DNA from: Shigella phage Moonfish
Sequence record: PQ613263
DNA: 64,000 nt
Reading direction: 5' to 3' (one strand)
The notes under the pieces: model-generated
What the model saw: the letters and a program-made list of their open reading frames with translations, nothing else
Database searches by the model: none
What the model was told of the DNA's origin: nothing
Position numbers and translations under genes: made by a program
Shown: positions 1 through 64,000 of the stretch, in pieces
How the letters are laid out: the number at the start of each line of letters is the position of its first letter
How positions within the stretch are numbered: position 1 is the first letter of the stretch

Positions 1-230
1 TAATCCTTCGCCAGTTCTGTGTGGAAGATTGTGCACGTTACGTGCAAGAGTCTGGTGACCCACTGCTTGAAGCTAACAACCGTGCAGATGCACTGAACAT
101 GGCTCAAGCTGCTGGTCACTTACGTCGTTGGCTCGACCTCGCCATTCGTATGGGCGAACGTGAAGCTGATGTTATTCTACAGGTACAAGAAGAACTCGAT
201 GTAGTTCGTGCTGAACCTGAAGACGAATAA
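1..230 (+). CDS. 3' end of an upstream late (virion) gene, partial; identity unknown (portal or neighbouring virion protein by position)
   Basis: Reading frame is open from the window edge to the stop at 228-230; same strand and codon usage as the capsid module downstream. Confidence 0.5.
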   Translation, partial: ILRQFCVEDCARYVQESGDPLLEANNRADALNMAQAAGHLRRWLDLAIRMGEREADVILQVQEELDVVRAEPEDE

Positions 231-249
231 TTAACCGGAGATATTTCCT

Positions 250-1470
250 ATGACTACGGAAGCTGCAACCACAGCTTCCGACATTCTCGCAATGTCGGAT
301 GATGAGATTCTGAATATGGAAGCCCCAGCAGTTATTGCTGAGGAAGATACTTCCACTCAGAACAACCCAGAAACCAACGGCGTACAGACTCCTGCTGAAG
401 AAGTTGACACCCCTGCTGTTGAAGACCAACCAACCGAAGAAACCTCCCCTGAAACTGAGCCAAACGAAGAAGATGCAGCAAATGCTTTAACTTCTGATAA
501 AGTTGATGATAAAGTTGTCGACACAGAAGTTGATAGTAACGGTAAGCCGATTACTAAAGCTGAACCTTCTACTGCTGAACCAGGCCAGGAACAGAAAGAA
601 GAAGGCAAACAGTCTGAAGGTCTGCCTGCTGACTTCAACTATAAGGAAGGTTATGAGAAGTTGATGGCTCCTTTTAAAGCTAACGGCAAAATGATTACTC
701 CCCGTTCACCGGAGGAGGCCATTAGCCTGATGCAGATGGGTGCTAACTATACTCGCAAGATGCAAGAACTTCAGCCGTACCGTAAGGTAATGCTGATGTT
801 ACAGAACAACGGTTTAATGGATGAGGATAAACTTTCTTACCTGATTGACCTGGATAAGAAGAATCCTGAAGCTATTAAAAAGTTGCTGAAAGACTCTGGT
901 ACAGATCCTCTGGAATTTAATCCAGATGAAGAAATTAACTACCAGGGTGGCAATCACCGTGTTACCGACACCGAAGCAGATTTTGCAACCGAAATTGACG
1001 ACTTAAAGTCTACTCAAGAAGGACAAGCTACATTAGGTGTTATCGGCTCGACGTGGGATGCTGCCAGTAAAGATGCTCTTTATCAGAATCGTGGTTTACT
1101 TCAGACTATTCACGAACAACGTGAGAATGGTATTTATGACACCATTGCTAACGAAGTGAATCGTCTTCAGATGTTAGGCCAGATTCCGGTTGGTACTCCG
1201 TTCATTCAGGCGTATAACCACGTTGGTAATCTCCTTGCACAACAGGGAGCATTTAACCAAGTGGCTAAGCCAGAACCAGTACAAGCAGTTAAGCCAGTGG
1301 TTCAGCCGGTAGTGCGTGTAGCACAACCCAAGCAGACCCTGACTAACAATGAGCAAGCTAAAGCAGCTTCCCCTAGTCGGGCTGCTACACGTAAAGCAAC
1401 ACCTATTGTAAACCCACTCGCTATGAGTGATGAAGATTTCGCTAAACTCCCAGTACCGGGTAGTCTTTAA
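250..1470 (+). CDS. virion-module protein with acidic low-complexity N-terminal third (scaffold-like?)
   Basis: 406-aa ORF with RBS-like GGAG upstream; N-terminus rich in E/D/T/P; sits immediately upstream of the major capsid gene. Confidence 0.6.
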   Translation: MTTEAATTASDILAMSDDEILNMEAPAVIAEEDTSTQNNPETNGVQTPAEEVDTPAVEDQPTEETSPETEPNEEDAANALTSDKVDDKVVDTEVDSNGKPITKAEPSTAEPGQEQKEEGKQSEGLPADFNYKEGYEKLMAPFKANGKMITPRSPEEAISLMQMGANYTRKMQELQPYRKVMLMLQNNGLMDEDKLSYLIDLDKKNPEAIKKLLKDSGTDPLEFNPDEEINYQGGNHRVTDTEADFATEIDDLKSTQEGQATLGVIGSTWDAASKDALYQNRGLLQTIHEQRENGIYDTIANEVNRLQMLGQIPVGTPFIQAYNHVGNLLAQQGAFNQVAKPEPVQAVKPVVQPVVRVAQPKQTLTNNEQAKAASPSRAATRKATPIVNPLAMSDEDFAKLPVPGSL

Positions 1471-1486
1471 ACAGGAATAAGATGAT

Positions 1487-2689
1487 ATGTTAAACTATAA
1501 CGCTCCAATTGACGGTCAGAAATCTAGTATTGATGGTGCTGGTTCCGACCAGATGAATACCTTTTACTGGCTGAAGAAGGCTATTATTCAGTCCCGTAAA
1601 GACCAGTACTTCATGCCACTGGCTAACACCATTAACATGCCGAAAAACTACGGTAAGACTGTTAAGGTGTATGAGTACGTTCCTCTGCTCGACGACAAGA
1701 ACATTAACGACCAGGGTATCGATGCTAATGGTGCTACCATCGTTAACGGTAACCTGTATGGTTCTTCTAAAGACGTTGGTAACATCACCTCTAAACTGCC
1801 TCTGCTGACAGAGAATGGTGGCCGTGTTAACCGTGTAGGCTTTACCCGCCTGTCTCGTGAAGGTTCTATTCATAAGTTCGGTTTCTTCTACGAATTTACT
1901 CAAGAGTCCCTGGACTTTGATTCTGATGACCAACTGAAAGAACACCTGTCTCGTGAACTGCTTAATGGTGCTATTCAGTTGACTGAAGCTGTTCTCCAGA
2001 AAGACTTGCTGGCTGCTGCCGGTACTGTACTGTATGCAGGTGCAGCTACCTCTGATGCTACCATCACTGGTGAAGGTGCTACCCCGTCTGTAGTTTCTTA
2101 TAAGAACCTGATGCGTCTTGACCAGATTCTTACTGAGAACCGTACCCCGACTCAGACCACTATCATCACTGGTTCCAAGCTGACTGATACCAAAGTACTT
2201 GGTGGTACTCGTGTAATGTACGTTGGTTCTGAACTGGTTCCAGAACTGAAAGCGATGAAAGACCTGTTCGGTAACAAAGCATTCATCGAAATTCAGCACT
2301 ATGCTGATGCTGGTACTCTGATGAATGGTGAAGTTGGTTGTATCGACAAGTTCCGTATTATTCAGGTTCCTGAGATGCTGCATTGGGCAGGTGCTGGTGC
2401 TGCTGCAACTACTAACCCGGGCTACCGTTCTTCTATGGTTGGTGGTGAAGAACACTACGATGTATTCCCGATGCTGGTAGTTGGTGATGACTCCTTCTCT
2501 ACCATTGGCTTCCAGACTGATGGTAAGTCTGTTAAGTTCTCCATCATGACTAAGATGCCGGGTAAAGAAACTGCTGACCGTAATGACCCATATGGTGAGA
2601 CTGGCTTCAGTTCAATCAAGTGGTACTACGGTATCCTGGTTAAACGTCCAGAGCGTCTGGCCCTGATTAAGACTGTTGCTCCTCTGTAA
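1487..2689 (+). CDS. major capsid protein (N4 gp56-like)
   Basis: 400-aa ORF with highly biased codon usage and G/T/A-rich composition typical of HK97-fold coat proteins; followed by a strong hairpin terminator; size and position match N4-like major coat protein. Confidence 0.75.
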
Positions 2690-2707
2690 TAGTCTGAAAT
2701 AAAACAA

Positions 2708-2725
2708 GGGGGACTCATGTCCCCC
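2708..2725 (+). terminator. intrinsic terminator after capsid gene
   Basis: GGGGGAC-tcat-GTCCCCC hairpin followed by T/A-rich tract. Confidence 0.6.
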
Positions 2726-2756
2726 TCTTAATAAAACTAAATGAACCACAGGAAAT

Positions 2757-3398
2757 ATGAACATGAGTATTAACGATAAACCGACCACTGACGTAGAACT
2801 GGACGTACAGGGCAACGAAGATACCGTTAACGATATTGCAATGCCTAGCGAACTTGAAGTTCTTAAGCAACGTGCAACGTTGATGAATATTAAGTTCTCT
2901 AACAACATCTCCGTTGAAAAACTCCGTGAGAAAATTGAAGCTGCACAAGCAAGCGACGAACCAGAAGTAACAGAAGCTGCTGTTAACCCACTGGGGGCTA
3001 AACAGGAAGCAGGTGCTAAGAAGATGACTCTGGGTCAGAAGATTCGTGCAGAACAGACTCGTTTGATTCGTGTACGTATCCAGAACCTTGACCCCAAGAA
3101 GAAAGACCTGCCGGGTGAGATTATCACCGTAGCTAACGAATATATGGGTACTGTACGTAAGTTTGTTCCATTCGGTGAAGTAACCGACAATGGTTATCAT
3201 ATTCCGTACTGTATTTATGAGTTCCTTAAAGAACGTAAGTTCATCAACATTACGACTCGTAAAGGTAAGAATGGCTTACCGGATATCCGTGCAACAGAAG
3301 CACGTGAGTTCTCCATTGAGGTACTGCCTCCGCTGACTGAAGCAGAATTGGCTCAACTGGCTCAAGCACAGATTGCTGCTGGTAGCCTGAACGATTAA
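2757..3398 (+). CDS. hypothetical virion protein (N4 gp55-like by synteny)
   Basis: 213-aa ORF in late operon between capsid gene and next terminator. Confidence 0.55.
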   Translation: MNMSINDKPTTDVELDVQGNEDTVNDIAMPSELEVLKQRATLMNIKFSNNISVEKLREKIEAAQASDEPEVTEAAVNPLGAKQEAGAKKMTLGQKIRAEQTRLIRVRIQNLDPKKKDLPGEIITVANEYMGTVRKFVPFGEVTDNGYHIPYCIYEFLKERKFINITTRKGKNGLPDIRATEAREFSIEVLPPLTEAELAQLAQAQIAAGSLND

Positions 3399-3419
3399 CG
3401 TATAAGCTACAGTTCAACA

Positions 3420-3456
3420 CGGCTCACTGGGGTAACTCCGTGGGCCGTTTCTTTTT
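3420..3456 (+). terminator. intrinsic terminator
   Basis: 8-bp GC-rich stem (CGGCTCAC/GTGGGCCG) followed by TTTCTTTTT. Confidence 0.5.
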
Positions 3457-3468
3457 GAACCAAGAGGA

Positions 3469-4311
3469 ATGATTATGTCTTGTTCTGCTGAGGTAGAAGC
3501 TAACCGACTCCTAGAAGAGTTAACTAAGGGTGATGACTTTACCCTTCCCGATATTGATATGTCCGGTCCTGAATGGGATATCCCAGGTGGGGATGATTCT
3601 CCAATCTTTGGTGCTATTACCAAAGTAACCAATGAATCACTTACTACCCGCGAAGTAGGTGGTAGTGGTACGTTTGATGCATTAATGGAATCTGCACACA
3701 ATCACCTTAAAGCTGAGTTTAAAGCTAATCGTATTACCGGTGGTGAGTATACCAAGGCATATATTGCTATGATGGAATCTTGCATGGGGAATGCTGTTCA
3801 GTTCTTACTTGGTCGTGACCAAGCATACTGGGCTGCTGCTATGGCACAGATTCAGGCAGTTACTGCTCGTGTTCAACTGGCAACCTCTAAAGCACAGTTT
3901 GTACTGGCTAAGATTCAGGCACTGTCCGCTAAGAGTGAATATGCTCTTACTAAGATGAAGATTGCTACTGAGTCTGAAACGTACTGTGCTGCATTGTTTA
4001 ATGCTAGTCAGATGTTACCTCAACAGCTTAAGCTGATTACAGAACAGACCGAAGCACAACGTGCACAGACTCTGGATACCCGTACTGATGGTACTGCCGT
4101 TAAAGGTTCTGTAGGTAAACAGAAAGAGTTGTACACCCAACAGATTACTTCTTACCAACGTGATGCAGAAGTTAAAGCATCTAAGCTGTTTACTGATGCA
4201 TGGATTACTCAGAAGACTATTGATGAAGGCTTGAATCCACCTAATGGTTTCACTAACGCAAGTATTGATACTATTCTGACCAAGCTGAAGTCTAACAACG
4301 GGCTGAACTAA
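3469..4311 (+). CDS. hypothetical virion protein (N4 gp54-like by synteny)
   Basis: 280-aa ORF with RBS; alpha-helical, Q/A-rich. Confidence 0.55.
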
Positions 4312-4312
4312 T

Positions 4313-6955
4313 ATGGGCTTATTCAGTGGGAAGACCAAAGTATACGTAGCATCCTCTGTCTATAACATGGCAGGGGATATACAGAAACGTCCAAACTATA
4401 TGAAGACTGTGGTCATTGGTAAGATTGTTGCTGATACAGGATTTACTATGGCAGACACTATCTCTGATAGTTATCTGAATGGACCGGGCATTCGTATGCG
4501 ACTGTTCTCCGGCTGGAGTAAGAACCACTATGACTCAGTAGTTGGTATGGCAGGTTCTTCATTAGGTGTACTAGCTAAGATTGACCCTACTGTTATAGAG
4601 GGACAAATTACCCCACCTGCTGGAGAATCTGTCTATGTTCAGGCAGCAGAGATTGGCTTTGCTGACTTTGAACAATGGTGTGACCAGTATCTTTATGAGA
4701 ATGCCCCTAGTCGAATCATGGAACGATTCGACGTAGACATTGATGAAGATACTAATGAGATTACTATGACCTCCTTAGATGGAGGTTCTACTATTACATT
4801 CACACCTACTAACTTTGAACCAGGTGCTTTGTATCTCTATGCTGATTACACATTCTATAAGTCCCCTTCTACCAATCCACCGGTAGTAGGGCCGACTACT
4901 GTCTACGATGATGAAGATGACCTACCTTCTACTTTGTTATGGACTACCGTTTCAAGTGATACTACAGCTAATACAACCAATCTTACTAAGACTATACAGA
5001 CCCATTCTGTTTACTCTGATGGCAGATCGGATGAAGATAGTACTGTTACTGAACCAAGTGTGGATAACTGGAACTCCTACGTTAAGGTTTATCGTAGAGG
5101 ATTCACTGAGAAACCCAATGATGTAACTGTAGTTGTATCTGACAGGGTAATGACCCATACAAAGTTTGGTGAGATTCAAACCAGTACTGCTGTAACTACC
5201 AATGTTGTTGATTTAGGTGGGGGTGTTACCCGTACTGACACAATCACTACAACTACAGAGACACTGGTTCGTAAGTATTCATCCCAGACTACTCGTACTG
5301 ATACTGAGATGACTGCTGTTGGTACACCTAAGCTGCTTATCTACAAGCAGAACTCCGGTAATGTTGCTCTGGATTCACTGTTTGAAACCGAGGCTACTGA
5401 TAACCGATTCTACCCATTCATCCCAATCAGGAATGATAAACAGTGGGTAGAAAATGACCCAATCTACCCGTACTGCAAGAAGGCTCTTTATAAAGCTACT
5501 GGTGGTAAACTCAATACAGTAATGACTGAGCTTAAGAAGAATGAGGACATAGGTGATATTCAATACATTTATGGCTCATTCGGTGTGTCTCTTAATACCC
5601 CAGAGGATACTGCTAAGGAATACATCTATCGTTTCTTTCAGATGGCTACTGAAGCATTCCCACCTGACCCAACCTACCCTACATTGGAAGCAGTGATTGC
5701 AGGTTATCAGGCAGCAAATGATGCAGTTGATGAATATGTAGCATGGTGGAACAGGCAGGAAGGTCAGATTGTTGGAACACCCCCTCCACTGCCAGAATAC
5801 CCAGTCATACCTAAACGAGAGTTTAGGGTACATAGTAATAAGCAGTACAAGTACGACATGACCATTGGCTGGAACTATGTATCTGAAACTACTCATTCAG
5901 GTGAAGCATGGTCTGGTGCTAAGCAGGGACAACTTCGAGCCAGATATGCAGGAGATATAACTCTTACTCGCAAGAACATACGTACAGGTGCTAACAACAA
6001 ACTGGAAGTTACTACTACGTTTTACTCTATGCAGGAGTACGAGTTACTTTGGCAGGATGGTAATGACACTTACCGTAAACTTAGAGTACTGGGTCTAAAT
6101 CACAATAACAGGGTATACAAAAATAAATCAGTAAGTATTGACGTTGCCGAAGCAATGGGTGATGCAGAAGAGAGTGGTTTCATTATTCCACTGCACACTA
6201 ACATCTACCGTTCAATGTCACTGGTTCGTAGTACCCAATTGTCTACTGCTTGCTCTTACTTAGTGATGAACTCATATAAGAAGGTTAAGCAGAAATGGTA
6301 TACATCATCTGCATTTAAGATTGTGGTTGTTGTAGTTGCTGTTGTTGTATCCGTATTCACTATGGGTGCTGGTGGTGCAGGTATTCTTGGGGCATATGGT
6401 GCAGTTGGTGCATCACTTGGTTTTGTTGGATTAGCTGCTGTAATAGTGGGTGCTGTAGCAAACGCTATTGCTGCAATGATTCTGGTATCCATCATCACTA
6501 AAGTATCCACTTCACTGTTTGGTGATAAGCTGGGCTTTATTGTTGCAGCTATTGCTTCAATGGTGGCTATGAACGTTGGTACTGCTATGTCTACTGGAAC
6601 ATCCTTATCCACCTTAGCTGGTGAGATGATGAATGCCCAAAACATCATGCAGCTTACTAGTTCAGTAGGTAATGGTATTAGTCAGTATATTAATGCATCC
6701 ACGGCTGCTACTATTCAGAAAGCAGAGAGTGTAATGCAGCAGTACAATACTGATATGATGGCAATCAATAAGCAGTATGAAGAGATGTTTGGTACTGCTG
6801 GACAGGGTGTAATTGACCCTATGCAATTTGTGTCAATGGAGTCGTTGGATTCTTTCTTATCACGTACTCTTATGACTGGTTCAGATATAGCTGACATGTC
6901 TTTAAACATGGTTGGAAGCTACTCTGATATGACTCTTAATACAGACCTTGTTTAA
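4313..6955 (+). CDS. large internal virion protein with C-terminal Gly/Ala-rich transmembrane segments (ejection/channel protein candidate)
   Basis: 880-aa ORF; residues ~660-760 are a long hydrophobic G/A/V-rich stretch (VVVVVAVVVSVFTMGAGGAGILGAYGAVGASLGFVGLAAVIVGAVANAIAAMILV...). Confidence 0.7.
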   Translation: MGLFSGKTKVYVASSVYNMAGDIQKRPNYMKTVVIGKIVADTGFTMADTISDSYLNGPGIRMRLFSGWSKNHYDSVVGMAGSSLGVLAKIDPTVIEGQITPPAGESVYVQAAEIGFADFEQWCDQYLYENAPSRIMERFDVDIDEDTNEITMTSLDGGSTITFTPTNFEPGALYLYADYTFYKSPSTNPPVVGPTTVYDDEDDLPSTLLWTTVSSDTTANTTNLTKTIQTHSVYSDGRSDEDSTVTEPSVDNWNSYVKVYRRGFTEKPNDVTVVVSDRVMTHTKFGEIQTSTAVTTNVVDLGGGVTRTDTITTTTETLVRKYSSQTTRTDTEMTAVGTPKLLIYKQNSGNVALDSLFETEATDNRFYPFIPIRNDKQWVENDPIYPYCKKALYKATGGKLNTVMTELKKNEDIGDIQYIYGSFGVSLNTPEDTAKEYIYRFFQMATEAFPPDPTYPTLEAVIAGYQAANDAVDEYVAWWNRQEGQIVGTPPPLPEYPVIPKREFRVHSNKQYKYDMTIGWNYVSETTHSGEAWSGAKQGQLRARYAGDITLTRKNIRTGANNKLEVTTTFYSMQEYELLWQDGNDTYRKLRVLGLNHNNRVYKNKSVSIDVAEAMGDAEESGFIIPLHTNIYRSMSLVRSTQLSTACSYLVMNSYKKVKQKWYTSSAFKIVVVVVAVVVSVFTMGAGGAGILGAYGAVGASLGFVGLAAVIVGAVANAIAAMILVSIITKVSTSLFGDKLGFIVAAIASMVAMNVGTAMSTGTSLSTLAGEMMNAQNIMQLTSSVGNGISQYINASTAATIQKAESVMQQYNTDMMAINKQYEEMFGTAGQGVIDPMQFVSMESLDSFLSRTLMTGSDIADMSLNMVGSYSDMTLNTDLV

Positions 6956-7412
6956 CAGGAGAATCCTCATGGATTTGTCATTCTTAACAGGCAACCAAAC
7001 CCCACAGCCAGCGGCTATGTCTTGGATGTCTAATAACAACCAGAACTTTAATACCCCAGCTATGAACTATAACCCAGGTGCTGCCATTGGTATGGGTGCA
7101 GATACAGGAGTAACCTCACCTACTTCTTTCTTGTCTGGTTCAGCTAATCAGTTGGGCATGAACGTACCTACCTTCCAACTAGGACTGGGTGCACTTGGTT
7201 CATTAGCTAATATCTATGGTGGTTTCCAGGCTAATAAGTTAGCCAAAGACCAGTTGAACTTTACTAAGAGTGTTACTAACACTAACCTGAATAACCAGAT
7301 TAAGTCTTATAACACTGCATTAGAAGACCGTGCTCGTAGTCGTGCTACAGCAGAGAACCGTGACCAGTCTTCAGCCGATGCTTACATTGCAGCTAATAAA
7401 CTAACTCGTTAA
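6948..7412 (+). CDS. small virion protein (N4 gp52-like by synteny)
   Basis: 154-aa ORF overlapping upstream stop; N/G/S-rich. Confidence 0.5.
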   Translation: MFNRRILMDLSFLTGNQTPQPAAMSWMSNNNQNFNTPAMNYNPGAAIGMGADTGVTSPTSFLSGSANQLGMNVPTFQLGLGALGSLANIYGGFQANKLAKDQLNFTKSVTNTNLNNQIKSYNTALEDRARSRATAENRDQSSADAYIAANKLTR

Positions 7413-7424
7413 TAGGAAACCATC

Positions 7425-9380
7425 ATGGCTCAAATTACATGGCGAAATGTTGACGCACCTAACTTCTCTGGAGTTGGTGACAGCATTCGCACATTTGGCA
7501 GCATGATTGGTAACGCTACCTCCGGCTTAAGTGATGCACTGGGTAATTTCCAGAACGCTGCTAAGCAGGAGGCTGGCAATGCCGTCATGATGAATGCTAT
7601 GCAATACCAAGACCCTACTGAGTATCGTAATGCTTTGGCATCTGGTGCACTGTTTCAGGGGGTTGACCCTTCTCTGGTAAACCAACGTACTCTCCAGAAT
7701 CTGGATGAGCGAGCAGGTACATTACTGGCTCAGCAAGGTCAACAGGGAACCAACGACTACAATGCTTATCGTTTTGGTCGTTTACAAGATACCAATACTG
7801 CATTGGATAATGCTTCCCCTGCTGTACGTTTACTGTCTGAGGCTTACCAGTCTGGGGACCAGAACCGTATTAATGCTGCACTGAGTCAGACTCGTGATGC
7901 ACTGTCTGCACTACCTGCCGACCAGCAACTTGAGATGATGAGTCGTCTACAGGGACAAGGTGGTCAGGCTATTAATCAAGCACAGAACCGTTTTGATTTG
8001 GGTGTGGCTCAACGTAATGATGCTGATAGTCAGGCAGCACAGGGTGTTATGGCCCAGATTACTCGTGGTGCAGAAAACCCCAATGATGCTCGTCTGTTGG
8101 CAGAAGCATATAGCAAGAATCTGTCTCCGGTTGCACAGGCACTTTTGCAGGGATTACTGGCTAATGCTTACCCAGGTGTATATGGTAATGGTGTAGGTGC
8201 TGCTTCTGCTCCGGGTACTGCTGGTACTCGTCAGGGTTCTCCTTATGATGTTACTTACCAGTTTGCTGGTACATCTACTCCTATTACTCAAATGAGTATT
8301 GGTGATGTAATTAAACACCAGGATGGTATGAAGTCTAACCAGGGTGCTTCACCTGTTGGGGCATTCCAGATTAACCAAGCTACCCTAAAAGACTTTGCTC
8401 CCAAAGTACTTGGTTCAGATTGGCAGAGCCAGCCACTTTCTCCTGAGAACCAGGATAAGATTGGTAAGGCTATCTTCGAACAGCGTAAGAATGGCAACCT
8501 TAAAGATACTTGGGCTGCACTTCCTAATGCTGGTGTCGGTGCTTATAAGGACATGTCATGGGAAGAGATTAAGCCAATCATTGCACAGGCTGAGGTTGGT
8601 GCTAATCCATTAGCTATGCGACAGACTGCACAAGGTAACCAAGCCGTATCTACTCTGGCTCAGGGTATGATTGGTACTCGTTCTATGCAGGACAATACCG
8701 GTAGCCTTAACACTGACTTCCTCGGTACTGTTACCGACAATACTCCAGTAGGTGAGATTGCTAACCGTTTGTTGGAAGGCGACTTTAAGGGTGCTGACCG
8801 AAACTGGGTACTTAACCGACTGACCGATATTTCTCAACGTGGGAATATGTCACCAGCTATGGCTGCTGCTGTTATGCAACGTTCACAGACTGGTGTTCCA
8901 GAAGGTTACATTAGTCGTGCTATTGATGCAGTTAACCCATTTATTACCAATGAAGCTGGTAATGGTATGCGTCTTAATGACCGTCAGGTAGACCAGCTAA
9001 TTGAGGGTGTACGTCGAGGTGAACCACTGGAAGGTAGTGTACGTAATCTTGGGCGTGCACAGGCAGCACAGAACATTCAGGCAGCACAGACTGCTTATGA
9101 TGCTGCTGTAGCTGCACTGACAAATACTCAGAACAAGATTAACACCGGACAAACTGGTCTTACTGCATTGTTACCTGCTCGACGGGAAGCTGTTACCAGA
9201 GCTGCTGCAATGCTCCAAGCTGCACAAGGGCAAGTTCAAGCAGACCCAGCTAACCTGGCTCCAAGAGGTTTCCAGTCACAGTCTAGTGTGGACCGGGCAC
9301 GAGCCAAGGAAGATGAAGAACGTGCTGCACGGTACTTACGTCAGGCGCAAGGTTTACCTGAGTATATGCAACCTCGCTAA
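7425..9380 (+). CDS. virion protein (N4 gp51-like by synteny), Q/A/N-rich; possible glycosidase-like central segment
   Basis: 651-aa ORF directly upstream of vRNAP; central segment GASPVGAFQINQATL weakly resembles transglycosylase motifs (unverified). Confidence 0.6.
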   Translation: MAQITWRNVDAPNFSGVGDSIRTFGSMIGNATSGLSDALGNFQNAAKQEAGNAVMMNAMQYQDPTEYRNALASGALFQGVDPSLVNQRTLQNLDERAGTLLAQQGQQGTNDYNAYRFGRLQDTNTALDNASPAVRLLSEAYQSGDQNRINAALSQTRDALSALPADQQLEMMSRLQGQGGQAINQAQNRFDLGVAQRNDADSQAAQGVMAQITRGAENPNDARLLAEAYSKNLSPVAQALLQGLLANAYPGVYGNGVGAASAPGTAGTRQGSPYDVTYQFAGTSTPITQMSIGDVIKHQDGMKSNQGASPVGAFQINQATLKDFAPKVLGSDWQSQPLSPENQDKIGKAIFEQRKNGNLKDTWAALPNAGVGAYKDMSWEEIKPIIAQAEVGANPLAMRQTAQGNQAVSTLAQGMIGTRSMQDNTGSLNTDFLGTVTDNTPVGEIANRLLEGDFKGADRNWVLNRLTDISQRGNMSPAMAAAVMQRSQTGVPEGYISRAIDAVNPFITNEAGNGMRLNDRQVDQLIEGVRRGEPLEGSVRNLGRAQAAQNIQAAQTAYDAAVAALTNTQNKINTGQTGLTALLPARREAVTRAAAMLQAAQGQVQADPANLAPRGFQSQSSVDRARAKEDEERAARYLRQAQGLPEYMQPR

Positions 9381-9398
9381 AATACTTCATACTAATAA

Positions 9399-9419
9399 AA
9401 GCCCTCCGGGGCTTTTTTC
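9399..9419 (+). terminator. intrinsic terminator
   Basis: AGCCC-tccg-GGGCT hairpin followed by TTTTTT. Confidence 0.6.
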
Positions 9420-9465
9420 TTACACTGGCTTACTGTAGAGTAGGCTTCCTATATACGATATAAGT

Positions 9466-12400
9466 TTGAACAGGAAACATGCTATGTCAACATTTGACCG
9501 TCTGGCAGGTTTCGCAGACAGCATCACTAATGCCAAGCAAGTCGATGTCTCTACTGCAACCTCTCAGAAGCAAGCTGCACAAGGGCAAAGCCCTTTCCAA
9601 TTAACCCCAGAGAATGCTTACAATCTCCAGACTGGACGTGTAGGTAATCTTGGAACTGGTGCATTCGAACCAGGTTCACTTCAGGCTGACTTCACTCAAG
9701 CCTCCCCATTAGAAATCATTAATAAGTACGGTAATGAGAAAGGTTTACAGATTCTTAATAGCCGAGCTAATGCTGCTGATGTTGTACGTCAGGACTTATC
9801 TAAACAGCGTACTAACGCAGAAGCATTTGGCGATACTCTTTCTGGTGTTGGTCTTGGTGTTGCTAATACCCTTGGGGGCATTGCTGCTCTTGGCACAGGT
9901 CTGGTCAATGATAATGCCGGGGCATCCATTGCTTCCGGGATGGATTGGCTGAATGAAGGTGTACGCAATCTCCAGTCTGATGCACTGAATGCTACCCGTA
10001 AAGTTGTTCAGAATCAGAACCAGATTTCTGCTCAAAAGAACCAGAAACTTTACGAGCAAGATATTAAGAATGGGGAGAACGATTTGGTTGCCTCCCTGTC
10101 TCGCATTGGTCGTGACGCTTTTGATTCTGTTGCTAATACACTTGATAATGGTATGGCTGCTACCGATGGACTGAGCGAAGGTGTTGGTTCCCTCTTTACT
10201 GCTGGTCCACTTATCCGTGGTGTGTCTGCATTAGGTAAAGTAATGGTTGGTGGTGATAAAGCTGTTAGGGGTATTACCTTAGCTGCTGAGTTGGGTTCAC
10301 GTCCTGCACAGGTTGCACTGTCTGCTGGTCGCGTTGCTGCACCTGCTATTGCAATCGGTGGCATGGAAGCAGGTGGTGCATACCAACAGACTGCATCTGA
10401 AATCATGAAGATGTCCCACCAAGAATTGGCAAGTAAGTCTCCTGTTTACCAACAACATATTGCTGATGGTTTACCTCCTGATGAAGCACGTCGTCAGACT
10501 GCATCTGAAACAGGTATCACTGCTGCTGGCTTAACTGCTCCAGTTGCTGCTGCTACTGGTCCACTGGTATCTCGCTTTGAACTTAACCCACTTAGAGTAG
10601 GTTCACTGGCTGGTGCTGGTTCTAATATGTTACGTGAGACTGTAGAAGAAGGTATTCAATCCGGCTTTGGTCAGTTCGCACAGAATACTGCAATCAAGGA
10701 AAATGTTGATGCATCCCGTGACACCCTCAAAGGGGTCGGTGAGCAAGCAGGGCTTGGTGCACTCTACGGCTTCGGTAGTGCTGGAGTTGCTCAAGCTCCT
10801 GGTGCAACTGTTAAAGCTGCTGGTGCTGCCACTGCTCCTGTTGTACGTACTACCCTGGCTGGTGCTTCTCTGGTTGGTAATGCATTAGCTAAAGCTGCTT
10901 CCCCTATTACTAACATTCTGGTTCAACGTGGTGAAGAAGTTGCTAAGCGTAATGAACAAGCATCCCCTGTAGCTGATGCTACGGTTAATGCTGCTGCACA
11001 AGAAGCTACTGCTCAGGCAGAACAAGCACAAGCGACTGTACAGGAAGCAGTAGATGCAATGGATATCTCTCCTGAGGAGAAGGCTGCTGCTACTCAGTAT
11101 GCTGCTGACTTAACTCAGGCAATGAACTTTGACCCTGTAGAATTGGAACAAGCTAACCCGGTAATTCGTGAAGCTGTTTCTGGTTCCACTAACCGTGTTG
11201 AAGCTATTCAGAAGATGGCTGACTTGGTTAATACAGCAGAAGACCCTAACGTTCAAATGGAAGCTGCTATCCAGATGTATGACAACATCATGTCTATGGA
11301 TAGCTTCATTAACCGTGACCCAGGTGCACTGGCTAATCTGGAACAGGGTTCACCTGCTGCTACAATCGTAGACCAGTTCTCTGGTCTGATGGCTAACGTA
11401 CAGAATACACCGAAGGTACTTCGTGCATTCCGTGCTATCCATTCCATGATTCAGGAACAGGCTGAAGCAGGTAAGCTGAAAGCTACTGAAGAAGCTAACC
11501 AAGCTCAAGCAAACAACATTGCCATGGCTGCTGACGTGTCTCCAGAAGTATTGGATGCAGATTCAGTGAACATGGTTCTGAAACATGCAAGTGAAGGTAA
11601 GATTACACTGGGGAATCGTCAACGTGCTGCCCTGCAATCTGCTGCTGCCTTGTTACAGGGTGCACGAGAGTTTGACGCTAAAGCAGAAGAACTAGGCTTA
11701 CGTCCTCAAGACATTGTTAGTAAACAAATTAAAACCGACGAGTCTCGTTCTAACGAAGGACAGTACTCTGCGTTGCAACATGCGAAACGCATTCGTTCTG
11801 CGTATAACTCTGGTAACTTCGATTTGGCTTACGCTTATCTGAGCGACTTTATGAAGTTCGCCCAGCACATGCAGAATAAGGTCGGAGCGTTGAATGAGCA
11901 TCTGATTTCTGGGAATGCGGATAAGAATAAGTCTGTTCATTATCAGGCTCTCTCGCCTTCCCGTGAATGGGTACGTAGTCGTACTGGCCTCGGTGTCAAT
12001 CCTTACGATACCAAGTCTGTTAAGTTTGCCCAGCAAGTAGGACTGGAGGCCAAAACCGTAGCTGATATTGCTAACGCACTTGCTACGGCTTACCCGGAGC
12101 TTAATGTTTCTCATGTGAAAGTTACCTCGTTGGATTCACGTCTGAACAAGCCAGCTGCCCAGGTAGTTAAAGAGTTCCGTCAAGGTGGTCTTGATGCCAC
12201 TCAGTCTCAACAGACCAATGAACCAGTGAATCAGGTTGATGAATCTCCTGCACCAGTGCAAGAGGACACTACTACTGTACAGCCTAAAGCTAAACCTGTG
12301 GTAGAAAATAAGACTGCTCCTACTAAGGAGACTAGCCCAAAAACAGAAGAAGTCTCTACTACCAAGTCTGAAACAGTAGAAGCTACCCTCACTAATGAGG

Positions 12401-15400
12401 ATACCATCCAGGAAGTAGCTGAAACCAAAACAGAAATGGAAACAGTGTTCCCCGTCTATAACAATGAAAAGACACCGAACCAGTTCCTGAAAGCATTTAC
12501 CCTACCAGAAGAACCTAAGTCTCGTACCATTGGTTCTGAGTCTCCGTTGACTGATGTTAAGCAAGCACTGTCTTCTGTTGCTCGCTTTGAAGCATTCACT
12601 CAAAAAGAAAATAACGCTCTCACAGGTGATGTGATTAAGCGTTATCAGGACTTAATGGACTTTGGTGAAACTCTGAAGACTACTTTGTCTGAACGACTGG
12701 CTAAGTTCCTTGCTAACAAAAATGTCGGTAAACGTTTTGCAGAAGGTACGGAAGCTAACCGTTGGGTAGGTGGCAAACTACTGAATATCGTTGAACAAGA
12801 TGGTGACACCTTTAAGTTCAATGACCAGTTGTTAGAGACTGCTGTGCTTGCTGGTCTGCAATGGCGACTAACTGCTACACAGAATGCTGCTGTTAAAGAC
12901 ATGAAAGACGTAGCTGCTATTACGGGTGTAGAAGCATCTCTGTTACCAGAAGGTATTCTGGCTGAGTTCGAGAATGCTCAGACTCTGGTTGAAGCTACTA
13001 ACTCACTGGCTCAGAAGATCGAATCCTACTGGGGTTTGAACCGTAACCCTAATGCACCACTGGGTTATACCAAGGGTATCCCAATGGCAATGGCTACAGA
13101 GATTCTGTCTTCCCTCATTGAGATGGGTGAAGTTAAAGAGTCTATGCTGGATGTGTCTGAGATTGACCCAGATTCCAATAAGACTGTCGGCCTGTATACC
13201 ATTGAGAAGCTGGATGACAATGATGCCATTAACAAATTCCCTACTGCTATTGAGGAAGCTGTCCTCTTAGAACCAGAAGAGAAAATGTATTTCGGTGACG
13301 ACATTCCTTCCGTGGCTCAAACTCAATTACGTAATCCTGCTGTTAAGAATACCCCGGAACAGAAAGCTGCTCTGAAAGTAGAACAGGCTACTGAGTTCCG
13401 TGTACACATGCCGATGGTTAACTTCTATGAAGCTATGGGCCGTGACAACATACTGGAATTGATGGGTGCTGGTTCTCTTAATCCTGAACTGTTGAACGTG
13501 AACACTGCTAAGTCACTGGAGGGTAAAAACCTGTCCGTGTCCATGGCATATGATTCCTTGTTTGGTGTAATCAATCAGATTAAGGAACAGGAGAATGGAC
13601 TAGATACACCTATCCACTATGGCTACAACATGACCCGTGTAGGTCGTATGCAGATGCTTGGTAAGAACAACCCACAGTCCAGCAAACTGGTACGTGAAGC
13701 AATCCTGCCAACCTTCTCTACTATTGACTTGAGTAATGAAAACAGCCAAACGTTCTCTGACTTCCAGTTAGGTCTGGCTCAGGCATTGGGTATCAAGGTT
13801 CATAATATGTCCCGTGAAGCTATGTCTGAAAAGCTGACCAAAGCTTTGGAAGGTAATCTGAAACCTGCTGTTGATATGATGGTTGAGTTTGATAAGTCTG
13901 GTCACTTACCTGCTGATGCAGTTGATATTCTGAAGACATCTCTGGGTGGCGATAAATCATTCGTAGCTCTCATGGCTCTTATGGAATATGCCCGTTACCT
14001 GAACAGTGATGACCGTGCCAACTTTAATACCCCTCTGTACGTTGAAGCCGATGGTGTAACCAACGGTCCGATTAACGCAATGGTATTAATGACTGGTGGT
14101 AAGTTCACTCCAGACTGGATTAAGAATACTGCTAAAGGTGGTTTGTTCTTCGGTAAAGCTGGTAAGACTATGAACGAACATCGTTCACAGGATGACAGTG
14201 TTGACTTGTATGAAGCATCCACCAATGGTCTGCAACAAGCATTGGGTGAATTGCGTAGTACTTACCGTAACAACGTTCCTGTTATGAGCCAGATGAACCA
14301 TCTCCAGAAGTTAATGGACCTGTTCATCAAAGACTTTAACTTGAATGAAGACGGTACTTTGGACCTGAAACGTGGTATCGCTAAAAACCCACTGACTATT
14401 ACCATCTATGGTTCTGGTGCACGTGGTATTGCTGGCAAGATGGTTAGTGCAATTACTGACACCATCTATGAACGCTTCAGTGACGTTCTGCAAGCACGTG
14501 CTGCTGACCCTAGCATTTCCCCAGCTATGGCGATGTTTGGTAAGGAGGCTGCGTCTGAGGCTGATGCTCAGGCTATGCTGGATACTTTCCTTACTTCTAT
14601 GGAAGCACTGACTGGTAATGTTCCAGTTATGCGTAAAGGCGAACTGTCTATTCAACAGGCAGAAGGTGCTCTGACTGGTAAGTTAGACCCTCAGAAGTTT
14701 ACTGTATCTGGTAATGCCTTGAAGAACCTACAAGAGAACATGCTTCACTTGTTCGTTGAACCAATGCGTACAGGTATCCGTAATACTGTTGGTGAAGGTC
14801 TGATGCACTCTACTGAGAACTTGCAGAAGGCTACTCAGATTCAGTCTCTGGTATTGCAGGATATGTTCCAACAAGCAGTACAGGCTAAACTGGCAGAAAA
14901 AGAAAATGACCCAACGTGGAAGAAGGGTGATTTCTTAACACAGAAAGAACTGAATGAAATTCAGGAATCATTATCTCCACTGGCTCCAATGATTGAGACT
15001 GGCGCACAGACTTTCTACATTGCTGGCAGTGAGAATACTGATGTTGCTAACCAAGTACTGGCTACCAACTTAGATGACCGTATGCGTGTGCCAATGAGCA
15101 TCTATGCCCCGTCACAAGCAGGTGTTGCTGGTATTCCATTTATGACCATCGGTACTGGTGATGGCATGATGATGCAGACCCTTTCTACTATGAAAGGTGC
15201 TCCGAAGAATACCCTGAAAATCTTTGATGGCATGAACATTGGTATCAATGACATCACTGATGCAAGCCGTAAAGCTAATGAGGCTGTATACACTTCCTGG
15301 CAGGGTAACCCTATCAAGAATGTTTATGACTCCTTCGCTAAGTTCATGAAGAATGTAGACTTCAGTAAACTGTCTGATGAAACCAAACAGGCTATCGCTA

Positions 15401-18400
15401 AGTCTGCTCTGGAATACGACCAGCGTGAAGGTGCTACTGATGACCTGTTACGTGTTGGTGCTGAACAGATTGAACGTAATCTGCGTAACATTGCTCTGGG
15501 TGTAGATATTCGCCATAAAGTAATGAACCAGGTACAGACTACTGTTGACCAGATGGCTGCTGTAGGTGCTCCTTATGTGAACAACGGTAAAATTTCTCTG
15601 GAAGGTCTGACTGTAGACCAGCAAGTAGCTAAGCTGAACGAACTGTTTGATGCTGAATTAATCAAGCGTCGTGATGCAGTACGTGCTGCTAAAGCAGAAC
15701 CAGTGAAAGAAGTACCGGCGATGGAGCAGGTTGGTCGTGTGCTGAAGTCTGGTGTACGTCTGCTGTCTAACACTGCTATTACTAAGCTGGCTAAAGAGAT
15801 GTCTCCTGAACAGCAAGCAGTATTGAAAGAAGTACAGAACTCCCTTGCTGCTAAAGACTACAAGGTTGTTTATGGTACTCCTGCTCAACTGGATGCTTAC
15901 GCTATTGAGAAGAACATTACTCGCCCAGCACCGGAAGATATTGAAGCTGCTGAAGCTGGTAATGCATACGGCTGGACTAACTTTGATGATAAGACCATCT
16001 ACTTAGTTACTCCTTCCTTAGAGACTCTGGTTCATGAATTGGTACATGCTTCTACTTTCGAATCTGTACTGGCTCACTATGAAGGTACTCCTAATGAAGC
16101 AGTCCAGAATATTGAAGACCTGATGAACCAGTTCCGTGCTCTGGATGTTAAGGATGAATCTCCGGCAGTACGTGAAGCATATGCTGATGCTCTCAATACC
16201 ATTAATGGTCACTTGTCTAATGGCTTTATTGAGCCAGCAATGGCTAAAGCTGCTGCACTTAATGAGTACATGGCATGGGGTTTAACCAACCGTGAACTGA
16301 TTGGTAAGCAGAAGAAAACCACTGCACTTAAGGCCATGGTTCAGTCTGTATATGAAGCAATTAAACGTCTGGTATTTGGGCGTAAGAAAGCTCCTGCTAA
16401 TGCAGATGATATGTTCTCTGGCTTACTGTTTAACTCCTCCGTAGTTATGCGTGGGCAAGCTCCTACTGCTGCTGTGGCTAAGGACACTACCTTGTTCCAT
16501 AGCAAAGCATATGGAGATAACACTCGTCTGGAAGAGTTAGGACAGACCTTCGATAAGCTGATTACTAACTACATTGGTTCAGAACCAGTACAGCAAGTAA
16601 TCCGTAAAGGTAAATTCTCTGATGCAGTAGTGAATGCAACAAAAGTAACTCGTGATGTTCAGGCTCATGGTTTCACTATGAATATGCAGGAACAGCGTCT
16701 CTTTACTAACATTGTTGCTGCACTGGCTACTGAAGCTGCTATTAGCCCAGCTGCTCTGGCTCGTGCACAGGAATACTATGCACACGTTACTAAGAACCTG
16801 ACCGTTGAAGCATTCATGGCTGACCCGGAAAGTACTAACCCTGCTGACCGTTACTACGCACAGCAGAAGTTCGATACCATCATGGGTGCTAACAATATTG
16901 AGTTTGATGCACAGGGTCGTTCTTCCTTACTGCCTACCTTCGTGGCTCTGGCAATGGTAAGTGAAGATGTACGTAACGTACTGGCTGGCATTCCTGTTAT
17001 GAAAGCAGATAAGCAATCTGGTAATACTGTTGATGCAATGCTGACTAACATTGGTACTGCTGCAATGGCTAGCCTGAATGCTCGTGTAGCAGGAGACACT
17101 AAAGCTACCAACGTGCAAGAAGGTATGGATGCACTGGCTCAGACAATCATGCAGACTAGCCTCAATGCACAGTCTTTCTACGATTCCGTTGCTACTCCTA
17201 GTGGTAATGCTATTGACCGTGCTAACCAGTATCTGGTGGACTCTATTGATGTACTGTCTACTCGTGCTTTAGATGGTGCACGTAATGTTGCAGCTAATAC
17301 CAAGAACCCATTGGTTAAAGGTGCTGCTCATGCTGCACAACTGGTAGCTGCTATTGCTACGGAGAAGAATGGTGCAATCGTAGCCGAAGGTGTTATGGCT
17401 GCAATGAACCAGGGTAAGGTATGGCAACCCTTCCATGACTTAGTTAATGACTTAACTGGTCGTACTAAGAGCAATGCTTCTGTATACGATTTAATTAAAG
17501 CAGTACGTGCACAGGTACAAGCTGACCGTCAGCAATTCCGTGAACATCTGCCTACCACTATCGCATCTAAGTTCAGCCGTAAGCTGACTAATGATGAGTG
17601 GAAAGCAATGCATACCGGCATGGGTAAAACTGATTTAGCTGTACTGCGTGACACTATGTCACTGGCTGAAATCCGTGACCTGTTGTCTGACCAGAAGATT
17701 GTTGACCGTGAAGTGAACAAGCTGGAAGCAGATTTGCAGAAACAAGCTGGGCGTAACTGGCCACTGATTAACCGTAAATCTAAGCAACTGGCTCAGTACA
17801 TGATTAACGGCACAGTTGGTAATAATCTGCTGCGTAATGCTACTGCAATCTCTCGTATGCTGGGCGAACGTCAGTCTGCACGTTCTACTGTAGATGTAGC
17901 TCAACTGGATAAACTTATTACCCTGTATGCACTGGAAGCAATGAGCAAAGCTGACCGTGAGCTGTTATCTTCCCTGGCTCAATCAGAAGTTGATGGAATG
18001 GATTTTGCTACTTCTTATCTGGTTGGACAGCGTAAAGATGAAATGGCTAAAGCTAAAACTGATAGCCGTGCAACATTGAACCAGTATAAAGGGCATATCC
18101 CTAGCGAGACTAAGCAGGGTGTTAACCTGATTGTTGCTGAAGATAGCCAGTTTGCTGATTTGATTGAGAAATCCTATGTACGTCTGGGTACTTATCAGGG
18201 TAGTTCTGCTAACCGTGGGCCAGCACGTAGCTACTACTTCGCACCAGTACAGGCACAGGCTCCATTCTCACAGGGCATCTTACAGAACGTTCGTAATACT
18301 GCTGGTGGTGTAGATCTTGGTACAGGCTTTACGATGGGTTCTATGGTAGCAGGTCGTATCACAGACAAGCCTTCAGTAGACCGTATCACTAAAGCTCTGG

Positions 18401-19836
18401 CCCGTGGTGAACGCGGTAATGAACCACTGCTGCCTGTATACGATGACAAAGGTAATGTAGTTGCATATGAGCAGTCTATAGACCCTAACATGCTGAAGCA
18501 CATTGAGGGTGAGAACCATCTTGCACGTGCAATCGGTGTATGGCGTGGTCGTCAGGTGGAAGAAGCTAAGGCTCAGCGTTTTAATGACATGCTGATAGAG
18601 AACCTGCATAGCATGTATGAGAACGACATTAAGATGTCTGCCTCCAATAAGTCCCAGTACGTGAACCTTCTTGGTTCTAAACTGGACCCAGTAACTGCTG
18701 ATGCTCTTAAGCTGATGAACAGTGAGACACGTCAGAAAGCAGAAAGCCTGTTTGGTAATGGTGAACTGTGGGTACGTCGTGACATGCTTAATGATGCTCT
18801 TGGTTATCGTGCAGCTTCTGTAGGTGATGCCTGGTCTGGTAATTCTCGTTGGTCCCCAGAAACGCTGGATACCTTCAAGAAAGCTATGTTAGGTGTGTTC
18901 GGCAATCGTGCTTATAAGTACACAATGGGAGGTGAGAACCTGGTACAGAACTTAGTTAAAGAAGCTAAGACCCTGATTGTAATTAAGTCAGTAGTCGTAC
19001 CTGCTGTTAACTTCTTGGCTAACCTTTACCAGATGGTTGCTCGTGGTGTACCAGTTAAGAACATTGCTAAGAGCATTCCACAGAAAACTGCTGAGATTAA
19101 CCAGTACCTGAAATCTCGTCTGCGTCAGGTAGATGCAGAAGCAGAATTACGTGCAGCTACCAACCCGAACCAGATTCGTAAGCTTAAGGCTGAGATTCAA
19201 TCCATCTCTGATAGCCATAAGCGTATGAGTATCTGGCCTCTGCTGGAAGCTGGTGAGTTCTCTTCAATTGCAGATGCTGGTATTGGGCGTGATGACATCC
19301 TGATTACCGAAGGTAAACTTCAGGAATATATGGATAAACTGGCTGATAAGTTGCCTAAGTCTGTACGTACTGCTGGGCGGTATGCACTCATCACTAAGGA
19401 TACTGCTCTTTTCCAGGGTATCCAGAAAACCGTTGAGTACTCTGACTTTATCGCTAAAGCAATCATCTATGATGAATTGACTCAGCGTAAAGGCAAGACT
19501 CGTGAAGAAGCACTTGGACGTGTAACTGAAGAGTTTGTTAACTATGACCGTCTGCCTGGTCGCTTCCGTGGATATATGGAAAGCGTTGGTTTAATGTGGT
19601 TCTACAACTTTAAGATTCGTTCTGCAAAAGTTGCAGTATCCATGATTCGTAATAACCCAGTACATGCAGCAATGGCTATGTTGGCTCCAGCTCCTACCAT
19701 GTTTGGTAACGTTGGTCTGCCTATTCAGGACAACGTATTTAGTATTGCTGCTAAGGGTGGGCTGGATTCTTCTTGGGGCTTTGGTCAGGGGCTGCGTGCT
19801 CACAACCTGAACCCTTGGTTGAACCTGGTAAACTAA
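9466..19836 (+). CDS. virion-encapsidated giant RNA polymerase (vRNAP, N4 gp50-like)
   Basis: Single uninterrupted 3456-aa ORF (10.4 kb) at the end of the virion gene module; a protein of this size in this position is the hallmark of N4-like phages. All antisense ORFs inside it are short. Confidence 0.9.
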   Translation: MNRKHAMSTFDRLAGFADSITNAKQVDVSTATSQKQAAQGQSPFQLTPENAYNLQTGRVGNLGTGAFEPGSLQADFTQASPLEIINKYGNEKGLQILNSRANAADVVRQDLSKQRTNAEAFGDTLSGVGLGVANTLGGIAALGTGLVNDNAGASIASGMDWLNEGVRNLQSDALNATRKVVQNQNQISAQKNQKLYEQDIKNGENDLVASLSRIGRDAFDSVANTLDNGMAATDGLSEGVGSLFTAGPLIRGVSALGKVMVGGDKAVRGITLAAELGSRPAQVALSAGRVAAPAIAIGGMEAGGAYQQTASEIMKMSHQELASKSPVYQQHIADGLPPDEARRQTASETGITAAGLTAPVAAATGPLVSRFELNPLRVGSLAGAGSNMLRETVEEGIQSGFGQFAQNTAIKENVDASRDTLKGVGEQAGLGALYGFGSAGVAQAPGATVKAAGAATAPVVRTTLAGASLVGNALAKAASPITNILVQRGEEVAKRNEQASPVADATVNAAAQEATAQAEQAQATVQEAVDAMDISPEEKAAATQYAADLTQAMNFDPVELEQANPVIREAVSGSTNRVEAIQKMADLVNTAEDPNVQMEAAIQMYDNIMSMDSFINRDPGALANLEQGSPAATIVDQFSGLMANVQNTPKVLRAFRAIHSMIQEQAEAGKLKATEEANQAQANNIAMAADVSPEVLDADSVNMVLKHASEGKITLGNRQRAALQSAAALLQGAREFDAKAEELGLRPQDIVSKQIKTDESRSNEGQYSALQHAKRIRSAYNSGNFDLAYAYLSDFMKFAQHMQNKVGALNEHLISGNADKNKSVHYQALSPSREWVRSRTGLGVNPYDTKSVKFAQQVGLEAKTVADIANALATAYPELNVSHVKVTSLDSRLNKPAAQVVKEFRQGGLDATQSQQTNEPVNQVDESPAPVQEDTTTVQPKAKPVVENKTAPTKETSPKTEEVSTTKSETVEATLTNEDTIQEVAETKTEMETVFPVYNNEKTPNQFLKAFTLPEEPKSRTIGSESPLTDVKQALSSVARFEAFTQKENNALTGDVIKRYQDLMDFGETLKTTLSERLAKFLANKNVGKRFAEGTEANRWVGGKLLNIVEQDGDTFKFNDQLLETAVLAGLQWRLTATQNAAVKDMKDVAAITGVEASLLPEGILAEFENAQTLVEATNSLAQKIESYWGLNRNPNAPLGYTKGIPMAMATEILSSLIEMGEVKESMLDVSEIDPDSNKTVGLYTIEKLDDNDAINKFPTAIEEAVLLEPEEKMYFGDDIPSVAQTQLRNPAVKNTPEQKAALKVEQATEFRVHMPMVNFYEAMGRDNILELMGAGSLNPELLNVNTAKSLEGKNLSVSMAYDSLFGVINQIKEQENGLDTPIHYGYNMTRVGRMQMLGKNNPQSSKLVREAILPTFSTIDLSNENSQTFSDFQLGLAQALGIKVHNMSREAMSEKLTKALEGNLKPAVDMMVEFDKSGHLPADAVDILKTSLGGDKSFVALMALMEYARYLNSDDRANFNTPLYVEADGVTNGPINAMVLMTGGKFTPDWIKNTAKGGLFFGKAGKTMNEHRSQDDSVDLYEASTNGLQQALGELRSTYRNNVPVMSQMNHLQKLMDLFIKDFNLNEDGTLDLKRGIAKNPLTITIYGSGARGIAGKMVSAITDTIYERFSDVLQARAADPSISPAMAMFGKEAASEADAQAMLDTFLTSMEALTGNVPVMRKGELSIQQAEGALTGKLDPQKFTVSGNALKNLQENMLHLFVEPMRTGIRNTVGEGLMHSTENLQKATQIQSLVLQDMFQQAVQAKLAEKENDPTWKKGDFLTQKELNEIQESLSPLAPMIETGAQTFYIAGSENTDVANQVLATNLDDRMRVPMSIYAPSQAGVAGIPFMTIGTGDGMMMQTLSTMKGAPKNTLKIFDGMNIGINDITDASRKANEAVYTSWQGNPIKNVYDSFAKFMKNVDFSKLSDETKQAIAKSALEYDQREGATDDLLRVGAEQIERNLRNIALGVDIRHKVMNQVQTTVDQMAAVGAPYVNNGKISLEGLTVDQQVAKLNELFDAELIKRRDAVRAAKAEPVKEVPAMEQVGRVLKSGVRLLSNTAITKLAKEMSPEQQAVLKEVQNSLAAKDYKVVYGTPAQLDAYAIEKNITRPAPEDIEAAEAGNAYGWTNFDDKTIYLVTPSLETLVHELVHASTFESVLAHYEGTPNEAVQNIEDLMNQFRALDVKDESPAVREAYADALNTINGHLSNGFIEPAMAKAAALNEYMAWGLTNRELIGKQKKTTALKAMVQSVYEAIKRLVFGRKKAPANADDMFSGLLFNSSVVMRGQAPTAAVAKDTTLFHSKAYGDNTRLEELGQTFDKLITNYIGSEPVQQVIRKGKFSDAVVNATKVTRDVQAHGFTMNMQEQRLFTNIVAALATEAAISPAALARAQEYYAHVTKNLTVEAFMADPESTNPADRYYAQQKFDTIMGANNIEFDAQGRSSLLPTFVALAMVSEDVRNVLAGIPVMKADKQSGNTVDAMLTNIGTAAMASLNARVAGDTKATNVQEGMDALAQTIMQTSLNAQSFYDSVATPSGNAIDRANQYLVDSIDVLSTRALDGARNVAANTKNPLVKGAAHAAQLVAAIATEKNGAIVAEGVMAAMNQGKVWQPFHDLVNDLTGRTKSNASVYDLIKAVRAQVQADRQQFREHLPTTIASKFSRKLTNDEWKAMHTGMGKTDLAVLRDTMSLAEIRDLLSDQKIVDREVNKLEADLQKQAGRNWPLINRKSKQLAQYMINGTVGNNLLRNATAISRMLGERQSARSTVDVAQLDKLITLYALEAMSKADRELLSSLAQSEVDGMDFATSYLVGQRKDEMAKAKTDSRATLNQYKGHIPSETKQGVNLIVAEDSQFADLIEKSYVRLGTYQGSSANRGPARSYYFAPVQAQAPFSQGILQNVRNTAGGVDLGTGFTMGSMVAGRITDKPSVDRITKALARGERGNEPLLPVYDDKGNVVAYEQSIDPNMLKHIEGENHLARAIGVWRGRQVEEAKAQRFNDMLIENLHSMYENDIKMSASNKSQYVNLLGSKLDPVTADALKLMNSETRQKAESLFGNGELWVRRDMLNDALGYRAASVGDAWSGNSRWSPETLDTFKKAMLGVFGNRAYKYTMGGENLVQNLVKEAKTLIVIKSVVVPAVNFLANLYQMVARGVPVKNIAKSIPQKTAEINQYLKSRLRQVDAEAELRAATNPNQIRKLKAEIQSISDSHKRMSIWPLLEAGEFSSIADAGIGRDDILITEGKLQEYMDKLADKLPKSVRTAGRYALITKDTALFQGIQKTVEYSDFIAKAIIYDELTQRKGKTREEALGRVTEEFVNYDRLPGRFRGYMESVGLMWFYNFKIRSAKVAVSMIRNNPVHAAMAMLAPAPTMFGNVGLPIQDNVFSIAAKGGLDSSWGFGQGLRAHNLNPWLNLVN

Positions 19837-19846
19837 AATAAAAAAA

Positions 19847-19864
19847 GCCCCTCATTAGAGGGGC
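19847..19864. terminator. bidirectional intrinsic terminator between convergent vRNAP and minus-strand genes
   Basis: GCCCCTC-atta-GAGGGGC hairpin flanked by A-run upstream and T-run downstream. Confidence 0.65.
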
Positions 19865-19871
19865 TTTACTT

Positions 19872-20108
19872 TCAGAATCTTTCAATTCGCTTATTGAGTA
19901 TGTATAGGTAGGAACCCATAGCTTGGTGTTGTAAACCGAGCAGATACTTATCCTCTGGCTCAATTTCGCGAGATTTTGGGCTGAGTAAGAAATTACCCAG
20001 AGTTTCATACTTCTCTTTGAGATTATCTCGCTCTACCAGTACACGTACTTGATGTTCTGCAAAAGATTTAGTCATGTGTTCCTCACATTTTAGGCTTACG
20101 CCCCTCAC
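19872..20108 (-). CDS. hypothetical protein
   Basis: 78-aa ORF on minus strand. Confidence 0.4.
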   Translation of the reverse strand: MRGVSLKCEEHMTKSFAEHQVRVLVERDNLKEKYETLGNFLLSPKSREIEPEDKYLLGLQHQAMGSYLYILNKRIERF

Positions 20109-20301
20109 TTGGTAATTTACCAGTCTCTTTAATCTTCTGTAGTGTTTCTTCCGTTGGGAACCACAGGAATGCGAAGTAAAGCTCTTTAGCTACGTAACGA
20201 GTTACTCCTAGTTTCTCTGCGATTTCATCGAATGAATACGTACGAACAGTATTGTTGAGAATGGCTTCACGAACAACAGAGGTAATAGATACTTGCGTCA
20301 T
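20083..20301 (-). CDS. hypothetical protein
   Basis: 72-aa ORF; overlaps the neighbouring ORF by 26 nt. Confidence 0.4.
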   Translation of the reverse strand: MTQVSITSVVREAILNNTVRTYSFDEIAEKLGVTRYVAKELYFAFLWFPTEETLQKIKETGKLPSEGRKPKM

Positions 20302-20310
20302 AATAGTTTC

Positions 20311-20826
20311 CTACATGATTATCCAGTCTTCGGCTAATATATCTGATTGTGAGGGAACCCAGGGCATAAACTCATTATCAACCGTTTTAATTCCCAACCA
20401 ATGTCGTTTCCTGCAAGTGGAATTCTCATGTTTATCCATGGACCAATATTTACTTGATACCAAGGTGATATACATTCCTTTTCCATTCCAGGCTTTACGG
20501 CTCATTCTAGAGCCAGTCTTCACAAGTTCAATTGCGCAACCAAAGGTGCAGCCTTTATCCACATTAAAGTAAGTGGACTCAAATACAGGTGCCGGTGACC
20601 AGCTAATATAGCCACGGAATTGGGGATGGTTGGGCAGGGAATCTGTATACTCGACTAAGTAACCATTCTCTGATGGGTCTTCATCTGCTGGTACATCCCA
20701 GCCACGAAGTTTGCAGTATGTTCCCTTATTCATCGGGAAACCATTTACATGCTTGGTTCCAATATAGTTAGAGAACTGAACTTTAATTTCTTCTGTCATA
20801 TCTACCTCAAACGAGAAAGCCCTCAC
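20311..20826 (-). CDS. hypothetical protein (Cys/Trp-rich)
   Basis: 171-aa ORF, coding-like composition. Confidence 0.55.
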   Translation of the reverse strand: MRAFSFEVDMTEEIKVQFSNYIGTKHVNGFPMNKGTYCKLRGWDVPADEDPSENGYLVEYTDSLPNHPQFRGYISWSPAPVFESTYFNVDKGCTFGCAIELVKTGSRMSRKAWNGKGMYITLVSSKYWSMDKHENSTCRKRHWLGIKTVDNEFMPWVPSQSDILAEDWIIM

Positions 20827-20917
20827 TAGGAGGGATTGTTTTGTTTTGGCTTCTAGAGCCTTACCACATGTCGGGTAGTTCAGTACCTTTCGGTAAAAAC
20901 TACCTTACACCTGTTTG

Positions 20918-21310
20918 TTAAATTGTGCAACCACCACCGTCACATGTGTTGTTTTCTGCAAAGGAAGCCAGTGCCTTAGCAGTCTCCTCTTTCTCATGCA
21001 GTACCTGTCGTAGCAGGTAACCTTCTAATTCCCAAATCTTATTGAATGCATTTTCATATGCATACCGACGACCTACCCACTCATCATAGATAGCTGGGTC
21101 AACACAGGCAGATACGCCTTCAACTTTGAAGCCATTTTCCAGGATGATAGTGCAATAGGTTACTAGGCTCAGATTAGCCAAATCATCTTCCGGGATTGCA
21201 GAAGGGTTAGCGAACCCAGACTTCACTGCATCAGCACCATTGAAATAGTAGACACTTTTGATTTTAGCTTCGATTGATTCTTTACTTACTGTTGCCATTA
21301 TTAGCCTCAT
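20918..21310 (-). CDS. hypothetical protein
   Basis: 130-aa ORF; true start may be the internal Met at MATVSK. Confidence 0.5.
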   Translation of the reverse strand: MRLIMATVSKESIEAKIKSVYYFNGADAVKSGFANPSAIPEDDLANLSLVTYCTIILENGFKVEGVSACVDPAIYDEWVGRRYAYENAFNKIWELEGYLLRQVLHEKEETAKALASFAENNTCDGGGCTI

Positions 21311-21467
21311 AGAGTGGTTTGAGTTTGTACTTAAACATGACTGCGTTGTTATAGGCTACGCTACCTGCAAACACCAAGGAATTACGTCCACGGTTATCCG
21401 TTACCTCATAGGCATACGGGGTTAAGATTAGGTCAATCATCTTGAATGTCCAACTAGTAATATTCAA
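21282..21467 (-). CDS. hypothetical small protein
   Basis: 61-aa ORF downstream of a hairpin. Confidence 0.35.
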   Translation of the reverse strand: MNITSWTFKMIDLILTPYAYEVTDNRGRNSLVFAGSVAYNNAVMFKYKLKPLYEANNGNSK

Positions 21468-21474
21468 ATAAAAA

Positions 21475-21494
21475 AGTCCATCCGAAGAGGGACT
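21475..21494 (-). terminator. putative terminator downstream of tRNA-like region
   Basis: AGTCC...GGACT hairpin with A/T runs on both sides. Confidence 0.4.
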
Positions 21495-21654
21495 TAGTAG
21501 CTTTTAATAGATAGCTGTATTTGAGCATTATAGTCTGCTCATACTCACACTCTTCTGTCGAAGAATATGTTTACAATACCTAGAGTGCCGGACTGTCTTA
21601 CCGGCATTGTCTTTAGAGTGCTAAGCAATCAGGACTATGTTCTCTATTAATGGG

Positions 21655-21728
21655 TGCCCACTACTGGATTTGAACCAGTGACTTTCCGATTATTAGTCGG
21701 TTGCTTTCCCCGTCTAAGCTAAGCGGGC
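21655..21728 (-). tRNA. tRNA gene (manual fold); anticodon loop CUAAUAA, anticodon AAU if numbering is canonical (Ile-type; A34 is unusual)
   Basis: Folded by hand on minus strand: acceptor GCCCGCT/AGTGGGC (one G.U), D-stem GCTT/AAGC with GG in D-loop, anticodon stem CCGA/UCGG, perfect T-arm ACTGG-TTCAAAT-CCAGT, discriminator A. Confidence 0.6.
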
Positions 21729-21929
21729 ATTGATAGGTGAGTCCTGCCAGGCTTTAACTGGCTCCTTCTTCGCAATCCTTACATACCCCTACATAATTAT
21801 TGCGTTAAGCTTTTTTGTTTAAGTTTAAGTGAAGGCGTTCTTGCTGACTCATAATTAGGTGAGGCGTTTGACGAATGACTAGTTCGTTACTACCTCGTTG
21901 TTTGCCATAAGTACCTGGCGACTTCAGGT

Positions 21930-22260
21930 AACGGGGGATGGAATCGAACCACCAGTACTAAGTCTTATTCGTGCACCAAGCACGCTAGTGGATTACTCCA
22001 CCGGAGGGAATCGAACCCCATCTACTTCACCAGACCCGTCTTAATTCTTACAATTAGTGAGAACACTTACCCTGGTTTAGGAGTTGAACCTAATTGGGGA
22101 GTAGTTTACGAACATTTTTCACTCCTTTCCCGGTAGCCAAGATAAGAGTTCTCACGAATTGGTTCCGGCGTCTGGACTCGAACCAACGAGAGAAGTAGCG
22201 ACCAACTGCACATGCCTACGTGCTACCCCGACCATTATAATAGGAGGGAGGGGACGAGTC
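21930..22260 (-). other. cluster of four additional tRNA T-arm-like motifs (GGTTCGAnTCC) at ~70-95 nt spacing; canonical cloverleaves not confirmed by hand
   Basis: Minus-strand T-arm-like stems/loops centred near 21945, 22012, 22085, 22179; one is followed by ...CGCCGGA-A-CCA; I could not pair acceptor stems or find 7-nt anticodon loops. Confidence 0.3.
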
Positions 22261-22632
22261 CTCCCTTCATACCCTATGTTACATGTAAGACCTAACATCT
22301 CGATGCTGGATGAATAGCTTAATAAACTATCCGACATTATTGGTTAATGTTGTGCTCAACACGAGCGTTAGTTGATAAGGGATCTGAAGCCTTATCCCAA
22401 AGAAACCAACCTTTGGGATATAGCCTAAGATTCAGAAATGGCCCCCATAGGAGAGGCCATTGATTAACCCGAATGTTGCTTTACATTTTCTGAGATAACC
22501 CATTCTTAAAATAGTCTGTCTGACGGATGGGGAGCTACCCCTAGCGTCAGTGCCATACGGCAAAGATTAAGTTAAGAAAGGTTATGATAGGAGTTCCTAT
22601 CTCAAAGGATTCTGACAGAACCCTTCACGATA

Positions 22633-22803
22633 TTAACTACTCTTTTTCAGTGCTTCTACTTCACCATCTTTATACCAAGCGTATGGTACTAAGACTTTGC
22701 AGCCTTCTGAATCAATGTGGAATGCTTTGTTTCCTTCAACAGGTTCTCCACCCACGAAAGAACTAACCTTTCCATTGAGCCAGTGAATAGTAAATTTGTT
22801 CAT
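22633..22803 (-). CDS. hypothetical small protein (56 aa, below track cutoff)
   Basis: ATG with weak GAGG RBS; ORF MNKFTIHWLNGKVSSFVGGEPVEGNKAFHIDSEGCKVLVPYAWYKDGEVEALKKSS read from the sequence. Confidence 0.3.
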   Translation of the reverse strand: MNKFTIHWLNGKVSSFVGGEPVEGNKAFHIDSEGCKVLVPYAWYKDGEVEALKKSS

Positions 22804-23034
22804 ATTAACCTCGTTTGAGCCAATCCCCTTCGGAGAGTATTAAAGGGGACTGGCTCGGTTGTTGTTATTCTGGCGGCTTGTCACCACCGTGTTTACCACT
22901 GCATTTCCACAGGATAATGACAGTGATGATAAAAGCTATGTATGGAGCCGACACGTCTATAATCCTGACTAGTAGTAACATCAGGACTATAAACACTACC
23001 ACACCTAGCAGCAGCTTCTGAGCCACCTACCAGA

Positions 23035-23511
23035 TTAACTACGTTTCAGGCCAGCGAACAGTGAAGGTTTCGCAGCAGGTTTCTCTGCTGGTTCTTCAAC
23101 CTTAACTTCTTCCTGCACAACTTCTTCTTGTGCTTCTGGTTCAGCTACTGCTTCTTCTTCTACAGCAACTTCTACTTCAGGTTCCGGCGTAGAACTCTCG
23201 TTCTGACCACCAGTAGAGGTCTGGGTTTCCTCTTCCTTTACCTCTTCAGCCTGAGCTTCTTCTTCTTCCTCTACAACTTCCGGTTCTACCGGACGATGTT
23301 TGGCTTCCTGAGGGTTCTTACGAGGACGACGTGTCTTCTTACCTACCAAGGGTGGAGTATCATCGTTATGATTTACCTCTTCGTTGATACCAACGGAGGC
23401 TGTACCATCTGCATTGATGACAATACTAATGTCACCAGCAAGATTGATTTGATCATCTACATAAGCCTGTACAGCAGCTTCTACTTCGGACTGGTTCAAA
23501 ATGATTTGCAT
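23035..23511 (-). CDS. acidic Glu/Pro-rich protein of unknown function
   Basis: 158-aa ORF; C-terminal two-thirds dominated by E, V, P, A repeats (…EEEEEAQAEEVKEEETQ…PEPEVEVAVEEEAVAEPEAQEE…). Confidence 0.6.
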   Translation of the reverse strand: MQIILNQSEVEAAVQAYVDDQINLAGDISIVINADGTASVGINEEVNHNDDTPPLVGKKTRRPRKNPQEAKHRPVEPEVVEEEEEAQAEEVKEEETQTSTGGQNESSTPEPEVEVAVEEEAVAEPEAQEEVVQEEVKVEEPAEKPAAKPSLFAGLKRS

Positions 23512-23512
23512 G

Positions 23513-24067
23513 TTACGCCTTTAATAATTTAATGAGGTTCTGGAAAGATGGGAGATTTACACCAGCGTGGATTGCACCGATTGCATCAGCCAAGTGCTCA
23601 TTCTTATTTAGAAGTTTGCCTTTCTTATCAGTGAGCCAGTTGGCTTCAGGATAAATGGCATGAGCAGCACGAATCATCGTGTCTTTGGATGCAGTCTTAT
23701 CACCGACCAGTGCAAGTTTGTTTTCAATTGGGGATACTTCAAAGATTGGACAACCCAATGCACGAAATGCACCGATTAATCCTACGCATACACCATAGGA
23801 CTTCATACCGTTAGCGGACTGAGAGCCTACTGGTACTTCTACGAATACTGCTTTAGCAGACCGTAACCATTCCTCACAACCAAGAAACAAATCATGAGAG
23901 GCTTGTATATCTTTGGAGTTGGTTCGAACTTGTTTGTTGTGGTCAACTTCAGTTTGAACCAGTTTAAGTTCGACCTGCTCGAAGACGCCGGACTCAATGT
24001 CCAGCATCCCACGAGCTAAACCCCAATTGCGGAGACTAATATCTGCACCAACAATTGGGATTTTCAT
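23513..24067 (-). CDS. RuvC-like Holliday junction resolvase
   Basis: 184 aa; N-terminal IVGADISLRNWGLA resembles the RuvC ILGIDPG motif; C-terminal HLADAIGAIHAG resembles the RuvC D-A-x-D-A-x-A-I signature. Confidence 0.6.
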   Translation of the reverse strand: MKIPIVGADISLRNWGLARGMLDIESGVFEQVELKLVQTEVDHNKQVRTNSKDIQASHDLFLGCEEWLRSAKAVFVEVPVGSQSANGMKSYGVCVGLIGAFRALGCPIFEVSPIENKLALVGDKTASKDTMIRAAHAIYPEANWLTDKKGKLLNKNEHLADAIGAIHAGVNLPSFQNLIKLLKA

Positions 24068-24864
24068 TATTTCTTACCGAACAGTGATTTACCACCTGCC
24101 GGAGCAGGACCAGTGTTAGCACCCGGTTTAGGAGGCAAGCCACCTTTACCATTACCACCAGCAGAACCCTTGGTCTTATCACGGGTTTTACCTTTGTTCT
24201 TTTCCAACCATGCTGTATGGAATACAGCCAGTTCTGGGGTCAGTTCTTTCTCAGCCTTCTCTGCTTCCTGAGCCTCGATGACTGTGACCAGCAGTTCCGG
24301 GTGAAACACTTTCTGAATCTCGTTTACTTCACGAGTTTCACCAGAGTCAACGTAACCGTTGTCACCTTTAACCTGCTTAGCTTCCAGAACCTTTTCCAGA
24401 GCAAAGGTAACAGTCTGACCTACCAGTTCAACTGGAACCATGACAGACTTGTTGGTTTCTGCTTTCAGGTCAAAGTCATAGACTTTAACAATCTTCTCTT
24501 CGAAGTCAGCATCCGGCAGTTCATTACCAGTAGCCATCAGCATCATGTCATTAATGACAGTGTAACCAGGCAGGAAGTATTCTTTACCGTTCTTCTCGTA
24601 AGTCGGCTTGTTGCCTTTAGCATTACCAGAAGTGAAGTACACCTGGGCACGGAACTCACCAGCATCATTTCCATCGGAACCTTTCAGGTTTTCGATGATT
24701 AACTGCATCCAGTCTGCACCGGAGTCAGCTTTACCTACGTAAGCTACTTTTACAGTACCGGTATAGATATCAGTTTCTTTGGCACCGAAGCCACCACCAC
24801 CAAGGGAGTCTTTTGCAGCTTCAACGTTTTTGGTTTTTTCTTTCAAGTTACCGAACAGTGACAT
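24067..24864 (-). CDS. single-stranded DNA-binding protein (N4-type SSB candidate)
   Basis: 265-aa ORF with Gly-rich basic C-terminus, located between resolvase and ATPase genes; size and position match N4 SSB (inference, not motif-based). Confidence 0.5.
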   Translation of the reverse strand: MSLFGNLKEKTKNVEAAKDSLGGGGFGAKETDIYTGTVKVAYVGKADSGADWMQLIIENLKGSDGNDAGEFRAQVYFTSGNAKGNKPTYEKNGKEYFLPGYTVINDMMLMATGNELPDADFEEKIVKVYDFDLKAETNKSVMVPVELVGQTVTFALEKVLEAKQVKGDNGYVDSGETREVNEIQKVFHPELLVTVIEAQEAEKAEKELTPELAVFHTAWLEKNKGKTRDKTKGSAGGNGKGGLPPKPGANTGPAPAGGKSLFGKK

Positions 24865-24905
24865 AGTATTTTTTCCTATTAAGTGATTAACAACCAGGCA
24901 AACGC

Positions 24906-25658
24906 TTAAGCGTAGTATTCAGCCAGATGGTCTAAGAGTTTTTGAGCGTCATTATCAATGTACGTCTCTGATTTATCGAACATACCCATTGGGGAACGTA
25001 AGCGTTTACCAACAGACTTCTTGGTTGGGCGAGTCTGGAATACGTGCTTATAGCCTAAGTCACGTTCTTCTTCGGTAATTTCAAGCATCTTGTTGCCATA
25101 CTTCTCCAGTTCTTTAATGTCTACACGTTCTGCGTAAACCACTGTAGAGAAGTATGCCTCAAGGCCATTATTCTTCAGGGAGCCTTTCACTGGGATGAAG
25201 GTTTTCATCACACCAGCTGCCTCGTCGAGTTCATCTTTGGCATGAGCAGTAATGATTACAGGCTTACCAAACTTAACAACTTTCTGTTGCAGCAGTACTT
25301 TAAAGAACTGTGCAAAGTCTCCCCAGGCTTTCTGGGTATTAGCAGATGGCAATACATATTGTGATTCCAACATGTCCATCATGAAGGTAGCAGAGTCGAT
25401 AATGATACCATCAACATCGTCTGCCATTTCCCCACCCGGAGATGCAACATCAAATGCTTCCCAAATCTGATATGGGTCTTCAATGTTGTAGGTGTTGAAC
25501 TTATTACGGAAAGGTAGGCGTTTACCTGCTTCAGTATTCAGATACAACCAGCGTTCCTGGTTACGAATATTACGCAGTGATGCTGATTTACCACTCGCTG
25601 AAAATCCTGCAATCAGGATTAGCTGAGTGTTCATATCATTGGAAATTTCTTCGGACAT
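24906..25658 (-). CDS. P-loop ATPase, Sak4/AAA_24-like recombination ATPase candidate
   Basis: 250 aa; Walker A GFSASGKS near N-terminus; compact RecA-like size; adjacent to SSB and nuclease genes. Confidence 0.5.
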   Translation of the reverse strand: MSEEISNDMNTQLILIAGFSASGKSASLRNIRNQERWLYLNTEAGKRLPFRNKFNTYNIEDPYQIWEAFDVASPGGEMADDVDGIIIDSATFMMDMLESQYVLPSANTQKAWGDFAQFFKVLLQQKVVKFGKPVIITAHAKDELDEAAGVMKTFIPVKGSLKNNGLEAYFSTVVYAERVDIKELEKYGNKMLEITEEERDLGYKHVFQTRPTKKSVGKRLRSPMGMFDKSETYIDNDAQKLLDHLAEYYA

Positions 25659-25714
25659 TATTTTTCCTCGTTTAGTTTAGGAGTCCTTCAAACCAAAGAA
25701 AGACTCCTGTTTGC

Positions 25715-27868
25715 TTATTTGCCAGCGTAGCGTTTAGCCACAGTGACCATTACGGTTGCATTCAATTCATCATCTGGTAATGGATTAGCCAGTTTCTTAT
25801 TGAATGAGTAGACGGATTGTTGTACTTGAGCAAAGTCCCAACCACTGTCTACTAATGCCAGTGCGTACTTAATCATTTGATTATTACGATTACCGGAGGC
25901 AATGCGATCAGCGAACCAACGCTCCAGATTGTCTAACGACTGAACTTCCTTCATCTGGTTCTGGAACTGCTCGTTCTTACTGGTACGAGGAATAAAGTCA
26001 CGCACGTCCAACAGATTCGCATCAAGGTTGTAATGATAGGAACCAGTTTCACAGGACATCCACTTCTTGGCTCGTTGGTTAGCAGACTCATCCGTTTCGA
26101 ATGGTAGCCAAGCCATAACGTTATTCATGAACTCTTTATACTCCTCAGTATCGAGGTGTAACTCATAGTTCATTGGAATAATCAGACGGAAGCGGTTCTC
26201 TTCATCAGTATGACGCTTAGTGGTATAGGTCATGAACTTATAATCCTTCATTAGTTCATGGCACGTATGCAGTGGTACTCCACCATCACAATCAATAACA
26301 ATCATGTTAAATCCTGGAATCACGTTCTCATCAGAACGATGTCCATTCTTCATGTGATGGTTCACCCAGTGCATACCGGGAGCTTGGGTTAATACATGTA
26401 GCTGGTCGAACGGTACGCGTTCACCAACATAGTCATAAGCAAAGCTTTCACTATAAGCCACCAGCATCTCATTGGTGTCAGTCTCTTTCAGAGTTTCACC
26501 ACGGAAGAACTCAATACCTTCATTGAATGTCTTCTTAATAATGATGTGCTGTTTGTAACCCCATGCTGTAGCAAGAGTCATCATCTCATTGCGAGCTGCA
26601 TTACCACTCTTATAGAACGGTAAGGACTCCAGCAAGTCAGCATGGGTTACTTCTTTCCCTACTGAAGCAATATACTTAGCCAGCTTCACATAGGCTTTTT
26701 CACGATTGAGGATTGTCTGGAATGCTGCCCCGGATTCCTCTACAAGCAGGATTGCTTGTTTGAGGTGAGCCATCTCAATGAATGAACTCTGGTCAACAAA
26801 CGCCAGTGCACCTGCTAGCTTAAGAGCTTTGAAGTAACGATGGGATATTTCAGCCTTACGAATTTCTTCGTGGTCAGCCATAGCTTCTGCTTGTTTCTCA
26901 CAATCAATTTTGTAAGTAATCAGAGCAATACCCACTGCATCTTCCACAATCATCTTAAAGCCAAACAAGTTTGGGTCAGCCAGACTATGGAAGTGGTTAG
27001 CCCACTTACCAAGAGACTGAACGTTATCCTGCTTAATCAGGTTACGGTAGATTTCTTCAGGAGTCAGTGTTGCATGTGCTCGCTTGTCTAAGTGCCCGAT
27101 GGCAAACAGGCAACGACGAGCATACCCTGTATCAAGGAAGTCATAGAACTGGTCTTCAGTTTGCCCACCATCCAGCAGCTTACTCGGAGTACCGAACAGC
27201 AGTAGGTTAGCAGGAGTTTTACCATCCAGTTCTTCGCCACGAACACTTTCAGCAGTGTTCTTGGTTAACTTCTGTTTTACTTTCCCCTGGTCATATAACT
27301 CAAGGAACAGGTTAAGTACTTCAACGTTGGCAATAAGGTTGGAACCAATCTCGTCAATCTGTAGGTTAATGCCACCACAACCAGCCATAAGCAGTTTGTG
27401 ACGGAGTTGTTTTACAGCAGGTGCTGTACCAGAGTCGAATGTGAATGGGAATGCCCCAGCACGTTTATACTCTGCTTCAACTTTATCGAACTCTTCCTGC
27501 TGGTCAGTACCCTGACGTGCAGAACGTTCGTTAGCAATCTTCCATAGACGGTCATTTGCAATGACGGGCATGGTGTCTTCCATAAAACGTTTACGGAAGC
27601 CAGTCATGAACCCGTCTTCAATGATATTTACTGAGTGACCTTTACCGAAACCAGATGTAGCCAACGCCATAGCGTAGATGTTTACTGGCAGGTCACCACG
27701 GTCTTTAGTTACGATGGTTGCACCCATGCAGGATGCCATTTTAGCCAAGAAGTAGGCTACTTCGACACGGAAGAATCCCCGGTCGTTATTCTGGGTTTTA
27801 TTGCAGAGCACATCTACGATTTCTTCAATCGCCGGATGATGCACTACTCCGGTAAGGTCAATACTCAT
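25715..27868 (-). CDS. DNA primase-like replication protein (N4 gp43-like by synteny)
   Basis: ~717-aa ORF; start probably the Met at 27868, whose ATG overlaps the upstream stop (ATGA); track ORF extends to 27925. Confidence 0.5.
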   Translation of the reverse strand: MSIDLTGVVHHPAIEEIVDVLCNKTQNNDRGFFRVEVAYFLAKMASCMGATIVTKDRGDLPVNIYAMALATSGFGKGHSVNIIEDGFMTGFRKRFMEDTMPVIANDRLWKIANERSARQGTDQQEEFDKVEAEYKRAGAFPFTFDSGTAPAVKQLRHKLLMAGCGGINLQIDEIGSNLIANVEVLNLFLELYDQGKVKQKLTKNTAESVRGEELDGKTPANLLLFGTPSKLLDGGQTEDQFYDFLDTGYARRCLFAIGHLDKRAHATLTPEEIYRNLIKQDNVQSLGKWANHFHSLADPNLFGFKMIVEDAVGIALITYKIDCEKQAEAMADHEEIRKAEISHRYFKALKLAGALAFVDQSSFIEMAHLKQAILLVEESGAAFQTILNREKAYVKLAKYIASVGKEVTHADLLESLPFYKSGNAARNEMMTLATAWGYKQHIIIKKTFNEGIEFFRGETLKETDTNEMLVAYSESFAYDYVGERVPFDQLHVLTQAPGMHWVNHHMKNGHRSDENVIPGFNMIVIDCDGGVPLHTCHELMKDYKFMTYTTKRHTDEENRFRLIIPMNYELHLDTEEYKEFMNNVMAWLPFETDESANQRAKKWMSCETGSYHYNLDANLLDVRDFIPRTSKNEQFQNQMKEVQSLDNLERWFADRIASGNRNNQMIKYALALVDSGWDFAQVQQSVYSFNKKLANPLPDDELNATVMVTVAKRYAGK

Positions 27869-28845
27869 GATGGAAAATATCTCTCTCTTTGTTTGCAAAT
27901 GGACGCGACAGGGCAATATAAACAACGTTTAACCTGCCCCTCCACGACCTTGATAGCACCCTTGCCACCTTTTTCAGCCATGAAGATACGGGCAGATGCC
28001 ATATCATCAAAGTTTTTGGTACTTCTGGCTCCAGGTACATCTACCCTAGAAGCATCAGAGAAGTATTTGAACTGTGGCTCTGTTCGCCACAACTCCTCGT
28101 CAGTACATTCGGGGATTTCCTCTTCAGGTGCATCCCAGTACTTCTCGATTAAGTGAATTTTCTCTTCCACCCAACGTTCAGTCTTCTCGGCAGACAGCAA
28201 CGGAATATCCTTATGCATAATACGATTAGCAGGATAGTTAGGATTACTGTTAGCCATGTGTTTCATGAAGTCGGTGAAGATGTAGTTAATACGGATTACA
28301 TCCTCGGTAATGATGTCGTTGTGAATCCAACGATACAAGCTGCCCTGCATCTTGTGTTCATCATCACGGGAACCAGCAACCCAAGAATAGGTTGAGGTAG
28401 ACTTGAAGTCTTGCAACAGACCTTCTGTTACGATGTCGAACTTACCACCGATAGTCCAACCCTTAACTACCTTGGTTCCACGTTGTTCAATGTAGATTGG
28501 GATAAGGTCAGGGTTAGCAGCAAAGTCTGCTTTGGTTGGGTTAATGACTACTGCATCAATGACTCGCTGAGGATAACCCAGCTTCTTCAATGCAGTCTTG
28601 TGGCCTAGCTTCCAGGCTTTCTCGATAGAATCATGTAAGCCAGTGCCCATTGATGTGGCGACGAAATCCATAACATCAATAGACTGGTCACTAAAATCTA
28701 CACGATGCTTCATGACGATTTGCTTAATAGGCTTAAGCAATGTAGTAGCAGACAGATACTTAGGATTGTCTACGTAATCATACTCGTCATGCAATAGCCA
28801 TACAGCCAGAGCCAGTGAGACATCATGATTGTTGGTTATCCTCAT
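27865..28845 (-). CDS. PD-(D/E)XK nuclease with C-terminal Cys cluster (Cas4/RecB-like exonuclease)
   Basis: 326 aa; GKFDIV...QDFKS (D...Q-x-K nuclease motifs) and C-terminal CLYCPVASIC cysteine cluster. Confidence 0.6.
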   Translation of the reverse strand: MRITNNHDVSLALAVWLLHDEYDYVDNPKYLSATTLLKPIKQIVMKHRVDFSDQSIDVMDFVATSMGTGLHDSIEKAWKLGHKTALKKLGYPQRVIDAVVINPTKADFAANPDLIPIYIEQRGTKVVKGWTIGGKFDIVTEGLLQDFKSTSTYSWVAGSRDDEHKMQGSLYRWIHNDIITEDVIRINYIFTDFMKHMANSNPNYPANRIMHKDIPLLSAEKTERWVEEKIHLIEKYWDAPEEEIPECTDEELWRTEPQFKYFSDASRVDVPGARSTKNFDDMASARIFMAEKGGKGAIKVVEGQVKRCLYCPVASICKQRERYFPS

Positions 28846-29107
28846 TGTAAGCCTTTTTTAATATGCGGTTGGCATAGTGCACAATCTTCTCTGAGTCATA
28901 CACCGAAGAGTTTCCGGGTTTACCATTACCCATACGGGCAGCAGCATTTCGCCATAGAGCTTTAAAGGCACAACCTTCATCGAAGGTCATGCCCAGTGCT
29001 TGGATAATATCCTCACACTCTGCTTGATATGGTTTTTGCTCTATCCGTTGAGGGTTCTTAACTGACACTACATAGTAGTTATTAAGACCGCCGGAGAGCT
29101 TAGTCAT
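28823..29107 (-). CDS. hypothetical protein
   Basis: 94-aa ORF. Confidence 0.45.
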   Translation of the reverse strand: MTKLSGGLNNYYVVSVKNPQRIEQKPYQAECEDIIQALGMTFDEGCAFKALWRNAAARMGNGKPGNSSVYDSEKIVHYANRILKKAYNEDNQQS

Positions 29108-29412
29108 TATTCCCCCTTAGGAACCATGTTTGCTTGGAACTCTGGTTCAGACATTAGACCCAGATTGTTAATAGACAGATAAACAATGTCTTTTAAATCA
29201 ACTGAGGTGTCGAAACGCTGGTCCAGACTAATCTTCAAGGAATGGTTGGCACGGGCCAAATCTTTGTAGGTCACATGAGGTTCGTCAGTGAGCAGCATTG
29301 TGTTCATGGTAAGCAGGGAACCATCATCAGCTTTAGGAAGCTGGAAGATTACCTGTGCTGCTACCATCCAATGATATTTTCTGACAACGGTTTCTTTAGT
29401 ACTTTTAGTCAT
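29107..29412 (-). CDS. hypothetical protein
   Basis: 101-aa ORF, start/stop overlaps with neighbours. Confidence 0.45.
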   Translation of the reverse strand: MTKSTKETVVRKYHWMVAAQVIFQLPKADDGSLLTMNTMLLTDEPHVTYKDLARANHSLKISLDQRFDTSVDLKDIVYLSINNLGLMSEPEFQANMVPKGE

Positions 29413-30317
29413 GCGAATGCCTTTTGAATTATTTGATGAACTTCTTCAGGGGTAGCGTGATTTGGAATCTCAATCTCGTTAGCCCACGTTGGGTAGAACA
29501 AGGACAGTTCCCCACCCAAACCAACTTCTGGATGAGCAATATCAGGATGGTCTTGCCAGTTAACGGCTTCAACCAAATGCTTGTTCGTGTACTGCAAGGT
29601 ATCCATGTTGTCACGAATCATGAAGTACTGAGCATCATGAATGTGAATACTAGGACGAATATCTAACCTGAACTCACTGGCTCTAACTTTACGCATAAAC
29701 TCCGAGCCAGCACGGTTATTCAGTAGGCACCAGCTTTGCCCTAAGGCATTACCAGCAGTTCTACCTTCAGCTTCTGCTTCATATGGAGTCTTACATGTCC
29801 CACGTAAAACCTGAGCCAGTAAAGGAGTACGCACTCTCAAACCAAATGCAGCAGTTACATAACCAGTCTTGGCAGCTTCGTCTAGCTTAGCCTGAACCCA
29901 AGCATCACTAACTACATAAAGGTCGTGATAACGTTTCTCTGTGAGCTTTGCTTTCTCTTCCGAGAAGCCACAGTTCTTCATTAAGCCCATATACGTACCA
30001 CCATAGGTAAGCAGGAAGGTTGGAGCCTTCGAGTCACCTCGTAATGATTTGTATTTGTGCTGGATGGAGTTGATGGATTCAACCGTATCTACAATGTCTG
30101 GCATCTGCTCACCGAAGTAAGCATACGCACGAAGACTGTGCCCATCATAACCATCGGTATATACCTTAAGTTTCTGGGGGTCTTTCGTAGTCAATGCAGA
30201 GATACGGTCTTCAAGGCTTGCAAAGTCCAGTCCACAAAATATCCAACCTGGGGGTGCTTCGAAGCATTTCTTAATCTTCTTGGCATATTTGGAACCACTA
30301 GGGATGGTCTGTAGATT
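29409..30317 (-). CDS. DNA polymerase (family A) 3' exon: polymerase palm/fingers part
   Basis: Begins in-frame with NLQTIP..., contains GLDFASLEDRI (motif A, DYSQIELR-like), KAPTFLLTYGGTYMG (motif B) and IHIHDAQY (motif C HD); joins exon 1 to restore RLSASEP-NLQTIP. Confidence 0.8.
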   Translation of the reverse strand, partial: NLQTIPSGSKYAKKIKKCFEAPPGWIFCGLDFASLEDRISALTTKDPQKLKVYTDGYDGHSLRAYAYFGEQMPDIVDTVESINSIQHKYKSLRGDSKAPTFLLTYGGTYMGLMKNCGFSEEKAKLTEKRYHDLYVVSDAWVQAKLDEAAKTGYVTAAFGLRVRTPLLAQVLRGTCKTPYEAEAEGRTAGNALGQSWCLLNNRAGSEFMRKVRASEFRLDIRPSIHIHDAQYFMIRDNMDTLQYTNKHLVEAVNWQDHPDIAHPEVGLGGELSLFYPTWANEIEIPNHATPEEVHQIIQKAFA

Positions 30318-31023
30318 CCTGATGTTCAGCATGGGTCGTTAATCCATGCCCGTCTTTCGACTGCTGCATATTCCTATGCAGAGCAGACTATATCATCACG
30401 CCAGATAGTAAGGCGTGCCATGCGCTTCCACCCACTTGAGTGTACTCTCTTTCGAGATAGTCGTTGCACCTTTCAATGCTGCGTGTAACCGAGCGTGGTC
30501 AGGAACACTTAGCAATACAAGATTATCAAAGTCGTTGTTATACGGATTCTCATCACAATGATGCACACACCAGCCTTTTGGTATTTCACTGATATTAAGT
30601 GCCTCACATACTACCACATGGTGAGCAAAAACGTGTTTACTGCCTTTGCGTGCAGTATACCAATCCGGTTTAAGTACCATTAAGTAACCTTTACTGTCGG
30701 ATACTAAACCTTTGTAGTTATGATGGTCTTTCCCAAATTTACCTAGCATGGGGTTATTTTCCCCCAGCTTGGAGCGTCGGTAAGACTTTGCATTTCTGTT
30801 TTGACGGTATTCTTTACTGTAGTTCTCCATAATATATTTAGAGACTTTTTTGTAATTAATACCTAAACGCTTTGATATTTCTGCTTGAGATAGGTCAGTA
30901 TTCTCGTACAGAGTCTTGATATCCATCATGTGCCTCCTAAGGCAGGTATGGTTGATTTGGCTCAGGATTGCCCGGTCTGGGTTTCCCCTGAATTCACATG
31001 GTTTAAATAGCCCAATTTATTTT
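30318..31023 (-). mobile_element. probable group I intron (706 nt) inside DNA polymerase gene, carrying an HNH homing endonuclease ORF
   Basis: Interrupts a conserved Pol A motif; 5' exon ends in U, intron ends in G; GGGCU 10 nt into the intron can pair with exon-end AGCCU (P1 with U.G); frame is preserved across the junction. Confidence 0.7.
30396..30929 (-). CDS. HNH homing endonuclease (intron-encoded)
   Basis: 177 aa; own RBS TAGGAGG; N-terminal HTH-like segment; C-terminal HNH motif CVHHCDENPYNNDFDNLVLLSVPDHARLH. Confidence 0.8.
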   Translation of the reverse strand: MMDIKTLYENTDLSQAEISKRLGINYKKVSKYIMENYSKEYRQNRNAKSYRRSKLGENNPMLGKFGKDHHNYKGLVSDSKGYLMVLKPDWYTARKGSKHVFAHHVVVCEALNISEIPKGWCVHHCDENPYNNDFDNLVLLSVPDHARLHAALKGATTISKESTLKWVEAHGTPYYLA

Positions 31024-32694
31024 AGGCTCTGAAGCCGATAACCTGCCGGAGACCGTGCCTCCCAAATTGAGATTACCGAACAGATAGTGCCAGCCATCCG
31101 GTCCCGGTTGGGCGTTCCTGAAAGCTGGTATAAAGCTAGTAATAATCTTATCCACGAGCTTATAGTCGATAAGAGCATTGAGCAGTTCCTTAACATCTTC
31201 ACTCTGCGTATGTGTACGCAGTGCTTTAATAGTGTCACCATCAGTAGCTGGTTGCTTGCTCTTAGTAAGACCAAGAACTGGTAAGCCAATAAAATCAAAT
31301 AACAATTTCTGTAACTGTGGACCGGAGTTAGGATTGAACTCGATGTCACAATCAGCCAATGTTACCTGCTTCTTCTTAAGCTTGGTATTCTTATCGTCTA
31401 CCCATTCCTGACGAAGCATCAGGGTGAAATTCTTCATGAGCTTAGACTCACGAATAGTTTTCAGAGCCTGGTTCCTGTCAGTTTCCATTTCCTCAGCTAC
31501 TTGGTTAACGGTTTCCATATTCATTGGCATACCGGTTAACTGCATCTGAATAATGTCTTCACAGGCAGGTTTAAAGATGTTGTTATAAACATCCAGTTGG
31601 TCATCAGCAATGAGAGTATCCCAGTGCTTCTCGTAGGTGTACCACGTACACAGTCCATCGATTAGGTTGTAGCGTAACAATTGCTCATTAGGAATAAGAC
31701 AAATGTCTTTGATATCGTCTTGAGCATAGTTACCGGCATACTCCTGAGCCTGGTCTTTCAGACTAAGGTGATTACCAGCACAACTGTTAGTAGCCAGATA
31801 AGTGATTAACTTAGTGCAGTCCCAGTTACGTAGCATGACGTTCATGCCATACAGTAGACCTTCTGTATCAATCAGGTTATCCATGAATAACTGATAGATA
31901 AGTACATACACGTCATAGCTAATGTTGTGATACATCTGCCGTTGGGTGTACTTAATGAAGAACTCACGTAACAGGTTACGGACAATATCATTTCTGTTGA
32001 TACGCCCATAAGGTGCTTCAGTAGCTCCCTTAATTGGCTCGTAGTCCACATTAAAAGCTATGCCTTGTGTCTTACTCCAACAGAATGTAATCGTTCCTAT
32101 ACCGGCGTTATAGTGCTTTAAACCGAATGATTCGATGTCTATAGCCAATGGCTTATTCATCTCCAGCAACTGGTCTAGCCAGGCTTTAATCTCTTCGGGG
32201 GTATCTGGGTAGGCCTCAAACTCAATGATTCCCTGACCTGGTTCAGCATACTGTCCACGTATGTGGTTAAGTAGTGCATCCATACCCTGAGCAATTTTAG
32301 CTCTCACTACAGGTGGGTCATAAAAGACCTGTCTGTAGTTAGGCGTATAGATAACCTTCTGCTTACCCCATACTGAGTCACAAACGTAGCCGAGGTTGGC
32401 CTCTGCTTTAGCTTCTTTAGTCAGTATTTTAAAGTAATCAGAATCGGTACAGATGACGTACTGAGTTTCTGCATCATCCAGTACTTGTTGCAGTTCCTGC
32501 TGTATGAACTCCTTAATCTCCTTTGCAGGAGTCTTCTTTTTGCCGGGGGCAGAGTGAAGTTCAAGGAAGATAAAATCTTCCATGCTTAGGTCATATGGCA
32601 GCAGGTAGGTTTTAATCATCTCCTCCCTTCGGATTTGATGACCGAGGATAGCAATAGGATATTTACCCGTATCCTGAGAGGTGATGTAACGCAT
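31024..32694 (-). CDS. DNA polymerase (family A) 5' exon: 3'-5' exonuclease and N-terminal polymerase part
   Basis: Contains Exo I LAIDIESF; ends ...TVSGRLSASEP (then KINWAI* if unspliced), i.e. truncated in the middle of the conserved RLSSSDPNLQNIP motif. Confidence 0.8.
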
Positions 32695-32703
32695 GGCTTT
32701 ACC

Positions 32704-33234
32704 TTAGAAAATCAGATGGGAAGCTGCATAGTACTCAATGGAAGGTAGAATCTTCTCATACTGCTTGATTGCTAAATCATCACCAGCAAGAGTCCAAGCT
32801 GCTTCACGAGTACGCTGTAGTCCTTTGTACTGACCAGTCTGGTCTTGAGCTACCAGACATTCAGGTAGAGCATCACGTACATCCTGATAGGACATACAAC
32901 CACGAACCAGACGATATACAGTCTGGTTCACAAGGTGTACTTCCATAATCAGACTACTGGAGGCTTTCAGATACTTGTCCATTGCTGGCCATAGTTCTGG
33001 ATTAAGTGTTAATCGTTCGCCGTAGGTTGGGGGTCTAGAAGCATTAGAACGTTGATAGAACTCCCCCTGATAAAGGAATCCAGCCGATATATCTACACCG
33101 TTGATACGGTCATTCTTATCAATGATACTGTTTAGCACACCATCAAGACGAACCAGTTCTGCTAAGAACAGGTGTTTGACTATCTCACTACTATTGGCAA
33201 CCTGACCAATAGTCGTTGAACCAATCTGAGGCAT
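32704..33234 (-). CDS. hypothetical protein
   Basis: 176-aa ORF between helicase and polymerase genes. Confidence 0.5.
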   Translation of the reverse strand: MPQIGSTTIGQVANSSEIVKHLFLAELVRLDGVLNSIIDKNDRINGVDISAGFLYQGEFYQRSNASRPPTYGERLTLNPELWPAMDKYLKASSSLIMEVHLVNQTVYRLVRGCMSYQDVRDALPECLVAQDQTGQYKGLQRTREAAWTLAGDDLAIKQYEKILPSIEYYAASHLIF

Positions 33235-33244
33235 ACACCCTCCC

Positions 33245-34555
33245 TTAAAAAGTTAGACCACCGTACTTGCTAGCAAGATTGCCATAGAACACTACACGCT
33301 TACGTGCACGGGACACAGCGACGTAAAGCAGACGGGCAACCATATCTGGTTGGCGACAGCTTGAGAGGTCATCTGCATCAATGAAGATTGTGTCGTAAGT
33401 GGAGCCTTGTGATTTATGGACGGTACATGCATGAGTAGCACGTAGGTCTGGAATGTTTTCTTTAAGACGGAAGTAAGGTTCCCAGTTCTTTTCTTTACCC
33501 AACCATTTAACCAAACGGTTAAAATAGTCTGGGTCAGTAGGAACAGGAACTTCACTTACGATACCACCATAACCAAGGTCAAGAGTACTATCACGGACTT
33601 CCAGTTCCAGGTCACCTGTAACTTTAATCATGCGAGTACTGCTATCCTGGTCGATGAGTTTAACGTCTTGCTCAATAGACAGACGGTCTTCCGCACCTAA
33701 GCGAACAGCAGAGTTAGAAACTAACTGTTCCCCGATGGAGTACTCACCCACGTAGCCTTTAGCTTCACGAATGTAGTTATTGTAATTAATAACTTGGTCA
33801 TTGGTGTAAGCAACAATACGGCTATTAGTAGGTTGAGTGAAGTGACTGAGAACCAGTTTCTCCATCTCTTCCCCCTGTACCCAGTCAATGATGCCTGGAA
33901 TACATTTAATAGGAAGGAAGCCTGTCTTACCTTCCACCGTATCACGCAATTGCTGGTGCAATGCTTTGAGTTCTGGTGTATCGGTACGCATCTGTTCAGT
34001 CAGATAGTGTGTTGGTATATTACCTGCATACACCGGAGACTTATTCTCTTTAACAGGTAGAAGCTGAGAAGCATCACCTACGAATACCAGTTTGCACTGG
34101 TGAGTACCTTCACGAGCATACTTAAGTAACTGACGGTCAATCATGGATGCTTCATCTACGAAGATGATTTTATTCTTCTTAATATTGAATGATTTGGATG
34201 GTACGACATTAGCCTCACCAGTCTTAAAATCATTCTTAACAATCAGACCCTGAAAGGAGTGATAGGTAGAGGTTGGACGTCCAGTAGCTTGAGCTAGAAC
34301 TTCAGCAGCTTTGTTCGTGGTCGCTGTCATGACAACTTCGTTATACAGAGGCTTGGTCCCCATCAGAGAACAGGTTTCCATATATGCAGGCATAGTGTCA
34401 TCAATTAGGTGCGACATCAGGAATGTCTTACCAGTTCCTCCAGGTCCACTGATCCCGAACTCTGTGGCATTAGGGTCGAGCAGGAAGTCGAAGAACTCCT
34501 TCGCAACCGCTTCTTGCCCCTGGTTCAATGGGGCTTTGGTAGGTTTGGAAAACAT
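33245..34555 (-). CDS. SF1 DNA helicase (Dda/RecD-like)
   Basis: 436 aa; Walker A GPGGTGKTF, DEAS Walker B (IFVDEASM), C-terminal HKSQGSTYD helicase motif. Confidence 0.75.
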   Translation of the reverse strand: MFSKPTKAPLNQGQEAVAKEFFDFLLDPNATEFGISGPGGTGKTFLMSHLIDDTMPAYMETCSLMGTKPLYNEVVMTATTNKAAEVLAQATGRPTSTYHSFQGLIVKNDFKTGEANVVPSKSFNIKKNKIIFVDEASMIDRQLLKYAREGTHQCKLVFVGDASQLLPVKENKSPVYAGNIPTHYLTEQMRTDTPELKALHQQLRDTVEGKTGFLPIKCIPGIIDWVQGEEMEKLVLSHFTQPTNSRIVAYTNDQVINYNNYIREAKGYVGEYSIGEQLVSNSAVRLGAEDRLSIEQDVKLIDQDSSTRMIKVTGDLELEVRDSTLDLGYGGIVSEVPVPTDPDYFNRLVKWLGKEKNWEPYFRLKENIPDLRATHACTVHKSQGSTYDTIFIDADDLSSCRQPDMVARLLYVAVSRARKRVVFYGNLASKYGGLTF

Positions 34556-34571
34556 TTAAATCTCCAGTAAA

Positions 34572-34589
34572 AAACCCTCCGTAGAGGGT
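34572..34589 (-). terminator. putative intrinsic terminator
   Basis: ACCCTC-cgta-GAGGGT hairpin with T-run on the minus strand. Confidence 0.4.
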
Positions 34590-35050
34590 TAGACGTATGG
34601 TTTGAGGTTAGGCTTGGTGTAATGTGGGCCTTTCATTACTTTCATATTTTCATTGAAGATGGGATTACCGTCTTCGCCGAACTTAGAATAGTTTGAGCGA
34701 TTGACTTCAGCTAATGCTCCAGGGACATTCATCCCAAGGAAAGTACCGACGCCAGTTGCTGTAACAATCTGGTCAGCCAGAGCGTCCAGCAGTTCCACTC
34801 GGTCTTTAACCATAATACCCCCATCCTTTTTGATGAGGTTACCTACGTGGTCAATGGCTTCACTTAAGAAGCCCATCTTAGTAGCTAACTCTGGGTCAGC
34901 GTTAGTGAGAGCATTAAGCATCTCTGCTACTTCTTCCAGGTGACAGCCCACCTGGGTACTAATGTTCTTACTCGTCGGATTCTCCACTGCCTTCTTGAAC
35001 CAGGCTTCGGTTCTTGCCAGCGTACAAACGGATGAACTTGTCATGCTCAC
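34589..35050 (-). CDS. MazG-like all-alpha NTP pyrophosphohydrolase candidate
   Basis: 153 aa; HLEEVAEM and ELLDALADQ acidic helix motifs typical of MazG/HisE-like NTP-PPases (pattern-based). Confidence 0.45.
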   Translation of the reverse strand: MSMTSSSVCTLARTEAWFKKAVENPTSKNISTQVGCHLEEVAEMLNALTNADPELATKMGFLSEAIDHVGNLIKKDGGIMVKDRVELLDALADQIVTATGVGTFLGMNVPGALAEVNRSNYSKFGEDGNPIFNENMKVMKGPHYTKPNLKPYV

Positions 35051-35393
35051 TCTCTTGGTTAAGGTGGCGATTATTATATGCCTCCAGAATCAAGTCTCTT
35101 ATGTATGAGCGAATCTCATACTTAGGACCAACTTGTTCTGAAAGCCAATCAGCCACATGGGTTGGTAATGGACGGAGTACATTCTCCATGAACGTCCGAC
35201 GTGTGTCGGCTGGTTCAATGTTTAAAGAACGCAATCGCAAAGTAACCGTAGTGGGGTGAACCCCCAACGTCTTAGCGATAGTTGCGAGGGACAGTCCAAC
35301 AGCATTCATACGAATGATGTCTTCATCAGTTGCTTTGCGATTAACTCTGTAAACTTTACTCATAGTACATTTCCTCTTCAAATTTACCCTCAC
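34968..35393 (-). CDS. HTH DNA-binding protein
   Basis: 141 aa (likely start at MSKVYRV); helix-turn-helix-like LSLATIAKTLGVHPTTV. Confidence 0.45.
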   Translation of the reverse strand: MRVNLKRKCTMSKVYRVNRKATDEDIIRMNAVGLSLATIAKTLGVHPTTVTLRLRSLNIEPADTRRTFMENVLRPLPTHVADWLSEQVGPKYEIRSYIRDLILEAYNNRHLNQESEHDKFIRLYAGKNRSLVQEGSGESDE

Positions 35394-35425
35394 TTTATTA
35401 TAAGTGAGGGCATTTGAACAGGCTA

Positions 35426-37459
35426 TTACTTAACGGCTTTGACCAGTTTGGTAGCTAACTTAGCTTCTTCTTCAGTCAGTCCCATTGCAGTGAATGACTT
35501 CTTAGCATGGCGCTTATAGTCTTGCAGAGCATGGCCTTTCTGATAGTCAGGATATGACTCATCATTCAGGATACTACGCAGGTTATCAGCGTGTTTGCTA
35601 TTGGCAGGTGCTTTAGCCACTGGAGCTTTAGCAACCTTAATCGGTTTGCCAACAGGCTTACAGGAGCAGGTTGCACGTACATCAGCAATCTTAGCAACAA
35701 CATCATTGCCAACATCGAATGCAGCCCAAGGCTTACGAGCTTTTCCACGTAACTCTACCAGCAGGTCAGCAGCAGCTAACTTATCTTCCGGGGTAGTTGC
35801 ATTAAGGAACTCTTTAACCAGTTCCTGGATTTGTTCTTTCACAGTCGGAGCCTTCTTAATAACAGGTTTAAGGTCAGTAGCCTTCACTGGTTCAGAAGCT
35901 ACAGCTTCATTCAGTGACTCTTCCATATTCAGTGCTTCTTTATTAGCAACAGTACGGAATTGTTCTACGGAACCAGATGATAGATTGGTGTATTTGAGGT
36001 TAGTACCATAATGACCACCAACCATAACAAGTGTGGTAGGTGAGCTGTGGTTCCCAACGATAGCATCGTTAAGCAATTTCTTGCCTACTTCTGTTTTAGA
36101 CAGGTAGATACCTTTATTAACGTTACTACGTTCCTCTTCTGGCAGTTCAGCAATAATGTGATACGCAGCTACACGCATCTTATTGGTGTTGTATTCAGGA
36201 ACAGCAAATACATCTTCCGGTGCTACTTTACCGAGGATAGTTACATCACCGCCGAAGGTGCGGATATAGCTCATGGATGCTACATGCAGACCATTGGAGC
36301 AGTCCTGACGGCGGTCAGGGTCTACCAGGTCTTCACGTATCTGTACTTTACATCCTACCCATTGACGGATGTTGCCTGAGTGACAGTCAACGAATACACG
36401 TTTACCGTCTTCTGTACCTTTATACTTAAGGCGTTTCAGGAACAGGATTGAACCATCATCAGCAATAGGTAGTTCAGCAGTTTCCATGAACTTCATCAGG
36501 TCTTCCACTGAATGCAGACGGTCTTTAATAACTGGAGCCAGACGTTCAAGGAACTTAGTAAATCCCTTGTAGTCTTTCAACTTGGCAGACTGACGCAGGT
36601 GACGTTGTAGGTTCTCAACTCCAGGGATAACCCCATCGTTGGTAACAGCAACAACCACTTCATCTTCCTTCACATCAGTGTGGAAGTTGGCGTCATCGGT
36701 ACAAATAGCCCCCAATGCAGTTAGCTTCTCAGAAGCAGCAGCCAGTTTATCCTGGTTCGTAACTTTATCCTCTTCTACGTAAGGTAGAGGGGTTTCCTCA
36801 CGATTGGTAAATACAATTTGTACGCCTTTGATGTTCCGGGCTTGTTTAGCAAACTCACCCATTTCATCATCAGATACCCCACGAATTGCAATAGGCCATT
36901 CCTGTGCAAGAATGTTGTTGGTGTGGTAATAACCCCAACCCAACACATCGTTAATAAAACGAACCAGTGCAGTATGGTTATGGTCTTTATCCCAGCCGGT
37001 AACCCACATCAGATTGTCGCGTTTGTCACGCCAACCCTCTGATACAGTTACTACTGGTTCATTAGCCTGTACAGCCAGGAAGGTATCCATAGCTTTTGAC
37101 ACCAACGTCTTGGTAGGACTGCCCAGCTTAATATCTGAAATGATACGAGTAGGTGGAACACCTGTACCATCTTCGAAGAACTCTTTGAGTTTAGCTTTTG
37201 CTACCTTGAAGAAACGGACGAATCCGTTAGTATTCTTCTCTGCTTCCAGATACTCGATACGTAGGCTTACTTCTGGTGCAATGTTTACTTCTATTTGGTC
37301 CAGGATAGTACCCAGACCTTTGGTTTGTGCTTCGGATACAATGCGAGCAACCCGAGGGTCGCTCTGGGGATATACAACCGTGGAGCCATCAGGCTTCCAC
37401 AATGTGAGGTTACGACTGTCAACTGCCAGTGCGATGATAGAAATCAGCTCGATTTTCAT
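35426..37459 (-). CDS. rIIB-like protein (by position next to rIIA-like gene)
   Basis: 677-aa ORF immediately downstream of the rIIA-like gene; call rests on synteny only. Confidence 0.4.
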   Translation of the reverse strand: MKIELISIIALAVDSRNLTLWKPDGSTVVYPQSDPRVARIVSEAQTKGLGTILDQIEVNIAPEVSLRIEYLEAEKNTNGFVRFFKVAKAKLKEFFEDGTGVPPTRIISDIKLGSPTKTLVSKAMDTFLAVQANEPVVTVSEGWRDKRDNLMWVTGWDKDHNHTALVRFINDVLGWGYYHTNNILAQEWPIAIRGVSDDEMGEFAKQARNIKGVQIVFTNREETPLPYVEEDKVTNQDKLAAASEKLTALGAICTDDANFHTDVKEDEVVVAVTNDGVIPGVENLQRHLRQSAKLKDYKGFTKFLERLAPVIKDRLHSVEDLMKFMETAELPIADDGSILFLKRLKYKGTEDGKRVFVDCHSGNIRQWVGCKVQIREDLVDPDRRQDCSNGLHVASMSYIRTFGGDVTILGKVAPEDVFAVPEYNTNKMRVAAYHIIAELPEEERSNVNKGIYLSKTEVGKKLLNDAIVGNHSSPTTLVMVGGHYGTNLKYTNLSSGSVEQFRTVANKEALNMEESLNEAVASEPVKATDLKPVIKKAPTVKEQIQELVKEFLNATTPEDKLAAADLLVELRGKARKPWAAFDVGNDVVAKIADVRATCSCKPVGKPIKVAKAPVAKAPANSKHADNLRSILNDESYPDYQKGHALQDYKRHAKKSFTAMGLTEEEAKLATKLVKAVK

Positions 37460-37463
37460 CAGA

Positions 37464-40127
37464 TTAATTACCTTTCAGTTTATTTAGACGATTACGGTAG
37501 AGGGACTTAAACCCAGGAATATCATCTGGATGTTTCTTGAGATACCTGACTAAGCTAGTCAAGTCCAGGTTTTGCAGGATGTCATCCTTATTCCAGCTAT
37601 AACAAAATAAAGCTTTGTACTTGCTGAGTATTTCGTAATGTTTATGATTACGTGGGTTAGTCATTGTCATGTATGGCACTAAGTCTTCCTCTGACTTAAT
37701 GTAACCCATTTCAATGAGCTTCCTCTCTTTACTCCGATGATTTCTTAGGAAATCATACGCCCATTCATACTCTGGATTAAAAATCAGATTTTGTAGTGGT
37801 TTGAATGTTAGACCAAGAATACCGAGGATTTCCCAATACTCTCTGTCATCCAATCCTATGTACTCAGTAATACCAATACGCTGTTCAGTGACATACTTCT
37901 TGAATCCCTTACTGGAAATAACAGACATCAATTCACTGAGTCGAATATCGTCAATGTGAATAGCACCACGTCGTTTAGCCTTGTTAACTTCGATTTGATT
38001 GCGACAGACAACAGTTTCTGCTTTCATCTCATCGGACAACTCATACCATTTCCACATGGTTCCAATCCGGGCATTATCTGGTCTACCAGAACTAACCTGA
38101 TTGGCTAGTACGTAGTACTTAGGCTGTTCCACTTCAACGAAACCAGATTTCTCATGGTAGATTGGGTCAGCAAACTCCTTCTGGATATACGGTTTATATA
38201 TCCGATCTCCATTTTCATCTCGTACAAGAGTAGTACCTAGTACTGCATTCAATGAAATTAGAGCATTGGTTTTACCCCCTGCTTTGGTTTTATTGTCAGC
38301 TAGTGTCTTAGCTCGATTCTCGGCAGCTATCCTAGCTTGCTCCTTACGGAAGTTAGTTGGTTTGTCCCACTCATTGTATTGAGTAAGGTCAATTACCCGA
38401 TAACCCATAGCAGTGAATTTAGCTACAGCCTCCTCTGCTGCACCCTTCTTAGAACTAACGTTGTCCCACTCATTGTATTGAGTAAGGTCAATTACCCGAT
38501 AACCCATAGCAGTGAATTTAGCTACAGCCTCCTCTGCTGCACCCTTCTTAGAACTAACGACGTGAACAAAAGCTGTACGCTCCAGGTCACCTCGGTTGTA
38601 CTCAGGGAAGTATGAGAAAGAGTCTGCACAATCAGATAAACGGCGAGTAACTACAACGTTCTTGGTAGTGAATATACCAATACCTAGATGGGAGTGATAA
38701 TCCACCTTAAAGTAATCAGTAAGTTTACCTTTCACCAGTTTGGTACAGCTACCCTGGTTCATTATGTAACCTGACCACTTAATACCAGTAGCTTTTAAAG
38801 CAGCAATCTGAGGTAAGTGCAGATGGCGATATACGAATCCCTGGAATGGATAGCGTGTACCATTTGCACGAGTATGCTTAAGAGCACTTATAGCCTTACT
38901 ATACAGTTTTTTAAGACCTGCATATTCAGGACGAGCTAGTAATGCTTTATTGGATAAATTACGCCAGTGTTTGATGTGGTGCTTGCGTTGCTTAGCCCAT
39001 AAACTAGAGGACATATAGCGTTGAACAATAGGGTCTGTAACAGCAAGTAGGAAAGGTGGATACCTCCAGAAGCAGGAAGAAGCTTTAGAAGCATATTCTT
39101 CAATCTGCTTAATAGCTTCAGGAATCTTAGCCTTAATCTCTTTCTCCATACGGTCTACTAAATCTACACATAGAGCAGTAATACCATCGTCGGTTAACTT
39201 CTGGTTAGACAGGGTTTCTCGACTAGGAGCAATAGCTAAGGTATCCGGTGCAGCCTGAACTACTAAATTAGAAGCACCAATGATGTTCATAAAGTTGAGA
39301 ATAAGACCTACAGCTTCTTCACTAGCTGGGCTGGATACTATTGGGTACATTACATTACCGTAACGAATAAAGATGTTACTGCTACCCATATAGTTTTGAT
39401 ACCAGCTATCAGACATATCATATGAACCAGGTTTAAATGACATACCTAACGTAGGTAATAAAGTGTAGTCACCTTGTAGAATACTATTACCCGTTTCTTC
39501 ACGAGTGAGTTTGGGGGTACTAAGCTCAGCCTTAATTTCACCGTTAAACACAATAGATTTGATGTAGTGAATAAAGGTACTTACGTCGTGTTTACCTAGC
39601 TGGAATTTAACTTCCAGACCGGATTCCTCAGTAGGAATACCAGTAACGATAGGAACAATACCTGGTTTACCATCATTCTCTATTGCAGCTTTAGCTACGT
39701 TATATACCGACATCTTTCCTTGGTTCCACGAAGTAACCTGGAAGCTATCTGTATAAGCGAATGGGGACTTACATCCCAGACCAAATCCACCAGTAACACT
39801 ACTGTTGGACTTCTTGGTAGATGCACCATAGACACCATAAATGGAACCAATGAGTTCATCTGGGATACCGTTACCAAAGTCACGGAAGGTAATAAAGTTG
39901 TCTGTATCAATAGTAATACGGATAGGAGTATCAGTCTTACCTGCTTCAATATGAGCATCCCAACTGTTACAGATAGTCTCACGGACTACTGCCAGAGTAG
40001 GATTGTTATATAGGGAAGTACTTAATACGTGAAAGAATGCCGGGTCATCAGAGATGCCAAAGGCGATTGCTTCTTTACCACCCAGTGTCGCTGAAGTGGC
40101 TGATTGATTAGTATCTGCAACTAACAT
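37464..40127 (-). CDS. rIIA: rIIA-like protein with N-terminal GHKL (histidine-kinase-like) ATPase fold
   Basis: 887 aa; N-box ETICNSWDA, G1 box FRDFGNGIPDE, G2 box GGFGLG; contains an in-frame 33-aa tandem duplication. Confidence 0.7.
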   Translation of the reverse strand: MLVADTNQSATSATLGGKEAIAFGISDDPAFFHVLSTSLYNNPTLAVVRETICNSWDAHIEAGKTDTPIRITIDTDNFITFRDFGNGIPDELIGSIYGVYGASTKKSNSSVTGGFGLGCKSPFAYTDSFQVTSWNQGKMSVYNVAKAAIENDGKPGIVPIVTGIPTEESGLEVKFQLGKHDVSTFIHYIKSIVFNGEIKAELSTPKLTREETGNSILQGDYTLLPTLGMSFKPGSYDMSDSWYQNYMGSSNIFIRYGNVMYPIVSSPASEEAVGLILNFMNIIGASNLVVQAAPDTLAIAPSRETLSNQKLTDDGITALCVDLVDRMEKEIKAKIPEAIKQIEEYASKASSCFWRYPPFLLAVTDPIVQRYMSSSLWAKQRKHHIKHWRNLSNKALLARPEYAGLKKLYSKAISALKHTRANGTRYPFQGFVYRHLHLPQIAALKATGIKWSGYIMNQGSCTKLVKGKLTDYFKVDYHSHLGIGIFTTKNVVVTRRLSDCADSFSYFPEYNRGDLERTAFVHVVSSKKGAAEEAVAKFTAMGYRVIDLTQYNEWDNVSSKKGAAEEAVAKFTAMGYRVIDLTQYNEWDKPTNFRKEQARIAAENRAKTLADNKTKAGGKTNALISLNAVLGTTLVRDENGDRIYKPYIQKEFADPIYHEKSGFVEVEQPKYYVLANQVSSGRPDNARIGTMWKWYELSDEMKAETVVCRNQIEVNKAKRRGAIHIDDIRLSELMSVISSKGFKKYVTEQRIGITEYIGLDDREYWEILGILGLTFKPLQNLIFNPEYEWAYDFLRNHRSKERKLIEMGYIKSEEDLVPYMTMTNPRNHKHYEILSKYKALFCYSWNKDDILQNLDLTSLVRYLKKHPDDIPGFKSLYRNRLNKLKGN
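38362..38559. repeat. perfect 2 x 99-bp tandem duplication inside the rIIA-like gene
   Basis: 38362-38460 and 38461-38559 are identical base for base; encodes duplicated NVSSKKGAAEEAVAKFTAMGYRVIDLTQYNEWD. Confidence 0.9.
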
Positions 40128-40154
40128 TTATTTACTCTCCAGTTTAAATGTTGC

Positions 40155-40346
40155 TTAAAGTAGTACTTGTTTACACTTATCAAAAATAGCTTTACGTAGT
40201 TCAGCTTCTTCCAGCGGTTCATCATTGGGGTGATGACCCAATGGACTGTTTTGAAAAGCATTCATTAGGAATAAGACTTGATATTCTGTTAAGCCATTGA
40301 TCTGAATGCTATACGTTTTCTCTGAGGCGATATTTACATTAACCAT
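40155..40346 (-). CDS. hypothetical small protein
   Basis: 63-aa ORF. Confidence 0.35.
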   Translation of the reverse strand: MVNVNIASEKTYSIQINGLTEYQVLFLMNAFQNSPLGHHPNDEPLEEAELRKAIFDKCKQVLL

Positions 40347-40671
40347 TACGTTTACTTGCCATTGCTTGTAGGACGAATACAGCTATATCACTTGCAGTGT
40401 CATCAGTAAGTTCCTCCACTGAATAGTGACTTTCACCATCAAGTTCACCATTTTGCCATTCATCCAGCATACGCTGCACTTCAGCTAATCCAGCCTGTAT
40501 CATTTTCTTGCTTGGTTCCAGCCATAATTTACGTTCCTCTGCCAGTGCAGCAATGCACATACACAGTGAAGCGATGTTAGCCGGACAAGCAGCAATATCA
40601 CCAGTGAGAGCTATCTCACTTAAAGGTTTAGCTTCCCCAGTTTGGGCCAGTATAACTTCAGGATTAATCAC
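40339..40671 (-). CDS. hypothetical protein
   Basis: 110-aa ORF. Confidence 0.45.
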   Translation of the reverse strand: MINPEVILAQTGEAKPLSEIALTGDIAACPANIASLCMCIAALAEERKLWLEPSKKMIQAGLAEVQRMLDEWQNGELDGESHYSVEELTDDTASDIAVFVLQAMASKRNG

Positions 40672-40909
40672 GGATTTGCTCCAGGTTATGAGTAGGAATA
40701 GGGAAGAACGGATAGTCCCCAGTAGGGTCTAAGGTTACGGACACATGATGAATACCAGTAATCTGGGACATGCTGAGAGCAGTGTCGAAATCATCCTGTG
40801 TACAGGCATAAACAACATCACCTTTATTGACTTGTGGATCCATTACAGGTGTGTCTTTGATACGGTATTTAGCAGGCATATGCCCCCCTAAAAGGGTTAA
40901 TAGAATCAA
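40664..40909 (-). CDS. hypothetical protein
   Basis: 81-aa ORF. Confidence 0.45.
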   Translation of the reverse strand: MILLTLLGGHMPAKYRIKDTPVMDPQVNKGDVVYACTQDDFDTALSMSQITGIHHVSVTLDPTGDYPFFPIPTHNLEQIRD

Positions 40910-40913
40910 AAAA

Positions 40914-40933
40914 AGACCTCCCGGAGGAGGTCT
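40914..40933 (-). terminator. intrinsic terminator (minus strand)
   Basis: AGACCTCC-cgga-GGAGGTCT 8-bp hairpin with T7 run on the minus strand. Confidence 0.55.
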
Positions 40934-40938
40934 TAGGT

Positions 40939-41175
40939 TTACTTACTATTTCTCCCAAAGAAGCGTATTACACGTTCCTTTGCTTCATCCTGCTCCTTAA
41001 TGGCTACATAATCTCGTGCATAGTAATACACACACCATAAGCCAAGAACACATGCAGAAAAACGGGCTACTACGAAGAACATCTCTTCCAGGCTCTGTGC
41101 ACCATGTAGTGCAAATACAAATTCCAGAACCAGGATGATACTTATAATCATTGCTTGGATAGCTAAACGTTTCAT
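40939..41175 (-). CDS. small membrane protein
   Basis: 78 aa with two hydrophobic helices. Confidence 0.5.
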   Translation of the reverse strand: MKRLAIQAMIISIILVLEFVFALHGAQSLEEMFFVVARFSACVLGLWCVYYYARDYVAIKEQDEAKERVIRFFGRNSK

Positions 41176-42116
41176 TCTGTAATTGTTTCTCCTGGGATTA
41201 ACTTACGGAATTGGATGAAATCTAGCAGGTTGCCTGAATACAGATTACCTTCACGGTCCATAGAGGTAACACCCTGTTCCCAGGTTAATGGGTTCTGGTT
41301 GTTAATGAACTTATCACCGAATAGCATAGGAGTTGCTTGGTGTTCAGTAGGGGATGCATGAATAGGTTGGTCTTCGACTAACTTAGCAAACAATCCCAAG
41401 TCCTCTTCAATAGTAGAAGGGCGGCCTTCGAAATTGTTGTAAGAAGCACGAGCACAACGAGCAGCACTTACTTTAAGAAGTAAGCCATACACTTCTTCAC
41501 GACTTGGCTCATCACGAGTAATTCGTTGATGTTTGCAGTAATTATAAGCCCCGACACGATCAATATGAGCAATATACGGTAAATGCCATTCCCCTTGTGG
41601 GAGTGCTCTTGGAGTGCTTTCATTATGAGCCTTACGCATTGCTTGAGCCAGTTCACGAATCTCCGGTTGGGCATCTTCATGGTCACGCAGTCCATAGAAG
41701 TTAGTCCAGCTAGTTGAAGTTACCACTACACGAATATGTGTGAATGGTTCCAGAATACGGTTAACAATCTGCTTATGTACTTGCCCACGACGCAGCATTT
41801 CTGCATAGGTAGCAGCACTGGACGCAGCCTGGTTCCAGATAAAGATTGCATCACTACGTTGGTCTTCGGACAATTCTTCAAATGCCTGCATCCCTTTCTG
41901 GTTCTTACCCCAGTGACTTGGCATCACTGGTTCATTACGAACCTGTTCGATGAACTTAGAAGTAGGGATAGCACGACTACTTGAAGCGTTGCGGTTAAAC
42001 ACACGGTGGGTCATAAACTCACTGTGAATGAATCGGGGATAGACCAATTCAAAGGTAGTAATACGAGTACCCGTTGCATGATGAACGGAATCTGCAATGA
42101 CAGTTGCCTTAATCAT
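41172..42116 (-). CDS. thyX: flavin-dependent thymidylate synthase ThyX
   Basis: 314 aa; ThyX signature THRVFNRNASSSRAIP (RHR...S....S.R). Confidence 0.75.
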   Translation of the reverse strand: MIKATVIADSVHHATGTRITTFELVYPRFIHSEFMTHRVFNRNASSSRAIPTSKFIEQVRNEPVMPSHWGKNQKGMQAFEELSEDQRSDAIFIWNQAASSAATYAEMLRRGQVHKQIVNRILEPFTHIRVVVTSTSWTNFYGLRDHEDAQPEIRELAQAMRKAHNESTPRALPQGEWHLPYIAHIDRVGAYNYCKHQRITRDEPSREEVYGLLLKVSAARCARASYNNFEGRPSTIEEDLGLFAKLVEDQPIHASPTEHQATPMLFGDKFINNQNPLTWEQGVTSMDREGNLYSGNLLDFIQFRKLIPGETITE

Positions 42117-42559
42117 TAGAATGACCTTAGATAGTTGGTAATACCACTACGGTTTTCTGTAATCTTCTTGGCCTGAACATATACCAGCTTAAACTCACTA
42201 CGGGGTAGTTCCTGTAATACTGCTATACCTTCAGTAAGAGCCACAGAACACGCTACAGCGGTTTCTTTTTTAAAGGAGTACAAGTCTTCATACAAGAGGG
42301 CTTCATACTCTTTACGGAGCATACAGAGAGCATCTCTTGCCTTATCACTTACTTCTTTTGAACCAGCAGACATAGCTAAACTGTATATGATAAAGACTTG
42401 TTCAAAAACAAAGTCCAGTAATCTATCAGGGTTGTTAGTACCCATGAATAATTTTGTTGTGTAGGAACGGGCTTTACGGTTGAGTACATACTCATCCTCT
42501 ATACCTTTCTTATAAAGAACGGGGCTTCGTTCCCTTTTCCGTAGGAATGGAATACGCAT
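42116..42559 (-). CDS. hypothetical protein
   Basis: 147-aa ORF. Confidence 0.5.
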   Translation of the reverse strand: MRIPFLRKRERSPVLYKKGIEDEYVLNRKARSYTTKLFMGTNNPDRLLDFVFEQVFIIYSLAMSAGSKEVSDKARDALCMLRKEYEALLYEDLYSFKKETAVACSVALTEGIAVLQELPRSEFKLVYVQAKKITENRSGITNYLRSF

Positions 42560-42586
42560 TAGTAAATCTTTCTTAGTAAATAAAAA

Positions 42587-42607
42587 AGCCCACGGGTTAG
42601 GTGGGCT
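42587..42607 (-). terminator. intrinsic terminator (minus strand)
   Basis: AGCCCAC...GTGGGCT hairpin with T-run on the minus strand. Confidence 0.5.
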
Positions 42608-42687
42608 TGGGTTAGGAGAAGGATAAGCAATGATCTGGAAGTAACTTCCACAAATAGCCCTACTAGAGGGCTATACAGGTAAGTTGC

Positions 42688-42894
42688 TTATTCAGCTTCT
42701 GCTTCAGGCTTAGCTCCAGACAGTGCTTTAGCTACATTACGACGAACAGAGTCGTAACCTACTTCAGTTCGTAGAAGAGAGCCGTCAACAAAAGCAATAT
42801 CTGCTTTTCCGTCATCGCTGCATTGTACTGTTACTACGTTTGCTGCAACTACTGTAAACTTACGACCATTTGCTTTGGTAGTGAATACTGACAT
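42688..42894 (-). CDS. hypothetical small protein
   Basis: 68-aa ORF. Confidence 0.45.
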   Translation of the reverse strand: MSVFTTKANGRKFTVVAANVVTVQCSDDGKADIAFVDGSLLRTEVGYDSVRRNVAKALSGAKPEAEAE

Positions 42895-42903
42895 GTTGTT
42901 TCC

Positions 42904-43410
42904 TTATTTACTGCTTCTCGCAGCTACTGGTTTGTTTTCCTGGTTATTGTACTTGCCTGTGTATGTGGCAGGTTCTTGAACCAGATGAAATAATACTTGA
43001 GCTATCCCGGAACCAGCCGGGATATGTAATTTCTTACGTCCGTGATAGACCAGTTCAAGGGTAAGATACCCTTTCCATCCTGGTTCAATCACGGTATTGA
43101 ACACTGATAATGCACGTCTTGCCCATGTAGACTTATCGTGAACGATTGCTACACAGGATGGGGACATGTTGAACTTCTCAATGGCTGAAGCCAATGCGAA
43201 CTTACCGAGATGGTGTGATACCTGTTTTCCATCAATGATTTTCACCATTGGAATCAACCCAAATAAGCGATAGAAGGTAATATCTTGTTTGATACGAATA
43301 TCATAACCAGCTTCACCCAACCCATAGCTTACACCATGCTCGGATACCTTACGGTCTGGGACATCCAGTAATTGAGAGGAACGATATAGGGAATTACCGT
43401 TAACAACCAT
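42904..43410 (-). CDS. dCTP deaminase / dUTPase-superfamily enzyme
   Basis: 168 aa; IEPGWKGYLTLELVYHG...IPAGSGIAQVLF matches the Dcd/dUTPase beta-jellyroll signature. Confidence 0.6.
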   Translation of the reverse strand: MVVNGNSLYRSSQLLDVPDRKVSEHGVSYGLGEAGYDIRIKQDITFYRLFGLIPMVKIIDGKQVSHHLGKFALASAIEKFNMSPSCVAIVHDKSTWARRALSVFNTVIEPGWKGYLTLELVYHGRKKLHIPAGSGIAQVLFHLVQEPATYTGKYNNQENKPVAARSSK

Positions 43411-44585
43411 TATTTCATTCCTTTAGGGATATGAACTACCTCCCCAAAAGGTACGGTAGCACTAGGATTATTCAGAACACACCATATGATAGGGATATCA
43501 AATGGTAATTCCTCCATTGGATGAACATACATATCGGAGAATATGATTGCAGCGGTTGGCTTATTCTTAATAATCCAATCCCGTACTGGCACAAGACTTG
43601 TACCACCACGGCCCGTAATCTTAATCTCTTCAAAAGTATCTTCTTCAGTGATGTCTATTTCTTCTTGGATAATATCGTCGAAGGTAATTAAGGACATCTT
43701 CTTAGGATTGAACTGGCTCTTAACGTAGGCAACCTCAGAGTTAAAACGCAGAGAGTCAGCACTACTAATAGAACCAGATACATCCTCAAAGTAAGCTAAG
43801 TGTCGTAAGCGTCCTTCATCATCTTCCAGGGATGGTAGATAGATGTCAGTGAAACGACGGTTAGGTCTGGCCCACGTATAACGTGAGTCATCAATGTCAG
43901 TGAAGAAATCCATCAAGACTTCCTGCCATGGAACTACTGGCTTAAGGAATTGGGTAATAACCTCTTCCATATGACCAGCACCCTTACCAGGCATTGTTCC
44001 ACCAGCCATCTTCTGGCTTTGCATCGCACGTACTACGTTGTTGACAACAGCACCCTGGGACTGCCCCGGAGTGGGAGCTTTCATGTCGCCAGCAAGACCT
44101 GCTCCAGCACCCCCTGACGGCTGCTGCCTTTTCTGAGGGTTCTTCATCAGGTCATCGTAGATGTCTTCTTCAACCCATCCTTTGTATTGAGGGTCTTTGC
44201 AAATACCTTCGTCGATACCAGTGAACTTGTAACCATCTTCCTCTAACTGAAGATTAATGAAGTGGTCACATGCCTGGTTCCAGACTTCTGGGTCACGGCT
44301 TCCACATCGGATGCCATGCAGATATGCCACATGCCAGAGTTCGTGCATTAATACGGTTTCTCTGGCATCTGGACACATCCAGACAAAGAAATCGGGATTG
44401 AAATGGAGTTCTATCCCATCAGTACATGCAGTGGGACAATCCTCACGTCTCCATGAGAATTTAAGGCTACACAGCAATGAACCAAAAAACGCTGCGCTGC
44501 GTCCAAGAAATGCGTTGGCTTGTATTCTATCGTACTCCCTCATTAACTGTTCATCAGTGAGGGTATGTGAAGGTATGTTATTCAT
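43410..44585 (-). CDS. VWA-domain protein with N-terminal HExxH metallopeptidase-like domain (MoxR partner)
   Basis: 391 aa; HELWH zinc-binding-like motif; MIDAS-like D-x-S-G-S (EDVSGSIS). Confidence 0.55.
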   Translation of the reverse strand: MNNIPSHTLTDEQLMREYDRIQANAFLGRSAAFFGSLLCSLKFSWRREDCPTACTDGIELHFNPDFFVWMCPDARETVLMHELWHVAYLHGIRCGSRDPEVWNQACDHFINLQLEEDGYKFTGIDEGICKDPQYKGWVEEDIYDDLMKNPQKRQQPSGGAGAGLAGDMKAPTPGQSQGAVVNNVVRAMQSQKMAGGTMPGKGAGHMEEVITQFLKPVVPWQEVLMDFFTDIDDSRYTWARPNRRFTDIYLPSLEDDEGRLRHLAYFEDVSGSISSADSLRFNSEVAYVKSQFNPKKMSLITFDDIIQEEIDITEEDTFEEIKITGRGGTSLVPVRDWIIKNKPTAAIIFSDMYVHPMEELPFDIPIIWCVLNNPSATVPFGEVVHIPKGMK

Positions 44586-44679
44586 TAAGATGCTCCATGA
44601 TTAGGGTGATAGCCATACAGTTTTTCAGCTGCTTTTCTAGCGTCTATGGCATCCTGCTTTTCAGCAAAAGTGCCTAAAC

Positions 44680-45033
44680 TTACCAGATGGAATCTCGTTT
44701 ATGCCAGTACACCCCAGTTACTCCACTGGAATTAGTTACACGTTTCTTTTGGTTTCTACTGTTAGTTTTGCTGTCCACCAACCTAAAGTTACTTAATAGA
44801 TTGTTAACCCTATTATGGTCTATGTGGTCAACCTGCATTCCCTTTGGTATAGGTCCATTGTGCATTTCCCATATGACACGATGCACTTTGTAGCTTTTGC
44901 ACTTATAGTTAAAACACAGATACCCATCACCATTTAAAGAGCCAACCCTGCCCCCAGCAATGGCCCTTGAGGACAATGTAACTTTCCAGAATAGCTCACC
45001 ATTTTCATAAACGAGTATGTCATTCCAGTTCAT
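44680..45033 (-). CDS. free-standing HNH endonuclease (HNH_3-like) with truncated AP2-like tail
   Basis: 117 aa; GYLCF...HRVIWEMHNGPIPKGMQVDHIDHNRVNNLLSNFRLV; C-terminal GVTGVYWHKR AP2-like start then stop. Confidence 0.7.
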   Translation of the reverse strand: MNWNDILVYENGELFWKVTLSSRAIAGGRVGSLNGDGYLCFNYKCKSYKVHRVIWEMHNGPIPKGMQVDHIDHNRVNNLLSNFRLVDSKTNSRNQKKRVTNSSGVTGVYWHKRDSIW

Positions 45034-45036
45034 AGA

Positions 45037-46089
45037 TTATCCGTGAATGTAACGAGAGATATTGGCAGCAGCCTTACGCCATTCAGGGGTAGCCTGAATT
45101 TCTGGTAATGCTCTACCTACTGTACGGAAGTACAGAATCTTATGAGTGAACGTTTTAAAGCGTTCAATGTACTGAAGAACATCAGCGAAGTTTTCTTCAG
45201 TAGTTTTGTTAGCCAGATGGTTAACGGTAGCCCAACACAGGTTGTTATCTTCCGGTAGTGCACAGCCCATAGGGTCTTTGACTACTTTCTCAATCGTAAT
45301 CATACGATTGTATACCTGAGTGAACTGAACAAATTCTGTAGCCTTACCAGCAGTAACGTGGCCTGCATAATAGATAGAATCTTCATCAGGCAGAGCACCT
45401 TCTGGTCGGTTCTTGAGGTCTTTATTAACAAAGTCCCAGGTACGAGGGCAACAGAATGTTTTGTTCTTGTGGGCAGGATCGAAGTCATGCAGATAACCAG
45501 GGTTAGCATGTAAGAATGCAACCAGACGCTCGTCCCATTCCTGTGGAATCATTACGTCTTCAACAAAGATGTCGAAGTTAAGTTCCATTTCGAAGTGGAC
45601 AACTCGAGACTGCATTGCAGTACCTAGTGGGTTAACAATGGCACGGTCAGTAGCTTTGTTACCAGCACAGACAATCATCACATTAGGGTGAAGTTTTTTC
45701 TGACCAGTCATGCGGTCAAGAATTAGTTTGTATGCAGCAGCTACTACTTCTTTCTTAGCTGAGTTGAACTCATCAAGGAACAGGAGCCATCCATTGTAAC
45801 CTTCAGGGATTTCATCCCCTTCAATTGGGAACAAGTCAGCGAATGGAATAAACTCTGCACGGTCACCATTACGGAATGGTAGACCTGATAGGTCTTCTGG
45901 GGCAGAAGTAGACAGACGATGGTCAATCAGCTTCATACCAAATTCATCTGCAACAGAACGAATAATTGCAGATTTACCCATGCCTGGTGATGAAGTCAGG
46001 AACGGTACGTTACCTGCTTGTAAGGCACGGATAATAAAGTTACGGGCTTGACGTGTGTTACATACAGTCAAGGAGTCAATGCTTGCCAT
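45037..46089 (-). CDS. MoxR-like AAA+ ATPase
   Basis: 350 aa; Walker A SPGMGKS, Walker B LLFLDEFN. Confidence 0.7.
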   Translation of the reverse strand: MASIDSLTVCNTRQARNFIIRALQAGNVPFLTSSPGMGKSAIIRSVADEFGMKLIDHRLSTSAPEDLSGLPFRNGDRAEFIPFADLFPIEGDEIPEGYNGWLLFLDEFNSAKKEVVAAAYKLILDRMTGQKKLHPNVMIVCAGNKATDRAIVNPLGTAMQSRVVHFEMELNFDIFVEDVMIPQEWDERLVAFLHANPGYLHDFDPAHKNKTFCCPRTWDFVNKDLKNRPEGALPDEDSIYYAGHVTAGKATEFVQFTQVYNRMITIEKVVKDPMGCALPEDNNLCWATVNHLANKTTEENFADVLQYIERFKTFTHKILYFRTVGRALPEIQATPEWRKAAANISRYIHG

Positions 46090-46123
46090 TTACTTACTCT
46101 CCTAAAGGTAATGGAATTACTAA

Positions 46124-46453
46124 TTAAGATTTAACACAAGGGTATGCTTTATTAACGGCGTAGCTCATGATTGCGAATGAGGACTGCATCGATAATACTT
46201 CAGGGTCATACACAATTACTCGCGCTACACGATCGGTGATGCTTCCGTACTTCATTCCTTCCGGGATACAGTTTTCAGTACTATCCCCATACAATTGAAC
46301 CATGCCAGAGAAGTAACCTTGTAGGAAATGCCTACCAGCGTCATTGTGGTAAGCTTGTGCAGCCTTAATAAGGTTATCTGCTGAGCCAGATGCCTTAGCA
46401 GAAAAGGACAGAGCTGACAAAGCTACTACAGCAACAGCAATTAAAGTTTTCAT
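46124..46453 (-). CDS. secreted/periplasmic protein with signal peptide
   Basis: 109 aa; N-terminal MKTLIAVAVVALSALSFSAKASG. Confidence 0.5.
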   Translation of the reverse strand: MKTLIAVAVVALSALSFSAKASGSADNLIKAAQAYHNDAGRHFLQGYFSGMVQLYGDSTENCIPEGMKYGSITDRVARVIVYDPEVLSMQSSFAIMSYAVNKAYPCVKS

Positions 46454-46639
46454 TTAGTTACCTTTTAACTCGTTGAGTTGAAGTACTCCGGTAGGGGTTA
46501 ATGACCACCCAAGACCAGCATTGAACTGTACTAAGCCCAGTTTCTTAAGAGACTGTGCGGTTTTGTTATTACGGTTGCTGGTGGCAGAACCACCTTGAAC
46601 CATGCGAAGGAATATTACTTGGGACTGGGTAAGTTTCAT
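46454..46639 (-). CDS. hypothetical small protein
   Basis: 61-aa ORF with start/stop overlap to neighbours. Confidence 0.4.
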   Translation of the reverse strand: MKLTQSQVIFLRMVQGGSATSNRNNKTAQSLKKLGLVQFNAGLGWSLTPTGVLQLNELKGN

Positions 46640-46824
46640 TTCTTCTCCGGTACGAACTGTATTACACAGCTTTGGTTACGAGGGATATTCAATTCACATT
46701 CATGCTTGAGGGTTTGTGTTACAGAAATTGGAATAGAACCAAAGTAGGTATTAGAAATAGCTACAATTCCTGCACCAATTAACCCTCCTAACATGAACGA
46801 GAATAATGAAAGCTCTTTATACAT
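46636..46824 (-). CDS. small membrane protein
   Basis: 62 aa; hydrophobic helix FSFMLGGLIGAGIVAISNTYF. Confidence 0.45.
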   Translation of the reverse strand: MYKELSLFSFMLGGLIGAGIVAISNTYFGSIPISVTQTLKHECELNIPRNQSCVIQFVPEKK

Positions 46825-46856
46825 TTCCTGGCTCCAGTTTGTTTAAGTCAAAAAAA

Positions 46857-46879
46857 GACCTCCCTTCAATAGGGAGGCC
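46857..46879 (-). terminator. intrinsic terminator (minus strand)
   Basis: CCTCCC...GGGAGG hairpin with T7 run on the minus strand. Confidence 0.5.
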
Positions 46880-46929
46880 AAACTTGAGGGTTTCATGTCA
46901 GGGTTTGTAACCCCAAATAAGGGATACCC

Positions 46930-47511
46930 TTACTCTTCAACAGTATCAGCGTAGTAGCCTACAGCCAGCAATGAGGTATCTTCTACCGTGGTTCCATTAG
47001 CATCAGTAACAATCACTTTATAAGTACCAGCAGAAGCAGCTGTTACGTTACTAAGGGTCAATGTTGCAGTAGCAGCAGATGCGTTATCGCCAGAATCAAT
47101 ATCAGCGAATACTGCACCATCAGTGTCTGCTTTGAATTGCCACTTATAAGTAAATGGTGCTTTACCACCTGCTACATCAATATGCCAGTTAATATCTTCA
47201 CCTTCGATGGCAGAGATTACACGAGGCAGTTTGGTAGCAATAGTCAGTCGTGGAGTAGCTTTCATATCAATAGAGATAGACTGCATATCCACGATGTTGT
47301 CAGGCCAGAAGCCTTCTTCAGCAGGGTTTTTAGCAGATCGTTTATACAACAGGTCACGTACACCGTGATAAATAACCAAGCTATCAGGGTAAGTGGCATC
47401 TGGATGTTCAAAAGTACCTACTTCCACGGAACCACCTGGAACACTGCCACCTGAATCAAGCACGGTAGCAACGTTGGTAGTTTTATTAAACGCAATCTTT
47501 AGGGTTGGCAT
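46930..47511 (-). CDS. Ig-like domain protein, capsid decoration protein candidate (N4 gp17-like position)
   Basis: 193 aa; C-terminal Ig-like signature (FTYKWQFK...GTYKVIVTDANG); gene sits right after the RNAP II genes. Confidence 0.5.
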   Translation of the reverse strand: MPTLKIAFNKTTNVATVLDSGGSVPGGSVEVGTFEHPDATYPDSLVIYHGVRDLLYKRSAKNPAEEGFWPDNIVDMQSISIDMKATPRLTIATKLPRVISAIEGEDINWHIDVAGGKAPFTYKWQFKADTDGAVFADIDSGDNASAATATLTLSNVTAASAGTYKVIVTDANGTTVEDTSLLAVGYYADTVEE

Positions 47512-47567
47512 GTATGTATCCTCTTGAGTAAATATGCCTAATCATTATGAAGGCTGATAAAAAAGAA

Positions 47568-47587
47568 AGCCACCCTTGAGGGTGGCT
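47568..47587 (-). terminator. intrinsic terminator (minus strand)
   Basis: AGCCACCC-ttga-GGGTGGCT hairpin with T-run on the minus strand. Confidence 0.55.
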
Positions 47588-47804
47588 AGTTGTTGATGTG
47601 GTAAATCCAGTAAGCTATCCAACCGGCTAATACAAAGCATCCGGCAGAGTACGCCCCATAGTAGCAATAGGCAAACTTGGATTTATGAGCGTTAACCATA
47701 GTGAGTATTACAATAGCAGATAAAACTATCAGTACGGTTTTAGTAATAACATCATAGATGTCTGGCATGTTGACTACCTCCAAGCAAAAAATAAAAGGCC
47801 TCAC
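47586..47804 (-). CDS. small membrane protein
   Basis: 72 aa with two hydrophobic segments. Confidence 0.45.
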   Translation of the reverse strand: MRPFIFCLEVVNMPDIYDVITKTVLIVLSAIVILTMVNAHKSKFAYCYYGAYSAGCFVLAGWIAYWIYHINN

Positions 47805-47822
47805 ACCCGAAGGTATGAGGCC
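47797..47822 (-). terminator. intrinsic terminator after RNAP II 3' exon
   Basis: GGCCTCA...TGAGGCC hairpin with TTTTATTTTTT on the minus strand. Confidence 0.5.
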
Positions 47823-47828
47823 AGTTTA

Positions 47829-47861
47829 TTAACTTAATGCATAATCCGTTTCAAGAATGTC
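47829..47861 (-). CDS. RNAP II large subunit, 3' mini-exon encoding the C-terminal foot (D)ILETDYALS
   Basis: Closely resembles the T7 RNAP C-terminus RDILESDFAFA; exact 3' junction inferred. Confidence 0.55.
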   Translation of the reverse strand, partial: DILETDYALS

Positions 47862-48988
47862 CTGCCAGAGGCTGTCATCCAGCTTACCCGCAGAGAACTC
47901 TTGTCCCAGTACCTGAGATAGGATGAAGCCCAGCAAGTCACTCTTAGCAATGTCAGATAGAATCTGATTGTACTGACGACGTAGGTCATTACCATAGTTA
48001 GGATGACAACGAAAACCATTAGTTAAACGAGTCGTTAGCTCGCCCTTACCTTCCATGATTAACATGAAAGCCATATGTAGCATCTGCTTGTTTACGAGCA
48101 AGCATTGCCTCCTCAAGTGTGTCGTACGTACCCAGACCGATCTGTTTGCGATTGACTGTGATGTGTGCCTGAAATCTACCAGAAGGCAGTATTCTCACAC
48201 CGTTCACTTTGCTTGAAGTATTACTAGATAAACTCATATTCATCTGGTTCTGTCTGCTGGTTACATTTCTCAAATTAGACCAACGATTGTCGTTTCTAGT
48301 ATGATTGATGTGGTCCACCTGGTTAGGTGTTTCCCCAGTTTCCATTATCCAGATTATTCGATGTAGTAAGTACTCTTTGCGGCCCAGGCTAACGGATAGA
48401 TACCCTTCTTTGTGAGGATACCCCACAATTGTTCCGGCTAACCCACTGGCAGAGTCATAACGATGAGTCACTAGCCCACTATCCCTGTCATACCTTAAAA
48501 CCTTCTGCAAAGATTCTTGGGTAATATTACCCAAGTTTATTATTAGGTTTTTACAGGTAGAGCATAGATGACCTATTGGACTCTTTCTAGCATCATAGAA
48601 GTTACAAACAAACTCATTAGAGCATTGCTTGCAACTACAGATAGCTGTGTACTTACCAGTTTTACGTAATATTTGAGAGTTATCTAACATATGGATTCCT
48701 TAGTAATTTTGCATACAATTTCAGATTGTATCCTAACCAAGGAAGTAAGTCTCCAATTTTCACTGGAGTATCGGACTATATCATCACCCACTAATCAGTG
48801 GGGCAAGGCGCTTGGGTGGTCACTTGACTCACCTACTCTACTCACATACGAAATGCTTTCGATAGTCTCTGAACCTTCCCTCATAGAGGGCTTGGCTGCT
48901 GATTGGCATATCCATAGGACTTAGCTTTCCAGCAATTCACCTTGTTTTCGACACGGATTACTCCGTGAAGGATCATTTATGTTTAATC
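47862..48988 (-). mobile_element. probable group I intron (~1.1 kb) in RNAP II large-subunit gene, carrying an HNH-AP2 endonuclease ORF
   Basis: Upstream ORF stops right after ...VLTVHD, 9-10 codons short of a T7-like C-terminus that is encoded 1.1 kb downstream in frame-compatible position; splice after caU with intron ending caG satisfies U/G group I rules. Confidence 0.55.
48046..48690 (-). CDS. HNH endonuclease with AP2 DNA-binding domain (intron-encoded)
   Basis: 214 aa; own AAGGAA RBS; HNH_3-like GYLSVSL...HRIIWIMETGETPNQVDHINHTRNDNRWSNLR; C-terminal AP2-like GVRILPSGRFQAHI...GTYDTLEEA. Confidence 0.8.
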   Translation of the reverse strand: MLDNSQILRKTGKYTAICSCKQCSNEFVCNFYDARKSPIGHLCSTCKNLIINLGNITQESLQKVLRYDRDSGLVTHRYDSASGLAGTIVGYPHKEGYLSVSLGRKEYLLHRIIWIMETGETPNQVDHINHTRNDNRWSNLRNVTSRQNQMNMSLSSNTSSKVNGVRILPSGRFQAHITVNRKQIGLGTYDTLEEAMLARKQADATYGFHVNHGR

Positions 48989-50014
48989 ATGTACAGTCAA
49001 TACAGGGAATGGCTTCTTAGGTAAAGTGTCCAGCATGTCTGCTACTACCTGACGGTCAACCATAGCAATAGTGCCTGGGTCGAGATAGTCGATAATAGAC
49101 ATAGATAAGAATCCAGACTTCTCGTAGTGTTCCCACAAGGTCTGTACCATTTCCATGTTACCTTCAATCTCCCCATACTCTGCTGGGCCTGTGTCGCAGA
49201 GTTCACGAACAGCAGCAACCAGGTTAGCATCGAAGTTACAACGACGCAGCATCTCGCGTACCACCATCCCATCAATAGAGTGGGTGATGTTAGCAGAGAG
49301 CATACGAGTCTTCTCTTCAGTACCCTGAACCATGCGGGTAATGTCGAATGGTTTACCTAAGAAGTTAACAGTCTGTACTTCTGGAACCATGACCTTAATG
49401 ACGGCATGGAAGTTGTCAGACAATACCCATACGTAACGGTTAGCATCCGGGTTACCACATTGCAGTAAGAACTTGTTCAATGCCCAAGGCCCACTAGCAA
49501 CAGTTTCCATTACATTCTCAAAAGTCTTGAGACGGATACCCTCACCGAATACTTCTTTAGGCTTAGCTTCTGAACCGTAGAATGCAGTCATAACTGCCTG
49601 CTTAGTGTCACTACGCTTAATACGAGATGCTTCACCAAGGATGTCCAACATCTTGTGATAGATAACTGTATAAGCATCACGACGTAATGGCTTACCGTTT
49701 TCACCCATGTAGTTAACTACGTTACACAGTTCAGCAGCAGAACGGTCACCAGTCAGGCAAGCCAGTAACTGCAAGCCTGATGATGTAGCATCCAGAGCTA
49801 CGGCATAGCCAATAGGCTTACCGGCTTTCATATCTTTCCATGCGTTTACACCTGCATAGAACAATGCGGATTCTTCAGCTTCATCTACCAGATTAAGCAG
49901 GTTAGCTTCGTTTTCATCGAACCAGCTAATACGTTCATCCCATGTTTTCTTATCCAGACCCATGTTATTCGCAATATCAATCTTTAAATATTCTTTCGCT
50001 GTGAAAAGCTGCAT
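48989..50014 (-). CDS. phage RNAP II large subunit (N4 gp16-like, T7-like catalytic half), 5' exon
   Basis: LDATSSGLQLLA (T7 motif A FDGSCSGIQHFSA), KQAVMTAFYGS (motif B), ITHSIDG (T7 H784 region), RELCDTG (motif C). Confidence 0.8.
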
Positions 50015-50015
50015 C

Positions 50016-50597
50016 TTAAGCTCCTAGTTTCCACGTATAGCCATATGCTTGTGCATATGTACCAATAATTGATTGTTTAATGTTTGATGGTATTCCATTT
50101 ACACTGCGTGCTGCTGCACTCAGTGAATGGAATGTCTGGATGTAAATACCATCCAGTGTGTATTGCTCTACAGGGATAGCAGATTTGGTATTAATACCGT
50201 TGATTGCATCAGAGTAATACCTTCTTACATTGGCGTTTACCGTAACAACACGAATGTTATCCAGTGAGTAACCTTTATAGTCATCCAGCCTGTCAAGGCT
50301 TGGCTTCAGGTTGGTTGGGTAATCCTCTATTACCCATTTATCATACAGAGTGTGAAACTCTTTCTTTGATAACACCCATTGTTCTAGTTCCTCTTTAGTA
50401 AAAGTAACAGGATTAAACCCTTTCTTCTTGGTTCTGCTTACGCAACCGGAGTACATTTGATTAATGACTCCTTGTTTGGAATGGATAAAACGTTTCACAC
50501 AGTCTTTACAGTCTGCTCTTACACCCTGTTTACCTGTGGACTGTTTATTGAACATGTCCAGAGGCAAGTTCTGCTTACATACTGAACATGTCTTCAT
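50016..50597 (-). CDS. homing-endonuclease-like protein (Cys4 zinc ribbon + C-terminal NUMOD1-like DNA-binding motif), free-standing between RNAP II subunit genes
   Basis: 193 aa; CSVCK...CKDC; C-terminal FHSLSAAARSVNGIPSNIKQSI...GYTWK resembles DNA-binding tails of GIY-YIG/HNH homing endonucleases; no catalytic motif identified. Confidence 0.45.
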   Translation of the reverse strand: MKTCSVCKQNLPLDMFNKQSTGKQGVRADCKDCVKRFIHSKQGVINQMYSGCVSRTKKKGFNPVTFTKEELEQWVLSKKEFHTLYDKWVIEDYPTNLKPSLDRLDDYKGYSLDNIRVVTVNANVRRYYSDAINGINTKSAIPVEQYTLDGIYIQTFHSLSAAARSVNGIPSNIKQSIIGTYAQAYGYTWKLGA

Positions 50598-50598
50598 A

Positions 50599-51417
50599 TT
50601 AATCCTCGTTTACTAACTCTTTATCTGCGAACTCTATAACTGCCTTATTGTAAGAGGTTCCCGCATAGTTAATATGGTATCCACATGCATATGTTCTTCC
50701 CCTCTTATCAAATTTATGTGCTAGTGAGAAGTTATTACCTTCTTTGGTCACTAACTCCATTACTTCCTTAGCTGTACGGCTGTACTTCTCAAAGGCTTTA
50801 ACTCGTTTCTCATAGTCCTGACGGGTTTCACCCTCTTTGGGTTTATCCATGTTAGGACGAGAGTCTTTTACATAGTTGGCAACGTCCCAGTTAATACAGA
50901 GTCGTTGGTTGTTCATACGGTTAATGTGGTCAAGGCAGACGTCCATCTCATGATGGTTCTTCTTGAGGATGATTGAGCCTTTAGATTCATAGTAGCCAGT
51001 GTCCCGATTAGTCAGGACTGGCTTAGGCTTACTGACGATAGGTAATGGATACTGGAATGCCTCCAGTTCCATCTGAACATCTTCACTAATCTCATAAATA
51101 ACACCGAACTTGTCGATGGTAGGGTCATAGTTGAAGCAGTCATTCTCTGCCATCTTATACAGACAGTCAGCGATATACTGAGCGTCATCTGAGTGACTCA
51201 TGAGAGAGCCAATCATAGTCTGAATGTCAGCACGTTTATGTAGGGCAATCTGCACCATTGCATCAATGAGCAGCTTATAATCAATTTCTAAATAGGCGGC
51301 GAATGCCTTAAAGTCAATTTCTTTGGAGTCCTCAAATTCCTTCCTCATGCGAGGGAGTAATTGGTTTTTGTTGAAAAGGATTTCAAGTTGCTTCTGATGT
51401 TCAATAGATGAGTACAT
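50599..51417 (-). CDS. phage RNAP II small subunit (N4 gp15-like, T7-like N-terminal half)
   Basis: 272 aa; KFDKRGRTYA matches the T7 RNAP DWRGRVYA motif; RBS AGGAG; directly upstream of the large subunit. Confidence 0.7.
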   Translation of the reverse strand: MYSSIEHQKQLEILFNKNQLLPRMRKEFEDSKEIDFKAFAAYLEIDYKLLIDAMVQIALHKRADIQTMIGSLMSHSDDAQYIADCLYKMAENDCFNYDPTIDKFGVIYEISEDVQMELEAFQYPLPIVSKPKPVLTNRDTGYYESKGSIILKKNHHEMDVCLDHINRMNNQRLCINWDVANYVKDSRPNMDKPKEGETRQDYEKRVKAFEKYSRTAKEVMELVTKEGNNFSLAHKFDKRGRTYACGYHINYAGTSYNKAVIEFADKELVNED

Positions 51418-51450
51418 CGCATATTCTCCTAAATGTTATTAATAACCAAA

Positions 51451-51465
51451 AGCTGCGGAGCAGCT
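51451..51465 (-). promoter_or_regulatory. conserved GGA-triloop hairpin, candidate vRNAP-type early promoter
   Basis: AGCTGC-GGA-GCAGCT (6-bp stem, 3-nt loop) ~40 nt upstream of the RNAP II small-subunit start; identical 17-mer recurs at 54508-54524. Confidence 0.45.
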
Positions 51466-51470
51466 ATTAC

Positions 51471-51851
51471 CTAAAAGGTTCCCCAGTAGATATAGTCATC
51501 TCCCAGGATAGGTTTCCAGGCTTCGTCAAACATGACGTTGCCTGTAGCATTTGCAAACATAGGGGCAATGTCCTTGTCTTCATAACCAGCCAGTCCACAA
51601 CCAATGCGTGTTACTTTAAAGTCCCACTCTGGGTGTGCTGCTGCATACAGGATGAATGCTGCTACAAATTTCTCAATATCCTCTAAGGACATAGTCTTGA
51701 TTGACTGGTTTTTGGTTGGGATTGCATAGCTGCAACCATAATGGCCTACGCCCATACCCCAACGAGCACCGTGCTTCTTATATGCAACTTTCGCTGCACC
51801 AGCACCGTGACGGCCTGCTAAATTACTACCGAATACTAATATCTCTTTCAT
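51471..51851 (-). CDS. hypothetical protein with Gly-rich loop after first beta-strand (Rossmann/SLOG- or macro-like?)
   Basis: 126 aa; ILVFGSNLAGRHGAGAAKVA motif. Confidence 0.45.
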   Translation of the reverse strand: MKEILVFGSNLAGRHGAGAAKVAYKKHGARWGMGVGHYGCSYAIPTKNQSIKTMSLEDIEKFVAAFILYAAAHPEWDFKVTRIGCGLAGYEDKDIAPMFANATGNVMFDEAWKPILGDDYIYWGTF

Positions 51852-51855
51852 GCTA

Positions 51856-52176
51856 TTAATCCTTTGGTTTAAGAACTTGGAATGCGAACACAGGACGTTT
51901 ACTACGCCACTGGTTCATAGCTAGTTCACTAGCAGGAGAGCCATCATGTAAGTCATATATGAATGTAATCATATACTCTGGTTCCTCTGGGAAGTTCTCT
52001 GTAGAGAACGGTAGACCTGCTTCTTTTAATACAGGAACCAGTGGTGATTCAGCTGCACAATAAATAATGAACTTTTCGCTGAATGCTTTACTGGTCTGAG
52101 ATACGTAATCAATATTACGCATCATCTTATCGACATCAGTAAATGTATTATCATGTACTACTACGATGTTATTCAC
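51856..52176 (-). CDS. hypothetical protein
   Basis: 106-aa ORF. Confidence 0.45.
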   Translation of the reverse strand: MNNIVVVHDNTFTDVDKMMRNIDYVSQTSKAFSEKFIIYCAAESPLVPVLKEAGLPFSTENFPEEPEYMITFIYDLHDGSPASELAMNQWRSKRPVFAFQVLKPKD

Positions 52177-52430
52177 TCTACTTTCTCCAGGGTTAGATAT
52201 ACTGTATTCATTTGAGGCACATAATCACAAAAACCAATTTCCTCTTGTCTGCCACTAGACTTCCAAATACAGTTTTCAGTTAGTTTAGGCTTTCTACTAA
52301 ATCCAATTAGTGAGGCATTCTTACTCTTCTGAGGACGAGGTAATAAGGCTACATATTTAACCCATAATGGGACTTCAATAGTTTGTCCCATATAGTTAAA
52401 TGATTTAGTTACAGGGAATGTAATAATCAC
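52173..52430 (-). CDS. hypothetical protein
   Basis: 85-aa ORF. Confidence 0.4.
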   Translation of the reverse strand: MIITFPVTKSFNYMGQTIEVPLWVKYVALLPRPQKSKNASLIGFSRKPKLTENCIWKSSGRQEEIGFCDYVPQMNTVYLTLEKVE

Positions 52431-52790
52431 TTAGTACCTCACCACTATTACTTTCTTATTATTTAACCGAGTCATGATATCAATCATGTGTTTGGTTCCT
52501 TTTGACTTACCATCCCAGAATGCTACAAGAGTATCTGCGAAATTAGCCATTTCAGTATTACGTACATAACCTGCACGCTTACCTAATCTGTCCCAGTCAG
52601 CAGGAAATTCATGTATTATCATCCCTGCCTCTTTCCAGAGATTATATGCTGTAATGTCTGCTCCTCTAGCCATACCACATACAAGTTCAGGTGAATCAGT
52701 TATTTCACCAGATTCTACTAGCTTCTGTAATTCAGCAATCATGCGATTAGTGTCAATGAAGTCACGTCCACCAGCTACAATTAGTCTCAT
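52431..52790 (-). CDS. SLOG-superfamily (DUF2493-like) nucleotide-binding protein
   Basis: 119 aa; IVAGGRDF ... GMARGAD ... FWDGKSKGT pattern characteristic of DUF2493/SLOG proteins (pattern-based). Confidence 0.5.
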   Translation of the reverse strand: MRLIVAGGRDFIDTNRMIAELQKLVESGEITDSPELVCGMARGADITAYNLWKEAGMIIHEFPADWDRLGKRAGYVRNTEMANFADTLVAFWDGKSKGTKHMIDIMTRLNNKKVIVVRY

Positions 52791-53008
52791 TTCTGATACC
52801 CCTGAATATAGTTAATACGGCGAATACGTTGAGTAGATGCCTTAACAGCCATCTGATGATTTTCTTCTTTGTGCTGATTTTCCAGCACCTTAGCCCATTC
52901 TTCCTGGTTCCGTTGTTTCTGTAATATACGACTACAACGTTTATGATTGGCAACTCCACGTCCTTTCTTACAGACTGGGCATATACCATAATCGTTTGAG
53001 TACATCAT
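52787..53008 (-). CDS. small Cys/His-containing basic protein (zinc-ribbon-like)
   Basis: 73 aa; CPVCKK...HKRC. Confidence 0.4.
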   Translation of the reverse strand: MMYSNDYGICPVCKKGRGVANHKRCSRILQKQRNQEEWAKVLENQHKEENHQMAVKASTQRIRRINYIQGYQK

Positions 53009-53313
53009 TGGCTTAAAGCCTCCATTAATATTTTACGAATAACGTTAACATCAGATTCAGTACCAATTAAACCAACAGGTTTCTTTGTACTATCTGTGAC
53101 AAAGGATGCAATCCTTTCCATCTCTGCTGTAATTAATTTGTCACCACTAATAAGACGATTACGAAGGTAAGCCTCATAAGCTACCTCTATATCTTCTACT
53201 GTGGTTCTTTCATTACGAGTGAATGGATTACTTAATGGGAAGGGTAAATGTACCCGTATATTCCTGTCAGCTACCTTAGCTAAGTGAGGGAGTATACATA
53301 CTATTTCATTCAA
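53005..53313 (-). CDS. hypothetical protein
   Basis: 102-aa ORF. Confidence 0.45.
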   Translation of the reverse strand: MNEIVCILPHLAKVADRNIRVHLPFPLSNPFTRNERTTVEDIEVAYEAYLRNRLISGDKLITAEMERIASFVTDSTKKPVGLIGTESDVNVIRKILMEALSQ

Positions 53314-53512
53314 GATTCTTTCTCCTATTTAAATACATATCTAAACTATTCAAGAATAAAAAATAGGAGCCTCCTATTGGAGGACTCCTTACTATTTGAT
53401 ACATGGGTGATTGAAGGTAACAATCTTACGTACTGGTTCAGATGTCTGTTGCTTAGCAGCCAGACGCCCTTTCATCTTTTGTACGTCAGCTTTGGTTCCC
53501 ATGATTAATGAC

Positions 53513-53686
53513 TTACGCATGTTTAGTACTCCACATAAAGTTATAAGGTTTACCGTTACGTACAATTCTTACAGCCATTTGATAACCATTGATTTGTACA
53601 ACACCATAGTGTCTCTTTTGGTCACCAGTCTGGTTCCGTCTGAAGATACACTCTTCAATAGCATCATTGATATTAGTGAACATCAT
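53513..53686 (-). CDS. hypothetical small protein (57 aa, below track cutoff)
   Basis: AGAGGA RBS then ATGATG; its stop overlaps the start of a further 41-aa ORF (53395-53520). Confidence 0.3.
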   Translation of the reverse strand: MMFTNINDAIEECIFRRNQTGDQKRHYGVVQINGYQMAVRIVRNGKPYNFMWSTKHA

Positions 53687-53871
53687 TGGTTCCTCTTTGC
53701 AAACTCTTCTGCTTGTTGCTTGTAGTACTGAGTCATTGCTTTCTTGTGTTTAACACTAGCAATGAGACACTCGATAGTAACGAATGGCAGCTTAGCAATA
53801 AGCAGCCACTTTTGACGTAACTTCCAGCCTAGAAAGTAGAAGATTACACAGAAAGCGATGAAGTCTAACAT
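53683..53871 (-). CDS. small membrane protein
   Basis: 62 aa; hydrophobic N-terminus FIAFCVIFYFLGW. Confidence 0.35.
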   Translation of the reverse strand: MLDFIAFCVIFYFLGWKLRQKWLLIAKLPFVTIECLIASVKHKKAMTQYYKQQAEEFAKRNQ

Positions 53872-53982
53872 GGTTATTTCCTCTTCTAAGATAGCTCTAA
53901 TGGGATAGGTTTTAATTTTAGACCCCCTTCGTCGAAAGAGGCGTAAAAGTTAAACTTAGCTTATCGCATAGTTAAAATAAAA

Positions 53983-54002
53983 GGACTCCCCGAAGGGAGT
54001 CC
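53983..54002 (-). terminator. intrinsic terminator (minus strand)
   Basis: GGACTCCC-cgaa-GGGAGTCC hairpin with T-run on the minus strand. Confidence 0.55.
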
Positions 54003-54011
54003 AGTTGTTGA

Positions 54012-54398
54012 TTAGAAAGTCAGTTTACGAGCATATTTATTCTCATCGGCAGGAATAGATTCTTCCTGAGCCTTCACGCGTCTTAACTGAACTTGCAGGT
54101 TAATGATACCTTCTTCACCTGGTTCCAGGTTCTGAGCATATTCGATTAACTGTTCCAGCAAATCGTTCTGTGCACAACGCATAGCACGGAAGTCAGCATT
54201 GCTGCTATTAGTAGGCAGTGCTTCCTGAGTATCCAGTGGAATACCAGTAGGCAGAGAGATGAATTTCTCATCATCAGAGCCTTCATTAGCAACATAACCA
54301 ATGTTCAGCCAGAACTGAGCCTTAGGCTTAGCAGCTTTAGTTTCAGCAGTGGTAGCAGCAACGTTAGATTGACCGAAAGTGAATTTTTGAATAGACAT
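54012..54398 (-). CDS. hypothetical early protein
   Basis: Likely start at MSIQKF (GGAG RBS 8 nt upstream); the longer track ORF (to 54497) would begin inside the promoter-proximal leader. Confidence 0.5.
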
Positions 54399-54508
54399 TT
54401 TGTACTCTCCAGATAAATGATTGTTTGATTGATGGGTTTGTCTGTCGGTGACTAAACCCAAGAAAAGACTTAGGATTTCAATGATTAGTGGATGCATTTA
54501 CGTCCTCA

Positions 54509-54523
54509 AGCTGCGGAGCAGCT
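54509..54523 (-). promoter_or_regulatory. conserved GGA-triloop hairpin, candidate vRNAP-type early promoter
   Basis: AGCTGC-GGA-GCAGCT, identical to the element at 51451-51465 including one flanking A on each side. Confidence 0.45.
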
Positions 54524-54527
54524 ACTT

Positions 54528-54731
54528 TCAGACCGACTGCAATACTGACTTATCGTGAGGTAAGTCCTCAAGGGAGTTGAATACTTCTTCTGTGCTATCC
54601 AATCGGATACCAATGGATGGATCTTCAACCATTACACAGTTGTAATCAGTTGATTCATTTACTTTTTGTAACTCAAATCCACCATGTACAAAGAACTTTT
54701 CACCATCTTTAACGTCAACAAATGTAGCCAT
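54528..54731 (-). CDS. hypothetical small protein
   Basis: 67-aa ORF. Confidence 0.4.
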   Translation of the reverse strand: MATFVDVKDGEKFFVHGGFELQKVNESTDYNCVMVEDPSIGIRLDSTEEVFNSLEDLPHDKSVLQSV

Positions 54732-54785
54732 TTTATTACTCCAGTAGTTATAGGGATACCCAATAGAAGCGGAGCTTCTTGGTTT

Positions 54786-55139
54786 TTAAGACAAGCGTTT
54801 AAGTAATTCTGCCTTAGCAGACTCATACTCTTGTTTAGCTTTAGTGAGGTCAATGGTTGACTCACCCCAGTGAAGGATATCTATTGTATAGGTTGTAAGA
54901 ACATCGACTGCATCTTCGAAGCGAGCCAGTAGTTCTTCCTTATCAGGACCATCGAATTGTTCCCATTGCCATACATAACCGGATAACTTAACTGTTTCCC
55001 CTTTCTCAAAGTAAGGTTCTTCTCCAAATAGGAAAGTAGAATCTTCAGTTAATCGGATATGTTCTCCTTCCAATTCTCCTACGATAATTGTTCCAATAGG
55101 GATGTCAGAATTACCCCTGATACAACGGAATTTAGTCAT
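54786..55139 (-). CDS. hypothetical early protein
   Basis: 117-aa ORF. Confidence 0.5.
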   Translation of the reverse strand: MTKFRCIRGNSDIPIGTIIVGELEGEHIRLTEDSTFLFGEEPYFEKGETVKLSGYVWQWEQFDGPDKEELLARFEDAVDVLTTYTIDILHWGESTIDLTKAKQEYESAKAELLKRLS

Positions 55140-55200
55140 GATTTTCTATCCTAGAAGTAGATAGTTATCTACTTAGTCTATCTATCTAATGTTTATAAAA

Positions 55201-55220
55201 GGAGACTCCGAAGAGCCTCC
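55201..55220 (-). terminator. putative terminator/attenuator hairpin
   Basis: GGAGACTC-cgaa-GAGCCTCC imperfect hairpin; weak T-run. Confidence 0.35.
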
Positions 55221-55232
55221 ATATTTGATTTA

Positions 55233-55553
55233 CTATTTAGTCAGGATGTCGATTACTTTTGAATATTCTGCGTTATAGATACGAGCGTTCTCTGAATCTT
55301 TGCAGAATTCTTCGATACTTTTCTTACGCATAGTCTCGTTCATAGCTGTTTCTTCAGCTAATTTGTTTACGAATGTATGCATTTCTAATTTAGTACGGAT
55401 GGCTTGTTTCTCTGCCATAGTAGATACATATGAATTAAGCATACCTACTGCTTTAGTAGCTGTGCCGAATGTATCTGCAACAGTAGTAGCAGCTGAGTTA
55501 ACAGTACCCAGTAAAGTTCCTGCGGTCATACGTACAGTAGCGGTAGTAGTCAT
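55233..55553 (-). CDS. hypothetical early protein
   Basis: 106-aa ORF downstream of the hairpin at 55596-55610. Confidence 0.5.
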   Translation of the reverse strand: MTTTATVRMTAGTLLGTVNSAATTVADTFGTATKAVGMLNSYVSTMAEKQAIRTKLEMHTFVNKLAEETAMNETMRKKSIEEFCKDSENARIYNAEYSKVIDILTK

Positions 55554-55595
55554 GATGATAGCTCCAATAGTTGATGATAGGACGACATGTCCATA

Positions 55596-55610
55596 ACATG
55601 CGGAGCATGT
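55596..55610 (-). promoter_or_regulatory. GGA-triloop hairpin, candidate vRNAP-type early promoter
   Basis: ACATGC-GGA-GCATGT (6-bp stem, 3-nt loop, same C-GGA-G core) ~45 nt upstream of the 55553 start. Confidence 0.45.
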
Positions 55611-55711
55611 GTAACGTGTAAGGTGGGGTAGGGTAGTGGCTACAGGGTCAACATACCGGGGGGGATGGTTGAGTGTAAGGGTGTAGCCCCAGCCACACCA
55701 CTAAAGCTGAA

Positions 55712-55820
55712 CATAGCTATGATGAAATCCCTAAGAAAAAATATGAGAAGTACTTTCCCTATGCGACTACTGCTAGACATAGCTATCAACATTTTGACAT
55801 GCAAAAATATCATAGCTATC
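55712..55820. repeat. three copies of palindrome CATAGCTAT(G/C) phased 66 and 33 bp apart
   Basis: Copies at 55712-55721, 55778-55787, 55811-55820 in a 267-bp intergenic region upstream of the 55596 hairpin. Confidence 0.5.
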
Positions 55821-56147
55821 TCACTTATAAGCAGCTAAATAGGAGGGAGCATACACCAGGAATATGGATTGAAGGGTATCGCTCGATGTGAAGGTAAGGG
55901 TGTACTTATCAGTGTTCACATGCCAGGGGGAATGTACATATGTAGACCAGGGTAATTCCTTTCCTGGTTCCTGAAGTTTTACAATAACTTTCCTGCCTAG
56001 TATTAGAGCCAGACCTTTCACTTCATGAAGGGTTTGCTCATCTGGTACTAGGATAATAGGAGTGAGTCTACCTGGTTCGAGGTCTTGTAAGGTTGTATGG
56101 GCAGTGGGATTGGGTCCACCAGCATAACCTATCTTAGTGAGTTTCAT
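55821..56147 (-). CDS. small early protein, member of paralogous family (ILVPDEQ..HE..GL motif)
   Basis: 108 aa; core IILVPDEQTLHEVKGLALILG shared with 56848, 57456, 57736, 58336 ORFs. Confidence 0.5.
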   Translation of the reverse strand: MKLTKIGYAGGPNPTAHTTLQDLEPGRLTPIILVPDEQTLHEVKGLALILGRKVIVKLQEPGKELPWSTYVHSPWHVNTDKYTLTFTSSDTLQSIFLVYAPSYLAAYK

Positions 56148-56150
56148 TTG

Positions 56151-56528
56151 TTATACCCCGTAATCTATCTTAACCAGTCTACCTTTGTAGTAACCAAAGT
56201 TCTTAGGGAAGGCATCATACTCAAAGAACTCTTTACCGAGTGGCTGTGGTTCATTGGCTGCATCTAAGTATAGCTTCTCTAACTCTACCCAGAATAAACC
56301 AGTATGTTTCACAGGCTTAGCCCTGTGCATGATTAGAACCAGACCAAATCTATTAGAGTACTTGATTGGGCATAGGAACTTATTGTTGTAATCCTTCCAC
56401 TGTCCTTCAGTTAGATTGCTTAACATACCTTGTACGAAGTGTTTCCATGTAGAGAGGATAGGGAACTTAATTGCGTAATGACGAGTGAGTATTACCCATC
56501 TGGTTCCACCGGAGCGTATTAGTTTCAT
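56151..56528 (-). CDS. hypothetical early protein with kinase-like Gly-loop/AIK and C-terminal DYG motifs (speculative)
   Basis: 125 aa; SGGTRWVILTRHYAIKFP ... HRAKP ... KIDYGV. Confidence 0.45.
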   Translation of the reverse strand: MKLIRSGGTRWVILTRHYAIKFPILSTWKHFVQGMLSNLTEGQWKDYNNKFLCPIKYSNRFGLVLIMHRAKPVKHTGLFWVELEKLYLDAANEPQPLGKEFFEYDAFPKNFGYYKGRLVKIDYGV

Positions 56529-56851
56529 TTGGTAGCCTTGAATTGTGGTAACTGATTAAGAAGACTATCCATGTAGTAGCAGTATGCCTCGGAGGATTCG
56601 TCATTAATTGGAAGACCAATGAATCCAAAGGTATAAATGCAGAAGTGATTAAGCTCATGAACCAAGGTTATCTTACTATCATCAAATATACCCATAAGCA
56701 CAAAGTTGTCCGCTATGTAGCAGGTTTTTCCTTTAAGGGTTGTTTCCTTTTCTGGTTCAGTACCACGGTATGCTTTATGCTTCTTAGAGAATGTAGCCCA
56801 GTCATATACTACTTCTAACTGTACTGGATAGGGGGATGTGTTTAGTTTCAT
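56525..56851 (-). CDS. small HExxH-motif protein (mini-zincin candidate)
   Basis: 108 aa; VHELNHF followed by acidic ESSEAY. Confidence 0.45.
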   Translation of the reverse strand: MKLNTSPYPVQLEVVYDWATFSKKHKAYRGTEPEKETTLKGKTCYIADNFVLMGIFDDSKITLVHELNHFCIYTFGFIGLPINDESSEAYCYYMDSLLNQLPQFKATK

Positions 56852-57132
56852 TGTCTTTCCTTATAGATTAGGGTGTTATCCTCGAAGGATAGAATGTACT
56901 TGTCTGTATTGAGATACCAAGGACTGAAGCTCCCCTGCCAGGACATAGGTGCACTTGGTTCAAGTAGATGTACTTCTGCTTTCTTATTGTATAAGAAAAG
57001 TAATCCTTGTAGTTCATACAAGGACTGTTCGTCTGGAACCAGGATAAGTATATCAGCATCCATGCGAGCTACTTCTTTATGGTGGGAGCAAACATTTCCG
57101 AATTCTCCTGAATAATTTTTATAGATAACCAT
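56848..57132 (-). CDS. small early protein, paralogous family member
   Basis: 94 aa; ILILVPDEQSLYELQGLLFLY ... SPWYLNTDKYILSF parallels the 55821 ORF. Confidence 0.5.
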   Translation of the reverse strand: MVIYKNYSGEFGNVCSHHKEVARMDADILILVPDEQSLYELQGLLFLYNKKAEVHLLEPSAPMSWQGSFSPWYLNTDKYILSFEDNTLIYKERQ

Positions 57133-57452
57133 TAGCAGCTCCCGTCGCTAGATAAATATGAGGTAGAAGGATAGAGGGTAATGAGTCTACCAGTAAGAGT
57201 AGTAGCTACCATAGGTTCGCTGGAGGAGTAGATGTATACCCTCTTACCTTCTGGTATCTCAATAGAGGTATCTATCTTAACAAAGTTAATAGGTACACCT
57301 AACATTAGACAAGAACCAATGAACTCATCTGCTTCCTCACTGGGTTCATAATAGACAGTGACACCATCCAGTTTACCTTCGAAGAAATCCCTCTTAGTTA
57401 GACCAGGCCATCTAATGTTAGAACTGTATGCAGCTAATGTGTAGAAGTGCAT
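57132..57452 (-). CDS. hypothetical early protein (possibly distant member of same family)
   Basis: 106-aa ORF. Confidence 0.45.
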   Translation of the reverse strand: MHFYTLAAYSSNIRWPGLTKRDFFEGKLDGVTVYYEPSEEADEFIGSCLMLGVPINFVKIDTSIEIPEGKRVYIYSSSEPMVATTLTGRLITLYPSTSYLSSDGSC

Positions 57453-57455
57453 AGC

Positions 57456-57770
57456 TTACTTCCTTACATAGTAATAACGGTATTCGTCATTCTCATAACG
57501 ACTAACCCATTGGTAGTCATCAGACACCAACATATATGGGATAGGGTCACCTGCACTGTAGTCGGTATAGACAGAAGGAGGAACAATGCATACAACCTTA
57601 CGGGCATTACCTGCTAAGAAGAGTTGACCCCTTACTTCGTGATAATCTTCTAAAGTAGGAACCAGGATTACTTGGTGAGGATTACTGTTCATGACTTCTT
57701 CTAAAGTGAAGTCAGTTGTGTACAGTAACTTCTCTTTAGTAAAACTGAGGACGGTCATTATGAATTTCAT
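57456..57770 (-). CDS. small early protein, paralogous family member
   Basis: 104 aa; VILVPTLEDYHEVRGQLFLAG. Confidence 0.5.
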   Translation of the reverse strand: MKFIMTVLSFTKEKLLYTTDFTLEEVMNSNPHQVILVPTLEDYHEVRGQLFLAGNARKVVCIVPPSVYTDYSAGDPIPYMLVSDDYQWVSRYENDEYRYYYVRK

Positions 57771-58134
57771 GATGGATTCTCCTTCCTTTGGGAAGAGGTC
57801 TGAAGTAAATGGAAAGTGTTTTATTAAATACGTTATGGTCAGCTATCAATTCCCAACCATCAATCTTATAGAAGCGTACACCGGGAAAGAATGTAGTGAA
57901 GTCACTATACTTAGTGAGGTCATACACCCTTGGTTCAGTAAGTATCTCGGTATTGAGTTGCAGGTTGGATAAGAAAAAAGAACCAATAACTTCATGGGAC
58001 TCTTCACAATCAGGTAAGAAGACTTGCTGCCATGGAGCAATGAACTTACTTACTGCTTCTGGTTCTCCTAAGAGATAAGGCTCCTGCCCTCGTAGTACTC
58101 CGGTAATATCAAAATCAAAACAGTAGATGCTCAT
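57736..58134 (-). CDS. small early protein, paralogous family member
   Basis: 132 aa; VFLPDCEESHEVIGSFFLSN; GGAGG RBS. Confidence 0.5.
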   Translation of the reverse strand: MSIYCFDFDITGVLRGQEPYLLGEPEAVSKFIAPWQQVFLPDCEESHEVIGSFFLSNLQLNTEILTEPRVYDLTKYSDFTTFFPGVRFYKIDGWELIADHNVFNKTLSIYFRPLPKGRRIHHEIHNDRPQFY

Positions 58135-58160
58135 AATTGCATACCTCCAGAAAAAGAAAT

Positions 58161-58186
58161 GGGGTAGAGCCTCTCGACTCTACCCC
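58161..58186 (-). terminator. hairpin plus T-run (terminator/attenuator) in early region
   Basis: GGGGTAGAG...CTCTACCCC 9-bp stem followed on the minus strand by ATTTCTTTTT, immediately before the RBS of the 58134 gene. Confidence 0.5.
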
Positions 58187-58242
58187 TTACCGTTTTCAAT
58201 CACGGGTCAGTTCATCCCCCTAGGTACTTATGTACCATTAGA

Positions 58243-58255
58243 CCTACGGAGTAGG
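58243..58255 (-). promoter_or_regulatory. GGA-triloop hairpin (fourth copy of the C-GGA-G hairpin class)
   Basis: CCTAC-GGA-GTAGG 5-bp stem, 3-nt loop. Confidence 0.35.
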
Positions 58256-58335
58256 AAAGGAGCCGGGGAACCCTGACTGTAGAAGTTATTAACTCTTTAC
58301 GAGTACCGCCACTGTCTACTAGGCGGTATGACTAA

Positions 58336-58626
58336 TCACATCATCTCCGTCATCCGAACGCTATCTTTGCTTCGTTTGATGGAGACACTATGAGGTAATT
58401 TTGTGAAGAACACAATAGCAGAAATAGCTTTTTCTAAAGAGTAACTTTTTGCAGGTTCTTTGACGGTAACCCCTGAAACGTTTTCAAGGAGGAGTATACC
58501 GGACAACTCGTGGTATTCCTGCTCGGTCGTGGTAATGATGATATCTCCTGGCAGGAACCCAGCCTTCTTGTGGTCAAGTTCTACATATCCGTCAAAGGTA
58601 TCATCGCTTTTGGTAAATAGTCTCAA
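58336..58626 (-). CDS. small early protein, paralogous family member (TTG start)
   Basis: 96 aa; IIITTTEQEYHELSGILLLEN; AGGAG RBS 9 nt upstream of a TTG start. Confidence 0.45.
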   Translation of the reverse strand: MRLFTKSDDTFDGYVELDHKKAGFLPGDIIITTTEQEYHELSGILLLENVSGVTVKEPAKSYSLEKAISAIVFFTKLPHSVSIKRSKDSVRMTEMM

Positions 58627-58797
58627 GGTAGTACTCCTTGGGGAATAAGGTCATCGGAACATTACATACTATTTAGTATCATGAACTTTTTCTATATCAT
58701 GACTAAAGTGTAACTGTATGGTATGGTTTCTTCAAGGGGTATCTCACCCCAAGAAAAGAATCTTCGTTAATAGACATAACTTTGTAGAGAGATAAGT

Positions 58798-59487
58798 ATG
58801 AGTGAGCTAACTAAGCAGCAGATCATTAATGCCTTACCTGCTAACTTCAAAAACAGTGTGACCCAGGAGTTAGTAGATACAATTAACAACATAACCCAAG
58901 ACCAACTGGTTGCTGAGTCCTTCCGTGAAAACTTCATCTCTTACTCTGGTGTTATGAAAGAGGGTAAGTTTAAGACACAGGACTACATGAATGCAGTTCA
59001 GTATGTGACTTACAAGCACATGGGCTACTCAAATAAAGAAGCCTACTTTAAAACATTCCCCAACCGACAAGCAGAACTTGTAGCACGGGGAACCAGTGAG
59101 AAAGATATTAGTGCTTATGTATCTGCTTATCACAGGGGTAAGTTAGTTAACCTCATCATGGAACAAAGTTTGGTTCCAGTGTGGATTGTGAACCAGGACA
59201 ATTATCAGAAGGCAATCAATGTTCAGGTTGAACTGATGACTACAGCAGCAAGTGAGAAAGTAAGATGTGATGCAGCTAACTCTATCCTTACTCACTTAGC
59301 TAAACCAAAAGACCAGGTGACTAATATCAACCTGGACTTGAGGGAGAACTCTGGGTTGACTGACCTCAAGGCAACACTTGCTGCATTAGCTGAACAACAA
59401 ATTAATGCAATCAATAGTGGTGTACCTACTAAAGAGATTGCTGGTTCTAAACTAGTACGTGCAGATGAGGACATTACAGATGTCTGA
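58798..59487 (+). CDS. first gene of late operon; terminase small-subunit candidate (positional)
   Basis: 229-aa ORF immediately upstream of and overlapping the terminase large-subunit gene. Confidence 0.4.
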   Translation: MSELTKQQIINALPANFKNSVTQELVDTINNITQDQLVAESFRENFISYSGVMKEGKFKTQDYMNAVQYVTYKHMGYSNKEAYFKTFPNRQAELVARGTSEKDISAYVSAYHRGKLVNLIMEQSLVPVWIVNQDNYQKAINVQVELMTTAASEKVRCDAANSILTHLAKPKDQVTNINLDLRENSGLTDLKATLAALAEQQINAINSGVPTKEIAGSKLVRADEDITDV

Positions 59488-61069
59488 GTTAATTAAACAG
59501 GAACTAGATGAATGGCTAGACCAGGTGGACTACTCCCACCTTAATTCTTCTAACTATGTTCCCAGTCAGTTCGCTCTTACCTTTGCCAACTTTATTAAGT
59601 TGGTTAATGGCAAAGAAGGGGAATCCAACAAAACACCTCCGGTTCACCTGAAGATGCTGGATAAGATGATTAGTCCGAACCAGTATGTAGTTAACCTATG
59701 CTTCCGTGGTGCTGGTAAGACTGCTGTGTTCATGGAATACTTTACCTTGTTCTTAGCAGTGTTTGGTCACTTGCCAAGTCTAGGTAAGGTAGAAGGAATG
59801 ATTTACGTATCTGACTCAATGGATAACGGTGCTAAGTCTGCACGTAAGAACATTGAGTTTCGATACAAGAACAGTGAGTTCCTTCAGCAATGGATACCTG
59901 AAGCTACCTTTACGGATAACCTATTAGAGTTCCGTAATGCAGAGGGTCATCGACTGGGTGTTAAGTTGTTTGGTGCTAAGACTGGTCTTCGCGGTACGAA
60001 GATATATGGTAAGCGTCCTACACTCTGTGTACTGGATGACTTGATTAGTGATGGTGATGCTAACTCTAAGACAAGCATGGAAGCTATTAAGGATACTGTT
60101 TATAAAGGTGTGAACCATGCCCTTGACCCGACACGTCGTAAAGTAATCTTCAATGGTACTCCCTTTAATAAGGAAGACATTATCATTGAGGCAGTTGAGT
60201 CTGGTGCATGGGATGTCAACGTATGGCCTGTGTGTGAGAAGTTCCCCTGTAGTGAGGAGGAGTTCCAGGGTGCATGGGATGATCGTTTCTCTTACGACTA
60301 CATCAAAGCCCAGTACGATATGGCAGTTAAGACCGGTAAGCTGGCTGGCTTCTATCAGGAACTCATGCTTCGCATTAGTTCTGAGGATGAACGTCTTGTA
60401 CAAGATAGCGAAATTAAATGGTACAGCAGACAGCAACTATTAAAGATGAAGTCTTGCTACAACTATTACATTACAACTGACTTTGCTACTTCGGAGAAAC
60501 AGACCAGTGACTACAGTGTCATATCAGTTTGGGCTTATAGTTCTAATGGAGATTGGTTCTGGGTTGATGGTGTGGCTAATCGTCAGCTTATGGATAAAAA
60601 CTTTGACGACTTGTTCCGTCTGGTTCAAGAGTACCGACCACAAAACGTTGGTGTTGAAGTCACGGGACAACAAGGTGGATTCATTTCCCTTCTTCAAAAA
60701 GAAATGATTAACCGTAACGTCTTCTTTAACTTTGCATCCTCTGAGGGTGGTAAGCCGGGCATACGTCCTGTAACCTCTAAGCTGTCACGCTTTAACCTGG
60801 TAGTTCCATGGTTCAAGGTTGGTAAGATGTACTTCCCGGAAGAGTTGAGAGATACAACTATTATGGGTCTGTTCATGGGCCAGCTTAAACTAGCTACCAT
60901 TAATGGAATCAAAGGTAAGGATGACTGTATTGATACTATCTCCATGCTGGGTTATCTAAATCCCTGGAAACCACAAGCCGGTATGACTATGGTGGATAAC
61001 AAGGGCGACCCGATGTGGGACGAGGAAGAAGAAGATAGTGTTAACCCACTACGTTCATACATTGTGTGA
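59459..61069 (+). CDS. terminase large subunit
   Basis: 536 aa; N-terminal ATPase with Walker A CFRGAGKTAV and Walker B-like CVLDDLISDGD; C-terminal nuclease-like region. Confidence 0.75.
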   Translation: MQMRTLQMSELIKQELDEWLDQVDYSHLNSSNYVPSQFALTFANFIKLVNGKEGESNKTPPVHLKMLDKMISPNQYVVNLCFRGAGKTAVFMEYFTLFLAVFGHLPSLGKVEGMIYVSDSMDNGAKSARKNIEFRYKNSEFLQQWIPEATFTDNLLEFRNAEGHRLGVKLFGAKTGLRGTKIYGKRPTLCVLDDLISDGDANSKTSMEAIKDTVYKGVNHALDPTRRKVIFNGTPFNKEDIIIEAVESGAWDVNVWPVCEKFPCSEEEFQGAWDDRFSYDYIKAQYDMAVKTGKLAGFYQELMLRISSEDERLVQDSEIKWYSRQQLLKMKSCYNYYITTDFATSEKQTSDYSVISVWAYSSNGDWFWVDGVANRQLMDKNFDDLFRLVQEYRPQNVGVEVTGQQGGFISLLQKEMINRNVFFNFASSEGGKPGIRPVTSKLSRFNLVVPWFKVGKMYFPEELRDTTIMGLFMGQLKLATINGIKGKDDCIDTISMLGYLNPWKPQAGMTMVDNKGDPMWDEEEEDSVNPLRSYIV

Positions 61070-61075
61070 GGAACC

Positions 61076-61786
61076 ATGCAGAAATTATCGGAAGTATACC
61101 GTGGCTTGGCACTAAGTACATTGAAGGGTACTGGCTCAGTCACGGATGATAGATTAGGTATTGAACCAGATAGTAAGCCGGAGATACTGGCAGCTATTAA
61201 TGAAGGACTGGTACGACTGCATAGTCGTTTCCCCCTTAAGACTAATAGCTGCATTGTGGAGATGAAGGAAGGACGTACTGATTATCCCTTACAATCAAAG
61301 TATGCTTACTCCAAGTTTACTAAGCCTACTCTTGAGATTCAGTATCCCTACATCATGGATGGGTTCATGAAACCTTTCCAGGATGATGTTATTAAAATCT
61401 TAAATGTGTTTGATAACTCTGGGAATCGACGTAGACTGAACGACGATTCAGACCCCCGTGCTATCTTCACCCCACGGCCGGATACTATTCAGTGTATGCG
61501 ACCTCGACACTTCGAGGCACTTAATGTAACGTATCAAGCTAAGCACCCAGTGCTTACGGGTGATGAAGAACAGGAAGTTGATTTAGCTGATACGCTGATG
61601 ACAGCACTTCATAACTGGGTGGGTTATCGTTACCACACTGGTTTGAATACTCCTGAAGCTAACGCTAAGGCAGCTGAGTATCTGCAAACGTATGAAAGCA
61701 TCTGTGGTGAGGTTGTTGATTACGACCTGGCTAATGGAAGTATTTCAATTACCGAAACTAAATTTGAACAACGAGGATGGCGATGA
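61076..61786 (+). CDS. virion structural protein (N4 gp67-like by synteny)
   Basis: 236-aa ORF following terminase. Confidence 0.5.
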   Translation: MQKLSEVYRGLALSTLKGTGSVTDDRLGIEPDSKPEILAAINEGLVRLHSRFPLKTNSCIVEMKEGRTDYPLQSKYAYSKFTKPTLEIQYPYIMDGFMKPFQDDVIKILNVFDNSGNRRRLNDDSDPRAIFTPRPDTIQCMRPRHFEALNVTYQAKHPVLTGDEEQEVDLADTLMTALHNWVGYRYHTGLNTPEANAKAAEYLQTYESICGEVVDYDLANGSISITETKFEQRGWR

Positions 61787-62913
61787 ACGCACATACCCCC
61801 TTTGATGCAAACCAGGATTGGACCAATCCTTACTGCCAGAACAGTTCTAATGACCCAATGGTAGATGCATTACTAGGTAATGCTTATCACGTGGTTCGTA
61901 CTGTCTACTGTAACTTGGGTAATCTGAAACTTATCTATGATTTACTGAACCAGTATGGAATGGTTCTGGGTGTACAGTCTGAAGCAGAACTTAAGGCTTT
62001 AACTACTAAGGCTACCTTCGCCCGTATCTATGACAAGACCCCTGCTGGTGACCGTCGGGTTACGGACTACTTGTACGTGGAGGATGATCGTACTGGTATC
62101 ATCCCTGACGATACTGCTGCTACTGGGTCGTGGATTAAAGTAGCAACATCTAGCCGGGAGGATGGTAATAACGGTAATGCGTCTACATATGTAGTTTGGG
62201 GATACACTGCTACCGGTGGTGAAAATACCATTACAGTCCCAACTGATACGGTAGGTGTAGCCTTCATAACCGTGGATGGATTTACTCAAACAAATGGCAA
62301 GGGTTACAGCTTTAATGCTGAGTCTGGTGTAGTTACTCTAGCCCAATCATTGGAAGCCGGCGAAGAAGTTCTAATGTTTCTTACAGGTATGCCTGCTGTA
62401 CCGGATACCCTTAGTATTGATAACTGGCATGTAGTCAACTGGCTCTACAATCAGGGTGCTGCTGTTGGTGGTGAGCAGGTTATTAATATCCCGTTCATAT
62501 TTGCTGATGTATCAGCAGTCTACGTAAATGGTTCACGTTTATATAAGAATCTCGCCAGTAAGTCTTACGAAGTTGATGTACCTAACCAAAGGATTTTCCT
62601 AACAGAACCATTGGTAACAGATGACAGGGTTATTCTTACTATTGGTGGTACAGAAGAAACTATTCAGTTATCTGACAGAACTTTGCAAGAAGTTGCTCGT
62701 GGATTTAACCTGAAGGATTCAGAGGTTATTCTGGATAGTGACCATACAACTTTTCTTAATGACAAGAAAGTTGTGTATGTTAGTAATCAGCAGAAGTCCT
62801 ATAAGTTACCGACCCTCCCTCCTAATGTAAGTATTGCTGGTATAGTTGGTGACCAACTAACCTATGTTCCTGGGAACATTACTGTTACCTTGCTCCCTAT
62901 TACTATCATCTAG
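61777..62913 (+). CDS. virion/tail structural protein (N4 gp66-like by synteny)
   Basis: 378-aa ORF, T/V/G-rich beta-like composition. Confidence 0.5.
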   Translation: MAMNAHTPFDANQDWTNPYCQNSSNDPMVDALLGNAYHVVRTVYCNLGNLKLIYDLLNQYGMVLGVQSEAELKALTTKATFARIYDKTPAGDRRVTDYLYVEDDRTGIIPDDTAATGSWIKVATSSREDGNNGNASTYVVWGYTATGGENTITVPTDTVGVAFITVDGFTQTNGKGYSFNAESGVVTLAQSLEAGEEVLMFLTGMPAVPDTLSIDNWHVVNWLYNQGAAVGGEQVINIPFIFADVSAVYVNGSRLYKNLASKSYEVDVPNQRIFLTEPLVTDDRVILTIGGTEETIQLSDRTLQEVARGFNLKDSEVILDSDHTTFLNDKKVVYVSNQQKSYKLPTLPPNVSIAGIVGDQLTYVPGNITVTLLPITII

Positions 62914-62973
62914 TAACTCATCCCCCTTTCTCACAATTGAAAAGGGGCTTCCTAGAAAAACAATGAGGTTTAT

Positions 62974-64000
62974 ATGAACGAAATGTTCTCACAAGGTGGT
63001 AAAGGTTCAACCGGAATCTTAACCAATAAACAAGCAGTAGCCCGACACTTTGGGGTTAAGCAATCAGAGGTTGTTTACTTCTCAGTAGGTGCTGTGCTTA
63101 CTGGTTACAAAGTCATTTATGACAAAGAGACGCAGCGTGCTTACTCATTACCTGCTAATATTGGTTCAGGGGTTACTGCTGTAAGCCTTAGTCCTGCCGG
63201 GGTATTAGTACACTCTGCTGGTAACGTGGATTTGGGTGCACTAGCTGTTGTCCGTGAAGAATATGTAACCTTACCCGGTTCATTTGATACCGGTGTAACT
63301 GTTAATGCTAAGAATGAACTAGTTGTCTTTACTGATGGTAAATACCGTTGGGATGGTGCATTACCTAAAGATGTTTCTGCTGGTTCAACGCCTGAATCAT
63401 CTGGGGATGTTGGTATTGGTGCGTGGTTACCCGTATATCAAAAAGGGCTGTTACATCTCCTTAGCAGTGATGAAGGGTTTGATGCCGTTTCTGGTAAAAT
63501 CGATTTACCAGGGGCTGTCAAACAGTCATTAAAAAAAGCTCTCTCTGTAAGGGTAAATATTATTAGTTTTGGTGCAGATCCTACTGGCATTACGGATAGT
63601 TCCGACGCAATACAGGCGGCTATTGATGCTGTTTACGCACTTGGGGGTGGTGAGGTATTTATACCTAAATCTACCGGAAGTGCAGGTAATCAGGGCATAG
63701 GCTACCTGGTAACAAAATCTATAATGCTCAAGCCATTTGTTAATCTAAGAGGTGAGGGTATCAACTCGTGTCTTAAAGCCAACACTGATCTCGGTAAAGG
63801 TCTGTTGGTTCTGATGCATGGCGGCGGGATATCTGGTCGTTATTTATATAATTTCCGCTTGCAGGGAAACGGCACTGGTATAGGTATTGGTACAGATATT
63901 GAATCCACTGCTGAGGCAGAACAGCAAATTTACGGTTTCGATATCCAGGGTGTTTGTGCTGAGTTGTTTGAAATAGGAATGCAGTTACAGGGGTTGTGGC
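62974..64000 (+). CDS. tail spike/fibre protein with pectate-lyase-like beta-helix domain, 5' partial (runs off window)
   Basis: ATG at 62974 with GAGG RBS; frame open for 342 codons to the window end (absent from track because it has no stop); ISFGADPTGITDSSDAIQAAIDAVYALGGGEVFIP is the classic N-terminal signature of pectate-lyase-fold phage depolymerases. Confidence 0.65.
   Translation, partial: MNEMFSQGGKGSTGILTNKQAVARHFGVKQSEVVYFSVGAVLTGYKVIYDKETQRAYSLPANIGSGVTAVSLSPAGVLVHSAGNVDLGALAVVREEYVTLPGSFDTGVTVNAKNELVVFTDGKYRWDGALPKDVSAGSTPESSGDVGIGAWLPVYQKGLLHLLSSDEGFDAVSGKIDLPGAVKQSLKKALSVRVNIISFGADPTGITDSSDAIQAAIDAVYALGGGEVFIPKSTGSAGNQGIGYLVTKSIMLKPFVNLRGEGINSCLKANTDLGKGLLVLMHGGGISGRYLYNFRLQGNGTGIGIGTDIESTAEAEQQIYGFDIQGVCAELFEIGMQLQGLW

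Follow-up and report, generated by a model that had tools for sequence, protein, structure and literature searches.

A probable PacI-type homing endonuclease gene between the RNA polymerase II subunit genes of a G7C-like Shigella phage

Escherichia phage vB_EcoP_G7C has five HNH homing endonuclease genes, among them gp15.1 (PMC3670811), which is annotated as a 'putative HNH homing endonuclease' (YP_004782142.1). The location of this HNH endonuclease between RNAP1 and RNAP2 has been pointed out previously, and it was proposed that insertion of a homing endonuclease split an ancestral T7-type polymerase (PMC5418858). The gene described here is an orthologue of gp15.1. The two products are both 193 aa long and 86% identical, thus differing at 14% of residues, and their genes occupy the same position with the same 1-nt gaps on either side. 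The G7C gp16 gene contains no group I intron, whereas its counterpart here does.

Two structurally characterized nucleases are also relevant to this locus. PacI (PDB 3LDY/3M7K; group 20 of PMC5714182) is a bacterial restriction enzyme that acts as a homodimer on an 8-bp palindrome. Its metal ion is held by an aspartate and an asparagine, and a tyrosine stands in place of the general-base histidine that is otherwise expected (PMC4081073, PMC5714182, PMC3384342). The asparagine N113 is a metal ligand (PMC4081073), and the enzyme is an active nuclease with tyrosine instead of histidine (PMC5714182, PMC4081073). I-HmuI (PDB 1U3E), from Bacillus phage SPO1, is an intron-encoded HNH nicking homing endonuclease that carries a canonical D-H general base and has no Cys4 ribbon.

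A third system resembles this locus in its gene arrangement. T4 MobE, whose catalytic domain is a canonical HNH domain and whose target is different, is the product of a free-standing HNH homing endonuclease gene between nrdA and nrdB. Like the gene described below, mobE is therefore a free-standing gene placed between two subunit genes of one enzyme.

The DNA examined here, called the window below, is the whole stretch of 64,000 nt from Shigella phage Moonfish (record PQ613263). It represents an N4-like coliphage of the genus Gamaleyavirus (G7C-like phages) in the family Schitoviridae. The region from 47.8 to 51.9 kb is 88-92% identical to the corresponding DNA of G7C, Bp4, PGN829.1 and relatives, and every gene within it lies on the minus strand. 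An earlier note on this DNA had reported an ORF of 193 aa wedged between the small and large subunit genes of RNAP II, with gaps of 1-2 nt. This description stands, as the neighbors match phrog_2166 and phrog_2051, and the gaps are exactly 1 nt on both sides (TAA-T-ATG on the gp15 side and TAA-G-ATG on the gp16 side). The location was given correctly but without the strand, which is minus. Likewise, the downstream neighbor was properly identified as the large subunit gene, because the ORF at 48983..50014 (minus strand) matches phrog_2051 (E 5e-145) and Pfam RNA_pol and hence is a gp16 homologue. However, a group I intron interrupts gp16, and the ORF corresponds to exon 1 rather than to the whole gene. 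The homing endonuclease gene (HEG) begins with an ATG codon and has an intact reading frame (Table 1).

Table 1. Features of the HEG cassette and the flanking RNAP II genes in the window
Feature	Position	Strand	Support
RNAP II small subunit gene, N4 gp15 homologue, 272 aa	50599..51417	-	phrog_2166 'N4-like RNA polymerase', E 8e-115
Shine-Dalgarno GAGGA for the HEG, from the last two gp15 codons (GAG GAT)	50603..50607	-	
Free-standing HEG, 193 aa, G7C gp15.1 orthologue	50016..50597	-	phrog_1035, E 3.2e-28
N-terminal Cys4 zinc ribbon (C4, C7, C30, C33)	50499..50588	-	invariant in family alignment
ββα-metal catalytic core, aa 99-133, PSxD102-R103-x6-Y110-x3-N114-x8-N123, no His	50199..50303	-	
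C-terminal NUMOD1-type DNA-binding domain, aa 140-193	50019..50180	-	
Shine-Dalgarno AGGAG for gp16, from the last HEG codons	50021..50025	-	
HEG-linked haplotype in gp16 nt 1-54; candidate co-conversion tract or immune target site	49961..50014	-	
gp16 (RNAP II large subunit) exon 1, 1030 nt	48985..50014	-	phrog_2051 positions 1-339 of 401
Group I intron, 968 nt, in gp16 at polymerase motif C (between VHD and CF)	48017..48984	-	Rfam RF00028
Intron-encoded HNH_3 + AP2 homing endonuclease, 214 aa	48046..48690	-	phrog_99, E 2e-56
gp16 exon 2, 188 nt including stop codon	47829..48016	-	phrog_2051 positions 340-401
Terminator-like hairpin and T-run 3' of gp16	47797..47822	-	

The HEG product matches phrog_1035 over its full length (E 3e-28), and the nearest protein among 5.8 billion is 91% identical to it. 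Pfam models for HNH, Endonuclease_7 and GIY-YIG domains yielded no match at E<=1, an NCBIfam search returned nothing relevant, and phmmer with the single sequence retrieved nothing meaningful from the PDB. A search of the PDB with the family profile did recover Hpy99I, I-HmuI and PacI. Because the E-values were weak, the link to PacI was confirmed by hhalign and by two fold searches. The hhalign comparison aligned the family profile with PacI residues 3-113 (probability 90%, E 1.6e-6), and this alignment extends from the zinc ribbon to VDRSDSFEGYSPQN. An AlphaFold (AF2) model of the protein built on the family alignment (pLDDT 93.9) had I-HmuI and PacI as its top structural matches. Foldseek gave E 8.6e-4 and probability 1.00 for I-HmuI, and E 1.0e-3 and probability 1.00 for PacI, the latter over 136 columns of a 142-residue chain.

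The homology with PacI involves the whole nuclease module, from the CxxC...CxxC ribbon to the ββα-metal core. The four ribbon cysteines are invariant in 25 homologues, and the ribbon aligns with the first zinc ribbon of PacI as well as with that of Hpy99I. In the model, strands 99-103 and 115-119 and helix 120-133 make up the ββα element. Residues D102, R103, Y110, N114 and N123 are likewise invariant in the 25 homologues, which have no conserved histidine. They correspond, with identical spacing, to D92, R93, Y100, N104 and N113 of PacI. The protein therefore has the ββα-metal fold of the His-Me finger nucleases and the metal-ligand asparagine of the helix (N123), but not their catalytic general-base histidine, whose position at the end of β1 is occupied by Arg103. 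It shares the motif D-R-x6-Y-x3-N-x8-N with PacI, which also has no catalytic histidine and positions the tyrosine as a base. We conclude that the catalytic core is homologous to PacI and is a His-Me finger with tyrosine in place of histidine.

There are also clear differences from each of these enzymes. PacI has a second Cys4 zinc site around the ββα motif, whereas the residues at the positions of PacI C63, C66, C109 and C112 are not cysteines in the HEG product, so that the ribbon provides its only Cys4 site. PacI also has no NUMOD tail, whereas the HEG product ends in a NUMOD1 domain of the kind found in I-HmuI and MobE. This domain scores 28.4 bits against the Pfam NUMOD1 model (PF07453; cutoff 22.8) over aa 141-167, and the model matches 20 of the 25 homologues at E<=1. 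The C-terminal ~50 aa of MobE are about 50% identical to aa 140-189 of the HEG product, and similarity to mobE regions was detected only in these C-terminal 50 aa. I-HmuI differs in being intron-encoded rather than free-standing, and the Pfam HNH_3 model has no match in the HEG product.

Several features had been recognized in the earlier note from the letters alone. The Cys4 ribbon is real, as its four cysteines are invariant, the NUMOD1-like tail exceeds the Pfam cutoff, and a canonical HNH or GIY-YIG motif is indeed lacking. The suggestion drawn from these observations, that the nuclease family might be new or degenerate, lacks support because the family is very large and has a PacI-homologous core. 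In addition to the phrog_1035 match, an exhaustive profile search collected 1,853 clusters at 50% identity (E<=1e-30), and the G7C orthologue has been annotated since 2011. The D-R...Y...N...N pattern occurs in 97 of 108 distant full-length representatives, and D-H occurs in none. Because PacI is active with tyrosine for histidine, the seemingly missing motif is a known and catalytically competent variant. By analogy with PacI, we somewhat favor tyrosine-based chemistry for the HEG product.

The distribution of the HEG among related phages is sporadic. It is present in six of 56 close phage records (four phages), the 56 being those with 80-90% identity to the junction. Besides G7C, the gene was found in PGN829.1, ST4 and Bas96, and the copies of G7C, ST4 and PGN829.1 lie at the same position and encode proteins of 86% amino acid identity to that of the window. 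The spacer between gp15 and gp16 varies accordingly in length and content among the phages compared. It is 56 nt long in EC1-UPM and phiG17, where it consists of the hairpin GGCTCTCCATAGTGGGGAGCC and a ribosome-binding site. In Bp4, ZQ2, E20 and IME11 the spacer is ~200-470 nt and carries small unrelated ORFs, and in Mimir124 it is 524 nt and carries a canonical HNH_3 gene. The G7C type found in the window has a 584-nt spacer with the 193-aa ORF, and pSb-1 and HK2 have one of ~670 nt (up to 671 nt) with a 204-aa relative that is only 30% identical. Thus, at least three unrelated or distant occupants have been found at this junction across the phages compared.

The small ORFs of Bp4, IME11, E20 and ZQ2 were considered as decayed remnants of endonuclease genes. 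This idea was rejected because tblastn found no match between them and the three endonuclease genes, and they are therefore viewed as unrelated small modules.

Comparison with relatives, which the earlier note had proposed as a check on whether the subunit genes are normally contiguous, lends good support to its reading of the ORF as a free-standing gene for a homing endonuclease that is flanked by two conserved genes. Only the 56-nt spacer separates the subunit genes in EC1-UPM and phiG17, the ORF is confined to six of the 56 records, and other endonuclease genes have settled at the same junction. A nuclease core joined to a NUMOD1 tail, purifying selection, and a linked haplotype restricted to the adjacent 54 nt point the same way. 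The HEG is under purifying selection, with dN/dS values of 0.06-0.10 compared with 0.03-0.05 for gp15.

The linked haplotype emerged from a comparison of five HEG-containing genomes with 10 other Gamaleyaviruses. Seven differences in gp16 are fixed between these groups (nt 6, 12, 28, 30, 34, 36 and 54), and none is located at nt 55-297. A smaller set aligned with MAFFT revealed no further fixed differences in gp16 out to 690 nt and a single one in gp15. The gp15 differences were taken from the MAFFT-based set rather than from the larger comparison, whose gp15 count is unreliable because pSb-1 and HK2 carry a one-codon indel. The haplotype could stem in part from common ancestry of the five HEG-containing phages rather than from target immunity. 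Collectively, the features of the cassette are those classically seen when a free-standing homing endonuclease gene is bordered by a short co-converted or immunizing tract, and the ORF is a real and intact selfish nuclease gene.

The cassette is closely integrated with the translation signals of its neighbors. The one fixed change in gp15 turns its last Glu codon into GAG and thereby creates the GAGGA ribosome-binding site of the HEG. The GAG codon appears only where an endonuclease gene comes next (G7C type and pSb-1 type), and HEG-less phages have GAA, GAT or AAT instead. At the other end, the cassette stands in place of the 56-nt hairpin-plus-Shine-Dalgarno spacer, and its own last codons provide the ribosome-binding site for gp16. 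No terminator-like sites were found on the coding strand at the gp15-HEG junction or at the HEG-gp16 junction, but a strong one is located past gp16 (47822..47797).

The 56-nt module that precedes gp16 in other phages is itself conserved. It comprises the hairpin and AAGAAGCAAAAGGAACATAAA (EC1-UPM, 1000-1055), and equivalents exist in Bp4, IME11, E20, pSb-1 and HK2. Among the Gamaleyaviruses examined, only the G7C-type cassette of the window and Mimir124 are without it. Because its hairpin is not followed by a T-run, the module is not a typical terminator.

Other functions for the HEG product were weighed against these data. One is a nuclease-dead, domesticated DNA-binding protein that descended from an HNH endonuclease after loss of the catalytic histidine and that might, for example, regulate the RNAP II operon. 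The arginine at the general-base position, the lack of a conserved histidine anywhere in the family, the failure of Pfam HNH models to match, and the tight coupling of the gene to gp15 and gp16 could all be read in this manner. We nevertheless find this explanation unlikely because the replacement residues are exactly those of active PacI, at identical spacing and without variation. Moreover, a regulator on which RNAP II expression depended would not be missing from ~90% of close relatives, nor would it be swapped for unrelated endonuclease genes at the same site. If the nuclease is active, it might instead serve in restriction or exclusion, attacking competing phages or host DNA in the manner of PacI without copying itself into the cut genome. 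Homology with a restriction enzyme is in keeping with such a role, and viral PacI homologues have been suggested to act as viral restrictases (PMC5714182). It is quite improbable here, given that the insertion site is precise, recurrent and located between conserved genes, that the linked flanking haplotype is short, that NUMOD1 tails are typical of homing endonucleases, and that independent endonuclease genes are found at the same junction. In practice, the mechanism overlaps with intronless homing.

Database labels imply yet another function. Both the phrog_1035 family label and the RefSeq entries of PGN829.1 and pSb-1, which name the product 'endonuclease VII', would make the protein an endonuclease VII-type Holliday junction resolvase, and its N-terminal ribbon bears a weak likeness to that of Hpy99I (E 0.023). 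A gene that is missing from most close relatives cannot be an essential resolvase, however, and the Pfam Endonuclease_7 model (PF02945) matches neither the ORF nor any of 25 family members at E<=1. PDB searches recovered no T4 endonuclease VII chain, and the H-x-D-H signature is absent. As judged from these sequence comparisons, the widespread 'endonuclease VII' label of phrog_1035 is not supported, and we consider a resolvase function highly implausible.

Overall, the HEG product is quite likely to be a functional homing endonuclease of the free-standing type, and the gene to spread by intronless homing. The gene would be expressed from the operon transcript gp15-HEG-gp16, with its translation coupled to that of the RNAP II genes. 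Its product has three modules, namely the Cys4 zinc ribbon, the PacI-type ββα-metal core and a NUMOD1 helix-turn-helix tail. The tail and the ribbon may recognize the junction of gp15 and gp16 in its HEG-less form, with a target that likely extends into the beginning of gp16. Within the core, the metal ion would be coordinated by D102 and N123, and Y110 would take the role of the usual histidine.

During a mixed infection with a related HEG-less phage, the allele of that phage would be cut or nicked at or near the junction in a Mg-dependent reaction involving Y110, D102 and N123, and the site is probably among the first ~50 nt of gp16. Recombinational repair from the HEG-containing genome would then copy the cassette, together with the adjacent 5' end of gp16, into the recipient, and the linked substitutions would protect the HEG-containing allele. 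Because the protein has one Cys4 site and a monomer-style NUMOD tail, unlike PacI, its chemistry may differ, for example by nicking. The cost of the cassette to the phage may be low because gp16 receives a ribosome-binding site from the cassette, whose own is made within the last gp15 codons.

Members of phrog_1035 also reside near RNAP II genes in distant Schitoviridae, including pVco-5, XC38, MIF8 and phages represented by metagenome contigs. The member in Vibrio phage pVco-5 lies between RNAP1 and RNAP2, and those in Erwinia phage MIF8 and Acinetobacter phage XC38 lie just downstream from RNAP2. One possible, though tentative, reading is that this clade (>1,800 clusters at 50% identity) is a homing endonuclease lineage with PacI chemistry, likely the source of PacI itself, whose members have repeatedly colonized the T7-like RNAP II genes of N4-like phages. 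The sites of colonization would then be between the subunit genes, inside an insertion at motif B, and just downstream. Such recurrent colonization fits the published idea of a two-subunit polymerase created by insertion.

The motif-B insertion was observed in a Gamaleyavirus metagenome contig (L023, 5016-5813; GCA_008916905.1), where gp16 is interrupted at KQAV/MTAFYGS. It encodes a second phrog_1035 member that has the pattern D-Q...Y...N...N and no NUMOD tail. Such a member likewise interrupts gp16 at a similar position in pVco-5 and XC38. Weak Intron_gpI matches (32 and 17 bits) were obtained for the insertion in the contig, whose ends would permit a U upstream of the 5' splice site and a G as the last intron nucleotide. 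This insertion probably represents a second, divergent group I intron.

As a gene, the HEG adds little to what is known, since it is a further copy of a homing endonuclease gene that has already been annotated and published, and the site is a known hotspot of the G7C-like phages. Its novelty is low both for this reason and because the family is very large. What is usefully added is that the core can be assigned to the PacI type, that the boundaries of the cassette and its linked haplotype have been defined, and that the adjacent intron has been recognized. For thousands of phage proteins, PacI-type His-Me fingers without histidine supply a concrete catalytic hypothesis (Y110, D102 and N123). 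Intronless homing in N4-like phages could conveniently be studied at the gp15/gp16 junction, a natural system with three endonuclease occupants and a 54-nt linked haplotype.

The intron in gp16 was recognized from a match to RF00028 at 48994..48751 on the minus strand (91 bits with a cutoff of 50, E 3e-23). The exon-1 ORF ends in LTVHD followed by a stop codon, and the last 62 positions of the profile are found in a separate ORF at 47829..48116. Splice junctions were mapped by comparison with G7C gp16, and the resulting boundaries (GAUU/AAAC...AAUG/GU) place a U directly ahead of the 5' splice site and a G at the end of the intron. Predicted splicing yields VHD CFRCHPNY in a reading frame of 1218 nt, which encodes 405 aa and is collinear with G7C gp16 and of the same length. 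By this prediction, gp16 is an intron-containing gene. The insertion point is presumably directly after the catalytic Asp of motif C, by analogy with D812 of T7 RNAP.

The intron-encoded endonuclease matches Pfam HNH_3 with 55 bits and AP2 with E 1.3e-4, a match that stays below the cutoff of that model. Its gene lies 3' of the conserved intron core, and the 3' splice site is located 29 nt past its stop codon. Phage ZQ2 carries the same 968-nt intron at 94.2% identity and without gaps, and the region is annotated there as two RNA polymerase CDSs plus an HNH endonuclease rather than as an intron. For annotators, gp16 in the window and in ZQ2 would thus be better described as a gene containing a predicted intron than as a split or truncated polymerase gene. 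An intron also occupies the same gp16 site in Erwinia phage MIF8 and in a 70-kb metagenomic contig (L021), and the latter has the same combination as the window, with an HEG between the subunit genes and an intron at motif C.

A literature search found no paper describing the gp16 intron. An endonuclease insertion has been reported in RNAP2 of Pseudomonas phage ZC08 (PMC5418858), and the ZC08 sequence matches the 5' part of the gp16 intron. Many FelixO1-like phages (Felixounavirus) of Salmonella and E. coli also have, within their DNA polymerase genes, sequences that are 72-80% identical to the intron core (48751-48994) over 120-190 nt. This similarity suggests that related introns are transferred from one phage group to another, unrelated one, and likewise between polymerase genes that are not related to each other.

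Immediately upstream of the intron, nt 781-1020 of gp16 (48995-49234, minus strand) form a hypervariable segment of 240 nt that is 41-76% identical between Gamaleyaviruses, compared with >90% elsewhere. The window and G7C are only 43-66% identical in this segment. Its interpretation as an exon co-conversion tract of the intron was rejected because the intron-less phages G7C and Bp4 are equally divergent there.

A third HNH gene is present farther along the window. This free-standing HNH_3 ORF (44680-45033, minus strand; 117 aa, 67 bits) lies 3 nt downstream from a gene for a 350-aa AAA ATPase (45037-46089) and upstream of a DUF2201 metallopeptidase/VWA gene (43410-44585), and it may be a truncated homing endonuclease gene. 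The sole tRNA gene in the window (21651-21729, minus strand) was identified by ARAGORN as a tRNA-Ile with anticodon AAT, and it scores 63.8 bits with the Rfam tRNA model.

Follow-up and report, generated by a model that had tools for sequence, protein, structure and literature searches.

Upstream of the early genes of Shigella phage Moonfish lie short, perfect DNA hairpins with a GGA loop, and the question they raise is whether they are promoters at which an RNA polymerase injected from the virion begins transcription, as in phage N4, or signals of another kind. In our reading, four such hairpins in the window (the whole 64,000-nucleotide stretch analysed here, from record PQ613263) very probably serve as early promoters for the RNA polymerase that is packaged in the virion and injected with the DNA (vRNAP), a conclusion drawn from sequence comparison. 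The promoter determinants, their register, strand and position, the covariation of the stems, the orthology to N4 promoters P1-P3 and the conservation of the polymerase contacts are established here; hairpin extrusion, vRNAP binding and initiation in Moonfish would follow by analogy with N4.

The window comes from an N4-like coliphage (genus Gamaleyavirus) whose early genes lie on the minus strand, which makes the plus strand the template (Table 1). In alignment, N4 nt 4-411 corresponds to window 55296-55691, which puts the N4 left end (also nt 1 of many Gamaleyavirus records) at about 55691-55695 and places the physical left end of the Moonfish genome at about window 55695. The four hairpin sites lie ~90, 920, 1180 and 4240 nt inside this end, the first to be injected, in the same orientation as the early genes.

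Table 1. Predicted early promoters and associated features of the Moonfish window.
Feature	Position	Strand	Description
Predicted early promoter, N4 P1 ortholog	55596..55610	(-)	ACATGC-GGA-GCATGT on plus/template strand; before gp1 homolog; predicted start G 55592 (-), 39-nt leader to gp1 homolog
Predicted additional early promoter	54765..54779	(-)	AGAAGC-GGA-GCTTCT, stem = N4 P2 stem; before ORF 54528..54731; predicted start G 54761 (-), 30-nt leader to that ORF
Predicted early promoter, N4 P2 ortholog	54509..54523	(-)	AGCTGC-GGA-GCAGCT; before gp2 homolog; predicted start G 54505 (-), ATG of gp2 homolog just 8 nt on
Predicted early promoter, N4 P3 ortholog	51451..51465	(-)	AGCTGC-GGA-GCAGCT; before gp15 homolog; predicted start G 51447 (-), 30-nt leader to gp15 homolog
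gp1 homolog	55233..55553	(-)	66% identical to N4 gp1; first early gene after P1-like promoter
Small early ORF, 67 aa	54528..54731	(-)	behind extra promoter 54765-54779
gp2 homolog	54012..54497	(-)	66% identical to N4; ssDNA-binding cofactor of RNAPII; after P2-like promoter
gp15 homolog	50599..51417	(-)	65% identical to N4; RNAPII small subunit; after P3-like promoter
Canonical terminator-like hairpin after gp1	55201..55220	(-)	GGAGGCTCTTCGGAGTCTCC then TTTTAT; homologous to N4 nt 494-513
Canonical terminator-like hairpin after gp2	53983..54002	(-)	GGACTCCCTTCGGGGAGTCC then TTTTATTTTA
Virion RNA polymerase gene, N4 gp50 homolog	9466..19836	(+)	3456 aa as ORF

An earlier note on this DNA had described an identical 17-mer pair and a third hairpin, and sequence search confirmed both. 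The sequence AGCTGCGGAGCAGCT occurs exactly twice on the plus strand (51451-51465 and 54509-54523), against an expectation in shuffles of 0.06 matches even when 2 mismatches are tolerated, and each copy sits in the 17-mer AAGCTGCGGAGCAGCTA (51450-51466 and 54508-54524), with the identity between the two ending 1 nt outside the stem; ACATGCGGAGCATGT is located at 55596-55610. The fourth perfect copy, at 54765-54779, had been overlooked. The distance of 40-110 nt to the downstream ORFs given in the earlier note holds at two of its three sites, with 41 nt from loop centre 51458 to ATG 51417 and 50 nt from loop centre 55603 to ATG 55553; at 54509-54523 it is either 19 nt (loop centre 54516 to the gp2-homolog ATG 54497) or 119 nt (to an internal ATG at 54397 with a ribosome-binding site). 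At the added copy, loop centre 54772 lies 41 nt from ATG 54731.

The determinants against which the hairpins were compared were taken from a 2015 review and two 2026 papers. The N4 vRNAP promoters have a stem of 5-7 bp, a 3-nt loop and a G:C closing pair, and require -12A, -11A/G, -10G, -8G and +1C on the template, with the start 8 nt downstream of -8 (PMC4496689); a GGA loop confers high vRNAP affinity (PMC13037366). On the plus (template) strand all four Moonfish sites have a 3-nt loop closed by a perfect 6-bp stem, with the loop region GC-GGA-GC, the closing pair C(-9):G(-13), and -12A, -11G, -10G, -8G and +1C in exact register, the +1C being precisely 11 nt from the loop centre; the non-template strand correspondingly reads C at -8 and G at +1 and +2. 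In each case the hairpin is also the predicted minimum-free-energy DNA structure of the site (-4.7 to -5.7 kcal/mol). The register was checked against the N4 P2 oligonucleotide from cryo-EM (PMC13492108), which corresponds to N4 nt 557-573, and a motif search of the whole N4 genome (70,153 bp) returned exactly three hairpins, at 96, 565 and 4554, all within the leftmost 10% and equal in number to the mapped promoters. One position departs from this pattern: a purine at template -1 normally stacks on the initiating GTP in N4, and the Moonfish sites have A at 55596, 54765 and 51451 and an off-consensus pyrimidine, T, at 54509, as have 5 of the 33 unique sites in relatives.

On its own, the heptamer GCGRAGC shows no enrichment in the window (5 observed vs 5.2 expected). 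The full motif, defined as the heptamer with a stem of at least 5 bp and scored with or without +1C, occurs four times in 64 kb, against a mean of 0.11 (0.02 with +1C) in 300 Markov-1 simulations, none of which gave a count above 2; all four lie on one strand, the template, within 4.2 kb. The earlier note had proposed a search of the genome and of related phages, and this yielded, besides the fourth window copy, a consistent picture across 15 genomes: a stem of at least 5 bp accompanies 49 of the 50 core heptamers on the coding strand, and 48 show GG at +1/+2, whereas those on the opposite strand have the stem in one of nine and the GG in none. Positions -14 to -8 and the GG at +1/+2 are essentially invariant, while -15/-7 and -16/-6 are free to vary if paired, with double changes in 17/33 and 15/33 unique sites, respectively. 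Sliding the partner column destroys the pairing in the stem; the percentage of paired positions is to some extent built in, since the set was preselected for stems of at least 5 bp, a selection that dropped only 1 of the 50 heptamers. At the level of sequence, the natural variation in the 15 genomes is in agreement with the published N4 biochemistry and crystal structure. Individual sites follow the same pattern: a 30-mer at the 55596-55610 site is identical in 9 relatives, the orthologs of 54765-54779 in ST4 and K57alpha1.2 differ by compensatory stem changes, and N4 4546-4562, AAGCTGC-TCC-GCAGCTT followed by ttGGtaattaat, is near-identical to the 51451-51465 site.

The polymerase predicted to read all four hairpins is the product of ORF 9466..19836, whose identity to N4 gp50 is 66% over the whole protein and rises to 72% within the mini-vRNAP domain. 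The residues K114, R119, W129, K849, K850, D901 and R904 are kept; K267, one of two intercalating-hairpin lysines, is Asn. With the stem, loop, -8 and +1 determinants present, sites at the P1-P3 positions and the polymerase contacts conserved, the N4-type vRNAP promoter reading that the earlier note had offered for its three main hairpins is supported.

If the N4 scheme is transferred to Moonfish, negative supercoiling by gyrase would extrude the inverted repeats as cruciforms once the left end enters the cell. Host SSB would melt the non-template arm, and the template-strand arm would survive because 5'-GC-GGA-GC-3' folds into a mini-hairpin of unusual stability that contains a sheared G:A pair. 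The surviving hairpin would be bound by vRNAP through W129 and R119 to -11G, K114 to -10G, D901 to -9C/-10G and, via the major groove, R904 to -8G; binding would unlock the active site, and rifampicin-resistant synthesis would start with GTP-GTP eight nt downstream of -8, at the four minus-strand G residues of Table 1. The predicted transcripts would carry gp1, the 67-aa ORF, gp2 and gp15-gp16 and together supply RNAPII and its cofactors. The points that count against are the template -1 pyrimidine and the 8-nt start-to-ATG gap at 54509-54523, the K267N replacement and the T-rich tail at 51451-51465.

The earlier note had also listed a further copy at 58243-58255. This sequence, CCTAC-GGA-GTAGG, shares only the C-GGA-G with the others; its stem has 5 bp and the GC..GC core is missing. 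As a fifth promoter it was rejected: it has template -8A and +1T (non-template T at -8, A at +1), its non-template loop is TCC, CCA or CTA among relatives while the stem covaries, it forms an internal helix of a conserved multi-helix non-coding element in which 12 of 49 pairs covary, and it sits at the right genome end, which is injected last. Scanning 50000-59000 against Rfam (E up to 1) gave no match for the hairpins or for the 58243 element, so neither belongs to a curated RNA family, and a covariance model of the element recovered only its source sequences (window and Moo19), with none in N4 or Kpn16-P2.

Three of the four hairpins start 4-6 nt past an upstream stop codon and positions -4 to -1 are T-rich, as would be expected if they acted as RNA, as intrinsic terminators or 3'-end stabilisers closing the upstream unit, and not as promoters. 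A terminator scan of the transcribed strand, which demanded a GC-rich stem with a run of at least 5 T directly after it, within 8 nt, passed 51465-51451(-), with the moderately T-rich tail TTTGGTTATT, but none of 54523, 54779 and 55610. The hairpins have 6-bp stems with only ~4 T behind them, whereas in the canonical terminator-like hairpins of the region a TTCG loop caps a GC-rich stem of 8 bp and the T run is longer. A terminator, moreover, needs no invariant loop, no invariant -8 and no GG 11-12 nt from the loop centre (48/49 sites), and the orthologous sites in N4 are experimentally mapped starts. We therefore consider it very unlikely that the hairpins are terminators and not promoters; the terminator or processing role that the earlier note had kept in play is improbable as their main role, given the invariant loop and GG spacing in 15 genomes and the separate canonical terminator hairpins. 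A secondary, additional terminator role beside promoter function may exist. That the hairpins are truly bifunctional, serving as vRNAP promoters on template DNA and, when read through as RNA (hairpin then UUxU), pausing or terminating transcription or protecting the 3' end, seems unlikely, although less so than termination in place of promotion; were it so, every early unit would be insulated, and the extra promoter and the off-consensus P2 ortholog would re-tune the doses of gp1, gp2 and RNAPII relative to N4.

Promoters for RNAPII (gp15/gp16), the phage's second, middle-gene RNA polymerase, might also look like this, since the middle promoters of Pseudomonas phage LUZ7 are GC-rich hairpins (stem of at least 6 bp, loop of 3-4 nt) that precede a G start by ~15 bp (PMC9163698). 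The window gp2, gp15 and gp16, however, are 65-67% identical to their N4 counterparts, and N4 RNAPII uses AT-rich -7 to +2 promoters with a preferred start at T (PMC9163698). Three of the hairpins precede genes for RNAPII or its cofactors, which are needed before RNAPII exists, and all copies of the motif fall in the first 4.3 kb, whereas middle genes cover about half of the genome; this assignment is still less probable than a terminator. Least credible of all is that the hairpins, although perfect inverted repeats of which two share the 17-mer, are palindromic dsDNA sites bound by a regulator dimer, or else a mini-repeat that is mobile or arose by chance, since the arms vary with compensation around an invariant, asymmetric centre (the opposite of an operator pattern), the orientation relative to transcription is constant, the 17-mer identity stops 1 nt past the stem, and chance would supply 0.02-0.11 per window.

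The early promoters for injected vRNAP proposed here have relatives of several degrees. The template core GCGGAGC is exactly the d(GCGNAGC) motif of extraordinarily stable DNA mini-hairpins (Hirao; PMC13037366), so that the template arm would withstand SSB and the complementary GCTCCGC arm would not; d(GCGNAGC), however, is a physico-chemical motif class and no promoter family, and is found at ssDNA phage origins too. The early promoters of Pseudomonas phages LUZ7 and LIT1 (PMC3715699), mapped by ONT-cappable-seq (PMC9163698), are likewise hairpins with a 3-nt loop that serve an injected vRNAP and have a G start, but LUZ7 belongs to another subfamily with another sequence consensus, and its nine early start sites lie 13-14 nt from the hairpin centre, with stems of at least 4 bp; we found no transcript mapping in the literature for Schitoviridae besides LUZ7. 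Closer is Klebsiella phage KP8 (Kaypoctavirus), for which early promoters P1-P4 have been predicted (PMC6950046 Table 1; 'early promoter' features of GenBank MG922974). Its four hairpins follow the same order (before gp1, a small ORF, gp2 and the gp15 region) and have the same core and the same TGG start, the 54765-54779 promoter matching KP8 predicted 'P2' and the ORF behind it being 51% identical to the ORF behind that promoter; the stem sequences differ, and both sets are predicted solely by similarity to N4.

The nearest comparison is with N4 P1, P2 and P3 themselves (Haynes & Rothman-Denes 1985; Glucksmann 1992; Davydova 2007; Gleghorn 2008; as reviewed in PMC4496689), which were mapped experimentally, whereas the window sites are predicted. 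N4 has three sites against the four predicted here, its stems are 5, 7 and 7 bp against 6 bp throughout, its P1 loop is GAA where the window ortholog has GGA, and in the window P2 ortholog the template base at -1 is T and the -3 to +6 stretch is diverged. Shared are the template core 5'-GC-G(G/A)A-GC-3' on a 5-7 bp stem, -8G, +1C 11 nt from the loop centre, RNA beginning with GG, the positions before gp1, before gp2 and between gp14 and gp15, and a polymerase of the same family with identical base-contact residues; the 51451 and 54509 sites carry the N4 P3 stem and the 54765 site the N4 P2 stem. The analysis fixes the early transcription map of a Gamaleyavirus-type phage at four predicted vRNAP promoters, and its value is mainly one of annotation: no new principle is involved, the sites being of a well-known kind and direct counterparts of the three mapped N4 promoters.

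The GGA-loop hairpins in the early region of Shigella phage Moonfish, an N4-like coliphage, are real and occur far above chance. The bare heptamer GCGRAGC is at chance frequency in the window (5 copies vs. 5.2 expected), but once a stem of 5 bp or more is required there are 4 vs. 0.11 expected (0.02 with +1C added), and the highest count in any of the 300 simulations was 2. All four full-motif copies are borne by the plus strand, within a span of 4.2 kb. The earlier note's duplicated 17-mer and 55596 hairpin are confirmed, but its list was incomplete, having left out the copy at 54765-79.

The minus strand carries ORFs from about 50.0 to 58.6 kb; because these early ORFs run minus, the plus strand is the template and the GGA loops lie on the template strand. 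The 50-58.5 kb segment shows 85-91% identity to Gamaleyavirus (G7C-like) genomes over 50-70% of its length, with no identical record in the phage collection searched. Between 50000 and 59000, sigma-70-like promoter matches are rarer than in shuffles (7 vs. 24.5 +/- 5.4) and terminator-like hairpins commoner (16 vs. 5.7 +/- 2.4), consistent with an early region not transcribed by the host RNA polymerase.

Promoters of the N4 virion RNA polymerase (vRNAP) have in common the region from -17 to +1, where inverted repeats flank a GC-rich heptamer centered at -11; the closing G:C pair and the 5'G and 3'A in the loop are needed if the hairpin is to extrude and be stable, while vRNAP recognizes template -11A/G, -10G, -8G and +1C, transcription beginning eight nucleotides downstream of -8 (PMC4496689). 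The contacts run from W129 and R119 to -11G, K114 to -10G, D901 to -9C/-10G, and R904 to -8G (PMC4496689). As a DNA mini-hairpin, GCGGAGC is extraordinarily stable, and the KD of vRNAP on GGA-loop promoters is ~2 nM (PMC13037366). Our promoter numbering is fixed by the cryo-EM P2 template oligonucleotide (...CCAAAAGAAGCGGAGCTTC...; PMC13492108), since it matches N4 nt 557-576 as the reverse complement.

With the loop center taken as -11, the 55596, 54765, 54509 and 51451 sites all carry template -12A, -11G, -10G, -9C:-13G, -8G and +1C, and at each the predicted RNA begins with GG. The Moonfish vRNAP (66% identical to N4 gp50 overall, 72% across the mini-vRNAP domain, which spans residues ~972-2077) keeps K114, R119, W129, K849, K850, D901 and R904, likewise the initiation residues K437, R440 and E557; K267, of the intercalating hairpin, is replaced by Asn. 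The proposal that the GGA hairpins are vRNAP promoters was upheld for the three sites first named and extended to the fourth, with the N4 determinants in register and gp1, gp2 and gp15 homologs downstream. By sequence, the four elements are orthologs of the thoroughly characterized N4 promoter class, and initiation from them in Moonfish is predicted.

Coordinates of the polymerase gene, hairpins, predicted starts and neighboring features
Feature	Position	Strand	Remark
vRNAP ORF	9466..19836	plus	N4 gp50 homolog
15-mer AGCTGCGGAGCAGCT	51451-65 and 54509-23
Identical 17-mer around AGCTGCGGAGCAGCT	51450-66 and 54508-24
ACATGCGGAGCATGT	55596-610
AGAAGC-GGA-GCTTCT	54765-79		found by scanning exhaustively for GGA loops with perfect stems
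CCTAC-GGA-GTAGG	58243-55
Predicted starts	55592, 54761, 54505, 51447	minus	loop-center register
gp1 homolog	55233..55553	minus	66% to N4; directly downstream of 55596 site
gp2 homolog	54012..54497	minus	66% to N4; directly downstream of 54509 site
gp15 homolog	50599..51417	minus	65% to N4; directly downstream of 51451 site
Canonical terminator-like hairpin after gp1	55220-55201		homologous to N4 494-513
Canonical terminator-like hairpin after gp2	54002-53983
gp16 homolog exon 1	50014..48986	minus
gp16 homolog exon 2	48014..47832	minus
HNH-type ORF within intron	48046..48690	minus

The search of the genome and related phages that the earlier note had suggested bore the motif out. With early-region sequence added from 14 relatives (N4, KP8, G7C, Bas96, ST4, K57alpha1.2, PGN829.1, phiG17, pSb-1, ZQ2, IME11, AN24P2, Moo19 and Kpn16-P2), making 15 genomes, the coding strand holds 50 GCT[CT]CGC heptamers; 49 form a stem of 5 bp or more, and 48 of these carry GG at +1/+2 as well. 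The opposite strand holds nine heptamers, one of them with a stem that long and none followed by GG. The 33 unique sites have +1G in 32 cases and +2G in all 33, neither base being part of the search pattern. Double-sided changes occur at -15/-7 in 17 of these sites and at -16/-6 in 15, and stem pairing is 91% overall, falling to 22-47% once the partner column is slid. An invariant asymmetric center, covarying arms and a GG at fixed distance fit a promoter recognized by structure plus sequence.

These same three features do not fit terminators, the other reading of the hairpins, even though stop codons shortly precede three of the four and the one at 51465-51451(-), with its TTTGGTTATT tail, passed the terminator scan: the remaining three fail that scan on the transcribed strand, and the region has separate canonical terminator-like hairpins, whose GC-rich stems are 8 bp long, with TTCG loops and T runs. 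At most, the promoter hairpins may have a weak secondary effect as terminators. Nor do duplex operators fit a center that is asymmetric yet invariant, flanked by freely covarying arms with GG at a fixed distance.

Two variants were seen among the relatives. GCTGT-TCC-ACAGC (796-808 of the G7C locus L003, also at pSb-1, ZQ2 and Moo19 loci, and absent in the window) has its loop closed by A:T rather than G:C, keeps -8 and +1 G in the proper register with stems of 5-8 bp, and is conserved in the four genomes, perhaps as a natural exception to the need for a closing G:C, perhaps as a non-functional relic. AACGC-TCC-GCGTT (L003 503-515, G7C), with C rather than G at +1, is the sole core hairpin among the 49 without GG at +1/+2.

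The hairpin at 58243, put forward as a further promoter copy, was rejected: it has template -8A and +1T instead of -8G and +1C. Its place is the right end of the genome, flanked by the gp70 and gp71 homologs, and vRNAP promoters are thought to be confined to the first-injected left end. Its stem is retained among ten aligned relatives, with a compensatory change in phiG17 (CCAAC/GTTGG), while its loop varies (TCC, CCA or CTA) and Moo19 has a longer hairpin in its place. RNAalifold puts it inside a multi-branch structure, as one of the two inner hairpins. Of 49 pairs in that structure, 12 show changes on both sides across nine Gamaleyavirus and Moovirus sequences, and a strong terminator-like hairpin (58186-58161(-)), which directly precedes the gp71-like ribosome-binding site, forms its end; folding the single sequence gives z = -3.1. 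Because of its variable loop, multi-branch fold and right-end place, we regard it as a different element.

The surrounding sequence is a conserved structured non-coding element of ~190 nt (58151-58345, minus strand), between the gp70- and gp71-like ORFs, comprising an upstream hairpin (ACCGCC...GGCGGT), the multi-branch domain around the 58243 hairpin and GGTACATAAGTACC, and a CCGU...ACGG hairpin. It had no Rfam match, and its covariance model found no match in N4 or Kpn16-P2; we class it as a candidate for either a small RNA or a regulatory leader.

Farther along, a group I intron (~48018-48985, minus strand; Rfam Intron_gpI 48994-48751, 91 bits, E 1e-23) lies inside the gp16 homolog, the large-subunit gene of RNAPII, the phage middle-gene RNA polymerase, inserted exactly after motif C "...TVHD". 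vB_EcoP-ZQ2 (94% identity) is the only phage record searched that also has it; the gene is uninterrupted in G7C, Bas96, phiG17 and PGN829.1. A free-standing 193-aa ORF (50016-50597, minus strand) between the gp15 and gp16 homologs occupies the position of the annotated HNH homing endonuclease in G7C (15.1), Bas96 and PGN829.1. The window's only tRNA gene is at 21651-21729, minus strand (ARAGORN: tRNA-Ile, anticodon AAT).

The assembly reads through a genome-end junction at ~55680-55700, where nt 1 of N4 (TGGTGGGGCTACACCCC...) aligns, as does the first nucleotide of many Gamaleyavirus records. N4 nt 4-411 correspond to 55296-55691, where those records also start, therefore placing the physical left end at about 55695. 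Because the assembly crosses this junction, the genes on the minus strand at 55.7-58.6 kb are right-end genes of the virion DNA; a junction-spanning ORF (55640..55813) is probably spurious. The N4 terminal repeat is 390-440 bp, and the P1-like promoter would lie inside the terminal repeat, as predicted from N4.

Measured from the left end, the four sites are roughly 90, 920, 1180 and 4240 nt in, with a gp14 homolog adjoining the 51451 site on its upstream side. The complete N4 genome has exactly three copies of the motif (centers 96, 565 and 4554), one ahead of gp1, one ahead of gp2 and one between gp14 and gp15, with no comparable motif elsewhere. The sites before the gp1, gp2 and gp15 homologs are therefore positional orthologs of the mapped N4 promoters P1, P2 and P3. 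Only 8 nt separate the P2-like predicted start from the ATG that opens the full-length gp2 homolog, and there is no Shine-Dalgarno sequence; N4 is arranged likewise, its leader being 10 nt. A second in-frame ATG (54397, minus strand) has a strong ribosome-binding site, GGAGAG, and a shorter gp2 is annotated in several relatives. The N4 vRNAP promoter class is already well characterized, and Moonfish adds one more phage's set; its extra 54765 site corresponds to "P2" of Klebsiella phage KP8, whose four GenBank-annotated promoters were predicted from their similarity to N4, and the ORFs downstream of the two are 51% identical.

Follow-up and report, generated by a model that had tools for sequence, protein, structure and literature searches.

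A putative early gene block of Shigella phage Moonfish encodes a YAcAr-clade SLOG protein and a predicted minimal macrodomain

A compact gene block shared in part with N4

The DNA analyzed here, referred to as the window, is a 64,000-nt stretch from Shigella phage Moonfish (PQ613263). Its 51.0-53.4 kb part was 90-94% identical to the Gamaleyavirus genomes PhAPEC5, PhAPEC7, and KKP 3715, with an identity of ~94% to the N4-like coliphage PhAPEC5. The genus Gamaleyavirus consists of N4-like podoviruses of E. coli within the Schitoviridae. In the 51.0-53.4 kb part, every gene is encoded on the minus strand, and six of these genes form a block that begins with a gene for a 102-aa DUF4326-like protein, the ortholog of N4 gp9 (53005-53313). 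It is followed by a small basic ORF (52787-53008; 73 aa; pI 9.9; phrog_6887, unknown function) that overlaps both neighbors, a 119-aa protein of the YAcAr clade (DUF2493) of the SLOG superfamily (52431-52790), and an 85-aa ORF (52173-52430; phrog_1972, unknown function) that abuts the SLOG stop codon. The last two genes encode an N4 gp11-like acidic protein (51856-52176; 106 aa; phrog_7827; 70% identical to N4 gp11) and, immediately downstream, a predicted minimal macrodomain of 126 aa, the ortholog of N4 gp14 (51471-51851). The SLOG and macro genes are therefore not adjacent, with ORFs 52173-52430 and 51856-52176 in between. The very basic product of ORF 52787-53008 carries a CxxC motif (CPVC) and is possibly a zinc ribbon.

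The packing of the block is operon-like, since starts and stops abut or overlap throughout, and only the macro gene is set apart from its predecessor, by 4 nt. Another 53 nt separate the end of the block from the gene for the small subunit of RNAP II (50599-51417), which lies downstream of it. A consensus scan returned minus-strand terminator-like hairpins, both pattern matches only, that flank the block, one upstream of it (53370-53383) and one just 3′ of the macro stop codon (51451-51465), and none inside it. Synteny with N4 suggests that the block is part of the early-gene region and is transcribed early.

Compared with N4 (L166 2805-4528) and PhAPEC5 (L001), the arrangement of this early block is mosaic. 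Orthologs of N4 gp9, gp11, and gp14 are present within 51471-53313 at 70-73% identity, N4 gp12 (DUF4326) and gp13 are missing, and the place of N4 gp10 is taken by the SLOG gene together with ORFs 52787-53008 and 52173-52430. N4 and PhAPEC5 both possess gp12, gp13, and gp14 and have no SLOG gene. The SLOG gene is thus an accessory early gene of some Gamaleyaviruses that is dispensable in close relatives.

The first gene of the block scored 15.3 bits against Pfam DUF4326 (PF14216), below the cut-off of 25. Its product, 73% identical to N4 gp9, nevertheless matched PhAPEC5 gp11, a DUF4326 protein, in BLASTP (8e-8), and jackhmmer searches started from this protein and from bona fide DUF4326 proteins arrived at the same 18 ORFs. 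By these sequence comparisons, ORF 53005-53313 appears to be a divergent DUF4326 paralog.

ORF 52431-52790 encodes a YAcAr-family SLOG protein

A first-pass annotation of this DNA had proposed that ORF 52431-52790 is a DUF2493 protein of the SLOG superfamily, citing a GGRDF...GMARGAD...FWDG pattern. The pattern was found in this minus-strand ORF, with GGRDF at residues 7-11, GMARGAD at 39-45, and FWDG at 91-94, and the proposed family was recovered. The protein matched Pfam PF10686 (YAcAr, formerly DUF2493) above the cut-off over residues 1-68 (36.4 bits; GA 28.2; E 4.6e-9), and all 120 listed closest homologs carried a precomputed PF10686 annotation. Across dozens of homologs, the motif residues of this ORF and of ORF 51471-51851 were invariant or nearly so, which, together with highly significant family matches, places both patterns far beyond chance.

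Since sequence and profile searches against PDB chains were marginal at best for both proteins, with no meaningful match for the SLOG protein, fold comparison was needed. The AF2 model of the SLOG protein was confident (pLDDT 95.8) and showed a five-stranded Rossmannoid with beta-alpha repeat topology in which strands 1, 2, and 4 are followed by conserved Gly-rich loops, as in SLOG-type folds. Foldseek matched it with probability 1.0 to ShosA, to the SLOG domain of ThsA bound to 3'cADPR, and to DprA, and with 0.98 to the LOG-like proteins TT1887 and TM1055; Cdn1 was also among the best matches. These matches hold at the level of the fold only (TM ~0.6; E 1.5e-3 to 8e-2).

Some of them bear on an alternative in which the protein would be DprA-like, either binding ssDNA or mediating recombination, or a "GTP-binding" protein; it would then serve phage DNA metabolism without any link to ADP-ribose, and its proximity to a macro gene would be coincidental. 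Relatives are annotated as "DNA processing protein DprA" or "GTP-binding domain" in GenBank and PHROG, and the protein itself matched phrog_289, which carries the latter label. Moreover, GMARGAD resembles the GxARGID motif of DprA, DprA and the DNA binder ShosA are both among the fold matches, ICP1 HelB combines a YAcAr domain with an SF1B helicase, and other YAcAr domains occur under ParB-like "chromosome segregation" annotations. However, a Pfam search gave no match to DprA/Smf (PF02481) at E<=0.1, and the 119 aa of the protein make up a single Rossmannoid domain that lacks the flanking domains of DprA; on these grounds, an identity as DprA was dropped. GTP binding is unsupported because the protein has no P-loop. 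Its many invariant polar residues (R9, D10, D45, R77, N78, D93, S96, T99, and H101) instead suggest a specific small-ligand pocket or an active site, and the repeated fusions to macro and NADAR domains described below tie the family to ADP-ribose. We therefore consider an ADP-ribose-independent, DprA-like role improbable.

LOG phosphoribohydrolases are characterized by a PGGxGTxxE motif with a catalytic Glu. The equivalent stretch of the phage protein reads DGKSKGTKHM, in which Thr99 is kept and the Glu position is occupied by Met102, next to an invariant His101. Consistent with this, Pfam gave no LOG match for this ORF. The protein shares GGRDF, GxARGAD, FWDGxSxGT, and the fold with YAcAr (PF10686), a YpsA-like clade of the SLOG superfamily whose viral members likewise co-occur with Macro, NADAR, and DUF4326 genes. 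The phage copy is a stand-alone domain, whereas in some members of the family it is joined to a macro, helicase, or ParB domain. The family name itself gives no mechanism, since its members include no solved structure and no demonstrated activity.

A further point of comparison is ORF83 of phage DruSM1, a DprA/SLOG-like protein whose deletion sensitizes the phage to AVAST type III (10.1101/2024.04.14.589459). It is likewise a small phage protein of SLOG fold (DprA/Smf-like; also in the EVADES preprint), and the comparison, made by its reported residues only, places the pocket residues R89, N90, and T112 at a spacing close to that of R77, N78, and T99 in ORF 52431-52790. In contrast, ORF83 has Asp where the Moonfish protein has His101. 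One viral homolog whose residue spacing matches ORF83 exactly bears a DUF4326 domain.

ORF 51471-51851 is predicted to be a minimal macrodomain

The first-pass annotation had also described a similar glycine-rich loop in the 126-aa minus-strand ORF 51471-51851 and read this protein as a second Rossmann-like one. The loop is present, as VFGSNLAGRHGAGAA at residues 6-20, but its resemblance to that of the SLOG protein is superficial. A profile-profile comparison with hhalign gave a probability of 0.4%, and the two ORFs were accordingly rejected as paralogs with a common Gly loop. Structure prediction, which supported a SLOG fold for ORF 52431-52790, instead yielded a macrodomain here. The AF2 model was again confident (pLDDT 93.6), and its structural matches were almost exclusively macrodomains, including TARG1/C6orf130, DarG, BT1257, and Poa1p, with TARG1 as the top Foldseek match and DarG as the nearest structural neighbor.

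A Pfam search gave no match for ORF 51471-51851 (no Macro model at E<=0.1), and the only model to capture the protein was NCBIfam NF049995 (A1S_2505_Nterm; "A1S_2505 family phage non-structural protein"; 158 bits, cut-off 45). A literature search on A1S_2505 found nothing relevant. The protein is 73% identical to N4 gp14 over its full length and occupies the same genome position. Although widespread, gp14 is outside the core set of 14 genes given by Chan et al. (2014) and was not retained as a core N4-like gene. PADLOC models, including those for DarG, matched none of the six block proteins, which led us to reject a sequence-based membership in the DarG, ShosA, or ThsA families.

Among PDB chains, TARG1/OARD1, a terminal ADP-ribose glycohydrolase, was the only relative aligned on the catalytic motifs, at a marginal E ~0.4. 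In this weak HMM alignment, IPTK falls on ITKK, placing K47 on the catalytic K84 of TARG1, and RIGCGLAG falls on RIGCGLD. K47 is kept in at least 90% of the macro family and corresponds to the catalytic lysine that closes the beta-hairpin, K84 in TARG1 and K80 in DarG (PMC5179494). In DarG, mutation of K80 and N22 caused the greatest loss of activity (PMC5179494); N10 of the phage protein is in register with N22, and the spacing from T46 to G84 equals that from T79 to G117 in DarG. The second catalytic residue of TARG1, Asp125, has no match, as the aligned position within RIGCGLAG is an invariant Ala88. This argues against TARG1-like chemistry, not against DarG-like chemistry, since DarG has Gly there by register. 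ORF 51471-51851 is thus probably an ADP-ribosyl hydrolase, with K47 and N10 as candidate catalytic residues.

The similarity to DarG also has clear limits. By register, the phage protein starts ~12 residues after DarG and lacks the N-terminal strand that bears the N8/L9 contacts, and no aromatic residue occupies the position of DarG W83. DNA specificity of the macrodomain is therefore unsupported by its residues. A conserved C-terminal FDxxW...YWGT segment may compensate for the missing strand. In comparison with DarG2, the protein is ~25 residues shorter and consists of the macrodomain only, without the C-terminal DarT-binding domain and without an adjacent DarT, and its bacterial homologs likewise have no neighboring DarT partner. 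It also differs from both DarG2 and the phage eraser AdfM in belonging to another sequence family (A1S_2505), with no match to Pfam Macro or PADLOC DarG models.

In records of Rhodobacter phages (RcZahn, L003 2471-2860, and others), homologs of this macro protein are annotated as "ADP-ribosyltransferase". The label sits on the macro homolog itself and was rejected as evidence of an adjacent ADP-ribosyltransferase (ART); it looks wrong for a protein with the fold of an ADP-ribose eraser.

Domain fusions and gene neighbors link the two families

An exhaustive scan of 1.84 billion cluster representatives identified 5,141 members of the macro family. The gp14-type macrodomain is widespread, with over 5,000 clusters at the 50% identity level and 458 matching phage genomes, and the YAcAr SLOG protein matched 872 phage genomes. 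Among the 150 best macro representatives, 53 were multi-domain; seven were macro-YAcAr fusions, in the order macro-SLOG in four cases and SLOG-macro in three, and four were macro-NADAR fusions. Single fusions joined the macro family to an Acb2/Tad1 hairpin, to a pyrimidine-dimer glycosylase domain, and to DUF488/DUF4326. A triple fusion, NADAR-macro-DUF488/DUF4326, was observed in the metagenomic protein P0351.

Gene neighborhoods gave a related picture. On 17 of 80 viral contigs, a DUF4326 gene lay within 4 kb of the macro gene on the same strand, upstream of it in 16 cases, while a YAcAr gene was near the macro gene on only six of the 80. On N4-like contigs, a NADAR-DUF4326 fusion was found just upstream of the macro gene (L019 2062-2934), and on another the same place was held by a fusion of DUF4326 with a DprA-like SLOG domain (L008 1739-2695). 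The recurrent domain fusions point to a functional coupling of the macro and SLOG families, so that the two proteins, while unrelated in sequence, appear to be functionally linked. The two need not act together in this phage, however, since N4 and PhAPEC5 keep the macrodomain without the SLOG protein.

Bacterial homologs of the macro protein were stand-alone genes with heterogeneous neighbors. Across 46 homologs, whose neighbors represented 68 Pfam families, no conserved ART or DarT partner was found. The idea of an antitoxin that was co-opted and is accompanied by a conserved toxin gene in bacteria was left unsupported, as no partner recurred in the 46 loci.

The same survey speaks to the possibility that the macrodomain, perhaps with the SLOG protein, is an eraser that limits or reverses modification of phage or host targets by an ART of the phage itself. 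ARTs of the "N4-like" or "N4-ART" type are among the most frequent viral ARTs, many of them fused to head-packaged MuF (PMC9503650), and other phages have writer-eraser pairs, for example sirtuin-Macro. Yet no ART was found among the window ORFs scanned, none is annotated in PhAPEC5 (records 1-56 kb), and none occurs among the fusion partners or neighbors of the macro family, which makes self-directed erasure very unlikely.

A proposed role in ADP-ribose counter-defense

The gene set itself has been described before, and the novelty of the present findings is modest. In their comparative genomic analysis, Iyer, Burroughs, Anantharaman, and Aravind (2022; PMC9503650) reported that viral SLOG (YpsA-like), Macro, NADAR, and DUF4326 domains co-occur, fuse, and are placed among early genes, and they predicted that these domains process ADP-ribose derivatives made by the host. 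A survey of jumbo phages made the same prediction for YAcAr (PMC7824862), and the orthologs of the two proteins in the N4-like Klebsiella phage KP8 were already labeled "DUF2493/DNA processing A domain" and "ADP-ribosylglycohydrolase" (PMC6950046). The Moonfish block matches this network in domain set, fusions, early placement, and predicted counter-defense. It does not represent a new kind of system; our analysis confirms and refines the existing prediction, assigns a macrodomain fold to the second ORF instead, and documents macro-YAcAr fusions. Iyer et al. do not single out the gp14-type minimal macrodomain of N4, and their comparative genomic prediction favors soluble ADP-ribose derivatives, not DNA adducts.

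We propose that the macrodomain, the YAcAr SLOG protein, and the DUF4326-like protein represent three members of the viral NAD+/ADP-ribose-processing network and form an early counter-defense set, a reading to which we give about even chances. Under this proposal, all three would be made before phage DNA replication and would neutralize ADP-ribose-based host immunity. The macrodomain would act as an ADP-ribosyl hydrolase through its TARG1/DarG-type lysine K47, with N10 positioning the substrate, and would strip ADP-ribose from macromolecular adducts. In this pathway, the SLOG protein would bind an adenine-nucleotide or ADP-ribose-derived ligand and possibly cleave it at the N-glycosidic bond. 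The first-pass annotation had suggested that both proteins modify or sequester nucleotides or signals; its interpretation is partly supported, with the second ORF to be read as a macrodomain.

As for the substrate, we favor phage DNA modified by DarT2-type toxins, given the DarG-type catalytic residues, the structural proximity of DarG, and the DNA-acting fusion partners. Two experimental precedents exist among phages. AdfM (anti-DarT factor macro; PhiKZ gp104), a chimallivirus macrodomain, reverses DarT2 modification of DNA and protects the phage against DarTG2 (PMC13309987), and phage NADAR proteins (AdfN) reverse DNA modification by DarT1 (PMC11825919).

The main alternative is that both proteins degrade or sponge soluble ADP-ribose signals instead of acting on macromolecular adducts. 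Possible substrates would be cADPR isomers (Thoeris/TIR), ADP-ribose-1''-phosphate, and O-acetyl-ADP-ribose, and the labor could be divided such that the SLOG protein binds or cleaves the adenine-ribose bond and the macrodomain processes the substituent of the distal ribose. This is the kind of ligand favored by Iyer et al. (PMC9503650). On the other hand, the macro fusions to NADAR, to a pyrimidine-dimer DNA glycosylase, and to DprA-like SLOG domains point to DNA, DarG is the best structural neighbor of the macrodomain, and DNA adducts are the target of those phage macro and NADAR proteins that have been validated experimentally (PMC13309987, PMC11825919). The phage moreover already has a Tad2-like gcADPR-sponge domain elsewhere, although a second such activity would still be compatible with this. 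We regard action on soluble signals as plausible but rather unlikely.

A more specific form of the preferred DNA-adduct reading, which we put forward as a speculative and improbable one, is that gp14-type proteins form a stripped-down class of macrodomains that dispense with the N-terminal strand, use the C-terminal FDxxW...YWGT segment, and, with SLOG and DUF4326 enzymes, dismantle ADP-ribose adducts on ssDNA in several steps. The early promoters of N4-like phages have to extrude as ssDNA hairpins and would thus be unusually vulnerable to DarT-type ADP-ribosylation, which would explain why these phages retain the pathway. If so, the SLOG protein would be a new N-glycosidase or adduct reader and not a signal sponge.

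One major arm of bacterial anti-phage immunity acts by ADP-ribosylating DNA, RNA, and small molecules (for example, DarTG, Thoeris, and CmdTAC), and the phage erasers AdfN and AdfM have been demonstrated only recently. Assigning substrates to the proteins described here would give an annotation to thousands of early phage genes now labeled "hypothetical" and would aid host-range prediction for therapeutic N4-like phages.

Other features of the window

A 171-aa ORF on the minus strand (20311-20826) has a Tad2-like (DUF2829) C-terminal half (PF11195; 78 bits, cut-off 25). It is the positional counterpart of the PhAPEC5 DUF2829 protein, whose annotation notes a similarity to N4 gp49. Because Tad2 proteins counter Thoeris as gcADPR sponges, the phage may carry a further counter-defense gene related to ADP-ribose.

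Downstream of the block, the gene for the large subunit of RNAP II (N4 gp16-like; 47829-50014, minus strand) is split within polymerase motif C. Its exon 1 (48983-50014) has ...VLTVHD as its last residues and is followed by a group I intron (Rfam RF00028; 48751-48994; 91 bits, GA 50) and then by an HNH/AP2-like homing endonuclease ORF (48046-48690), and the rest of the subunit (CFRCHPNYG...) is encoded in ORF 47829-48116. In PhAPEC5 and N4, this gene is uninterrupted. A free-standing HNH/NUMOD1 homing-endonuclease-like gene of 193 aa (50016-50597, minus strand) lies between the two RNAP II subunit genes, at a position where PhAPEC5 has only a 162-nt ORF. The DNA polymerase gene at 29409-32694 is probably split by an intron as well, since minus-strand ORFs of 563, 177, and 307 aa match the PhAPEC5 DNA polymerase part I, intron HNH endonuclease, and DNA polymerase part II in size and order.

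Follow-up and report, generated by a model that had tools for sequence, protein, structure and literature searches.

The repeated palindrome at positions 55712-55820 of the window (the whole stretch of 64,000 nucleotides of Shigella phage Moonfish DNA analysed here, record PQ613263) belongs to the concatemer junction of a G7C-like N4-type phage, the window itself being a permuted form of the genome of a G7C-like N4-type coliphage (Gamaleyavirus, Schitoviridae). Comparison with related junctions indicates that the copy closest to the genome end is under constraint in Gamaleyavirus, and that the other copies are optional and arise through 33- and 66-bp changes of the junction modules. The palindrome is a well-supported sequence feature of unproven function, and the phasing of three sites is specific to the lineage. 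Of the functions considered, the one that is tentatively preferred is that of a genus-specific putative protein-binding element of the complex that forms the genome ends or packages the DNA.

The palindrome copies and the genome end

The 9-mer CATAGCTAT was found on the + strand at 55712, 55778 and 55811, in steps of 66 and 33 bp, which confirms the three copies and spacings reported in the initial annotation. The same annotation took the 9-mer to be a palindrome; CATAGCTAT is strictly non-palindromic and the exact palindrome is its 8-bp core, ATAGCTAT, at 55713, 55779 and 55812. Copies 1 and 2 have ACATAGCTAT in common. A genome-wide count, suggested at the time as a measure of enrichment, showed ATAGCTAT to be unique to the junction in 64 kb, no further exact ATAGCTAT or CATAGCTAT being present in the window beyond the three copies, while one-mismatch variants of ATAGCTAT (33 in 64 kb) are dispersed. 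As a control for clustering, 300 dinucleotide-preserving shuffles of the window were searched for the same k-mer occurring three times within 110 bp. Some 8-mer was tripled in this way in 25/300 shuffles and some 9-mer in 2/300, with no palindromic 8-mer being tripled in any of the 300, so that the cluster is non-random; these controls, together with uniqueness in 64 kb, ruled out a chance origin. Related loci totalling ~266 kb carry ATAGCTAT 43 times in equivalent junctions and five times elsewhere, against about six expected from composition. At 10.5 bp per turn the distances of 33, 66 and 99 bp correspond to 3.14, 6.29 and 9.43 turns respectively. The suggestion that the sites are spaced by multiples of about three turns and share one face of the helix is thus roughly right for a step of 33 bp, and breaks down for copies 1 and 3, which at 99 bp apart lie on nearly opposite faces. 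The features of the region and of the nearest late genes are as follows.

55233..55553, minus strand: N4 gp1 homolog, the first early gene (66% identity to N4 gp1)
55295..55696, minus strand: direct terminal repeat of ~400 bp (compare the 401-bp repeat of IME11 and the 403-bp repeat of Mimir124)
55600..55612, minus strand: N4-type virion-RNA-polymerase hairpin promoter, the P1 equivalent, with CATGC-GGA-GCATG on the + (template) strand
55695..55697, no strand: physical left end of the packaged genome (the N4 'left end') and one boundary of the direct terminal repeat
55700..55765, no strand: extra junction module of 66 bp, seen as an alignment gap, most relatives being ~66 bp shorter here
55712..55721, no strand: copy 1, CATAGCTATG, a perfect 10-bp palindrome; the end-proximal copy, starting 16-17 bp outside the genome end
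55778..55787, no strand: copy 2, CATAGCTATC; its downstream flank, CAACATTTTGACATGCAAAAATAT, is that of the proximal copy of single-module relatives
55799..55810, minus strand: T-run/A-tract block ATATTTTTGCAT between copies 2 and 3, with 100% column identity in 23 junctions
55811..55820, no strand: copy 3, CATAGCTATC, the distal copy, 33 bp from copy 2
55821..56147, minus strand: last right-arm gene, 108 aa (phrog_16338), with its stop codon TGA at 55821-55823, in the position of G7C gp71.2
58798..59487, plus strand: N4 gp69 homolog, 229 aa, candidate small terminase (phrog_2109, function unknown), overlapping the start of the large terminase gene
59459..61069, plus strand: terminase large subunit (phrog_38, E = 9.5e-102; Pfam Terminase_6C)

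The palindromes had been assigned to an early intergenic region directly upstream of a hairpin promoter. The region is in fact a concatemer junction, with the last right-arm gene on one side and the terminal repeat on the other, and it is upstream of the promoter only in the permuted sequence, the promoter being ~100 bp away with the genome end between the two. The left end was placed at 55695-55697 by four independent lines, via homology to relatives. The annotated repeat boundary of G7C corresponds to window position 55695 and that of Mimir124, which has a 403-bp repeat, to 55696. The GenBank records of PhAPEC7 and PD38 both start at 55695-55697. Position 1 of the N4 record, TGGTGGGGCTACACCCC, aligns with the reverse complement of 55679-55695 (TGGCTGGGGCTACACCC), and the last stretch of the same record is the homolog of the palindrome region. 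Lastly, read starts in the G7C-like phage IME11 peak at the left end at GTGGCTGGGGCTACACCC (240 reads), TGTGGCTGG... (180 reads) and TGGCTGGGG... (102 reads) (PMC3896407), and the frequent read starts GTGGCTGGGG, TGTGGCTGG and TGGCTGGGG fall at window positions 55695-55697. The other boundary of the IME11 repeat was found at AATCTTTGCAGAAATCTTCG with 486 reads, which gives a direct terminal repeat of 401 bp (PMC3896407), and its window equivalent is AATCTTTGCAGAATTCTTCG, starting at 55295. As the IME11 boundaries map to 55695-55697 and to 55295, the interval 55295-55696 is identified as the terminal repeat. It is present as a single copy in the permuted window and holds the hairpin promoter and most of the gp1 gene.

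The interval 55697-55820 is accordingly the final ~125 bp of unique DNA before the repeat, running from the right-arm stop codon to the cut, and copy 3 starts 1 nt past that stop codon. In replicating DNA one ~400-bp copy of the repeat follows each genome, and the palindromes lie in the last unique DNA ahead of it; in virion DNA they lie ~420-520 bp from the right end and there are none at the left end. According to the homology mapping, the proximal copy adjoins the cleavage site that makes the mature end, lying 16-17 bp outside the left end.

The hairpin promoter at 55600-55612 directs transcription leftwards into gp1 and has the features described for N4 virion-RNA-polymerase promoters (PMC4496689). 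Its hairpin is GTTGC-GGA-GCAAC in G7C and GTTGC-GAA-GCAAC in N4, so that both sides of the stem have changed with pairing retained. The palindrome is not a promoter of this type, ATAGCTAT having no loop where N4 hairpin promoters have a 5-7 bp stem and a 3-nt purine-rich loop. The left end is the first part of the DNA to reach the cell, and its initial ~500 bp serve as template for the injected polymerase (PMC4496689). Since the left P1 copy of the injected DNA has nothing upstream of it, the palindromes cannot act as an upstream operator of P1 in early transcription, and such a role was rejected on the ground that the genome end lies between operator and promoter. The genes around the palindromes are on the minus strand. 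To the right follow about eight small minus-strand ORFs (the N4 gp70-72 region), those near the junction matching only PHROGs without known function, and then a gp69-like ORF and the large terminase gene, both on the + strand; the terminase genes are the late genes closest to the palindromes, at a distance of ~3 kb. Small ORFs of 57 aa that span the junction on either strand were discarded, as they cross the physical end and have their start lost or their length altered in G7C.

Variation of the junction among relatives

Thirty-two distinct junctions were compiled from GenBank phages, IMG/VR and metagenomes, 26 of them being of the G7C type; identity of the palindrome region to Gamaleyavirus phages is 83-98%. 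At the position of copy 1, a fixed 16-17 nt from the end, ACATAGCTAT is exact in 23/26 G7C-type junctions, the exceptions being ECBP1 (ACATAACTAT) and the metagenome-derived or database contigs L046 (ATATAACTAT) and L050 (AAGTAACTAT). ECBP1 and L046 have lost the proximal copy and carry an exact copy elsewhere in the junction, and at least one exact copy is retained in 25/26. When column identity is averaged over the 23 distinct single-module junctions, the ten columns of the motif reach 0.983, against 0.79 in the 11 preceding columns and 0.76 in the 12 that follow, and the flanks of the proximal copy vary in many different combinations. A second invariant island, ATGCAAAAATA, has an identity of 1.00 and is a T-run on the gene strand. 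In relatives with a GC-rich hairpin (pSb-1, L015, L033 and L045) this T-run, ATATTTTTGCAT, is the tail of an intrinsic terminator. The proximal copy is equally conserved with or without a strong terminator ahead of it.

The distal copy, exactly 33 bp away, behaves differently, with a mean column identity of 0.73. It is exact in 11/26 junctions and has one mismatch in ST4, E20, K57alpha1.2, L038 and L046. Its place is taken by a mini-hairpin, ATAG-GCA-CTAT, in PE007, L016 and L035, and by a GC-rich terminator hairpin with a T-run tail in pSb-1, L015, L033, L045, Kaypoctavirus and N4. The number of motif copies among close relatives ranges from 0 to 4, most having one or two, and where there are several the spacing is always exactly 33 bp or a multiple of 33 bp. 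The motif is less regular outside the G7C type. Six distinct junctions are of the N4/Kaypoctavirus type; the motif is present in two (L005 and L049) and absent from three Kaypoctavirus-type junctions and from N4, which has the degenerate, non-palindromic CATAGTTAC at the proximal site. The conservation in relatives envisaged by the initial annotation is therefore found for the end-proximal copy in Gamaleyavirus, and does not extend to the other two copies or to some Kaypoctaviruses.

The third copy in the window is explained by the extra 66-bp module, which holds copy 1, AATCCCTAAGAAAAAATATGAGAAG, a minus-strand T-run (55733-55744) and a weak dyad (55741-55762). The module resembles the N4/Kaypoctavirus junction type in its succession of motif, spacer, T-run and terminator stem, and BLAST matches to N4 and to Klebsiella phages with this type of junction run through copy 1 to ~55742. 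The same layout was found otherwise only in L038, where the third site is the one-mismatch form TATAACTAT; L046 has a different 66-bp tandem module, which gives four motif-like sites at exact 33-bp steps. With most relatives carrying one or two copies and the 66-bp module shared with one other contig only, the three-site layout is not a conserved design. The 66-bp step is accordingly an incidental outcome of modules being duplicated or recombined at the junction, and the recurring feature is the 33-bp register rather than three phased sites.

Possible functions of the palindrome

The best account of a short, perfect palindrome that keeps a constant distance from a cleavage site and is unique in the genome would be a binding site for a two-fold symmetric protein of the complex that forms the ends or packages the DNA. 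The initial annotation had likewise proposed sites for a dimeric protein; a short perfect palindrome would suit a dimer and one copy is conserved, the arrangement of three phased sites being the part of that proposal that is not. The proximal ACATAGCTAT would be recognised by a phage protein that is a dimer or has two-fold symmetry of another kind, and this protein would belong to a nucleoprotein complex responsible for cutting the left end, for loading the packaging motor onto the adjoining right-end DNA, or for both. In tailed phages the DNA that is packaged last leaves first. The left end, being injected first, should then be packaged last, which would put the site immediately past the cut that completes one genome, on the DNA with which packaging of the following genome begins. 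Additional copies in the 33-bp register, with the invariant A-tract between them, could be added, dispensable binding sites, the three copies of the window phage having presumably come about when 33- and 66-bp junction modules were duplicated or recombined.

Several observations favour this putative end-forming or packaging element. The proximal copy adjoins the mapped left end, multiple copies keep to the 33-bp register, and the motif is confined to the junction in the window and is at chance level elsewhere in relatives. The ten-column island stands far above the identity of its two flanks, which suggests selection, and its indifference to the presence of a terminator suggests independence from the layout of transcription. 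The proximity of the terminase genes, the match to the IHF consensus abutting copy 2 and the entry of the left end first are all in agreement with it. The motif is, against this, degenerate in N4 and absent from Kaypoctaviruses with a 99% identical candidate small terminase, and it is because of these negative comparisons that the reading is held as a possibility and no higher.

The candidate small terminase is the gp69-like protein, whose ORF occupies the expected position of a small-terminase gene and whose product is 78% identical to N4 gp69. Its homologs are named 'Small terminase subunit' in one source and terminase small subunit in PP889499, and no match to the protein was found in Pfam or the PDB. 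Conservation of the motif does not track this protein, the motif being kept in Gamaleyavirus, degenerate in N4 and absent from phi1_146050. Two Kaypoctaviruses, VLCpiP4b with the motif and phi1_146050 with ACATACATAAG in its place, have gp69-like proteins that are 99% identical. This comparison went against a link between motif and candidate small terminase and, with N4 having only CATAGTTAC, makes the palindrome an unlikely essential target of the gp69-like protein. Because that protein is so similar to its N4 counterpart and still ~62% identical in distant Schitoviridae, a family-wide target is more likely than the palindrome, and one candidate would be the C-run CCCCCCCGGT, ~30 nt inside the end, which occurs in Pseudomonas phage LUZ7 as well as in G7C-like phages and has a related counterpart, CACCCCCCCCCTG, at the equivalent position in N4. 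An end-adjacent palindrome is not general to the Schitoviridae, no 8-bp palindrome being present within 200 bp outside the mapped repeat of LUZ7. In a more specific form of the preferred reading, which we regard as doubtful, a dedicated dimeric protein, not necessarily gp69-like, would read the genus-specific junction palindrome, place the left-end cut ~16 bp away and start the next round of packaging, and the 33-bp register and variable copy number would be the outcome of the protein binding cooperatively to a bent scaffold of A-tract DNA.

A rather unlikely alternative is that the palindrome is a recombination joint or relic. The junction, as the neighbour of a recombinogenic DNA end, would then be a patchwork of duplicated, swapped and collapsed short modules, ATAGCTAT would mark a module boundary without a dedicated sequence-specific function, and the distal copy might be a collapsed terminator stem, ATAG|CTAT. 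The shuffled flanks fit such a history, as do the junction of ST4, which joins the module-1 flank of the window to a G7C-type T-run, and the duplication of 66-bp modules in two forms (that of the window and L038 and that of L046). So does the series of structures found at the place of the distal copy, from ATAG-GCA-CTAT in PE007, L016 and L035 to the full hairpin ATAGG...CCTAT in N4. The distal copy also decays freely, with its low mean identity and its one-mismatch forms, and the motif is gone from several Kaypoctaviruses. It is the proximal copy that is difficult to explain in this way. A 10-bp island of 98% identity amid flanks of 76-79% in 23 sequences is hard to obtain without selection or directed conversion, an exact copy persists in all but one of the G7C-type junctions, and cassettes of 11-12 bp are not the usual unit of exchange.

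That the palindromes are operators or a roadblock is unlikely. A dimeric phage or host regulator would here control transcription that leaves the right-arm genes and crosses the junction to enter the repeat, and might replace the terminator lost in G7C-type phages, whose junctions are without the GC-rich terminator stem of pSb-1, N4 and Kaypoctavirus. Palindromic sites 33 bp (~3 turns) apart with an A-tract between them would be suitable for such a regulator, and a -10-like hexamer, TATNAT, overlaps the distal copy on the minus strand; it reads TATAAT in G7C, where TTAACT precedes it at 18 bp, and TATGAT in the window. The -35 of the window matches at 3/6 positions only, however, and there is no promoter at the proximal copy. 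A promoter scan gave one weak candidate on the + strand and none on the minus (gene) strand at the junction, and a perfect TTGACA at 55794 on the + strand is not conserved in relatives; a sigma-70 promoter at the palindromes was rejected for these reasons. A recurring promoter motif, for example for N4 RNA polymerase II, was rejected as well, ATATTTTTGCAT, CTGCTTATAA and the palindrome each being unique in the window. The proximal copy is, moreover, kept equally well downstream of a strong terminator, and P1, the nearest promoter in the sequence, serves the injected polymerase on DNA in which the palindromes are missing from the left copy. A separate observation on the + strand is the T7-promoter-like CTCACT beside copy 3, a match of 6 nt only.

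A role in replication, either as an origin-like cluster or as a fold-back primer that duplicates the terminal repeat during concatemer processing, seems quite improbable. Chung, Nardone and Hinkle reportedly proposed in 1990 that a hairpin end at the T7 junction serves as such a primer for repeat duplication. The T7 hairpin was reportedly mapped in unique DNA directly beside the repeat, and the palindromes are likewise in unique DNA adjoining the repeat, in an AT-rich region with a transcription start (P1) ~100 bp away. Copies 2 and 3 also form the outer arms of a 47-bp imperfect palindrome with 21-nt arms that are 76% complementary and a 5-nt loop. The fold of this dyad is, on the other hand, no more stable than that of shuffled controls (DNA z = -1.7, RNA z = -1.4), its inner arms are non-complementary in Mimir124-type relatives, the many single-copy relatives cannot fold at all, and one-mismatch variants of the motif are uncompensated. 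The architecture of an origin, in the sense of iterons and an unwinding element, is absent from the junction, which has one conserved copy of the motif, no other repeat family and no DnaA-box or iteron array, and the searchable literature yielded no N4 origin at this place. As to host factors, the IHF consensus WATCAANNNNTTR has three matches only in 64 kb, one of which, TATCAACATTTTG (55784-55796), lies directly against copy 2, in a site that is mismatched (ATCAC) in most relatives. The operator, host-factor site or origin-like element proposed in the initial annotation thus found no counterpart at the palindromes in the form of a convincing promoter, host-factor array or origin-type layout.

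A terminator or processing structure in the RNA, at the 3' end of the right-arm transcript, can be given hardly any weight. In its favour, the T-run ATATTTTTGCAT does not vary and serves some relatives as a genuine terminator tail, and the palindrome copies are able to pair in RNA. The T-run lies, however, between the pairing partners and not after them, and the AT-rich palindromes have no loop. A terminator search of 55696-55820 gave no candidate site, whereas in those relatives that do terminate here the stem is a GC-rich hairpin distinct from the palindromes. Many relatives, moreover, carry only one copy, and the unremarkable fold stability is accompanied by the lack of any Rfam match at the palindrome region.

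Comparison with known systems

The searchable literature on N4-type ends describes the ends and the repeats with no motif outside them, and no cis-acting signal was found in it; a search for the motif string returned unrelated primers only. N4-type ends are unusual, with one precise end and short repeats of variable length. If functional, the palindrome would be a cis-acting site for end formation or packaging in a family, the Schitoviridae, with none defined, and if the reading with a dedicated protein were true it would be the first defined cis-acting end-forming signal there. Being conserved, unique and only 16-17 bp from a mapped cut, the palindrome lends itself to inexpensive and well-defined mutagenesis and binding assays. 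A more general point is that in permuted assemblies with terminal repeats the sequence ahead of the first early promoter really belongs to the opposite genome end, and regulatory readings can mislead.

Short dyad-symmetric sites at roughly integral helical turns are reminiscent of repressor operators of the lambda, 434 and P22 type. Unlike those operators, the palindromes have no convincing conserved promoter overlapping them and vary in number from 0 to 4 among close relatives. The junction also resembles the boundary sequences of mosaic joints, in which small conserved islands lie between shuffled segments, and it is situated in a hypervariable gene-cassette region; it departs from mosaic joints in that its variable segments measure only 11-12 bp and that the island is perfectly palindromic and keeps a constant distance from the end.

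In the cos region of phage lambda the nicking site, cosN, is flanked by the terminase-binding R sites of cosB and by an IHF site. The junction described here may be compared with cosB in having short repeated putative protein sites on one side of the cut, a few tens of bp into the DNA that belongs to the following genome, and with cos as a whole in having a bend element between sites, here the invariant A-tract, with a match to the IHF consensus in some relatives. It differs in having ~400-bp direct terminal repeats in place of cohesive ends, and in that the sites are perfect palindromes, unlike the R repeats, with only one copy conserved.

In T3 and T7 the packaging signals are in the unique right-end DNA beside the repeat at the concatemer junction. 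As in T3 and T7, we are dealing with a podovirus with short direct terminal repeats, a left end that is injected first and one repeat per junction that needs to be duplicated, and, by analogy, the candidate signal and a dyad-symmetric sequence would both lie in unique right-end DNA adjoining the repeat. The terminases are, in contrast, unrelated in sequence, and the dyad is here weak and not conserved.

N4 and IME11, with a unique left end and short variable terminal repeats, have the same genome end as the window. N4 differs in that it is without the palindrome and has CATAGTTAC instead. With the ends of both N4 and IME11, the latter having been mapped experimentally (PMC3896407), the window shares a homologous first ~17 nt, a C-run, the P1 hairpin and gp1.

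The C-run and complementary sequences at the left end

Three features lie at the left end, the physical end of the packaged genome (window 55695-55697):

55659-55665, G-run on the plus strand, a C-run on the gene strand (here the minus strand), inside the left end
55621-55636, a second such run, also inside the left end
55627-55644 / 55682-55699, complementary arms of 18 nt, 72% complementary, with the core GGCTACA / TGTAGCC

The G7C-like phages and Kaypoctavirus keep a run of at least seven C residues (CCCCCCCGGT, gene strand) approximately 30 nt inward from the left end. A related C-run, CACCCCCCCCCTG, is present in N4, and in Pseudomonas phage LUZ7 CTCCCCCCCGGT lies approximately 27 nt inside the end mapped by run-off; the length of the run ranges from 7 to 12. 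As a family-wide signal for end formation or packaging, the C-run is a better candidate than the palindrome (copies at 55712, 55778 and 55811). The template strand is G4-prone because GGTGGGGTAGGGTAG adjoins the C-run. A segment approximately 50 nt further in is complementary to the outermost ~14 nt of the genome, and the left end could fold back onto itself.

Sites around the palindrome and junctions of relatives

The sequence TATCAACATTTTG at 55784-55796, which directly adjoins the second palindrome copy, matches the IHF consensus WATCAANNNNTTR and is one of just three such matches in 64 kb. Most relatives have ATCAC at this site, one mismatch from the consensus. A near-copy of the palindrome was also seen:

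55341-55360, near-copy CATAGCTGT in the hairpin TAGCTGTTTCTTCAGCTA, inside the gene of gp1, the first early gene

This site lies within the terminal repeat, approximately 46 bp from its other boundary (55295), and could be due to chance, since one-mismatch variants occur approximately every 2 kb.

Four motif-like sites stand at exact 33-bp intervals in the junction of one relative (ERZ808240 NODE-746). Some relatives (junctions L001, L003 and L038) have an extra (A/G/T)NAGCTA(T/C) that precedes the proximal copy by 10 bp, or one helical turn, as in phi G17 (ACAGCTAT-AC-ATAGCTAT). The UNVERIFIED record of Escherichia phage Jgk1 (PV292302) contains two copies of the left-end anchor at a distance of 500 bp, and its junction element directly adjoins the terminal repeat's other boundary, which suggests tandem assembly of the repeat at the end of the record.

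The right arm and the gp69-like protein

Three features were recorded in this part of the window:

55820-55846, minus strand, element of ~27 nt (CCTCCTATTTAGCTGCTTATAAGTGAG) where the last right-arm gene ends
55821-58626, minus strand, string of ~8 ORFs (94-132 aa), each falling in a PHROG of unknown function
58798-59487, plus strand, gp69-like protein, candidate small terminase

The CCTCCTATTTAGCTGCTTATAAGTGAG element, which holds stop codons in all three frames, is kept though the last right-arm gene itself varies between phages. In N4 a related element lies between gp71 and gp72, and in PE007-type phages a gene in the opposite orientation has its ribosome-binding-site region on the plus strand of the element. 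This right arm is hypervariable in content among relatives. Its ORFs include two phrog_16338 paralogs, and several share the motif (I/L)LVPDEQ..HE..G. The gp69-like protein, which lacks both a Pfam family and a solved relative, is unusually conserved across the Schitoviridae, with approximately 62% identity to its homologs in Achromobacter and Sinorhizobium phages.
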